DNA of 64,000 bases from Macrostomum lignano. Lineage: Eukaryota. The stretch's first letter is position 1; each line of letters begins with the position of its first letter. The notes under the pieces were generated by a model that saw nothing but the letters and a program-made list of their open reading frames with translations, did no database searches and had not been told where the DNA came from. Below, piece by piece: positions 1 to 64,000 of this stretch. The stretch covers positions 62,001 through 126,000 of the forward strand of contig NIVC01001620.1 in NCBI GenBank assembly GCA_002269645.1. Direction: 5' to 3'. Made by a program: the position numbers and the translations under genes.

Positions 1-566
1 CACAGCAGGCAGTCCACGTATCGACGGGTTCGGGCCTGACCCCGCCTGAACGGGCTCTGCAAGGTGAGCAGCAGGACGTCCTGAACAGGTTGGGGGCAGT
101 AGCCCTCGGCCCGGATCACGTGGCCCGCCAGTTGGAGTCGCCGTCGGCGCAGGATGGTGGACGGGCGCTGCAGCTTGGCCCGATCGTACAGGGCCTCGGT
201 CCCGACGCTCTCGTCAGCTCGAAAGGCCGCACGGAGCAGCCCTGAGTGCGCCGAGTCCAGCTGCCGCTCCAACGTAGCCGTCAGCGTCCACGTCTCGGCG
301 TTGTAGAGCAGGACGGTTTCGACCACCGCCTGCCACAGCCGAGCCCTCTGGCGGTCGGGCAGCGCTTCGGACTGGAGGACGGCTCGGATCGAACGAAAGG
401 CCGCCCAGGCAAGTCCTCTGCGCCGCCGGAGGTCTTCTTCCACGTGGGGCACCAGACCGCCGAGGTAGGTGAACCGCTGGCAGCGTGCGAGCCTGGTCGT
501 TTGCCCGTCTGCGCCGCGGCATGTCAGGTCTGCTGGGATGTCGGCCGGCACAGTCAGCACCTCGGT
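1..566 (-). mobile_element. RTE-clade non-LTR retrotransposon, C-terminal part of reverse transcriptase ORF; 5'-truncated at 566, continues off the window start
   Basis: Minus-strand frame reads without stops TEVL...QRFTYLGG...LAWAAF...VVETVLLYNAETWTLT...RRRRLQLAGHVIR, motifs typical of the RT thumb and downstream region of RTE-type LINEs. Confidence 0.85.
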
Positions 567-1950
567 TCACAATCCCCAAGATTCTCAATTCCCAAGATTC
601 TCAATCTCCAAGATTCAAAATCTCCAAGACATACAATCCCCAAGATTCTCAATTCCCAAGATTCTCAATTCCCAAGATTCTCAATTCCCAAGATTCTCAG
701 TTCCCAAGATTCTCAATTCTCAAGATTCTCAATCCCCAAGATTCAAAATCCCCAAGACATACAATCCCCAAGATTCTCAATTCCCAAGATTCTCAATCCC
801 CAAGACATACAATCCCCAAGATTCACAATCCCCAAGATTCTCAATTCCCAAGATTCTCAATTCCCAAGATTCTCAATCCCCAAGACATACAATCCCCAAG
901 ATTCTCAATCCCCAAGATTCAAAATCCCCAAGACATACAATCCCCAAGATTCTCAATTCCCAAGATTCTCAATCCCCAAGACATACAATCCCCAAGATTC
1001 ACAATCCCCAAGATTCTCAATTCCCAAGATTCTCAATTCCCAAGATTCTCAATCCCCAAGACATACAATCCCGAAGATTCACAATCCCCAAGATTCACAA
1101 TCCCCAAGATTCTCAATCCTCAAGATTCTCAATCCCCAAGATTCAAAATCCCCAGGACATACAATCCCCAAGATTCTCAATTCCCAAGATTCTCAATCCC
1201 CAAGATTCTCAATCCCCAAGATTCAAAATCCCCAAGACATACAATCCCCAAGATTCTCAATTCCCAAGATTCTCAATTCCCAAGATTCTCAATCCCCAAG
1301 ATTAGCAATCCCCAAGATTAACAATCCCCAAGATTCACAATCCCCAAGATTCACAATCCCCAAGATTCACTAATCCCCAAGATTCACAATCCCCAAGATT
1401 CACAATCCCCAAGATTCACTAATCCCCAAGATTCACAATCCCCAAGATTCACAATCCCCAAGATTCACTAATCCCCAAGATTCTCAATCCCCAAGAAATT
1501 CAATCACCAAGATTCTCAATCCCCAAGATTCACTAATCCCCAATATTCTCAATCCCCAATATTCTCAATCCCCAAGATTCACAATCCCCAAGACATTCAA
1601 TCCCCAAGATTCACAATCCCCAAGATTCACAATCCCCAAGATTAAAAATCCCCAAGATTAAAAATCCCCAAGATTAAAAATCCCCAATATTCTCAATCCC
1701 CAATATTCTCAATCCCCAAGATTAGAAATCCCCAAGATTCACTAATCCCCAAGATTCACTAATCCCCAATATTCTCAATCCCCAAGATTCAAAATCCCCA
1801 AGATTCACAATCCCTAAGATTCACAATCCCCAAGATTCACAATCCCCAAGATTCACAATCCCCAAGACATTCAATCCCCAATATTCTCAATCCCCAAGAT
1901 TCACAATCCCCAAGATTCACAATCCCCAAGATTCTCAATCCCCAAGACTC
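567..1950. repeat. 16-bp minisatellite (TCACAATCCCCAAGAT and variants)
   Basis: Visible 16-bp periodicity; the supplied ORFs here repeat every 16 aa (3 units). Confidence 0.97.
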
Positions 1951-2416
1951 TTAACTCACGAGCCCAAATTCTAAAACTGTCATGGCATCGTATCTGAGTC
2001 AATGTTGACTCTCCCAAAAACTCACGAATCGAACTGCAGCACTCTCATCAGCTGCAGCCGACTCACCAAACCCAGGAACCTATGTCTGCCAGTCGCGCCC
2101 ACAGGCCATCGCGCAGTGTCGTGGGTGAGTCACTAATTTTAGTGCCTAAGAACGGGATTTTCAGTGGCGGCATTTTTGGCAGCATCAATTAATAATTAAG
2201 AAGCTGGTCAAGACTGCACGGCCTCTTTGCGGTCATAAATGCATGCGTGAGCAGAGCCGGCGAAGCAAAGATCGCCATCGCATTCTGCTGAATTGCATCA
2301 GGGCGTGACCTGATTCGTTGGCTGTCTGACTCAGCAGGCATGTAGATTACAACTCGCTTGAAGGATAAAAAGGTATAGAAACTGACAAACACTTAAGTGA
2401 TTCACATATGAACTTC

Positions 2417-2950
2417 ATCATGAACTCCCTCATGAACTCCCTCATGAACTCCCTCATGAACTCCCTCATGAACTCCCTCATGAACTCCCTCATGAACTCC
2501 CCCATGAACTCCCTCATGAACTCCCTCATGAGGTCCCTCATGAACTCCCTCATGAACTTCCACATGAGCTCATGAACTCACTCATGAACTCACTCATGAA
2601 CTCACTCATGAACTCACTCATGAACTCACTCATGAACTCCCTCATGAACTCCCTCATGAACTCCCTCATGAACTCCCTCATGAACTCCCTCATGAACTCC
2701 CTCATGAACTCCCTCATGAACTTCCACATGAGCTCATGAAATCATTCATGAACTCACTCATGAACTCACTCATGAACTCACTCATGAACTCACTCATGAA
2801 CTCACTCACTCATGAACTCACTCTCTCACTTACTCATGAACTCACTCATGAACTCACTCATGGAATCACACATGAACTAATGAGCTCAATCATAAACTCT
2901 TAAACTAATTCATGAACTCACTCATCAACTCGCTCATCAACTCACTCATG
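2417..2950. repeat. 12-bp minisatellite (CATGAACTCCCT / CATGAACTCACT)
   Basis: Direct tandem units visible. Confidence 0.95.
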
Positions 2951-3266
2951 AGTTGATTGTTCATCCAATCATTTACTCATCTATCCCCTCTGCTTGCCCT
3001 AACTTCAGTGAAATTGCAATACCTAACCCAGTGCACTGCAGCAACATCAAGCATCCTCCAAACACTGATCTCTTTAAACAAGTTATTTAAAATTGGTTAA
3101 GTTATCAGGGAGATTTAACAGCAAAAGTTAACAGAAACGAAATTTACATGCCTTTTACTTCAGTATACGCTAATGCGCTACTTAGAGTAGCATTTTGTGA
3201 AAACATAAATAATATATATTGGATGAATAAAATTGTTCTAAGAGCACCAAATTTGCATAGCAACAG

Positions 3267-3926
3267 TCATCTCCGCGTGGCGGACTCCACGCCATACGCC
3301 AGGCAAGTTGGCAGCGGAAAAGGTCGTCGAATTGATCTGACCCTGGCCTCGTTGTCATAGCAACGGGCCGTTTCCGGCTGCTGCTGCGGCTGCGCCGGCG
3401 CCTGCGGCTGCGGCCTTGGCTCTCTCAGCAGCGGCACGAAGCAGGTTTTGCAGGCAGTTCTGCAGCGAACGAGCACTCGCAGTTGAGGCGGCTTCTGCTG
3501 TTGCTCTGGCGGCTGCAGCTCGGAGTTGAAACTGCCAGCCGGAGTCGGCGATAGTCGAGACGGCTCGCGCTGCCAGCCGCTGTAGTCGACGTGTCGAAAT
3601 CGAAGCTCCCGAGCCTTCTGTCGCAGGTCAAGGCCTCGGTTCTGAAGCCTCTTTAGGGCCTCAATCGGCTGCAGAACATTTTCAGTCTGTTGGCAATGCT
3701 GCTTTTGCTGTTGCTGCTGCACTTGGAACTGTGCCAGACTGCAGCGGTGTAGAGCACATTCGCGAGTGCGGAGAGGCTGCGGCTGCTGCTGCTGCTGCTG
3801 CATCTGGATCGCGGGAACTGACGGCGAAGTTCCTGGCCGCGCTCGAGTCTTCTTAGGCCGCTTGTGCAGGAAGTTCTTCGCTTGTGGAGTCGCCAAAGAC
3901 TCCAAGGAGAAATCGGCTGGGTCCAT
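3267..3926 (-). CDS. Gln-rich orphan ORF (219 aa), possibly the first coding exon of a spliced gene
   Basis: Non-repetitive GC-rich open frame, AAAAATG start, poly-Q tracts like those in the verified exons, TATA and CCAAT upstream; no recognisable domain. Confidence 0.5.
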   Translation of the reverse strand: MDPADFSLESLATPQAKNFLHKRPKKTRARPGTSPSVPAIQMQQQQQQPQPLRTRECALHRCSLAQFQVQQQQQKQHCQQTENVLQPIEALKRLQNRGLDLRQKARELRFRHVDYSGWQREPSRLSPTPAGSFNSELQPPEQQQKPPQLRVLVRCRTACKTCFVPLLREPRPQPQAPAQPQQQPETARCYDNEARVRSIRRPFPLPTCLAYGVESATRR

Positions 3927-4100
3927 TTTTGCCCTTGCCCAAGAAGTTGCCCTTGGAGGGGAGTTTTTCTTAGACCGGCTCTCTGCCGCTTGCTCAATAA
4001 TTTATCCCCAATGAGGAGGGGAACAGTTTCTTTACTTGCATTTTTCTCAATATTTTCTCAATTCTAAACTCTCGCGGCTGCTTAAGTTTCAGCATAGGTT

Positions 4101-4164
4101 TTTTTATAAACGACTCATTGTGTGCTCAAACAGCCGCCGCGTCCCCCCTCATTTATCGACCAAT
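4101..4164 (-). promoter_or_regulatory. Candidate core promoter for the 3926 ORF
   Basis: TATAAAAA on the minus strand at 4101-4108, CCAAT at 4160-4164, followed by a (CT)n(GT)n microsatellite at about 4190-4238. Confidence 0.35.
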
Positions 4165-4194
4165 CGGCCCGGCTCCCGGTGGAATCGCAGCTCT

Positions 4195-4236
<42 letters not shown>

Positions 4237-4399
4237 TCTTTAAGTATCTCCGACAGACACTTCAAAAAACGGGTATTCAATTTTGAGTGCTATATTATAG
4301 GAGGTGGCGAAGGGATGGCTCATGGACACCTTGACCTAGAATCTGGAGTAGAAACTCTGCCAAAGTCCTAGATATCATATATATGCAAGTTATAACAGA

Positions 4400-5060
4400 T
4401 ACACTCACGCTCACTCACTCACTTCCTCACTCACTCACCCATTCACTCATGAACTCACTCATGAACTCATTCATGAACTCACTCATGAACTCACCCATGA
4501 ACTCACTCACTCATAAACTCACTCATGAACTCACCCATGAACTCACTAATGACCTCACTCGTGAACTCATGAACTCACTAATGATCTCACTCATGAACTC
4601 ATGAACTCATTCATGAACTCACCCATGAACTCACCCACTCATAAACTCACTCATGAACTCACCCATGAACTCACTAATGACCTCACTCATGAACTCATGA
4701 ACTCACTAATGACCTCACTCATGAACTCATGAACTCACTCATGAACTCACCCATGAACTCACTCATGAACTCACCCATGAACTCACTAATGACCTCACTC
4801 ATGAACTCATGAACTCACTAATGACCTCACTCATGAACTCATGAACTCACTCATGAACTCACCCATGAACTCACTCACTCATAAACTCACTCATGAACTC
4901 ACCCATGAACTCACTAATGACCTCACTCATGAACTCATGAACTCACTCATGAACTCACCCATGAACTCACTCACTCATAAACTCACTCATGAACTCCCTC
5001 ATGAACTCATGAACGCACTGCACTTACTTACTCACTCACTCACTCATCAACTCATCAACT
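4400..5060. repeat. 12-bp minisatellite, same family as 2417-2950
   Basis: CATGAACTCACT/CATGAACTCACC units in the same orientation. Confidence 0.95.
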
Positions 5061-5590
5061 CACTAGCGCTTTGAATTTGATGATGCTTAACTGACTTAAG
5101 GGAGAATTTATTCAGATCTAAAATGAGATCAAAGCTGACAAATTTGAATTTCACCAAACTTGCCTATCTACTTCGTAAAAAATAAACGAAGGTGTAGGAC
5201 CTTAAACTGAGAGTTGTGAAGAAGAGTCAGTTACTCCAGACTCTGGTCTCCTTGGCCTCGCCTAGTGCCCCTGGACCCAGCCAGCCAGCCAGTTGAAGGG
5301 CTCCTATTGAGACTCAAGTGCCACCAGTCCAGGGACTCATGTGTAAAGAATTGGAAAAGACTATGCATGGGGACCGCTGCGTTTACTCAGTGTGCTCAAT
5401 CTCTTTCTATGATGTCATTGTGTGTCTGCTTCATTTCTAAGCTTACTGAGAGAGCAGCATCGACTGTAAGCGGATTGAGCACTAACAGAAAGGGAACCAT
5501 ATTTGAACTTCTGGACTTTCAATACGCATATAAATTTTGTAAGGCTTTCACGTGATCTCTGGAAAATTCCAGAATGTGAGAAACGATCAA

Positions 5591-6340
5591 CTAGCAATCT
5601 ACGCCCCCCGTTGGGGAGCAAAACAAAGAATGTAATAAAAAATTTACTGATAAACTACACGTAGCTTCTGACCTCTGCCTTTATATCTCAGCAATTCCCC
5701 CGTAAGCCTTGACATCTCAGCAATTCCCCCCGTAAGCCTTGACATATTAGCAATTCCCCCAGTAAGTCTTGACATCTCAGCAATTCCCCAAATAAGTCTT
5801 GACATCTCAGCAATTCCTCCAGTAAGTCTTGACATCTCAGAAATCCCCTCAGTAAGTCTTGACATCTCAGAAATCCCCCCAGTAAGTCTTGACATCTCAG
5901 AAATCCCCCCAGTAAGTCTTGACATCTCAGAAATTCCCCCAGTAATTCTTGACATCTCAGCAATTCCCCCAGTAAGTCTTGACATCTCAGAAATCCCCCA
6001 GTAAGTCTTGACATCTCAGAAATCCCCCCAGTAAGTCTTGACATCTCAGAAATCCCCCCAGTAAGTCTTGACATCTCAGAAATCCCCCCAGTAATTCTTG
6101 ACATCTCAGCAATTCCCCCAGTAAGTCTTGACATCTCAGAAATTCCCCCAGTAAGTCTTGACATCTCAGCAATTCCCCCAGTAAGTCTTGACATCTCAGA
6201 AATCCCCCCAGTAAGTCTTGACATCTCAGAAATCCCCCCAGTAAGTCTTGACATCTCAGAAATCCCCCCAGTAAGTCTTGACATCTCAGAAATTCCCCCG
6301 ATAGCACGTATCCCCCTGATAGCAAGCGCCCCCAGCACGA
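5591..6340 (-). mobile_element. Non-autonomous Helitron-like element with internal 30-bp tandem array
   Basis: Minus strand ends GCTCCCC-AAC-GGGGGGC hairpin, 8 nt, CTAG|T (5591-5594); a homologous terminus lies at 39859 and homology stops at CTAG; right boundary approximate. Confidence 0.6.
5685..6300. repeat. 30-bp minisatellite (GTAAGTCTTGACATCTCAGAAATCCCCCCA), about 20 copies
   Basis: 30-bp periodicity visible. Confidence 0.97.
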
Positions 6341-6419
6341 TAGTGCAACACTTCCCTCAGCTAGTGCAATAACTCCTTTCAGACATGTACGCCAGGGTTG
6401 GCCTCGTTGTTTATGCGCG

Positions 6420-6495
6420 GAAGTGTTCAACGGTGCTGTACAACGCCGAGTCCTGGACGCTGACCGAGACTCTCGAGAAGCAGCTCGACGCTCTG
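6420..6495 (+). mobile_element. Small RTE-type LINE fragment
   Basis: Translates TVLYNAESWTLTETLEKQLDA, closely matching VLLYNAETWTLTATLERQLDS in the element at 1-566. Confidence 0.7.
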
Positions 6496-6819
6496 TGGAT
6501 GCGAGACGACCGACGCCCTGACTTGGTTGAAGTCATAAAAAAAACAAATAGAATGGCTTTGGATTCTTACCTTCCTACTTATAGTAGCCGAAATAGAAAT
6601 TTCTCCCTTTAGAATAAGAACCAAATTCAATATACTTTTAAATCTACGTATTTTATGAAATATAATTGTTTTAAAACAAAAAATCTCTTTAAATTACTTG
6701 TGATAGGTACGCACTTCACGCAAAGAAAAGATTTTGAAGTGTTTAATGACTGAATAGAAAAAAATGAGGTGAGAAGAAAGAGATAAGAAGGGGCATATAA
6801 GAAGAGGGAAAAGAAGTAG

Positions 6820-7345
6820 AGGTAGATAAGAAGGGTTAGATAAAGAGAGGATAGATAAGGAGAGGGAGATAAGCAGAGGGGTAGATAAGGAGCAGGGAGA
6901 TAAGGAGAGGTAGAGAAGGAGAGGGGAGATTAGGAGAGCTAGAGAAGGAGAGGGAGATAAGGAGAGGTAGAGAAGGAGAGGGGAGATAAGGAGAGGTAGA
7001 GAAGGAGAGGGAGATAAGGAGAGGTAGTGAAGGAGAGGGGAGATAAGGAGAGGTAGAGAAGGAGAGGGAGATAAGCAGAGGTAGAGGAGGAGAGGGGAGA
7101 TAAGGAGAGCTAGAGAAGGAGAGGGGAGATAAGGAGAGGTAGAGAAGGAGAGGGAGATAAGGAGAGGTAGAGAAGGAGAGGGAGATAAGGAGAGGTAGAG
7201 AAGGAGAGGGGAGATAAGGAGAGGTAGAGAAGGAGAGGGAGATAAGGAGAGGTAGAGAAGGAGAGGGAGATAAGGAGAGGTAGAGAAGGAGAGGGGAGAT
7301 AAGGAGAGGTAGAGAAGGAGAGGGGAGATAAGGAGAGGTAGAGAA
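6820..7345. repeat. Purine-rich 28-29-bp minisatellite (GATAAGGAGAGGTAGAGAAGGAGAGGGGA)
   Basis: Tandem units visible. Confidence 0.93.
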
Positions 7346-7896
7346 GGAGAGGGTGACATTGAAAGTGAAAGAGACAATGCTAAGGAGAGTCAATGAGAGG
7401 ATACCTAAGAAGGGCAAAGTTTTTACCATTTTCCAGCGGAGAAAATGCCAAATAATTCGTGATTGAAAACACTAATCTAAAAGTTGGCATTTGACAACAT
7501 AAAATGCTGATAAAAAGGTATCAAGGGTTTGCAGCTCTCTTATAGAGAGTTTGATTCAATCCATAGATGAGGCTTTTTATTTGACAATCAGCCGTGCCCA
7601 TTGTTCGGCGGCAGGTCTGACTCTGGCTTGTCAGGCGGCTTACCCTTTCGTCTTTCTTCTTTTTTCGTTTCTTCTTTTCCACCTCAGCGCTGAGAGGTGC
7701 TCATCCTTCATCTTGCAGGCGTCAAAGCAAACTGCGATGGGGAAGGGGGAAGGGAGGGAGAGGGGAGCAGCGATGACGTCTAAAAAAATTACACGTGTCA
7801 GCTGTCAAAGTCAACTGGCTCTTTTAGAAGGATTGTTTGGACCCAGAAAGAGTCAGGTAAAAATGAGCGCAGGGTTGCTTGGGCTGGAGACAAGCT

Positions 7897-9740
7897 GGAG
7901 ACAGAGGAGTGAGAGAAGCCTTGAACATGTAGGACAGAGGAGTGACAGAAGCCTTGAACATGTAGGACAGAGGAGTGACACAAGCCTTGAACATGTAGGA
8001 CAGAGGAGTGACAGAAGCCTTGAACCTATAGGACAGAGGAGTGACAGAAGCCTTGAACCTATAGGAAAAAGGAGGGACAGAAGCCTTGAACATGTAGCAC
8101 AGAGGAGGGACAGAAGCCTTGAACATGTAGGACAGAGGAGTGACACAAGCCTTGAACCTGTAGGACAGAGGAGTGACACAAGCCTTGAACCTGTAGGACA
8201 GAGGAGGGACAGAAGCCCTTGAGCATGTAGAACAGAGGAATGACACAAGCGAACGAACCTGCAGACAGAGGAGTGACACAAGCGAACGAACCTGCAGACA
8301 GAGGAATGACACAAGCGAACGAACCTGCAGACAGAGGAATGACACAAGCGAACGAACCTGCAGACAGAGGAATGACACAAGCGAACGAACCTGCAGACAG
8401 AGGAATGACACAAGCGAACGAACCTGTAGGACAGAGGAGTGACACAAGCGAACGAACCTGCAGACAGAGGAGTGACACAAGCGAACGAACCTGCAGACAG
8501 AGGAATGACACAAGCGAACGAACCTGTAGGACAGAGGAGTGACACAAGCGAACGAACCTGCAGACAGAGGAGTGAAACAAGCGAACGAACCTGCAGACAG
8601 AGGAATGACACAAGCGAACGAACCTGCAGACAGAGGAGTGACACAAGCGAACGAACCTGCAGACAGAGGAATGACACAAGCGAACGAACCTGTAGGACAG
8701 AGGAGTGACACAAGCGAACGAACCTGCAGACAGAGGAATGACACAAGCGAACGAACCTGTAGGACAGAGGAGTGACACAAGCGAACGAACCTGCAGACAG
8801 AGGAGTGAAACAAGCGAACGAACCTGCAGACAGAGGAGTGAAACAAGCGAACGAACCTGCAGACAGAGGAATGACACAAGCGAACGAACCTGCAGACAGA
8901 GGAATGACACAAGCGAACGAACCTGCAGACAGAGGAGTGACACAAGCGAACGAACCTGTAGGACAGAGGAGTGACACAAGCGAACGAACCTGCAGACAGA
9001 GGAGTGACACAAGCGAACGAACCTGCAGACAGAGGAGTGAAACAAGCGAACGAACCTGTAGGACAGAGGAGTGACACAAGCGAACGAACCTGCAGACAGA
9101 GGAGTGACACAAGCGAACGAACCTGCAGACAGAGGAGTGACACAAGCGAACGAACCTGCAGACAGAGGAGTGAAACAAGCGAATGAACCTGCAGACAGAG
9201 GAATGACACAAGCGAACGAACCTGCAGACAGAGGAGTGACACAAGCGAACGAACCTGCAGACAGAGGAGTGAAACAAGCGAACGAACCTGCAGACAGAGG
9301 AGTGAAACAAGCGAACGAACCTGCAGACAGAGGAATGACACAAGCGAACGAACCTGCAGACAGAGGAATGACACAAGCGAACGAACCTGCAGACAGAGAA
9401 GTGACACAAGCGAACGAACCTGTAGGACAGAGGAGTGACACAAGCGAACGAACCTGCAGACAGAGGAGTGACACAAGCGAACGAACCTGCAGACAGAGGA
9501 GTGAAACAAGCGAACGAACCTGTAGGACAGAGGAGTGACACAAGCGAACGAACCTGCAGACAGAGGAGTGAAACAAACGAACGAACCTGCAGACAGAGGA
9601 GTGACACAAGCGAACGAACCTGCAGACAGAGGAGTGAAACAAGCGAACGAACCTGCAGACAGAGGAATGACACAAGCGAACGAACCTGCAGACAGAGGAG
9701 TGACACAAGCGAACGAACCTGCAGACAGAGGAGTGACAGA
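7897..9740. repeat. 33/34-bp minisatellite (GACAGAGGAGTGACACAAGCGAACGAACCTGCA)
   Basis: About 55 head-to-tail units, no unique spacers. Confidence 0.97.
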
Positions 9741-11224
9741 AGCACAGTCCAACCGATAGTGTTCGCACAAATTTGACCGAGAACTGATGCGCACCTGCCA
9801 CTACGATGATGCAGGTTGTATGCGACTCTTATTAATTGCAAAATTTACACACCTAGTAATTAATTAACGCAACGGGCTCGAGTTATGCTTAGATGGCTGT
9901 TGTGCCAGAGGGCGGAAAATTGCGGATAAGGCGGGGATCAGCGGGGGGGGGGGTCTGGGGTGGAGGGAATATGCGTGCCTGAGCACACCGAACTCAGAAT
10001 TTACTCAGGGAACTCACGGGTTATCAGTATCAATAATTCATTTTGTTCGTTAGCCGATGCCTCAGATGTAATTACAGGTTATTATATGAGGATTTGAGTG
10101 AAAGGGGATTAGCAACTTAAGTTGAAATCTGCCTTCCCAAGCCGCCAACCCATTCCCGTTACTTTGCTGCCCGCAGCTTCCGCTCGGATGGGCGGGGAAA
10201 AAAGCAGCCAGAGCTGCGGGACAGGAGCGGATGGAGCTAGCGAAGCTGGTCACAATGGCCACTCAGATGGATCCGGGATCTGCTGGAGCCCGCCGGAGCG
10301 GAGAAGCTGTCGAATGCGGAAACTCATTCTCTTTTGTGTGGGGATTGGGGGGGGAGAATGAAAGTGGGATCTGGGCCGGTTCGGGCCTCGGTTCGCTGCG
10401 CTCTCTCAAAGCGGCGCTGCGCAGAGGGCAGACTCGAGAGATTCTGCCACCCCAGCCTCTCAGCCTCATCCCCTTGGTGGCGGCTCAGGGGTGTGGAAGC
10501 GGCAAGCGGAAGAGGCCAGCAGCAATGAGAATGGCTGACGGAGGATTTGGTGTCGGGATGGCGGCGGTGAAACCGCGACAACTTCCTCATCAGCCTGATG
10601 GATGACGGAGGGGCGGGAGGCTGGGAGAAAAATCAGCACAGAAAAGATGAGGCGCTGGCCTAGGACTAAGCGAGAAGAATAAGTGTTTCCCACTGACAGA
10701 AGCGAGATATCCTCTCTATTATTTTTATCGCAAATTTTTTACGCCAATGGAGGGAGCCAGCATGCCTCAGCGGAGCAGCTTTAACGCCACAACAGGCGGA
10801 GTTTAACACCGAAAATTGGCCTATTATGGAAACCGCCTGCCTAACCAGCCTCACCTGCTTTCAGATCTGGCCTGCCCTGCCACCTTTTTAATCCTGCCGC
10901 CTTGCCGCCCCCGGCCGTGACGCCGGCACAATGGCCCTCCGCATAGGAAGTTGTTGGTTGTCGGGGCTGGCTGCAACCGTTGCTCACCCGCAGCCTCCCG
11001 TCTCAGACTGTGCGGCGCCACGGAGTGCCGGTCTCACTAAGTAAAAAATACATATCCACAGGATCACCGACCCCTCAATACAGATTGCTTCTCGATTCTC
11101 GGCTGACTTTTTGCGCCTGATATTGGAACAAGTGGATAGGTGGCAGCAGCTCTCTCACTGCAGTGTTGCGGTGCTCAGCTGCTTGACTTCCTGAGGCTTT
11201 GATTGACTTGTGAAAAATGTGCAT

Positions 11225-11745
11225 TGAAGCGCCTAATTGGACATCAGGGGCTCCAAATTGGACATCAGGGGACTCCAAATTGGACATCAGAGGGCGCCAG
11301 ATCGGACATCAGGGGCGCCAACTGGGACATCACGGGGCGCCGAATTGGACATCGGGGGCACCGAATCGGACATAATTGGGGCGTCAACTTGGAAATCAGG
11401 GGCGCCAACTTGGACATCATTAGGGCACCGAATCGGACATTATTGGGGCGCCGAATTCGACATCATTAGGGCGCCGAATTCGACATCATTGGGGCGCCAA
11501 ATTGGACATCATTAGGGCACCGAATAGGACATCATTGGGGCGCCAAATTGGACATTATTGGAGCGCCAAATTGGACATCATTGGGGCGCCAAATTGGACA
11601 TCATTGGCGCGCCAAATTGGACATCATTGGGGCGCCAAATTGGACATCATTGGGGCGCCGAATCGGACATCATTGGGGCGCCGAATCGGACATCATTGGG
11701 GCGCCGAATCGGACATCAGGGGAGGGGGCGCCAAATTGGACATTG
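11225..11745. repeat. 21-23-bp minisatellite (GGACATCATTGGGGCGCCAAATT)
   Basis: Tandem units visible, 21 bp at left and 23 bp at right. Confidence 0.92.
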
Positions 11746-12067
11746 GGACAGTAAAAATCAAGTAACTTGGTTAATTTTGAATCAAGGCATTGAGAACGAG
11801 TATTCTCCTAAGTAAGCAGCACAAAATTACTTCAGTCAACTAAAATGTGGATGATAAAAATAAATTCTATTTAGCTGAATATTATAATTCTCCAACAAAG
11901 AATGACAGAACGCCACATCCAGTCAAGTTAGCGTCCTACTCAAGCCTCATCTAAATCATGGGGGCTGACAAAGTCAACTTGCGTCAAACAGATTATTGTC
12001 TTCGCCTCGTCAGTCAAGCTCGGCCTCCCCGCCCGCTCAGCCGCTATCGTCGCCGCCTCGGCCGCTG

Positions 12068-12165
12068 ATTGGTTGGCCAAAGTTTTGCCCCATTCAACCC
12101 CCCCCCCAGAGTCATCGCCAACACCTCTGTGCTCACCTTGGCGGCAGACTGATTCTCCGTATAAA
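12068..12165 (+). promoter_or_regulatory. Candidate Pax6 core promoter
   Basis: Inverted CCAAT (ATTGG 12068-12072) and TATAAA (12160-12165) about 100 nt upstream of ATG 12261; in-frame TAA at 12231 precedes the ATG. Confidence 0.4.
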
Positions 12166-12260
12166 TCTAACGCATTAAGTTACCAGGGCAGACCCAATCT
12201 GCTTTGATAAAGGCAAACTCATCATCGCTTTAATTTAATACAAGAAAAGCTGACACAGCG

Positions 12261-21499
<9,239 letters not shown>

Positions 21500-22194
21500 T
21501 GCTTGCTGGGCAACAGTAAACAGATCGAACCTAAGCGGAATTTGCGTTGCAATTTCAAGCACAAGGCACTAGAAATTTTGTTAACTATTGTTAAAATTTA
21601 TTATCTGTTTTTATTATAAGTAAAATTAACGCTACAATATTTTACAGTACAATGCGTAATCAGCATGCGCTACCCAACAGTAATTATCTTTTTTATTGCA
21701 CCCCGTCATAGGCTATTTGGAATCAACAAAAATTTTGAAATGCTTTACAAATTCACCCTACCGAGACATTCCAACACACAACTCATTATTTATCTTTTAT
21801 TTATCAATTATTGCATGTAGTTTTTGTTTTGTTAATCTCCTTTCGTCATTAAAATTTAAAACAAAATGAAAATTTGCACCCGACTACTGGCAGTACGCTC
21901 GTATATTGTTTTTACGCTGTTTTCACATCGAAAATATTTGAGTATCTTAAACATGTTTTTTCTCGCAATGCTTCACGAAACCGCATCAAAGCAATCAACT
22001 CATCGGGAAATTTTTGTTCTTAATTATTTGAAGGCTGAAGCGAAATTAAGCAGGCACGCAATATTTTCTCTTTGCTTAATTCAACTGTTTTAGGAACAAA
22101 AACAGCTTCAGTTATTTGTGACACAATGAAATTCTTTTTGACTTTGAAGATCTTGAAAACTTGACGAAACCAAACGTTTGATAATTCTCGTACC

Positions 22195-22475
22195 CCGAAG
22201 ACCGGTAAAAACCCATATTTAGGGGACATTGAAGACCGGTAAAAACCCAACTTCAAGTGATTTTGAAGACCGGTAAAAACCCAACTTCAAGTGATTTTGA
22301 AGACCAGTAAAAACCCAACTTTAAGTGATTTTGAAGACCAGTAAAAACCCAACCTTAAGTGATTTTGAAGACCAGTAAAAACCCAACTTCAAGTGACTTT
22401 GAAGACCAGTAAAAACCCAACTTTAAGGGACTTTGAATACCGGTTAAGACCCTACTTCAAGGGACAATGAAGACT
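22195..22475. repeat. 34-bp minisatellite (GAAGACCGGTAAAAACCCAACTTCAAGTGATTTT)
   Basis: Tandem units; shares a core with 20700-21385. Confidence 0.9.
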
Positions 22476-22544
22476 AAAATAAAACGTAAACTTTCAGAGC
22501 ATGACAAGTTCACATTTCAGTGAACTTCGACCCCCCCCCTGTTG

Positions 22545-25318
22545 TCAGTAGTCAGTCTGGAACTGCACAGGCGTGACTGTGGTGAACGCGGCGTCCCCAG
22601 TGAAGCGCAGTCCGGTCCAATCGGACAGCCGGGCCAGCACTGGGAACCAGATCGCGTCGATCTGAAGAATCATGCGCAGTGTGCGCACAGTGTAGAACAC
22701 GTCGCGAAACTCGTTCACCTCGTTCATAGCGCTCACTAGCAGGGCTATGATGAAGTTGAGCACTAGAACTACGAATACAAGTACGAAGATGATGTGCGCG
22801 ATGCTGGCCTCGGAGTGTCCGATTCGATCGTCTCGGCTTACGAGTTCATGAGGCCGCTCGGCGTTCAAGCTGAGGCTGAAGGCGTAGAACACCTTTTTGG
22901 GTGAGTTGGGGTGGTTATTGGTTAGCTACTGTTTAATTAATGTCTTAATTGCCAGGTCACAATTAGTATGTCGAGTTTTAGTGACCAGGGCATAAAGGAA
23001 AATGCCAGGTTTCCGGGATCGTTATTCCGACACACAACTACACCTCATTTAAGCGTACTCGTACCTGACAGAGCCAGCTTGAGTGAAAGTCAACCAACCA
23101 GGACTGCACAGCGCTGCTGTCTCCACTGTGTACGTTGAGTGAGGCGAAGCTAACAGAAGAGAATATTCTAGAAAAGATGGACAGCACAATTAGGTAGATA
23201 GCGGCGAAGTGCAAAAATCTCGAGAACATGCAGCGAAAGGCGTGCACAACTGGACCAAGATGTGGTATCATCTCCAGGTAGTACACGATTAGTATGTGCA
23301 GGAACAGGTAGCACATGTGAAATATTATCCTTAGCGAAAGAAACACATTAGCCACACGTTCCTGCAATGGATTTTTACTGCTTATAAATTAGTGTGTACA
23401 GCATTACTGAGCACAAGCTCAAGAGAGGGTACGAGCTACAGACCTCGGTCAGCCATGACCTGAAATGGAACAGGAAGGAGAAGAGTGGACTTTTCGGACA
23501 CGGCAGGTAAGACACTCGCACGGAGCACAGGATGAAGCAGAACAGGATCAGGCCAAAGCGGCAGGCGCTGGCCAGCCAATCCTGATCCATCCAGCCGGTC
23601 TCCATGGCAACTAGGAACCGTTTATACGACAGTCGACCATCTCTCGTCAGGCGTCGCTTAGCAACAAGACGCTGTACGGACCGCGCGGAGTGCCAGAGCA
23701 GCAGAAAGATGCTCACGGATATGTAGGCAATGCGAATAGTCGTGAAGATGTCGCCGTTGTTAACTATGGGAGTCAGCATCAGTTTCTCAGAGCCCCGTCT
23801 GGGTCTCCAAGATTTGAAAGCCGAAACTTCCGTTTCATTGTCGTTTGCACTGCTGTTCATTCTGTTGGAGTTTCAGAGATGCAAAGTGAAGGTTGATCAC
23901 AACCATGAGGCTCAAAACCAGTGCCAGCACTTACGGCCAATCCTGATTACTCTGTTGAATCTTCTGCACACCAACGTCTTCCAGCACCTTCAGGTCGAAC
24001 ACCACAACGCTGTAGAAGGACACGCGCATAACCTCCTGGCTGAAGCACATCTGAGCAGATGTGGTCGGCTGCTGCATCTGCATCTCCAGTGGAATCTGCA
24101 TCATAACAACCAGAGAGAGCCAGAACAGAGCCACAATGATGCAGATGGCGATGTTCCTGCGCCAAAGCTGCCCGATCATGTGCTGAATCACCGGGTGCAT
24201 CAGTATCTCACTGCTACGCAGCTCCTTGAAGTCCGCTTTGCTGCGGTAGTGAAGGAGATGAGGTGTCATGACTTCGGCATCGGGGTTTCATATGATCTAA
24301 GGATCTGGTGTTACAGAATCTATGGATCGGGGGATCTACAGGACACAAAGATTTCACAGGACCTAAGGATCGGGGTAGCCACAAGACATGAGGATTCACA
24401 GGACCTAAGGATCAGAGGTGCTACAGGACATAAGGACTTCACAGGATCTAAGGATCGGGGGTGCTACATGACTGAGACGTCACAGCAATACTTAATTGGC
24501 AATAAGCAAAAGCCTCACCGCATTTGTGACAGCAGCAGCACGGGATTCCTGAGCTGTCGGCAGGCCTCGCCAGGGCGCCTAGCGTAACCGTGCAGCTGGT
24601 ACCGCTTGACCTGCAGGTTGCCAGCCAGCTGAGTCTCCTGGTAAACTCCCGGCGTCTCCAGCATGGCAACAGCCAGTCTGAAGCAGCGCAGTTTGATGGC
24701 CAGTTCCACCGGACGGAAGCCGCCGAGATCCTCGGCCAGCAGCAGATCACACAGTCGAGTTCTCGGCAACAGAGAGTTGTGCGTCAGTTGTTTGTATAGC
24801 AAGACGTAGCTGGCTTCCAGATGCGGCCTGTAGTGAGCGCCCCAGCACAGGGCATGGAACACGCTGCTCTCGTTGGTGTCCTTGGCGCACCAGACGGTTG
24901 ACGCGGCGCCGAATCGGTCGGCCATTACTCGCGAGCACTCCGAGGCGGCGCTAAACGCGCACAGGTGCGTCAATCGGTGGAAGGCGATGCGGTCAGAGCC
25001 GGCCGGACTTCGATAAGCTAGCGTCAGCTGTCGATGCCCATCGTCGGCGTCCAGCAGGTTAGCCAGTTGGCTGGCGTCGTCGCGTTGAACAGCCTCGCAC
25101 CAGCGGTTAAGAGCCTCTGGAGTCAGGCCGAAGATTGCCGCCTCCGGGAAGCCGAACTTTTTTGCTGTGGCTCGAGGCGGACGCCGCTTTCGCGTCTTAA
25201 AGGAGGCGACTGCAGAGAAAAGCGGAGCGCAGAGCGCCGTCCACAGGGACCACCGTGGTGTCTCGGGCCGGGTGAGCGAGTAGCTCGCGCGTCTCCGCTT
25301 TGGTTGGCGCAGTCGCAT
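22545..25318 (-). CDS. TRPV-like cation channel, about 720 aa. Exons 24519-25318, 23935-24240, 23444-23861, 23065-23361, 22545-22892
   Basis: Ankyrin-like N-terminal region (SSVFHAL; DLGGFRPVELAIKL; LETPGVY), six hydrophobic segments, S4-S5 linker YYLEMIPHLGPVV, S6 VLVLNFIIALLVSAM; phase-compatible GT-AG junctions; upstream exons possible. Confidence 0.75.
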
Positions 25319-26354
25319 CGCCAGAAAGACGTTTTCTTCTAAAAGAAAGAAAATAAATCGCTGTGGATGAAGAGGATTTCTGAAGAGTTGAGCCTACATT
25401 GACGTCGCAGTTATTCGCCAAGTTATATGGCTTGCTCTATCGAGTAGATAGCAAAGTTTGCACAGCTGTCGCGTGTTTTTCTAGGAGCTCAATAATGCTA
25501 GATTTTTTAATTTATCGCCTCCGTTGGCAGTTTGAAGTTCAGTTGCCTGACTTCGGGTCAACCAAGTCAGCAAAGTTTGCCGCCTGTGCGGGAAGGCGGC
25601 TTATCTGAGGACCAAACACCGTTGCTTCGTTCGACAAGTTTGATTTACAATCGAGGATTAGAATTGAAATTTATTAAACCTATTTTTTTAAGCTAGTAGG
25701 TTGGTGGCTTGTTTGATAAGTTGGTCGGAAGTTTGATAGGGAGATAGGTAGGTTAGGTAGGTAGGTAGAAGTTTTGTAGATCGGTATATTGATATAGTTT
25801 TGCAGGTATCTAGTAGGTGGGAAGAAAGGTAGATTGAACGGTAGGCAGGTGGGCCGGAAAATTGGTAGGCATTCTAGTCGGTTGTAGTGACGTACGCGGG
25901 CCTTCTAACAACAACCTCGAATGGCTAGAGGTATTAGAGGGGCTATATTTAGCATAAGTAGATATTGCAAAATTGAGTTCGAATTCAGCAGTGCTTTTGT
26001 TTTTGTTATTGTTATTGTCATCTGACACGTTTGATTACTGGTCATTTTGAAGATCAGTGATTCGAGAATCTGCTCCATAGCAGATTAACAGGGACTGAAA
26101 CTGACAATTACTGACAGCTCTTGGCCAGCAAAGATTTCACTGCCCGCGCCCAAGCAGGCGTACATTCACTTTCTACTTGGGTCGGATAAAAACCTGAAGC
26201 AGAGATAGCCTATCTGAGAGTTAATTCGAGAACTGGCTGAGGCCGCGCACTGTTTGGTTTTCCAACTTGCGACTCTGTGATTGTACTCCGCTGTGAGAGC
26301 ACACTCGAACAGCCCCAGTTCTGGAACTGCAATCTCTGCGCTGCCCAGCCATAG

Positions 26355-26432
26355 CCAATGATTCACCAGCAATCCAGTTCGCTGTTTTAGCAAAGCGCCA
26401 TTCACTCTGCGCTCCCCCACCTCCGCCTATAA
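26355..26432 (+). promoter_or_regulatory. Candidate promoter of the 26552 ORF
   Basis: CCAAT 26355-26359, TATAA 26428-26432. Confidence 0.3.
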
Positions 26433-26551
26433 CGCCAGTATATTAGAGAGCTACACAAAGGTCCAAAGAAAATCAAGTAAAGTCAAACACATCAAAGTTA
26501 CCGGCGAGAACCTGTGTTAATTATTAAAGACCAATATCTCAATCCGTCGAC

Positions 26552-27199
26552 ATGAGCAGCAACCTTGATACGGGAAAGGCGAGTCGCGTCCTGGACCTGC
26601 TGGAGACGGCCACCAGGCGAGGCGATCTAGACAAAGATGAAGCGGTCAGCATCCTCTCCAGCTGGCTGGCAGATCAGAAGCGGCACTCGAGCGGCAGCGG
26701 CTGCCTGCACAGCAGCTGGCCCGCTTGCACCGCCTCGCCAGCGACCAGCCCGGCGGAGCCTCCGCCGCTGCCTCCTCGAAGCTGGTTTTCAGACGCCCAG
26801 TGCCAGCAGGAGCAACAGCAGGAGGAACAACAACAGCAGCAGCAGAAGCAGCCAGTGCTGCAGACCTCAAAGCAGCGTTGCAAGCAGAAACGATCGCCGG
26901 GTTGGTTTCAACTCTTAGCCAGCTGCGTCGTGCCCAAAGAGGCGGCAACTCAGCAACAGTTGGCGGAACCGCAGCATGCATCGAAGCCGGAAACCGAAGC
27001 CGATCACGAGTACGCGCTGTACGGAGCAGTGCAGAGCGAAGCCACAGTCAGCAGCGGCACAATGGACGTGGAAGACGATTACGAAGCGTCCTATTACACC
27101 GAGGAGCCGCAAGGAGCCACTGCAGGCCGCAAGCAGAGGCTCCTAGTAGAAGAAGCGACTGAATCCAACACTGTGGACAGCGGCGTATCGAACTGTTGA
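26552..27199 (+). CDS. Single-exon orphan protein, 215 aa, low complexity with PPPLPPR and acidic Tyr motifs
   Basis: GC-rich ORF, poly-Q, AATAAA directly after the stop (27200-27205). Confidence 0.65.
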   Translation: MSSNLDTGKASRVLDLLETATRRGDLDKDEAVSILSSWLADQKRHSSGSGCLHSSWPACTASPATSPAEPPPLPPRSWFSDAQCQQEQQQEEQQQQQQKQPVLQTSKQRCKQKRSPGWFQLLASCVVPKEAATQQQLAEPQHASKPETEADHEYALYGAVQSEATVSSGTMDVEDDYEASYYTEEPQGATAGRKQRLLVEEATESNTVDSGVSNC

Positions 27200-28732
27200 A
27201 ATAAAGAACTGCTCAAGAGAACTTTAGCAAGACTGTGTACGCTCTCATTTTTTCCTGATGCCCGAGAGAGTACATGCACTCCTCGTACTTCACAAGCGGT
27301 ACTCGTTTTAATGCGCAGATCGCAGACTTATTAAATTTTCTCTCATCATGTCGATATCCGCGATTTCTATTTGCAAGAGTTCACCTCCACAACAAATTAG
27401 AAAACATTTGCCAATCCGAAATCATGTTTTCGTGCATTTCTGGCTTACAAGTCCATGAGTTTTTAGCCGCGTTTGCTAGAAATCTGTCGCTTTGTTGTTT
27501 TTTGTTGCATGCACTTTTTCATCAGCTCATTGATGCGCCCGGTCATCTGTCTATACATTTATTATCCTATACCTATTATTAACATTTATTGCGTACTCAT
27601 TTGGTGATGGATCTTATTGCTTGAACCTCCAATTGTTATTTTTATTAATTACTCTTACCTGTACCTCTAAAGCGTTTATGCACTCTTAATGCCCCGGAAT
27701 TTATTGAAAGAATACAAGCAGTGCGTATAGTACCTGAATCGTTCGATGGATTAAATTTAATTTAAATTAGTGCCAAGTACTCCTAAGGATAAAAAAACAA
27801 AACGACAGTAAAACAAATGTTTTATCTACACATGTACGAGCGTGTGGTTTTTTCTAGCACTAAAGCTGTCTAGAAATTACGGTTTTGGCACGAATTTAAA
27901 TTCTATTTAGCTATTTAGTGAACGATTCTCATCTTCAATCACATTATTAATGATTAAAACGAAAACAATAGGCAGTATAACAAATATTGCTTAAAAGTAT
28001 CTTTCGTATTATTCTTTAGCAGGCTACGATCGCTAGCTAAAAGCAAAAAAATTGACAGTAAAAACTGAGCAGCCAGCCTTCTGCTATCTGCTCAGGGTTT
28101 CAATTGAGCCATAGACTCAACTGATTATTAGCTGTACGCTCTCTCAATAGAAAACATTTTACTGCTTGCTCTTTTTCGACTCGAGGAGGGGGGGGGGTAA
28201 CAGCGAGAGGGCAAATGCTGCAGATCACTACAGCATGCTTGAGAGTCAGCTCATATCTTTGTGGCTCACCCAAAGTGCCAGCTCGCTTAGTTTTCCAACA
28301 GCTTCATTGATAAGACGCCCGCCTCTGCCACTGGTAAAACCGGTCTCGGTGAACTTTGCCGCATTACTCTCGTATTATAGTCACAGCTAGTCATTCAGTC
28401 ACAGCGAAGTAACAGACAGTTGGGGCAGAACAAGGTCGATTGTGGTCGGCTAATGCACAATCTAAGGCTTCTTCTTGCTTAGTTTAACTTATGGGTTATA
28501 AGAATGGCAATTGGAGTCATAAAGTTCGATTCCCTTAGCCCTGCTAGTTGCTAGGACTACTCAAACTCGGAATGGCCTCTACATGTAACAGTTGATGTAC
28601 AAGTAATAAGCTCTATCGTTCTACGAGTATTTGCAATTTTTAGGAGCTATAATGAAAGTAAAAAGTATTTTTATCATGCTTTAGTCAAAAAATGTAACCT
28701 GGCTATACCAGTCGTAACTGTCACTTGCTAGT

Positions 28733-29272
28733 ACTACACGGTCACCAGTGCTATACTGTCACCAGTGCTACACGGTCACCAGTGCTACACGGTCACCAGT
28801 GCTACACGGTCACCAGTGCTACACGGTCACCAGTGCTACACGGTCACCAGTGCTATACTGTCACCAGTGCTACACGATCACCAGTGCTATACTTTCACCA
28901 GTGCTACACGATCACCAGTGCTACACGGTAACCAGTGCTACACGGTCACCAGTGCTACACGGTCACCAGTGCTACACGGTCACCAGTGCTACACGGTCAC
29001 CAGTGCTACACGGTCACCAGTGCTACACGGTCACCAGTGCTACACGATCACCAGTGCTATACTTTCACCAGTGCTACACGATCACCAGTGCTACACTGTC
29101 ACCAGTGCTACACGATCACCAGTGCTATACTTTCACCAGTGCTACACGATCACCAGTGCTACACGGTAACCAGTGCTACACGGTCACCAGTGCTACACGG
29201 TCACCAGTGCTACACGGTCACCAGTGCTACACGGTCACCAGTGCTACACGGTCACCAGTGCTACACGGTCAC
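28733..29272. repeat. 17-bp minisatellite (CACGGTCACCAGTGCTA); duplicate at about 33608-34147
   Basis: Tandem units visible. Confidence 0.95.
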
Positions 29273-29498
29273 GAATGCCACACTGTGACCAGATAGACTC
29301 TGCAGAGTCAATAATCAATGTAATTCCATGCAACATATCCAATTCCAGAGTGTCAGCACGAGGCAACAGCTCTGATGGGAAATTGTTTATTTAGTAGTTA
29401 ACAATTTTGGTAAACCTACACCACAGAAGCCTTAAACAGTACTTAGATGTGTTTTATCGCTAATAACTGTCAATTTTTCTCTTCAACGCCCAGATACT

Positions 29499-30573
29499 CT
29501 ATCTGGTCTTCCTCGACTGGATGACCTTGGGATGCGACAGCGCCTTGTGGGACTGGATCAGCATGAGCAGAGGAAACACAACCCACAGGAAGTTAAAGAA
29601 GAACAGGTGGAACCAAACTTTGAAGGGGTCGTCAGTCAGGTTCTTGTTGCCGGACAGCCACTCGGGTGCGAAAGTCATCCAGTCTGAAAACGAAGTCGAG
29701 AGGTTCTAGTTGACATGAATAGCAACACACCTCAGTCAAATTTAGTATACGTGGACTAGCAAATTAGACCCCGGGGGACCTAACCTTTCGTCGTGATCTC
29801 TTGAAAAACCACTAATATTAAATTTGAGAAGTTCCAAATCCTTATAGTTCAGAATTTACCGCTGTCAGCAGAAAAATATCATTTCAAGAGTTTTAAAGTT
29901 TTCAGCATTTTTAGAGTCATATATACAGTATTCGTATTTTGAAGTGCTAAAAAGGCTGAATTATAGTGGCAATTTTTTAAAGAAAGATCAGAAAAGCGAA
30001 AGAAAAGATCAGAAAGCGATATATACTAGCTACTTATTAAGTAGTGCCGCCAACTTTGCTAAGATATTTCGGTTCTGTACAAAATCTTGTTACAAGTATT
30101 TATGACGAGTTAATCCATTTTTTAACTTACTCCCGTAGAGCTCGCAGGTGCAGAGTACGACTTGCATAAAGTGCCTATTAGGACTGTGAGTCTTAATGGC
30201 CCAGATGATTGCGAAACACAGACTGCCGTCTAGTAGCACGGTGACAATCTCCATGGCAACGATGTTTTGCTCAGCCCACAGCCAGCGGACATCGGCGGCA
30301 CCGTACTCCTTCCCTGGGGACGGCGAGGATGCGCTCAGGGGGATCAGTTCAGAATTCAGCGATATAGGTTCAGGGAGAGTGATGGGTTCAGTTATGAGAA
30401 GTTAAGTCTGAATGTAATGCATAAAATTAAAAGGCGTTAAGAAGGCGTATTTTAATGAAGAATAAATTGACTTAGATCAATCATCCGCTTCATCATTGCT
30501 TACAAACGTGAGCCAGAGGTCCAGTAGCATTCTCCACCGTTGTAGTCAAAGAATAGTACACAAACCGACCCTC
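29499..30573 (-). other. ebpl: Duplicate of EBPL exons 2-4 (30504-30573, 30131-30313, 29499-29683) lacking exon 1; probably an assembly duplicate
   Basis: Matches the exons at 34374-35450; lies inside the gap-spanning duplication. Confidence 0.75.
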
Positions 30574-30671
30574 CTGCATAAATTAGATTGTTGAATACTA
30601 AATTAAGCGTTTAACTTTCCATATTTAAAAAACTGCTTTTAACAGTGTGTAACAATTTCCTAAACAATATT

Positions 30672-32090
30672 TTCACTAGGCCGAAATTTCACTTTGCCGA
30701 AAGCATCTTCCTTCATAAGGCCGAAACTTCATTAGGCTGAAACTTCACTTTGCCGAAAAATCATTTAGCATAGTCTTTCTCTAGGCCGAAACTTCACTAG
30801 GCCGAAACTTCACTAGGCCGAAACTTCACTTTGCCGAAATGACTAGCATGCTCTTTCAAAAGGCCGAAACTTCACTAGGCCGAAACTTCGCTTTGCCGAA
30901 AAATCATTTTAGCAGCCTCTTTCACTAGGCCGAAACTTCACTAGGCCGAAACTTCACTAGGCCGAAACTTCACTAGGCCGAAACTTCACTAGGCCGAAAC
31001 TTCACTAGGCCGAAAATTCACTAGGCCGAAACTTCACTAGGCCGAAATGACTAGCACGCTCTTTCATAAGGCCGAAACTTCACTAGGCCGAAATGACTAG
31101 CACGCTCTTTCATAAGGACGAAACTTCACTAGGCCGAAACTTCACTTTGCCGAAATGACTAGCACGCTCTTTCATAAGGCCGAAACTTCACTAGGCCGAA
31201 ATGACTAGCACGCTCTTTCATAAGGACGAAACTTCACTAGGCCGAAATGACTAGCACGCTCTTTCATAAGGACGAAACTTCACTAGGCCGAAATGACTAT
31301 AGCACGCTCTTTCATAAGGACGAAACTTCACTAGGCCGAAATGACTAGCACGCTCTTTCATAAGGACGAAACTTCACTAGGCCGAAATGACTATAGCACG
31401 CTCTTTCATAAGGACGAAACTTCACTAGGCCGAAATGACTAGCACGCTCTTTCATAAGGACGAAACTTCACTAGGCCGAAATGACTAGCACGCTCTTTCA
31501 TAAGGACGAAACTTCACTAGGCCGAAATGACTATAGCACGCTCTTTCATAAGGACGAAACTTCACTAGGCCGAAATGACTAGCACGCTCTTTCATAAGGA
31601 CGAAACTTCACTAGGCCGAAATGACTATAGCACGCTCTTTCATAAGGACGAAACTTCACTTTGCCGAAATGACTAGCACGCTCTTTCATAAGGCCGAAAC
31701 TTCACTAGGCCGAAATGACTAGCACGCTCTTTCATAAGGACGAAACTTCACTAGGCCGAAATGACTAGCACGCTCTTTCATAAGGACGAAACTTCACTAG
31801 GCCGAAATGACTAGCACGCTCTTTCATAAGGACGAAACTTCACTAGGCCGAAATGACTAGCACGCTCTTTCATAAGGCGAAACTTCACTAGGCCGAAATG
31901 ACTAGCACGCTCTTTCATAAGGACGAACTTCACTAGGCCGAAATGACTAGCACGCTCTTTCATAAGGACGAAACTTCACTAGGCCGAAATGACTAGCACG
32001 CTCTTTTCATAAGGACGAAATTCACTAGGCCGAAATGACTACACGCTCTTTCATAAGGACGAAACTTCACTAGGCCGAAATGACTAGCAC
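30672..32090. repeat. 16-bp/46-bp composite array, copy 1 (left arm of the foldback element, cut by the gap)
   Basis: CACTAGGCCGAAACTT monomers grading into 46-bp units. Confidence 0.93.
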
Positions 32091-32120
32091 NNNNNNNNNN
32101 NNNNNNNNNNNNNNNNNNNC
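32091..32120. other. Assembly gap (30 N)
   Basis: Run of N. Confidence 1.
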
Positions 32121-34373
32121 GCTCTCATTTTTTCCTGATGCCCGAGAGAGTACATGCACTCCTCGTACTTCACAAGCGGTACTCGTTTTAATGCGCAGAT
32201 CGCAGACTTATTAAATTTTCTCTCATCATGTCGATATCCGCGATTTCTATTTGCCAAGAGTTCACCTCCACAAACAAATTAGAAAACATTTGCCAATCCG
32301 AAATCATGTTTTCGTGCATTTTGGCTTACAAGTCCATGAGTTTTTAGCGCGTTTGCTAGAAATCTGTCGCTTTGTTGTTTTTTGTTGCATGCACTTTTTC
32401 ATCAGCTCATTGATGCGCCCGGTCATCTGTCTATACATTTATTATCCTATACCTATTATTAACATTTATTGCGTACTCATTTGTGATGGATCTTATTGCT
32501 TGAACCTCCAATTGTTATTTTATTAATTACTCTTACCTGTACCTCTAAAGCGTTTATGCACTCTTAATGCCCCGGAATTTATTGAAAGAATACAAGCAGT
32601 GCGTATAGTACCTGAATCGTTCGATGGATTAAATTTAATTTAAATTAGTGCCAAGTACTCCTAAGGATAAAAAAACAAAACGACAGTAAAACAAATGTTT
32701 TATCTACACATGTACGAGCGTGTGGTTTTTTCTAGCACTAAAGCTGTCTAGAAATTACGGTTTTGGCACGAATTTAAATTCTATTTAGCTATTTAGTGAA
32801 CGATTCTCATCTTCAATCACATTATTAATGATTAAAACGAAAACAATAGGCAGTATAAAAATATTGCTTAAAAGTATCTTTCGTATTATTCTTTAGCAGG
32901 CTACGATCGCTAGCTAAAAGCAAAAAAATGACAGTAAAAACTGAGCAGCCAGCCTTCTGCTATCTGCTCAGGGTTTCAATTGAGCCATAGACTCAACTGA
33001 TTATTAGCTGTACGCTCTCTCAATAGAAAACATTTTACTGCTTGCTCTTTTTCGACTCGAGGAGGGGGGGGGGGGTAACAGCGAGAGGGCAAATGCTGCA
33101 GATCACTACAGCATGCTTGAGAGTCAGCTCATATCTTTGTGGCTCACCCAAAGTGCCAGCTCGCTTAGTTTCCAACAGCTTCATTGATAAGACGCCCGCC
33201 TCTGCCACTGGTAAAACCGGTCTCGGTGAACTTTGCCGCATTACTCTCGTATTATAGTCACAGCTAGTCATTCAGTCACAGCGAAGTAACAGACAGTTGG
33301 GGCAGAACAAGGTCGATTGTGGTCGCTAATGCACAATCTAAGGCTTCTTCTTGCTTAGTTTAACTTATGGGTTATAAGAATGGCAATTGGAGTCATAAAG
33401 TTCGATTCCCTTAGCCCTGCTAGTTGCTAGGACTACTCAAACTCGAATGGCCTCTACATGTAACAGTTGATGTACAAGTAATAAGCTCTATCGTTCTACG
33501 AGTATTTGCAATTTTTAGGAGCTATAATGAAAGTAAAAAGTATTTTTATCATGCTTTAGTCAAAAAATGTAACCTGGCTATACCAGTCGTAACTGTCACT
33601 TGCTAGTACTACACGGTCACCAGTGCTATACTGTCACCAGTGCTACACGGTCACCAGTGCTACACGGTCACCAGTGCTACACGGTCACCAGTGCTACACG
33701 GTCACCAGTGCTACACGGTCACCAGTGCTATACTGTCACCAGTGCTACACGATCACCAGTGCTATACTTTCACCAGTGCTACACGATCACCAGTGCTACA
33801 CGGTAACCAGTGCTACACGGTCACCAGTGCTACACGGTCACCAGTGCTACACGGTCACCAGTGCTACACGGTCACCAGTGCTACACGGTCACCAGTGCTA
33901 CACGGTCACCAGTGCTACACGATCACCAGTGCTATACTTTCACCAGTGCTACACGATCACCAGTGCTACACTGTCACCAGTGCTACACGATCACCAGTGC
34001 TATACTTTCACCAGTGCTACACGATCACCAGTGCTACACGGTAACCAGTGCTACACGGTCACCAGTGCTACACGGTCACCAGTGCTACACGGTCACCAGT
34101 GCTACACGGTCACCAGTGCTACACGGTCACCAGTGCTACACGGTCACGAATGCCACACTGTGACCAGATAGACTCTGCAGAGTCAATAATCAATTTAATT
34201 CCATGCAACATATCCAATTCCAGAGTGTCAGCACGAGGCAACAGCTCTGATGGGAAATTGTTTATTTAGTAGTTAACAATTTTGGTAAACCTACACCACA
34301 GAAGCCTTAAACAGTACTTAGATGTGTTTTATCGCTAATAACTGTCAATTTTTCTCTTCAACGCCCAGATACT

Positions 34374-37300
34374 CTATCTGGTCTTCCTCGACTGGATGAC
34401 CTTGGGATGCGACAGCGCCTTGTGGGACTGGATCAGCATGAGCAGAGGAAACACAACCCACAGGAAGTTAAAGAAGAACAGGTGGAACCAAACTTTGAAG
34501 GGGTCGTCAGTCAGGTTCTTGTTGCCGGACAGCCACTCGGGTGCGAAAGTCATCCAGTCTGAAAACGAAGTCGAGAGGTTCTAGTTGACATGAATAGCAA
34601 CACACCTCAGTCAAATTTAGTATACGTGGACTAGCAAATTAGACCCCCGGGGGGACCTAACCTTTCGTCGTGATCTCTTGAAAAACCACTAATATTAAAT
34701 TTGAGAAGTTCCAAATCCTTATAGTTCAGAATTTACCGCTGTCAGCAGAAAAATATCATTTCAAGAGTTTTAAAGTTTTCAGCATTTTTAGAGTCATATA
34801 TACAGTATTCGTATTTTGAAGTGCTAAAAAGGCTGAATTATAGTGGCAATTTTTTAAAGAAAGATCAGAAAAGCGAAAGAAAAGATCAGAAAGCGATATA
34901 TACTAGCTACTTATTAAGTAGTGCCGCCAACTTTGCTAAGATATTTCGGTTCTGTACAAAATCTTGTTACAAGTATTTATGACGAGTTAATCCATTTTTT
35001 AACTTACTCCCGTAGAGCTCGCAGGTGCAGAGTACGACTTGCATAAAGTGCCTATTAGGACTGTGAGTCTTAATGGCCCAGATGATTGCGAAACACAGAC
35101 TGCCGTCTAGTAGCACGGTGACAATCTCCATGGCAACGATGTTTTGCTCAGCCCACAGCCAGCGGACATCGGCGGCACCGTACTCCTTCCCTGGGGACGG
35201 CGAGGATGCGCTCAGGGGGATCAGTTCAGAATTCAGCGATATAGGTTCAGGGAGAGTGATGGGTTCAGTTATGAGAAGTTAAGTCTGAATGTAATGCATA
35301 AAATTAAAAGGCGTTAAGAAGGCGTATTTTAATGAAGAATAAATTGACTTAGATCAATCATCCGCTTCATCATTGCTTACAAACGTGAGCCAGAGGTCCA
35401 GTAGCATTCTCCACCGTTGTAGTCAAAGAATAGTACACAAACCGACCCTCCTGCATAAATTAGATTGTTGAATACTAAATTAAGCGTTTAACTTTCCATA
35501 TTTAAAAAAACTGCTTTTAACAGTGTGTAACAATTTCCTAAACAATATTTTCACTAGGCCGAAATTTCACTTTGCCGAAAGCATCTTCCTTCATAAGGCC
35601 GAAACTTCATTAGGCTGAAACTTCACTTTGCCGAAAAATCATTTAGCATAGTCTTTCTCTAGGCCGAAACTTCACTAGGCCGAAACTTCACTAGGCCGAA
35701 ACTTCACTTTGCCGAAATGACTAGCATGCTCTTTCAAAAGGCCGAAACTTCACTAGGCCGAAACTTCGCTTTGCCGAAAAATCATTTTAGCAGCCTCTTT
35801 CACTAGGCCGAAACTTCACTAGGCCGAAACTTCACTAGGCCGAAACTTCACTAGGCCGAAACTTCACTAGGCCGAAACTTCACTAGGCCGAAAATTCACT
35901 AGGCCGAAACTTCACTAGGCCGAAATGACTAGCACGCTCTTTCATAAGGCCGAAACTTCACTAGGCCGAAATGACTAGCACGCTCTTTCATAAGGACGAA
36001 ACTTCACTAGGCCGAAACTTCACTTTGCCGAAATGACTAGCACGCTCTTTCATAAGGCCGAAACTTCACTAGGCCGAAATGACTAGCACGCTCTTTCATA
36101 AGGACGAAACTTCACTAGGCCGAAATGACTAGCACGCTCTTTCATAAGGACGAAACTTCACTAGGCCGAAATGACTATAGCACGCTCTTTCATAAGGACG
36201 AAACTTCACTAGGCCGAAATGACTAGCACGCTCTTTCATAAGGACGAAACTTCACTAGGCCGAAATGACTATAGCACGCTCTTTCATAAGGACGAAACTT
36301 CACTAGGCCGAAATGACTAGCACGCTCTTTCATAAGGACGAAACTTCACTAGGCCGAAATGACTAGCACGCTCTTTCATAAGGACGAAACTTCACTAGGC
36401 CGAAATGACTATAGCACGCTCTTTCATAAGGACGAAACTTCACTAGGCCGAAATGACTAGCACGCTCTTTCATAAGGACGAAACTTCACTAGGCCGAAAT
36501 GACTATAGCACGCTCTTTCATAAGGACGAAACTTCACTTTGCCGAAATGACTAGCACGCTCTTTCATAAGGCCGAAACTTCACTAGGCCGAAATGACTAG
36601 CACGCTCTTTCATAAGGACGAAACTTCACTAGGCCGAAATGACTAGCACGCTCTTTCATAAGGACGAAACTTCACTAGGCCGAAATGACTAGCACGCTCT
36701 TTCATAAGGACGAAACTTCACTAGGCCGAAATGACTAGCACGCTCTTTCATAAGGCCGAAACTTCACTAGGCCGAAATGACTAGCACGCTCTTTCATAAG
36801 GACGAAACTTCACTAGGCCGAAATGACTAGCACGCTCTTTCATAAGGACGAAACTTCACTAGGCCGAAATGACTAGCACGCTCTTTCATAAGGACGAAAC
36901 TTCACTAGGCCGAAATGACTAGCACGCTCTTTCATAAGGACGAAACTTCACTAGGCCGAAATGACTAGCACGCTCTTTCATAAGGACGAAACTTCACTAG
37001 GCCGAAAAATCATTTTTGCAGCATCCTTACTAGTTACTATGGTCCAAAGGGGATGTGAACTTAAGCGTCCAAAATGGAACCGCAAGCAGTGACGATTTCT
37101 CTGCACCAGTTTCTTTATTCTGACCTAAGTGTTACTCTGCTACCAAAGTGGGCCAGCACGATATGGTCACTCAGTTTTTTGTATGGAATATTTTTAACAT
37201 TTCTGACTTCATTTGGGGGTTAACTTTGATTGCTTATTATTTTCATTGCATTTTCTGTCTCAGTCGGATGGACTTTTAAGTTGTAGAGTGCTCGTATGCT

Positions 37301-39408
37301 CGCATGGGCTCCTTTGAAAGTATGCAGATTTGCCTGGATTCCGATTCATAGAATATGCATGGCTCTTAGTCTCTAATTCTTTGGCTTCTGTGAAATTCAA
37401 CCCGTATGGTTTTAGTATCAAAAAAGACAATGTACAATATTCTCTCTCCTCTCTTCCCCATTTTTTCTTAAATTGCTCGCTCATACCCTTCAGTCTAGCC
37501 GCTAGCGGGAACGAGCCCTATGCGGGCCTGGTCTGTTGTCTGTTATTGGTCTGTGCAAGGACCCGTAGATCTAGTAGGTTCTAGTTCTAGATCTCTAAGG
37601 ACTGTTTAATGATTAATGATTAATTATAATTATTAATTATTAATCAATAATAATAATAATAATAATCATCATCATCATCATATAATGATAATAATGATTA
37701 ATGATTAAAGATTCAGTTTAATGTTACCATGTTAGTTTCGGCAAAGTGAAGTTTCGGCCTAGTGAAAGAGGCTGCTTTTCGGCGAAGTGAAATTTCGGCC
37801 TAATGAAAGCGCCCCCTAAGAACCACAAGTTTACAAGTTCACGTTCTATAAACACGAGATGGTCCTGGTCCTTTTACAGATGTAGTGGTCCCTGAGCACT
37901 CGTCGGTTTTGATCTTCTAGTGGTGCCTGGGAGGGGCTGGTTGTGGTCCTTCTAGTGGTGCCTGGGAGGGGCTGGTTGTGGTCCGTCTAGTGGTGCCTGG
38001 GAGGGGCTGGTTGTGGTCCTTCTAGTGGTGCCTGGGAGGGGCTGGTTGTGGTCCTTCTAGTGGTGCCTGGGGGGGGGCTGGTTGTGGTCCTTCTAGTGGT
38101 GCCTGGGAGGGGCTGGTTGTGGTCCTTCTAGTGGTGCCTGGGAGGGGCTGGTTGTGGTCCTTCTAGTGGTGCCTGGGAGGGGCTGGTTGTGGTCCTTCTA
38201 GTGGTGCCTGGGAGGGGCTGGTTGTGGTCCTTCTAGTGGTGCCTGGGAGGGGCTGGTTGTGGTCCTTCTAGTGGTGCCTGGGAGGGGCTGGTTGTGGTCC
38301 TTCTAGTGGTGCCTGGGAGGGGCTGGTTGTGGTCCTTCTAGTGGTGCCTGGGAGGGGCTGGTTGTGGTCCTTCTAGTGGTGCCTGGGAGGGGCTGGTTGT
38401 GGTCCTTCTAGTGGTGTCTGGGAGGGGCTGGTTCTGGTCCTTCTAGTGGTGCCTGGGAGAGGTTGGTTGTGGTCTGGTCCTTCTAGTGGTGCCTGGGAGG
38501 GGCTGGTTGTGGTCCTTCTAGTGGTATCTGGGAGGGGCTGGTTCTGGTCCTTCTAGTGGTGCCTAGGAGGAGTTGGTTGTGGTCCTCCTAGTAGTGTCTG
38601 GGAGAGGCTGGTTGTGGTCCTTCTAGTGGTGCCTGGGAGGGGCTGGTTGTGGTCCTTCTAGTGGTGCCTGGGAGAGGTTGGTTGTGGTCTGGTCCTTCTA
38701 GTGGTGCCTGGGAAGTTGGTTGTGGTCCTTTTAGCGGTGCCTGGGAGGGGCTGGTTGTGGTCCTTCTAGTGGTGTCTGGGAGGGGCTGGTTGTGGTCCTT
38801 CTAGTGGTGCCTGGGAGGAGTTGGTTGTGGTCTGGTCCTTCTAGTGGTGCCTGGGAAGTTGGTTGTGGTCCTTTTAGCGGTGCCTGGGAGGGGCTGGTTG
38901 TGGTCCTCCTAGTAGTGTCTGGGAGAGGCTGGTTCTGGTCCTTCTAGTGGTGCCTGGGAGGGGCTGGTTGTGGTCCTTCTAGTGGTGCCTGGGAGGGGCT
39001 GGTTGTGGTGCTTCTAGTGGTGCCTGGGAGAGGTTGGTTGTGGTCTGGTCCTTCTAGTGGTGCCTGGGAAGTTGGTTGTGGTCCTTTTAGCGGTGCCTGG
39101 GAGGGGTTGGTTGTGGTCCTTCTAGTAGTGTCTGGGAGGGGTTGGTTCTGGTCCTTCTACCGGACATTTTGTCGGCGGTTGACCCCGTTTAGACGTCCTT
39201 GGGCAGCCGCTAGCTAGGCAGTAAGAGCAAAACTTACCATAAGGAAGTGTGTGAGGCCGTTGTAGACTAGCCAGAACACCAGCAGGCGCTCGTTAGTTTT
39301 CACTAGCCGGAAAGCTGCTAGACCGGCGATGGCCACGTAGACAACCACCTCGGCCAGGCCCAGGCCAAGCTCGGGCGTCCACTTGATTGAATCCAGCACG
39401 GCTTGCAT
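34374..39408 (-). CDS. ebpl: Emopamil-binding-protein-like (EXPERA domain) membrane protein, about 200 aa. Exons 39238-39408, 35381-35450, 35008-35190, 34374-34558
   Basis: Spliced product ...FWLVYNGLTHFLM|EGRFVY...AHV(W)KEYGAADVRW...MEIVTVLLDGSL...RHFMQVVLCTCELYG(N)WMTFAPEW...FFNFLWVVFP...RKTR matches EBPL motifs (WKEYGKADARW, ELYGCWMTF, PEW); all junctions GT-AG and in phase. Confidence 0.92.
35549..37808. mobile_element. Foldback-like element in EBPL intron 1: long tandem-repeat left arm (35549-37010), short inverted right arm (37735-37808)
   Basis: Reverse complement of 37735-37808 aligns over about 70 bp with TTTCACTAGGCCGAAATTTCACTTTGCCGAAA... at 35549; no target-site duplication seen. 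Confidence 0.6.
37915..39160. repeat. 35-bp minisatellite (GGTCCTTCTAGTGGTGCCTGGGAGGGGCTGGTTGT) in EBPL intron 1
   Basis: Tandem units, homogeneous at left and diverged at right. Confidence 0.97.
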
Positions 39409-39858
39409 GCTTTTATCGTGATTTTAGATTGCTTGATTACTAGTTTGTTTTAGGGGTTGATAAATGGTTTGTTAGCTCCTACAAATAGAGGCTAGTAAAA
39501 AATTCTACTTTTTCTAGCCAACCAAGCCCCAAACCTTTAACAGACGGAAATCTAGCCAAGCTGAATTAAACTGAACTTGCTGACTACTGCAAAACTAGTA
39601 GCGAGCGGGGGGGGTAGAGTTCGTTCAGAGCCGACAGCAGCAATGTACACTCCGCGCAGTGGTGCTGAGTGTACATTGGCCCTCCCTCCCCTCTCTGTCC
39701 AACTCCCAGTCCAGGTGTACGAAGATAGCATTGAATAGTAAAAAAGCTGATAACAGCTCAACGCTGCTCAAGCAAGATAGGAACTGCGTTACAAAAACAA
39801 GTTTTACGAGCTACTACTGGAATTTTTTTACTAATATTAGTACAGTACAGCATACATA

Positions 39859-40270
39859 CTAGCAATCTTCGCCCCCCGATGGGGGACATCTGGATAGTCA
39901 GGATAGAATCCTTGTTCTTTACAAATAAAGACTCCAAGAGAAATAACAAATAGACAGCGAAATAAAGCCTTCATGAAAAAGCAACAGACATTTCCTCTAA
40001 AAACAAAACATCCCAAGACAGCAAGCATCCCCAGACAGCATTCAAGCATCGATCCCTAAATAGCAAACATCACCCAGACTGCAAGCATCCCCCAGATAGC
40101 AAGCATCCACCCGATAGCAAGCAACCCCAGATAGCAAGCATCCCCCAGATAGCAAGCATCCCCCCACGCCAAAAAGGTTACACCCCCACCAGTCCATAAA
40201 ATACAAGGACTGAATACATAAACATCCCCAGGTAAAACTTTGGCACCCCCAAAATGAAAATCCTGGATAC
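39859..40270 (-). mobile_element. Second Helitron-like element, related to 5591-6340
   Basis: Minus strand GTCCCCC-ATC-GGGGGGC hairpin, 8 nt, CTAG|T at 39859-39862; internal ATAGCAAGCATCCCCCAG repeats (40010-40175) resemble 6300-6345. Confidence 0.6.
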
Positions 40271-40616
40271 AACACTGTTCGAAGAGACGGTTCTACTAAT
40301 GATAATTAATAAGGATATTTTCGTTCCAGAGTACTGAGTTCAGCCAAAAGCACCAAATTTAGTATATGGTGGGCTAGTAAATTAGACTCCTCCAGCTGGT
40401 GGCAGCTAACCTTTCGTGATCCGTCCACATGCACATACTTAGTCGTTAGTCAGTTGCATGAAGCTTTGGCGCTGCCCATCTTCTAGGTGAGTCATTTTCC
40501 CGGTGATCTTTTCCCGGTGACTTTTTCCCGGTGGACCTTTTCCCGATGACGCTTTACCGATGACGTTTTCCTAGTGGACGTTTTACCGATGACGTTTCTC
40601 TGGTGGACGTCTTACC

Positions 40617-41199
40617 CATAGGCGTAGGAACAGGGGGGGGGGCAGTGGGGCCATGGCCCCCCCACTTTTCAAAATGGGGGGGGGGGCAGTAATGGTATCT
40701 GGCCCCTCCACATTTTAAATGTAAAATGTAGACTTCTTGCTTATTTTTGGTTTTTGCTGCTTTGCATGAATGCATTTTGCTGCAGGGCGACAAAACATAG
40801 CGCCTGTAGCGCCAAAATGAGTGCCTGCAGCGCTAAAATGCGGGCCTGCGGCGCCAAAATGAGTGCCTGCAGCGCTAAAATGCGGGCCTGCGGCGCTAAA
40901 ATGAGTGCCTGCGGCGCTAAAATGAGTGCCTGCGGCGCCAAAATGAGTGCCTGCAGCGCTAAAATGCGGGTCGGCGGCGCTAAAATGAGTGCCTCCGGCG
41001 CTAAAATGAGTGCCTGCGGCACTTTATAAAATGAGTGCTGACAAGATGGATTCTGAAAATAATCGGTACATGATAATGTGCATTTTCCATATAAAAAAAT
41101 CTAACTCGACGGGGGCGTGCGCCCTGTGCGCCCCCCCCCCCTAAATCCGTCACTGAACCTGCCCCCCCCCCCAGTTTTTGAAACGTTCCTACGCCTATG
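40617..41199. mobile_element. 583-bp MITE, 15-bp perfect TIR CATAGGCGTAGGAAC, 8-bp target-site duplication (P or hAT superfamily), internal 21-bp array at 40800-41035
   Basis: TIRs at 40617-40631 and 41185-41199; flanks GTCTTACC / GTTTTTCC each differ by one base from the host unit GTTTTACC. Confidence 0.85.
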
Positions 41200-41370
41200 G
41201 TTTTTCCGATGACGTTTTTCTGGTGGACGCACCGATGAAGTTTTCCTAGTGGACCTTTTCACGGTGACCTTTTACCGGTTATCTTTTCCCGTGAGACCTT
41301 TTCCCAGAGACGTTTTACCGATGACGTTTCCCTGGTGGACGTTTTACCGATGACGTTTCCCTGGTGGACG

Positions 41371-41409
41371 CAAGGACTACTTAAGTATACGTTACTTTAG
41401 TCGTCCTTG
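41371..41409. mobile_element. 39-bp hairpin micro-element with perfect 8-bp target-site duplication
   Basis: CAAGGACTACTTAAGTA-TACGT-TACTTTAGTCGTCCTTG flanked by GGTGGACG on both sides. Confidence 0.8.
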
Positions 41410-41521
41410 GGTGGACGTTCTACCGATGAAGTTGTACCGATGACGTTTTATCGGTCAGGTTTGCCTGACAACATTTGCTTTGGTGATGAAAATACTTAGG
41501 ACTGCGTCCTAATAATAACGG

Positions 41522-41567
41522 CAAGGACTACTTAAGTAGTATATATACGTTACTTTAGTCGTCCTTG
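41522..41567. mobile_element. 46-bp second copy of the hairpin micro-element
   Basis: Same 17-bp arms, 12-nt spacer, flanks AATAACGG / AATAACTG (7 of 8). Confidence 0.78.
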
Positions 41568-42710
41568 AATAACTGCAGCAAATGTAATAACGGAATATAA
41601 TAATAAAAAGTCAATAGAAAAAATTATTAAGAACACTATCATTCTACTAATAGTAACACGTACGGTGAGAGCCCAATGTGTAGTTGTTATTGTAGACATA
41701 TGATAGTAAAAAGCACGTTTTCATCACAAAGCTTACTAAAAACAGTTAGCCAGAGACAGCTGTTAATACGAGCTAGCCTGACGACTATTTAAAAGCTCAG
41801 GGACTTTCGTGCAGGTATCAGTGAAACTACGAATAGGTTAATCGTCCCAGGGAAAACGTCACTGTGAAAACGTCACCGTGAAAATGTCACCGGAAAAAAG
41901 TTAACGGAGCGGGCAAGAATTACAGACCCACCGAAAATCAAGGCCGCAGTCAACCCACAGCCAACGAGGAGGCAAACAATATCCTCATTCCGCTGATCCC
42001 TGAGCACGCGCACGGATAAGTACACATCCAATGAGTGCACAGCGGCCCCGACTTTCGCGTCTGTGCCTTGGTGGTTGACTCGGGTGAGCGTGAATTGCAA
42101 GACAAGCCGCCCCCAGGCCAGTTTGCTGTGCACGAGTTAAGTATTAAATGTGGCCATGGGCGAGACGTGTGGGTTACTCTCAGCTAGCCCTCCCGCATAT
42201 TTCCTAACGGCATTGTTGCTGTACCGGCGTAGAACACAAAGTTTATCCAGCTGGTTCAAATATGGCTAGCACTTTTTGGGAGATGTAGGAGCAACAAAAG
42301 GCAAAGAATTATATAAACTCTGGAAACTGTTGTTCCCCGTATGATTCAGTGTGGTATCTTCGTTTCCTAGAAAAGGAAGTTGATCAATATTAGTGAATTT
42401 TATTTAAACAGTAATTCAACAGTATATTGCACACAGAGCGTGGCTTTTACGTATATCTACAGGAAAAATTGTTAAATGAACCAATACAAGCTGCATGACA
42501 TGCACGTTCAGAACAATACATCCGAAGTTGAAAATTTTAATTGGATAAACCCAGCCAAATAATGCACCGATATGCAATTTGTTTTTTTTGTATGTATCAG
42601 ACTCTGGTAATTAACAACAAATAAACCTTGCTCTGACCTTAAGAGAAATTAATTATCTCGAGTAATATACGAGCTAATATGAATGTAATGTAAATGTAAC
42701 ATGAAAAACT

Positions 42711-43235
42711 TCAAGAAGCCGGTGACCTTAAAAATCCAGCATTTTCAACACCTTTTAGGCCAGTCGACGGCACTTCGAGATGCAGCGACTGCTCTTGACG
42801 AATATCCGGCTCCTCCTGCTTCTGCTGCTGCTGCTGCTGCTGCATGGCGATGCGGCTCATTCGTCGGTGCTGAGCCAGCGCCGCCGCCCTGGCCGTCACG
42901 CTATCCAGCGACACCACCGACGAGTCGTCTTCATCGTTATCATCTTCGTCTTCATCGTCGTCGGCGTTGTCTCCGTAGCTTCTACCTGCAGCTTCCTGTC
43001 CAGAAGCGGCTGGCGGTCCATGAGCTGCCGGAGATCTTCGGCGACGACGTCGCGAGATTGCGATGCAATTGGCGACCGTCACGGCAAGTAGCAGCAGAAC
43101 GATGGTCAGCACGAACATGATCACCGCGACCAGCAGGTTGCCTGATTCGGAGTTGTCCCGACCTTTTGCTTCGTTGCTGCCAGGTGGTTCCGGGTAGGTT
43201 TTGTCGCAGGACAGCCACGACTGGTTGCCACCCAT
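42711..43235 (-). CDS. Small single-pass membrane protein without signal peptide, about 174 aa
   Basis: ATG at 43235; one hydrophobic helix LLVAVIMFVLTIVLLLLAVTVANCIAI followed by RRRRRR, an acidic tract, poly-Q and GVENAGF near the C-terminus. Confidence 0.7.
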   Translation of the reverse strand: MGGNQSWLSCDKTYPEPPGSNEAKGRDNSESGNLLVAVIMFVLTIVLLLLAVTVANCIAISRRRRRRSPAAHGPPAASGQEAAGRSYGDNADDDEDEDDNDEDDSSVVSLDSVTARAAALAQHRRMSRIAMQQQQQQQKQEEPDIRQEQSLHLEVPSTGLKGVENAGFLRSPAS

Positions 43236-44169
43236 TGTTGGCAGATTGAGCAATCTAGCTTCAGATCTTGATTGCGGGTTTGAAAAGACGCTCCGTTGGA
43301 GTTTGAAAACCCCTTGCTCGTAGATCTGTGGTTTGAGTTGCGAGTGCCAAGATGCGTGAGTTGATTGGTTGCGTCAGTGTTAGGTTTTGCCTGCTTGATT
43401 CTACACGTATTCGACACCTTCCTGGACGAACCATTCATTCATTGACGCATTGACATATAAAGGCCTATCTATCTGGCGTTAAATGCCCGTTTAGGTCTAA
43501 TTTTTCCCTAGCTGGTTCTTATTGCAATCAATTTCAGGATAGCCGTCTACTTGACGGGTTTCTGGTTAAATTTGATTGCAGGATGGCTGTCTACCTGAAA
43601 GGCTTCTGGTTAAATTTGATGCAGGATGGCTGTCCAACAGGTCTCAGCAGGTTTACGAATGTCGAGCTGCTTATTATAAGGTTTATCTGATTTCTTCACA
43701 GACAGCTATAATTACCTGTATTAATTATTTGAATGGCCTTACGGAAGCGGTTTCACCTGTACGTACAAGCAGATTTTTTAGTACAGTGTACACAGAATGT
43801 AATTACCGGTAGTTCACTGACTGCCTTTCACTTCGAAACACTCAAATCCGTGTTGTACCGCTTTATCAAAGCCTTTCAGACAACACTCGATCGTCAACGC
43901 AGTTTTGTAGTGGCGATCGATATAGACCAAAACCAATCGATTCCCTGACTCGAGAGCGAGGCCGCGGGATTTGCAATATCGGCCTCCCTTACCTTACCCT
44001 CCACCCACCACCCCGACGTGGTGTCTGTTATCTGGAGCAAACAAATCAAAATCATTCCCAACTCAAAACCACCTGGCAGAGCGCTCAGCGCTGCACGGAT
44101 GCCGCCACCAAAGCTGCTCATGCCTTCCAATTCAATCTATAAAGGCTTTTTTTCTCCGCAACTGTGTCT

Positions 44170-44331
44170 AGCCGGCATGAGCCCCCTCCCCGCCTGTATG
44201 AGCATGCGCTCACAGTGCCTTGGCAGCAGTTCAGGAAGGAAGTGGGCAAATATTGCTCAAGGGAGCAGCAACTCTTGTGGCACAAACTGCTCTATACTTA
44301 CATGCACTGCATTTCATTGGTACGCGGGGCC
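44170..44331 (+). CDS. Possible exon of an unidentified plus-strand gene
   Basis: TAG acceptor and G|GTACGC donor bound an open, protein-like frame RHEPPPRLYEHALTVPWQQFRKEVGKYCSREQQLLWHKLLYTYMHCISL; no domain recognised. Confidence 0.3.
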
Positions 44332-45342
44332 AAGGGCATGAAATTTCCTTAATAAAGTTAACAAAAAAATTAAAATTTTCATACTGCGCGCCAATATTCA
44401 ATATGGTAAACTTTGTTATTGGCTTGTTATGACGGAATTACATAGAGATAATTTCAACTAGTCATTTATTTCTCAATTATGTTTCTGCTCATCTGCTCAA
44501 AAACATAAACTCGACTCCGGATCAAGTGACAGTACGAGCTGGATGCGAGAGCAAAGTGGAACAGCTGAGTAGAGCAGCTGGATGTCGGACAGGAGACACA
44601 GTGAAGCGCTCAAAATACACGAGGGATAAAATCCCCATGCAGGTAGACGAGTACAATAAAAAATGAGTTTCGCGCAACAATAAAACAAAACATCATTTCA
44701 AAAGCTATAAATTTTTTTAAATATAGTGGGCGAATAGGTCGATATAAGTATTTTGTATATACAGGCAATAAATTGGGTGTCTGAATCTTAATTTACCAGA
44801 GTACATAACTTGGAATGTGTTTGCATATCATCATGCCCTAGCTACTAATGCACAGCCAGCCAGTGGTCTGAAAAAATGGTGCAACTGCGGAATGTATATC
44901 ATTAAATTTAGGTGTAAAAAGTAAAAAAACACGATACTTTGCTACTCACAGTAGGTTTAGAGCGACAACGCGTATTACTCACATTTGGTACAAATTAGAT
45001 TTAATGAAGTTCGCTTAAAGTAGTGCGCTTCCACTGGGCTTATTTCAACGGTGAAGTAAAACAGTCTACTGTCTTTAAGTGCAACCTGCACTAATAAATT
45101 ACAGAGAACCAAGTGTCATGAACTTTTCTAAAGCTTTGATTTTAGTCGCCCAATGAACCGACTATTGAAAACGCTAGACACCAATTCGTATATAACTATA
45201 TACTAATAACAGTAGCTAAGTAAATAACTTTATATTCGGCAAAGCATTGGATAAAAGGTCCATCGGATGCGAAGGGTCAGCTGGAAACGCAAACAGACAT
45301 ATGAAGCATCAACATGGATTACAATGTGGTATTACGGGAGGA

Positions 45343-48300
45343 TTAGTACAGCCAATGCACTGGCAGCCATTGGTGCTCGGTGGTCAGGGACTCCAGCACG
45401 GCTTCCAACTGTTCGTAGCAGCTGTCGAAATTGTCGCAGATGAGCACGGAGTCGAACAGGTGCCGATAGGTTCGCTCAATGTGAATAGACTGCTGGATTG
45501 ACTTGCGAAAGTCTTCGTCCTGGAGTTTATAACAAAATTGCATCAGCAAATAATTAGCTTTTTATAGATACTTGGACTGGAAGCAGACAAAGCACCAATC
45601 ATATCAACCAGGGACCTCTATGGACACGTGGACTGAAAGCAAACTCAGCACCAATCATAAATCTACCAGGGACCTCTCTAGATACCTGGACTGGAAGCAG
45701 ACTCGGCACCGATCCTAAATCCACCAAGAACCATTCTTGATACCTGGATCAAAAGCAGATTAGCACCAATCCTATATCCACCAGGGACCCCTAGATTACC
45801 TAGACTAGAAGCAGCATAGCACACATTAAAATCTACCAGGTACTTCTGGATATCTGGTTTCTACTCCAATTTTCAGAGGCCCGTGTATATTTATAATTAC
45901 TCACCCGTTTGAAGTTATTAGTGAGCCCGAGCGAGCTGCCCAGCTCGTACATGGACTTCATGCAGTCGAAACTGGGCGCGGCAATGAACACAACGTACGG
46001 CTTGAATTCCGCTGTGCAAACCTGGCGGGCTCGGTCCGGCGCGCAGTCAACTAGCAGAGTGCGGTCCTGCGGACGGGAGTGGATTGCTAGTCTAGCGCTG
46101 TTCGTTCTGTATTATAATGGATTGCTAGTCTAGCGCTGTTCGTTCTGTATTATAATGGATTGCTAGTCTAGCGCTGTTCGTTCTGTATTATAATGGATTG
46201 CTAATAAATCTCTATAGCACCAGAATAGAATGGATTGCTAATCTATCTCTTATAGCAAGCGATTAGAATGGATTGCTAATCTATCTCTCTAGCAAGCGAT
46301 TAGAATGGATTGCTAATCTATCTCTCTAGCAAGCGATTAGAATGGATTACTAATCTATCTCTCTAGCAAGCGATTAGAATGGATTGCTAATCTATCTCTA
46401 TCACACCCGATTAGAATGGATTGCTAATCTATCTCTATCACATTCGAATAGAATGGATTGCTAATCTATCTCTTATAGCAAGCGATTAGAATGGATTGCT
46501 AATCTATCTCTATAGCAAGCGATTAGAATGGATTGCTAATCTATCTCTATCACATTCGAATAGAATGGATTGCTAATCTATCTCTTATAGCAAGCGATTA
46601 GAATGGATTGCTAATCTATCTCTCTAGCAAGCGATTAGAATGGATTGCTAATCTATCTCTCTAGCAAGCGATTAGAATGGATTGCTAATCTATCTCTATC
46701 ATACCCGATTATAATGGATTGCTAATCTATCTCTATCACACCCGATTAGAATGGATTGCTAATCTATCTCTATCACACCCGATTAGAATGGATTGCTAAT
46801 CTATCTCTATCACACCCGATTAGAATGGATTGCTAATCTATGAAAAGCCATTGACCATCGCACCTGCTTGGCCATGGAGCGCAGTGTGTCGATCTTGATG
46901 CCGTACATGGAGCCGTTGAGCTGGCCGTATTCCAGATACGCACCCTTGTGCACGTCCACCTCCATCTCCTGCTGCCCGGCGAACAGGTACCTCTCGCCGT
47001 TGACTTCGCCCTGCCTTGGCGGCCGGCTGGTGTGCGGAATGGGCCTGGCGTAGGTCTCCGGGTGGTGCTTGATCAGCTGGGTGATTAGGGACGCTTTGCC
47101 AACGCCGGGTGCGCCTAGCAACAGAATCAGGGAGCGACGAAACGGCGGCACCCGAGCCACCTCCTGGTAGATGGTCAGGTCGGACCGCTGAAATGACTGG
47201 GCCACGTTGGCCTTGTAGGCAACTCGAACCGTCTTCTTCTTCTTAGCCAGGCCGAGGCCCATCACCTTGTAGTTGATGGCGTCCTTGTCCGGCGTGGACT
47301 GCAAGAAGGCCGTCCGGCGCTCCTGCAGCGTCAGCGAGGGGATCAGGCCGGCCCGGCCGGAGTTATCCCAGCGCCTGGCCTGCCACCAGTTCGGATCCTC
47401 CTGCGATAGCACCTGCAGAACGTCGCCAACAGTGAATTTTAGGCCGGCCTCTTTGCAGGGGATCAAGCCGTCGTACTGGGGATCGTAGGAGAACAGCGCC
47501 TTCACGTAGGTCTGCGGGGAGTCGGTGAGAGACGGAGTGGCTAGTCCTCGCGCCTGACTACTTATTGTGAGTAGTCAGTCTAACACTTTGTCTAGCTATA
47601 GTAGTACGAATAACTGGGATGAATTCATCCCTACTACTTGTAGGTACTATTTGTGAGTAGTAGGGTGACTTCTTCCCTTGATACTACTTGTGAGTAGTAG
47701 GGTGACTTCTTCCCTTGGTACTACTTGTGAGTAGTAGGGTGACTTCTTCTCTTGGTACTACTTGTGAGTAGTAGGGTGACTTCTTCCCTTGGTACTACTT
47801 GTGAGTAGTAGGGTGACTTCTTCCCTTGGTACTACTTGTGAGTAGTAGGGTGACTTCTTCTCTTGGTACTACTTGTGAGTAGTAGGGTGACTTCTTCCCT
47901 TGGTACTACTTGTGAGTAGTAGGGTGACTTCTTCCCTTGGTACTACTTGTGAGTAGTAGGACGAATTATTGTCTGGGTACTACTTGTATGTACACATCGT
48001 TGGAATACTCGAAAAAAATTTACAACACAGAAATATAATCAAAATTTCTAACATCATTTGAGATTTTCTACTAATAAAATAGAATAGAATATCCAAATAC
48101 CGCAAAGTAATGTATGAATTTATGTAGTCTCTGACGGCTAAGAAACTACAGAAAGCGGGTTTGACAACAAAAGAAAATTTGTTGACACAACAACAATAAA
48201 ATACAACGGCAAGTGCATAATATTTCTTTATAAAATACTTACGAATGTTTCCTGGAATCGGTTTTTCAAATTAGTACTAGGCTGTCATGTTGGATTCTTA

Positions 48301-51300
48301 TTATTGAACTACTTTGACTTATGGATTGCTAATCTATCCCAGGAATGCAGGATTGGAGTGGATTGCTAATCTATCCCAGAAATGCAGGATTAGAATGGAT
48401 TGATAATCTATTTCACAAATGCAGGATTGGAGTGGATTGCTAATCTACGAGTATCCCAGGAATGCAGGATTGGAGTGGATTGCTAATCTATCCACCAGTA
48501 TTGCAGATTCTCCCGCAGAAGCAGAAGTCGTTAAGAACTCACCTGGCTGCCCTTGCCGGCCTCATAGAATCCGGAGCGCACCTTGAGGGTGACATTGCCG
48601 CTGGCCTTGCGCATCACCTGCTGCAGCTTCTCGGGCGAGTCAATCGGAATTCCGTTCACCTCTTTGATGACGTCATAGGGCTTGAGCACGCCCTGCTGCT
48701 CTATACGCGAGCCGGCCATGATACGTTCGACAACAATGTCCAGGCCGCTCTGGCCCGTGTTGTCGTCGTACCACTCGATGGTGCCGACTGTGATGCCGAG
48801 GTCTTCGCCGGGCATCTGGGCGCGATGAGGCAGACGGAAAGAGTGCGGGGGGAGGAGAAAATGCGCGTCATTGGAAGTTTATCAGCGAGTCTTGGGTTGA
48901 GGGCCGGAAGGGAAGGCATAGAAGGTTGTACGCTCGTAAATGTAGATTTAAATTGGGACGGGAGGTCAAGTCACAGAGAGATGGGGTGGTCAAGTCACAG
49001 AGAGATGGGGAGGTTAAGTCACAGAGAGATGGGGAGGTCAAGTCACAGAGAGATGGGGAGGTCAAGTCACAGAGAGATGGGGAGGTCAAGTCACAGAGAG
49101 ATGGGGAGGTCAAGTCACAGAGAGATGGGGAGGGTCAAGTCACACAAAGGGAGAGGAGGGAGGTCACGTCACAGAAAGGGAGAGGAGGGGAGGTCAAGTC
49201 ACAGAAAGGGAGAGGAGGGGAGGCAAGTCACAGAAAGGGAGAGGAGGGGAGGTCAAGTCACAGAAAGGGAGAGGAGGGGAGGCAAGTCACAGAAAGGGAG
49301 AGGAGGGAGGTCACGTCACAGAAAGGGAGAGGAGGGGAGGTCAAGTCACACAAAGGGAGAGGAGGGGAGGTCAAGTCACACAAAGGGAGAGGAGGGGAGG
49401 TCAAGTCACAGAAAGTGAGAGGAGGGGAGGCAAGTCACAGAAAGGGAGAGGAGGGGAGGCAAGTCACAGAAAGGGAGAGGAGGGAGGTCACGTCACAGAA
49501 AGGGAGAGGAGGGGAGGTCAAGTCACACAAAGGGAGAGGAGGGGAGGTCAAGTCACACAAAGGGAGAGGAGGGGAGGTCAAGTCACAGAAAGGGAGAGGA
49601 GGGAGGTCAAGTCACACAAAGGAAGAGGAGGGGAGGTCAAGTCACAGAAAGGGAGAGGAGGGGAGGTCAAGTCACAGAAAGGGAGAGGAGGGGAGGTCAA
49701 GTCACAGAAAGGGAGAGGAGGGGAGGTCAAGTCACAGAAAGGGAGAGGAGGGAGGTCAAGTCACAGAAAGGGAGAGGAGGGAGATCAAGTCACAGAAAGG
49801 GAGAGGAGGGGAGGTCAAGTCACAGAAAGGGAGAGGAGGGGAGGTCAAGACAGAGAAAAATGCCTAGATCAGATGAAAGCGGGAAACACTGTCAGCAGAT
49901 GCTCTGGCAAAGAGACGGCAGCCCTGCCTACAAACCTTGGCAAAGGCGACCATCTTCTGAGGCCTGTCGAACTCGTCCAGATCGTCCATCATGGGGTCGC
50001 CTGTCGGCTGCGGCTGCAGTGTTTGTGCCGCGCCAAACGCGTCGTCGTCGTTGCCGTCGGAGAAGACGGGGGTCGCAGCCGAAGCTGCCCGGCCAGACAG
50101 CGGCCCAGGCGACTCGGCCGAAGCTCCGCCGACCGCCGACTCGTGCAGGCCGGCCGAGGCGGCGGCGACTTCGTCGTTCTCGGCGTTTCGCGCCTTCCTC
50201 AACCGGTCGCCCTCGTAGTTCCGGTGCCCGATGTCTTCTAGAGCTTCAACGAAGGTGTTGAGCCGGCCGGAGGCCAGCAACTCGTAGAGGTCGTTGGCTT
50301 CGTCGTCTGTGGCCGCGACAGTCTCCAGCTGCTCCAGGGTGTCGTGCAGCGAGCGCACGTACTCTGTCTGTGATACGCCTGCGGTGGATGAATGGAATGT
50401 GAGCTTTAAATTAGTCGCAATCTTCCCTAGGTGGCGTACACAGAATCTGCTTTGGGTGGATGGGGCGCCAATCCTCAGGACGTGTTTTTGGGGCGCCACT
50501 GTCTCTTGGAGGGCGCCCCTGTCTCTTGGAGGGCGCCCCTGTCTCTTGGTGGGCGCCACTGTCTCTTGGAGGGCGCCCCTGTCTCTTGGTGGGCGCCACT
50601 GTCTCTTTGTGGGCGCCACTGACTCTTGCTGGGCACCACTGACTCTTGCTGGGCGCCACTGACTCTTGCTGGGCACCACTGACTCTTGCTGGGCGCCACC
50701 GTCTCTTGCTGGGCGCCACCGTCTCTTGCTGGGCGCCACTGTCTCTTGGAGGGCGCCCCTGTCTCTTGGTGGGCGCCACTGTCTCTTTGTGGGCGCTCCT
50801 GTATCTTGCTGGGCGCCCCTGTCTCTTAGTGGACGCCACTAACTCTTGCTGGGCGTCACTGTCTCTTGCTGGGCGCCACGGTCTCTTGCTGGGCGTCACT
50901 GTCTCTTAGTGGACGCCACTAACTCTTGCTGGGCGTCACTGTCTCTTGCTGGGCGCCACCGTCTCTTGCTGGGCGTCACTGTCTCTTGGATACTTAGATA
51001 CGCGACTGACTCTTGCTGGGCTAGAATGACTAAAAAATCAAATTCAAAAATAAAATCAAACAAATCGTCATCTTCCTTACCTGGAAACGCTTCGCTGTCG
51101 GGTCCGGCCTTGCGGCGCTGCTTCTGAAGCCGCTTGAGGCTGTCGTGCATGGCCAACAGGCTGCGCAGGTCGCCGCCTTGAAGAAAGTTGGACAGCTCAT
51201 GCACCTCCGGCTCGCCTTCGAAGTGCTGCTCGAGGCGCTCGCTCAGCTCGCCGAGGTTTCGGGCCGACTTTGAAGCCCGCGGCTTTGAAGGCTTCGGCGG

Positions 51301-51336
51301 CTTTGGTGGCTTGGGCGGCGGTGGTGGCGGTGGCAT
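45343..51336 (-). CDS. MAGUK p55 subfamily scaffold (L27-L27-PDZ-SH3-HOOK-GK; MPP2/MPP6-like). Exons 51081-51336, 49936-50378, 48543-48815, 46864-47511, 45905-46066, 45343-45519
   Basis: PDZ GEDLGITV...IVVERIMAGS; SH3 YVKALFSYDP..D.LIPCKEAGLKF..GDVLQV...DPNWWQA; GK HTSRPPRQGEVNGERYLF, PYVVFIAAP; C-terminus QWLPVHWLY; junction phases consistent. Confidence 0.92.
45570..45850. repeat. Degenerate repeat of about 50 bp in the last MAGUK intron
   Basis: About 5 copies of GGACTGGAAGCAGAC...CACCAATC...CCAGGGACC. Confidence 0.75.
46078..46840. repeat. 37-41-bp minisatellite with core ATGGATTGCTAATCTATCTC
   Basis: Tandem units filling a MAGUK intron. Confidence 0.95.
47625..47990. repeat. 37-bp minisatellite (TACTTGTGAGTAGTAGGGTGACTTCTTCCCTTGGTAC)
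   Basis: Tandem units visible. Confidence 0.93.
48325..48495. repeat. Short degenerate array sharing the TGGATTGCTAATCTA core with 46078-46840
   Basis: Four to five copies of the core with different spacer sequence. Confidence 0.85.
48955..49850. repeat. Purine-rich 25-29-bp minisatellite (GGTCAAGTCACAGAAAGGGAGAGGAGGGGA)
   Basis: Tandem units in a MAGUK intron. Confidence 0.95.
50455..51020. repeat. 20-bp minisatellite (GGGCGCCACTGTCTCTTGCT)
   Basis: Tandem units in the first MAGUK intron. Confidence 0.95.
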
Positions 51337-53378
51337 GTCTGGGAGTAACACAGCTGTTTTGTGTGCACTTGGTTGTCTTAATTACTAGTCTGGTTAAAGT
51401 TTTCTGCAGCCCTTGTACAAAGGCACTCAGTTTTGTTGAAATATAAGATTCAAATTATGAAACCTCCCACTGAAATGTGTTTAGAGAATAACTTATCAAT
51501 CTTATAGTGTTTAATCTAAGAAGTGATAAAACTTACTAACAACTATTTAAATACTAATTTTATTGGCTTATATAGTAGTTAAAAACAAACAAAAAGCCTA
51601 TTTGTAAGTGGCAAAGCCACATAATCATTTGTTTCTTAGCATCTATAAGCTTTTAAATTTTTAATTATATAAACTAACTCAAAAAAGTGTTTCTGGAGAA
51701 AGGAAACTTAAAAGATGTTTGTTAGTTAGGTAAATAAATTAGGAAATACTATTTCTTGCTCATTTTTATAAAATTATTTGTTTGTTGTTGGGAAGACCAC
51801 AATTAACTATCAATACAGAATGCTAAAATTCACAGTTTCTTCCAAAATTTTGGAGTGCTGCTAGGGACTTAAATTAAGTACTTTAAGTAGGCAAAGTATA
51901 TATGATGAAATAAAAAATTAAAAAAAATGGATATAATAGAAACTAGTTAAACCATTTTTGTTACTCGTAATAATGTAGGCTATAATTTACTTTTTGCTTC
52001 TACTTTATTAGAGGAAGTGTACTTTCGCACCTATTTCATATTTGGGAACCAAGAGATCTGTATAACAACTTAGTTTTTTGTTTCTTTTGATTTCTCATTC
52101 TGCTGAGCAAACTTTTGAGGTATGATAAAGACGATGGAATGAATTCAATCGCTCAAATTTTTTTGGCTATTTACTAAAAATAGTATTACGAGAACCGCAA
52201 TCGGAAATGCAGTAACCTGTTTTACACTGAAAGAGATTTGAATTCAAATAACTAAAAATTTCTCGGACCTTAAAATTTCGCGGAAGTAAGATGTAAGTGA
52301 AAATTTAATTTTGGTGGTGAAACATAAATATTTGTATCTTCACTATACTATTTGACCATGCATTAGTAAAAAAAAGTATTTATGCCTAAATTTTTCTCAA
52401 AATAAGAGGCTATTCAGAGAATCATATACTAATTTAATACACGGATTTGTTTAACACAGTCCGCCAATTGTCAGCATTAACACCGACTTACTTTTTAAAT
52501 TGGCTTTTTGTGGATCTTTTTTACTTGGAAACTAAATCGACAGCTACTGCCTACTGCTACATAGCATGATTAATACTCTACATTTAGCCTAGATTAACTA
52601 ATAAATTTAAAATATCTTTTAGTTCGCCCATCATAAATATTTGTATTTTTACTTTACCGGTACTATTCTTGCAGCTGATTTCGATTTGCCTTTAATGTAA
52701 CTGCTTCATTTTCACCCCCTTTAAATGTAACTTATTAGTTATTATCAGTGAATCCTCGTTGCCAAAGCAAAACGTATGGCACAATGATTTTTAATATAAA
52801 TATTTAGAAAGCGGAGGCTTAACACCTTCAGAACACTTTTTGGAATTAAAAAGACATTAATAATATTGTATGTTTTACTAAAATACCACGTTTAATGTAG
52901 ATGTTTTCCTAACAAGCATTAGTGCAATCAATACTGTCGCAATATGGTAGCTCAAATTAGATATGTTCGTTTATTTAAACAGAGGGCTCCGACATAAAAA
53001 ACTGTACTTAAAATACAATGAAAATGATTTTACATTTTTTAAAGATTAATTTTAGTTATATAAATATATTAACACTTTTTCTTTGGAGTTAACACAGGGA
53101 GTGTAATTTTTTTAATTTTAGGGTTTAATATTATGTTGTTTACAGTCCTTTTAGGTTTATTCAACCCAAAATAACTTCATAGCAAGTAAAAAACTGCATG
53201 CTTTAATTCAGATTTTTTATACCAATTAAATATTACTTGCTTTTTGGGTGCCACTTTAAAGTTCATTATCTCTTAGAAATTGTATTGCTATGTAAATCCT
53301 TTTTAGTGATGAATTTTGAACAAAAGAATATTTATGCTTGCTCTAAAGTAACTTTTCAAACGTCAAAAATTTCAGATC

Positions 53379-55934
53379 ATGGCTTTAAATGTGGACAAGG
53401 AGCCACTCTTCCGGCCACTTAATGTTGAAAAAAGCTTGAGCGATAAGCAAAGCTTGGTTTCCAAGTACCAGACTTTGATTTTGACATCGGGCGAAGAATG
53501 CGTTGGTCCAAAGCGAATCTACATCATGTTCAAAGTTCTTGATGAAGTTCTTGGCCAGCTCGGTGTCTTTAAAGAACTTTTTGTAGAACTTCGGAAAGAG
53601 ATGGTTGAGGCAGTGTTCTCGGACTCGATTCATCCGGGAATTACAAAGGACTCAGCTGAAATTAAACGAATTCCGCACATGGAAGAGGTCAAGCGGCTGT
53701 TTAAGGAGGCGAAATACAAAGAGGATGACTACAAAGAGAGCGTTTCAAGCATGGAGAAGAAGCTTTTCGAAAAGCAGCAAAGCTTTGAAGGGCAGCTCAT
53801 GAAGAATGATGAACTGGCTCGTGAAATTAACGAGAGGGATGAAACAATCACAAAACTAATGGGCGAAATTCGATTCCTGGAGGAAGACAAGGCGCTGATT
53901 CAGAAAGAATTTGAACTATACCAGCAGTCTACAGAGAAGGAAATCCAAGAGATGAAGTTTGACTATCAGGACTTGCAAGAGGAACTGCGCCTGGTTACAG
54001 CGGATCGCGATCTCTGCAAGCCGTACAAAGAGGGCTACGACAAGATGCAAATCGAATTTCAGAACATCGGGCTGCGAGCCTACGAGGACAAGAAGGCGGA
54101 GAGTCAGAAGCCGAAGCCTTTGTCTCAAAAAGAAAAGTTGATTGCCGACATCAAAGCTGCCGTGAAGCTCCAGGATCAGCTGTTGAAGGGACAAAATCTT
54201 CTTATACAAGAGTTTGATGGCTTCTTAGAGAAGCACAAAGCGAGCATCAGTAGCGAAGAAAATGGAGAAGCGGACGGCAGACCATCCACTGCGAGCACAG
54301 ATCCATCGTCGATTCGAAATTTTGAAGCGGAAACTGCCGACCAGCAGCTGATTGTGAATCAGAAACGATTCCTAGAGAATATTGAACGCATTGACAACGA
54401 GATGAACCTACTCACCAAGCACCAGGTGATGCTGGAGGAGCAACTGCTTGGCATGGTTAAGGCAAATGAACGAGACGGGGACTCCGTGCTTGACTTGCTG
54501 AAGACCATCAGCAATGCAGGCGACCCTAGCAACGATGACTATGTGCCTGGCGATCCATTTGTAGTTAATGAGCGCGTGTTCAGCAAATACTCCTTAATGT
54601 TGTTCGTCTCTACCAACGGTGGAAAAACTTTCAGCGAGTTTGGTGGCTCAAACTACTGTCATCAGTGCTTCGAGAAGACCACCGTCTGTCCCCACAAACT
54701 TCGAGGCCGCGAGATCGTACTGCCGCTGCCAACCAATGCTAGCCACCTTCGTCTCAATCGTCCCGAGGTGAAAGTTAACCAGGAAGTCCTGCGCCAGAAT
54801 CTACAGGAGATGCGCATGCTTGAGCGCAAGTCGGGCCTGCCTCCACTGCCAAAGCAGCAGGGAATTCGCGACGAAAGCCGGACCAGCTTCAACACCGGCC
54901 TCACTACCGAGACCGGCAAGAGTGGCGAGCCAGACGAAAAAGACACGAGATTTGTTAACAAGTTTTCGCGGGTATGGGACGACTATCACACCCGCACTGA
55001 CATTGTGCGACATCATCCGATCAAGCAGCCGAAGAGCTTGATTGAGTCGCTAATCGAGCAGTTCTACGCGACTTGTCTGTGGGATGACGAGTACACTCCG
55101 GACGACGAGGAGGGCTACTCCGTGCTTGACAACTTCTATGAGTTCCTCTATTCGCGTTACATGCAGGAGGATGTGGTGTTTCTGGCCGCGCACGACTTCT
55201 TTACCAGTTTGGAGAGCCACGCCGAAACAGACGACCATTTGCGGATGTTTAGTCACGTGTTGTGCAACAACCTAGACGGAGCCGCTTTCCGCTACTTCCT
55301 CGTGCTGATCGACTTGGTCAACCAGGTCGACTTTCGCCACTCGGAAGACTTTCGAGAGTTTGTGCTGGCGGCATTTCCATTTATGCTTGAGGATGACGTC
55401 GAAACTTTTCAAATTGGCTTCGTTTCGTATTGCGAGAATCGCGTTAGCCGACGATCGGTGTACAACTACATCCTGTACATGCTGCTGCGCTACAGAGACC
55501 CCTACTTCCTTGAGATGGAGTCCAAGTGCCAACAGTCTCCAATGGCCGAGTTTGGCTATATGTCCGAGCGGGAATTTATGGCCGTTTCAGAGACGGTTTG
55601 CGAGAACGCATTCGACCATTTGTCTAGGAGGCTGTTCCTTGAAGCGGCAGCCGCCGCGGAACGCGAAGTTACCACGCCTGGAACGGTGCCAGTAGCAAAG
55701 TTGTCGCACATCTTATCTTACCTGGCCATCATCCAGGTAGCTGCTACAGCTCGAGCTGATCTGGCCGACAGGATCGCGCGAAACCGCCTCAACCTGAAGC
55801 TGGAGCTGCGCCCGGGCGCGGATGCTGAGGAGCCGGCCTTGCGCTGGAGTTACAGCGGAGCCCTGCAGCTGGCAAGGCACATGGCCAAGAGCGAGCAGTA
55901 CAGGCAGGCTCACCAGGTCAGCTCGGTTGAGTAG
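53379..55934 (+). CDS. Intronless 851-aa protein: N-terminal coiled coil, CxxC-x5-CPH motif, helical C-terminal region; weak resemblance to TSNAXIP1-like ciliary proteins
   Basis: 2.5-kb non-repetitive ORF; heptad-rich E/K/Q segment at about aa 100-340; YCHQCFEKTTVCPHK. The family resemblance is an unverified impression. Confidence 0.85.
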   Translation: MALNVDKEPLFRPLNVEKSLSDKQSLVSKYQTLILTSGEECVGPKRIYIMFKVLDEVLGQLGVFKELFVELRKEMVEAVFSDSIHPGITKDSAEIKRIPHMEEVKRLFKEAKYKEDDYKESVSSMEKKLFEKQQSFEGQLMKNDELAREINERDETITKLMGEIRFLEEDKALIQKEFELYQQSTEKEIQEMKFDYQDLQEELRLVTADRDLCKPYKEGYDKMQIEFQNIGLRAYEDKKAESQKPKPLSQKEKLIADIKAAVKLQDQLLKGQNLLIQEFDGFLEKHKASISSEENGEADGRPSTASTDPSSIRNFEAETADQQLIVNQKRFLENIERIDNEMNLLTKHQVMLEEQLLGMVKANERDGDSVLDLLKTISNAGDPSNDDYVPGDPFVVNERVFSKYSLMLFVSTNGGKTFSEFGGSNYCHQCFEKTTVCPHKLRGREIVLPLPTNASHLRLNRPEVKVNQEVLRQNLQEMRMLERKSGLPPLPKQQGIRDESRTSFNTGLTTETGKSGEPDEKDTRFVNKFSRVWDDYHTRTDIVRHHPIKQPKSLIESLIEQFYATCLWDDEYTPDDEEGYSVLDNFYEFLYSRYMQEDVVFLAAHDFFTSLESHAETDDHLRMFSHVLCNNLDGAAFRYFLVLIDLVNQVDFRHSEDFREFVLAAFPFMLEDDVETFQIGFVSYCENRVSRRSVYNYILYMLLRYRDPYFLEMESKCQQSPMAEFGYMSEREFMAVSETVCENAFDHLSRRLFLEAAAAAEREVTTPGTVPVAKLSHILSYLAIIQVAATARADLADRIARNRLNLKLELRPGADAEEPALRWSYSGALQLARHMAKSEQYRQAHQVSSVE

Positions 55935-56438
55935 TTAACTGGCCTAACCCAGTGCAGCAACTATTAATCATAATTTATTTAAAAATATCGCTTTTGTTGG
56001 AGGAATTGCTCAAAAGTTACTTTATAAATAGGTCTTGATTTTTTGTTTTATTGTGCTTACAAATACTGTGCACAAAACTGACTATAATTGTTTATTGCAA
56101 GCCCAGCAAGCTTCTTTTATTTGTTTTTAATGAAAATTCTCTCTGATTTCCCCCAAAATATTTGTAGTTTAGAAGAGCGCTTCTACCCCAAATTGTTTTC
56201 AAAGTGTTTCGTCGATGTAGACAATTGTAAATGAAATTCAATCAGATTTTTCTTGCTTTCAGCACCAAGTTTATAAGAAAATTCGCTAAATTAATATAGT
56301 GCACTTATATCGAAAGTACTGGGACAAGTTAAAGGTTAGATTGGATCTAGTTTTGACTTCATATTAACATTTTCTAGATACCTGTCCGAAATCGTATGCA
56401 CATCTAATTGCAATCGTTGCTCGTCAGCAACGTAGCAT

Positions 56439-56752
56439 AATATTAATAATAATAATTGATTACACCTGCCTCAATTGGGCCAGACGTGCAACCGACCGCT
56501 CAGCCGCAGCCATTGCGCGGCGCATCTGAAGGCTGCGTACGGCTGTTCAGTCCAAGGACTGAGAGGTCGCCACACACACCCTCAATCACCCCAGCTAATG
56601 CTGGCCCCCATTTTACAGCTGGGTGAACTGAAGCAGTGCAGAGTTAAGTGTCTTGCTCAAGGACACAAATTGTTCCAGTGGGATCGGGAATCGAACCCCT
56701 GACCTTTCAGTCGTGAGTCCGGCGCTCTAACCACTAGGCTACAGCCCCCTGT
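56439..56752 (-). mobile_element. tRNA-derived SINE with CORE/Meta-type central domain
   Basis: Head GGGGGCTGTAGCCTAGTGG...GGTTCGATTCC; body TGTGTCCTTGAGCAAGACACTTAAC...CAGCTGTAAAATGGG resembles the MIR core; (TTA)n tail; flanks GCAACGTAGCAT / GCAACATAGCAT (11 of 12). Confidence 0.85.
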
Positions 56753-59416
56753 GCAACATAGCATGCACCGTTAGCATTTCAAGTGTCGTTAAGTGTCGTC
56801 GAATTTCAAGAGCTTTTTAGCTCTCTCGCCTAGCTTAAGCTCAAATGCATTTACATTTATCTAGCGCTATATGCTTTTCTCGTCAAGATTTATAAATAGG
56901 CGTTTCAAGATTCATGAAATGAAATTAAAGCACCTCAAACCGATGCCCGTTTTTCCTATGACAGCCGCTTTCTTCTTGATTTGTTGTTTAACGAGGGTGC
57001 CGTGAGGCGTCGATCAGCCCTAGTTGGGCTCTGCCGCTGAAGAATAGGGGTAGGTTTTCCGGGAGCGTATGCTCGGGCCACCTCGGAACGCCTATCTGGA
57101 CTGCGTTACAAAGATAACAGACCCTATGGCCGGGGAGCCTGGAGCCAAAATGAAGCGAAAAAGATTGGGTGCCATCAATTAGGGTGAGAGTGTAGGTGGT
57201 CCATGAACTGCGAAACTCATTTTTTATTTCTATAGCCTTGGCACCGCCAACACGCTTAGTAGACCAGGTCCGGCCCCTCAGAGACCGGCATCATCCGCCG
57301 GGATTAAACTACCCATCAGTGCAGGTAGGGTCGACCATTTGTGGGCTGCCCAGGAGATCGATTGCGCATGCGCAATCCTCGCATAAGCAGGTGAGAGCAT
57401 GTCACTAGGGCGCCGAACACACTCCAAAGCCAATAGGATCACCGACTTTTGGGCTCATGGGCTCCTTGCCCTTTGTTTGACACGAGCCCTGCATGACCAG
57501 GTGGTCCATTTGCCAGCTCCCTGCGCGGGTAGGTTCACCTAGCGCAATGCCAGCTCAAAGCAGCACAAAGCGCTGTATGCTCTTCCTAAAATGCGGGCGG
57601 CAAGCCAGCAGTGACGCAAGATCATCGACAGTCCCAGGCCGCACCACAACTCACTCTGCTGAGTACACCATTGCAGACAATCTCATCAGAGACCGTCTTT
57701 ATACCGTCTGCCCTTCTTGATTTCCCGCTCCTAATATGTATATTTGGTCACGGTCTCCAGCTCTTTGTTTCCTAATTATTGATTTCTTAATTACTGTATT
57801 TGTACCCTTTAGCGCTGGGGGTAAATATACAGGCCATACTGCGGATCCACAGGTGCATGGTGAGACAGGCTGCTGCAGTATGACTTCCTCGTGTGCTACC
57901 TGCCGGGAACCGGCAACTACGTCGCTGCGTCTGCTATACTGGATTGGAGTTGACTGCTGCATGGTCCACCTGCCCGAAACTCCAGGTCCGAGTGCACTCC
58001 AGCTCACCATAGCAACAGAATCCGACAACGCCTTGGGAATAGCCATAAGATCGAGCGTCATCAAGGGGCGACGGAGATGCAGAGCTGCAGGCCCCTGACG
58101 AGTGCGCGATATACATTTCTCTTTAAAAACTTGCAGTACTGATCAATCGCACAATTTTTAAGTCGGTAGAATAGAGAGAGGCTTATATAAGCCTCCGGGG
58201 CAAGAGACAGAGTACTGTGCATTCATGTAGCATGAAACAACAAAAATATTGAATCTTGACAGTTTACAACGCGTGTAAAATACGTGAAAGTGTACAATAC
58301 GAAACGAAAATATTTGTAAATTTCAGCGTATTCCGCGACAGGCCCTTAGTTCGGCAAAGAATTCTCTGACTTCCAGGCCGATCAGGATTCAGGGAATCCT
58401 TGCACGTAAATACATGCACCAGTCTGTGCTATCTACAGGCTAACGGCTTGACAGAGCGACTGAACCGGTCATTGTCTACATGGAGTGTAATCAATGCTGC
58501 AATCGAGGAAGAAAAGGGCTTTTCAAGACGTCATGACACCCTAGCTCATGACACCCCATCTTGGTAGCCTACTTCAGCTCCAAGCACACTCTGCCGAGAA
58601 AGTACAAACTCATGCTGTGTCAGCTGTGGCGCATTACGCAGTCACGATTTCTAAGTCGCCTACTGTACCATTAATAAGACAATTTGGCTTGAGCGAGAAT
58701 TGTGCTAATCGGGCCATTCTGGGAATTTTAGCTGCTCTACTTTATTTAATTGTCTATTTTGTGAAAACAAAAGTGAAAGTTAATGCGCAGAAATCTCAAG
58801 GAGATAGCAATTCATTCTTGTGCGGCCCCATCCTTTGGGAGAGTTTGTTTAAACCCGTAAGTGCTTCGAGGAAATTTAGCAGCTAATTTGAATTCGGTAG
58901 TGCCTCACAGGTTAAACCGTTAAACAGACGTGACGTGAATCCTGGAGTCCTGGGGTTGACCGAGATCACAGTGCTAGAGCAGTTACTAGGCCTAGCTCTG
59001 ACTATCAACACTTGTGTCCTTAATACTATCTGTTAGTAACTTATTATATTGTAAGCCCTATATTTCGTATAGACTAAATTCTCAACAGGAAATAGGTCTT
59101 ACAAGGCCAAGGGAAAAGTAATTTGCTTTAGTTCCTCTATCTGCATTGCTGCTGGTGTAAAAATTGTAAAAAACAGAAAATAACAAATTCAAAATAACAA
59201 TAACATGAATAATGTACAGAATATTTATCAGGCTTTTGCCCTATATATTATTTATAGGCCTAATTCTATTGACATTGTAACTAAACTAGGCCTATAAATA
59301 AGTTGGTCATCTTTACCCCCTATGGCTTATATGTCTAAGTGTATAAGTAGTCCTAAAACTGATATCAAAGCAAGTATAGACCACTTTTAATTCTATAATC
59401 ATAGCTAGGGCCATAG

Positions 59417-64000
<4,584 letters not shown>

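What the first reader, a model, noticed from the sequence alone, without database searches (positions are those of the whole stretch)
41371..41567. 39-bp and 46-bp hairpin micro-transposons with independent 8-bp target-site duplications
Each consists only of 17-bp imperfect arms (15 of 17 complementary) around a 5- or 12-nt spacer, yet each has its own different duplication (GGTGGACG perfect; AATAAC(G/T)G), which indicates two separate insertions. This is well below typical MITE size and would be missed by standard annotation; it raises the question of how a transposase synapses ends 39 bp apart.
Basis: partly seen in the sequence, partly recalled or inferred. Interest (0 to 1): 0.7.

Follow-up and report, generated by a model that had tools for sequence, protein, structure and literature searches.

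The report
Tiny transposon end-pairs in flatworm DNA
Two 39- and 46-base hairpin inserts in flatworm (Macrostomum lignano) DNA are real transposon-type insertions made only of the two ends of a cut-and-paste transposon. It could not be decided here whether they ever moved at that size or are what is left of a longer element.

Summary
At 41371-41409 and 41522-41567 lie two inserts with identical 17-nt arms (15 of 17 complementary) around 5- and 12-nt centres. One is flanked by a perfect 8-bp duplication, the other by a 7-of-8 one.

The window is nuclear DNA of the flatworm Macrostomum lignano. Copy 1 sits in a 29-bp tandem array. Removing the insert plus exactly 8 bases is the only deletion that restores the array's register, so that duplication is real.

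An 8-bp duplication with CAAGG...CCTTG tips is the signature of hAT or P-type cut-and-paste transposons. Two separate integrations 151 bp apart are therefore well supported.

That the 39/46-bp units themselves transpose is not shown. The copies differ only by a 7-nt TA-flanked indel. Characterised hAT and P elements need more than 100 bp per end to move.

I rate remnants of a longer element (abortive gap repair or excision scars, possibly copied from the neighbour) at about 0.45. I rate true micro-transposons at about 0.33.

No other copy exists in about 130 kb of accessible M. lignano DNA. A genome-wide search, which would decide the matter, was not possible with these tools.

The parts
41363..41370 (+). 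Left copy of the target-site duplication of copy 1 (GGTGGACG).
   Evidence: The register test shows that exactly 8 bp are duplicated.
41371..41387 (+). Left terminal inverted repeat of copy 1, CAAGGACTACTTAAGTA. The tip CAAGG fits YARNG, and the arm contains the palindrome TACTTAAGTA (ACTT|AAGT).
   Evidence: (I13).
41388..41392 (+). Centre of copy 1, TACGT. The junction can also be read as left 15-17 nt plus right 22-24 nt overlapping at TA.
   Evidence: D5 and D7 overlap by 2 nt.
41393..41409 (+). Right terminal inverted repeat of copy 1, TACTTTAGTCGTCCTTG.
41410..41417 (+). Right copy of the target-site duplication of copy 1 (GGTGGACG).
41514..41521 (+). Left copy of the target-site duplication of copy 2 (AATAACGG).
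41522..41538 (+). Left terminal inverted repeat of copy 2, identical to that of copy 1.
   Evidence: (D7, I19).
41539..41550 (+). Centre of copy 2, GTATATATACGT. It equals the centre of copy 1 plus 7 nt (GTATATA) bounded by TA repeats.
   Evidence: D5: the 24 nt TATACGTTACTTTAGTCGTCCTTG are shared by both copies.
41551..41567 (+). Right terminal inverted repeat of copy 2, identical to that of copy 1.
41568..41575 (+). Right copy of the target-site duplication of copy 2 (AATAACTG, 7 of 8).
41200..41460 (+). Host 14/29-bp tandem array (unit GACGTTTTACCGATGACGTTTCCCTGGTG) into which copy 1 inserted. Its sister part at 40495-40616 serves as an in-window picture of the unoccupied site.

Best explanation
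What is shown or near-shown:
- The two hairpins are end-only derivatives of one cut-and-paste DNA transposon family of the hAT/P kind (8-bp target duplication, CAAGG...CCTTG tips, 17-bp imperfect inverted ends).
- It integrated at two sites 151 bp apart in repeat-rich, non-coding DNA of Macrostomum lignano.
- Confidence in this part is about 0.85.

What is inferred (confidence about 0.45):
- The inserts did not arrive as 39/46-bp units.
- A longer element, carrying the internal sequences its transposase needs, inserted at one site and hopped locally to the other.
- When it excised from each site, the double-strand gap was repaired incompletely.
- Either a few tens of bases were copied inward from each end off the sister chromatid, or the end bases left by a staggered P-type cut were kept.
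- The two short tails were then joined at the self-complementary TA/TATA run next to the ends.
- That left the duplication, 15-22 nt of the left end and 22-29 nt of the right end.
- The near-identity of the two centres comes either from the same TA microhomology being used twice, or from the second gap being repaired by copying the remnant 150 bp away (template-directed replacement, known for P elements; from memory).

On this reading the remnants are inert scars, and no transposase ever had to pair ends 39 bp apart.
For: Integration signature:
- The 8-bp duplications are perfect and 7 of 8, each significant locally.
- Only an 8-base removal restores the host array register.
- The sister array shows the unoccupied sequence.
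- These are the only YARNG-tipped inverted-repeat-plus-duplication candidates in about 130 kb.

One source family:
- Both copies carry the same two arm mismatches and are 39 of 39 identical apart from one 7-nt indel.

Junction anatomy fits end joining at microhomology:
- Copy 1 is the left 17 nt and the right 24 nt overlapping by TA.
- Copy 2 has a (TA)4 run at the junction.

Enzymology from papers:
- hAT elements make 8-bp duplications and have YARNG tips (PMC3014272).
- Hermes has 17-bp imperfect inverted ends differing at two positions, yet needs about 220 bp of each end in cells. Tol2 needs 150-200 bp (10.1101/2022.09.16.508221).
- P transposase makes 8-bp duplications, hops locally, and cuts 17 nt inside each end, so 17 nt of each end stay at the donor site (PMC7776569).
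- Abortive gap repair plus microhomology joining is the accepted route from long elements to miniature ones, including Made1 (PMC3814204).

Copy number:
- No further copy was found in about 130 kb of M. lignano DNA, so this is not a very abundant MITE family.
Against: - No longer element with these ends was found; none could be searched for genome-wide.
- Two independent truncations ending within 7 nt of each other is a coincidence, unless the TA microhomology or copying from the neighbour is invoked.
- A single micro-element that moved once explains the 39-of-39 identity more simply.
- A pure P-type scar keeps at most 17 nt per end, but both copies share 22-24 nt on the right side. The simple scar model therefore needs some repair synthesis or a shared filler.
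- hAT excision as known leaves no element bases at the donor site.
- No hAT or P transposase domain is present among the window's open reading frames.
Confidence: 0.45

Rival explanations
1. True micro-transposons. An end-only element of about 46 bp arose once by miniaturisation of a longer element. It was then mobilised in trans as such and hopped about 150 bp. The 7-nt central indel arose during gap repair of the donor or by slippage in the TA-rich hairpin tip. The ends might be paired on a cruciform or between sister copies rather than by looping.
For: - The two copies are 39 of 39 identical, with the same arm mismatches and the same right-hand 24 nt. They differ only by one TA-bounded 7-nt indel. 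This is what one copying event predicts.
- Each has its own 8-bp duplication.
- Each arm carries an AAGT motif followed by AT-rich sequence, which is the minimal BED-domain site described for Hermes. This is a lead only.
- An 80-bp element made of two ends plus 6 bp (Made1) is an established MITE family (PMC1784062).
Against: - 39-46 bp is about half the size of the smallest established eukaryotic MITEs: Made1 at 80 bp and Microuli at about 59 bp (from memory).
- Characterised hAT and P elements need more than 100 bp of each end in vivo.
- Ends this close cannot be looped together, and IS50 transposition is severely impaired at 64 bp or less (Goryshin et al. 1994, from memory).
- Only two copies, side by side, were seen in about 130 kb, with no sign of amplification.
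Confidence: 0.33
2. Ordinary short palindromic MITE copies (some 60-300 bp, with an AT-rich centre) inserted at both sites. Each then lost its centre by replication slippage or hairpin processing of an unstable palindrome, converging on a short stable stem.
For: - The whole 46-bp copy is a near-palindrome (18 of 23 positions, I7) with a (TA)4 centre.
- The two copies differ exactly in that centre.
- The host region is a nest of inverted repeats and arrays.
Against: - No longer family member was seen.
- Convergence to within 7 nt would again be needed.
- There is no direct evidence for a longer palindromic parent.
Confidence: 0.1
3. Not transposition at all. The palindromes and flanking repeats arose by chance in low-complexity DNA, by templated insertion during break repair, or as an assembly or library artefact.
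For: - The region is extremely repetitive.
- GGTGGACG is part of the host array unit, and AATAAC recurs locally.
Against: - The register test singles out exactly 8 bp.
- The empirical flank-match rates are about 0.2% each.
- The arms are foreign to the flanks and unique in the window.
- The blind scan finds only these two outside satellites.
- The arms match no sequencing adapter that I can recall (from memory).
- Templated insertion does not make 8-bp duplications.
Confidence: 0.04

Closest known systems
Excision scars of Drosophila P elements (17-nt staggered donor cleavage followed by end joining)
   Same: - The 8-bp duplication is kept on both sides.
- About 17 nt of each inverted end is retained and joined with a few extra bases.
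- The elements hop locally (PMC7776569). The typical scar sequences are recalled from memory.
   Different: - Both copies here share 22-24 nt on the right side, more than a 17-nt stagger leaves.
- No THAP-type transposase or long P-like parent is known for these ends.
- The host is a flatworm, not a fly.
hAT superfamily non-autonomous elements (Hermes, hobo, Ac/Ds and their MITEs)
   Same: - 8-bp target duplication and YARNG tips (CAAGG).
- Short imperfect inverted ends. Hermes also has 17-bp ends differing at two positions.
- An AAGT motif followed by AT-rich sequence near the end.
   Different: - Known hAT elements need roughly 150-220 bp of each end to move.
- hAT excision leaves no element bases behind.
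- The two duplications fit neither the nTnnnnAn nor the nnnTAnnn target preference.
Made1 / MiHsmar1, the 80-bp human mariner MITE
   Same: - It is made of two inverted ends with only 6 bp between them.
- It is a near-perfect palindrome that folds as a hairpin.
- It arose from a long element by an internal deletion at a microhomology (PMC1784062; PMC3814204).
   Different: - It is twice as long and has a TA duplication of the Tc1/mariner type.
- It is an established MITE family derived from Hsmar1 (PMC1784062) and is present in many copies in the human genome (copy number from memory), so its mobility is not in doubt.
Deletion derivatives formed by abortive gap repair (Ds from Ac, internally deleted P elements, the Gnome/Elf/Goblin MITEs from Ozma)
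   Same: - Both ends and the duplication are kept and the interior is lost.
- The junction lies at a short microhomology, sometimes with inserted bases (PMC3814204).
   Different: The known derivatives keep hundreds of bases. Here only 15-29 nt per end remain.

Membership tests
hAT superfamily | 8-bp target-site duplication | tested here: met
   Copy 1 is 8 of 8 and copy 2 is 7 of 8. The register test shows exactly 8 bp. The feature is as stated in PMC3014272.
hAT superfamily | Terminal motif YARNG and short (about 10-25 bp) inverted ends | tested here: met
   The tips are CAAGG...CCTTG, with 17-bp arms and 2 mismatches. The motif is from PMC3014272.
hAT superfamily | An autonomous partner with the same ends that encodes a BED / RNase-H-like / hAT-dimerisation transposase | not testable with these tools
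   No collection that holds the M. lignano genome can be searched by DNA. There is no hAT domain among 89 window ORF segments. No longer element with these ends occurs in about 130 kb.
hAT superfamily | Target preference nTnnnnAn (Ac family) or nnnTAnnn (Buster family) | tested here: inconclusive
   GGTGGACG and AATAACGG fit neither pattern on either strand (preferences). However, there are only two sites, and the preference is statistical rather than defining.
P superfamily | 8-bp target-site duplication and inverted ends | tested here: met
   The feature is from PMC7776569. The CANRG tip rule of Repbase is recalled from memory, and CAAGG fits it.
P superfamily | Donor scar keeps at most 17 nt of each end (17-nt staggered cleavage) | tested here: inconclusive
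   The complementary arms are exactly 17 nt in both copies. However, both copies share 22-24 nt on the right side (D5), which exceeds 17 unless those bases are a shared filler.
P superfamily | A THAP-domain, GTP-dependent transposase partner with the same ends | not testable with these tools
   No genome-wide search was possible. There is no THAP or P-transposase domain in the window.
MITE (miniature inverted-repeat transposable element) | Small, non-coding, with terminal inverted repeats and a target-site duplication | tested here: met
MITE (miniature inverted-repeat transposable element) | A homogeneous family present in many dispersed copies | tested here: inconclusive
   Only the two adjacent copies occur in the window plus L001, L002 and L004 (about 130 kb). 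This argues against more than about 10,000 copies. The whole genome could not be searched.
Excision or abortive-gap-repair remnant | Both termini and both duplication copies retained, with an internal junction at a microhomology | tested here: met
   In copy 1 the left 17 nt and the right 24 nt overlap by TA. Copy 2 has a (TA)4 run at the junction.
Excision or abortive-gap-repair remnant | A full-length parent with the same termini whose subterminal sequence continues into the remnant's centre | not testable with these tools
   This needs a search of the M. lignano assemblies. The viral, metagenome and prokaryote collections hold nothing related.

The most novel reading that the evidence does not exclude
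The 39/46-bp hairpins are themselves mobile. They would be the smallest eukaryotic cut-and-paste transposons known: two 17-bp ends plus a 5-12-nt centre. A hAT- or P-like transposase would move them by pairing ends that cannot be looped together, for example on an extruded cruciform or across sister copies.
Probability: 0.3. Interest if true: 0.75.

Novelty: new member of a known kind. Interest (0 to 1): 0.35.

Why it matters
- If they are scars, they are a neat natural record of local hopping and incomplete gap repair of a DNA transposon in a regenerating flatworm. They also show that elements under 200 bp were dropped from this genome's published repeat libraries.
- If they are mobile, they would halve the known lower size limit for eukaryotic transposons. 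They would also challenge the view that end pairing needs looped DNA and long subterminal binding sites.
- One genome-wide text search can separate the two readings, which makes this a cheap question to settle.

Tried and rejected
Origin of the window:
- My first guess was a phage or large-virus origin with iterons. I rejected it: there was no phage match, and the window is 100% identical to M. lignano contig NIVC01001620.1.

Search for an empty site in the paralogous loci (about 96% identical):
- L001, L002 and L004 stop short of the site or diverge before it.
- To reach it I rebuilt the spliced 652-aa MAGUK gene next to the site.
- The unannotated 174-aa ORF 1.2 kb from the site is not on record and has no homologues.
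- A homologue search with the MAGUK exon returned no M. lignano protein.

Search for other copies:
- The viral, metagenome and prokaryote collections gave either nothing or 34 chance hits of the 17-mer with no partner arm.
- There are no further arms in the fetched loci.

Other readings considered and rejected:
- One 197-bp composite element spanning 41371-41567: its outer flanks are not duplicated.
- A lone right-arm-like 14-mer at 39188-39201: it has no partner and no duplication, so it is probably chance.
- Rfam and Pfam scans of the window's ORFs gave no RNA family and no DNA transposase.
- SMRTbell and mate-pair adapter sequences, recalled from memory, do not match.

Full report
**What is there.**
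- Reading 41100-41900 shows the two inserts exactly as described.
- Copy 1 (41371-41409, 39 bp) is CAAGGACTACTTAAGTA-TACGT-TACTTTAGTCGTCCTTG, between two GGTGGACG.
- Copy 2 (41522-41567, 46 bp) has the same arms around GTATATATACGT, between AATAACGG and AATAACTG.
- The arms are 15 of 17 complementary, with the same two mismatches in both copies.
- The 17-mer, with up to 3 mismatches, occurs only at these four places in 64 kb (0.24 expected).
- Both copies fold as DNA hairpins well beyond shuffled controls.

**Where the window comes from.**
- An 851-aa ORF is 99% identical to a Macrostomum lignano protein.
- Locus L003 (NIVC01001620.1:105376-127934, assembly GCA_002269645.1) is 100% identical to window 43376-64000. 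The window is therefore NIVC01001620.1:62001-126000, nuclear DNA of a free-living flatworm.
- The window is packed with minisatellites and carries ordinary animal genes (see the items noticed in passing).
- The published repeat annotation of this genome discarded repeat models under 200 bp (PMC5730564), so elements of this size were indeed not looked for.

**Are the duplications real?**
- Copy 1 lies in a 29-bp tandem array whose unit itself contains GGTGGACG, so a flank match alone proves little.
- I joined the flanks after removing the insert plus k bases. Only k = 8 restores the array register (17 of 24 matches, against 9 or fewer for every other k from 0 to 16).
- The sister part of the array, at 40495-40616, reads CTGGTGGACGTCTTACC with one GGTGGACG, like the joined flanks.
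- Empirically, an 8-of-8 flank match occurs at 0.24% of positions in that array. A match of 7 of 8 or better occurs at 0.17% of positions in the AT-rich region around copy 2.
- A blind scan for YARNG-tipped inverted ends next to an 8-bp duplication found only these two in about 130 kb. A scan with any tip found otherwise only satellite artefacts.
- Two separate staggered-cut integrations are thus well supported.

**Search for relatives.**
- No collection that holds M. lignano can be searched by DNA.
- The viral, metagenome and prokaryote collections gave nothing, or chance 17-mer hits without a partner arm.
- Three paralogous or neighbouring loci (L001, L002, L004; about 96% identical to the window) carry no arm. 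None of them reaches the site.
- The paralogue on NIVC01001281.1 follows the window up to 39848 and again from 43531. In the parts I could fetch, it has unrelated sequence in between.
- I rebuilt the neighbouring six-exon MAGUK gene to use as an anchor.
- The window's ORF segments contain no DNA transposase domain.

**How the two copies relate.**
- They are identical at all 39 shared positions.
- Copy 1 equals copy 2 minus seven bases (GTATATA) bounded by TA repeats.
- Equivalently, both share the left 17 nt and the right 24 nt (TATACGTTACTTTAGTCGTCCTTG, D5 and D7). In copy 1 these overlap by TA; in copy 2 a (TA)4 run lies between them.
- Both therefore descend from one source element with asymmetric ends. 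Their internal junctions lie in a self-complementary TA run, the kind of place where two nascent strands can be joined by microhomology.

**Mechanism.**
- The signature is an 8-bp duplication, CAAGG tips and short imperfect ends. This fits hAT (PMC3014272) and also P elements (PMC7776569).
- Known members of both need far more than 17 bp per end to move. Hermes needs about 220 bp per end and Tol2 150-200 bp. P elements have internal transposase-binding sites, and their naturally occurring internally deleted copies are 0.5-2.8 kb long.
- P transposase cuts 17 nt inside each end, so the donor keeps 17 nt of each end beside the duplication.
- Abortive gap repair followed by microhomology joining is the accepted way in which long elements become miniature ones (PMC3814204).
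- I therefore think it most likely (about 0.45) that a longer element inserted, hopped locally and excised twice. Each excision left an end-only remnant joined at the TA run. The second remnant possibly copied the first, which would explain the shared centre.
- The main rival (about 0.33) is that a roughly 46-bp end-only element was itself moved once over 150 bp.
  - It explains the identity of the copies more simply.
  - It is hinted at by an AAGT-plus-AT-rich motif in each arm, like the minimal Hermes BED site.
  - But it asks a transposase to work on ends that cannot be looped together, at half the size of the smallest established MITEs (Made1, 80 bp).
- Palindrome-centre loss from an ordinary short MITE (about 0.1) and non-transposon origins (about 0.04) are the remaining options.

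**Shown and inferred.**
- Shown: the inserts, their arms and the two 8-bp duplications; their uniqueness in the accessible DNA; the relation between the copies; the host organism.
- Inferred: the superfamily (hAT or P, undecided); the existence of a long parent; the repair route; and whether the small form ever moved.

**Verdict.** This is a real and tidy observation. It is most probably a pair of transposon end-remnants, a new member of a known kind. About three chances in ten remain that it is something unusual. A single genome-wide search for the two 17-mers would settle it.

Noticed in passing
window 40616-41200: A 585-bp insert bounded by a perfect 16-bp inverted repeat (CCATAGGCGTAGGAAC / GTTCCTACGCCTATGG). 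It has inner poly-G and poly-C runs and a 21-bp minisatellite. It splits the same 14/29-bp array into two parts. It is possibly another non-autonomous transposon; its duplication is ambiguous (TCTTACC against TTTTTCC).
   Followed up: partly
window 40495-41460 (+) and 41833-41907 (-): The 14-bp units (TTTTCCCGGTGACC-like) form a long array and a short inverted array around an AT-rich 370-bp centre. This is a foldback-like structure that hosts both hairpins.
   Followed up: partly
window 39849-43530, against L004 from 17720 and L002 1-294: This 3.7-kb stretch, which holds the arrays, both hairpins and a 174-aa ORF, has no counterpart at the syntenic place of the paralogous contig NIVC01001281.1 in the parts fetched. 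About 15.5 kb lie between the flanks there.
   Followed up: partly
window 28730-38500: A 4.9-kb tandem duplication full of 16/17/46-bp satellites. Each copy carries an EBP/EXPERA-like exon (30093-30401 and 34970-35278, minus strand). The paralogue has a single copy.
   Followed up: partly
window 60711-63998 (+), running off the window end: A long open frame with endonuclease, reverse-transcriptase and RNase H domains, i.e. a LINE-type retrotransposon. The paralogues have a CwfJ-domain gene called 6.4 and 8.4 kb downstream of the 851-aa gene (L001 18931-22031; L002 from 20981), whereas none is called within 10 kb downstream in the window's own copy (L003).
   Followed up: partly
window about 15572-15976 (+): An exon encoding a complete paired-box (Pax) domain (Pfam E = 2.9e-61).
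   Followed up: partly
window 45343-51336 (-): An MPP/PALS2-like MAGUK gene (L27, PDZ, SH3, guanylate kinase) with six exons and a 652-aa product, rebuilt by hand. Its introns are filled with minisatellites. Two paralogous copies exist on other contigs.
   Followed up: yes
window 42711-43235 (-): An unannotated 174-aa ORF that starts MGGNQS (a possible myristoylation site) and has one transmembrane helix and an acidic tail. It has no homologue in the protein collection.
   Followed up: partly
window 18792-19394: A perfect (AGTA)n microsatellite of about 150 units, 100% pure.
   Followed up: no
window 39188-39201; also L004 at about 17013-17029: A lone 14-mer, TTTAGACGTCCTTG, matches the right arm at 13 of 14 positions and is conserved in the paralogue. 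It has no partner arm and no duplication, so it is probably chance.
   Followed up: partly
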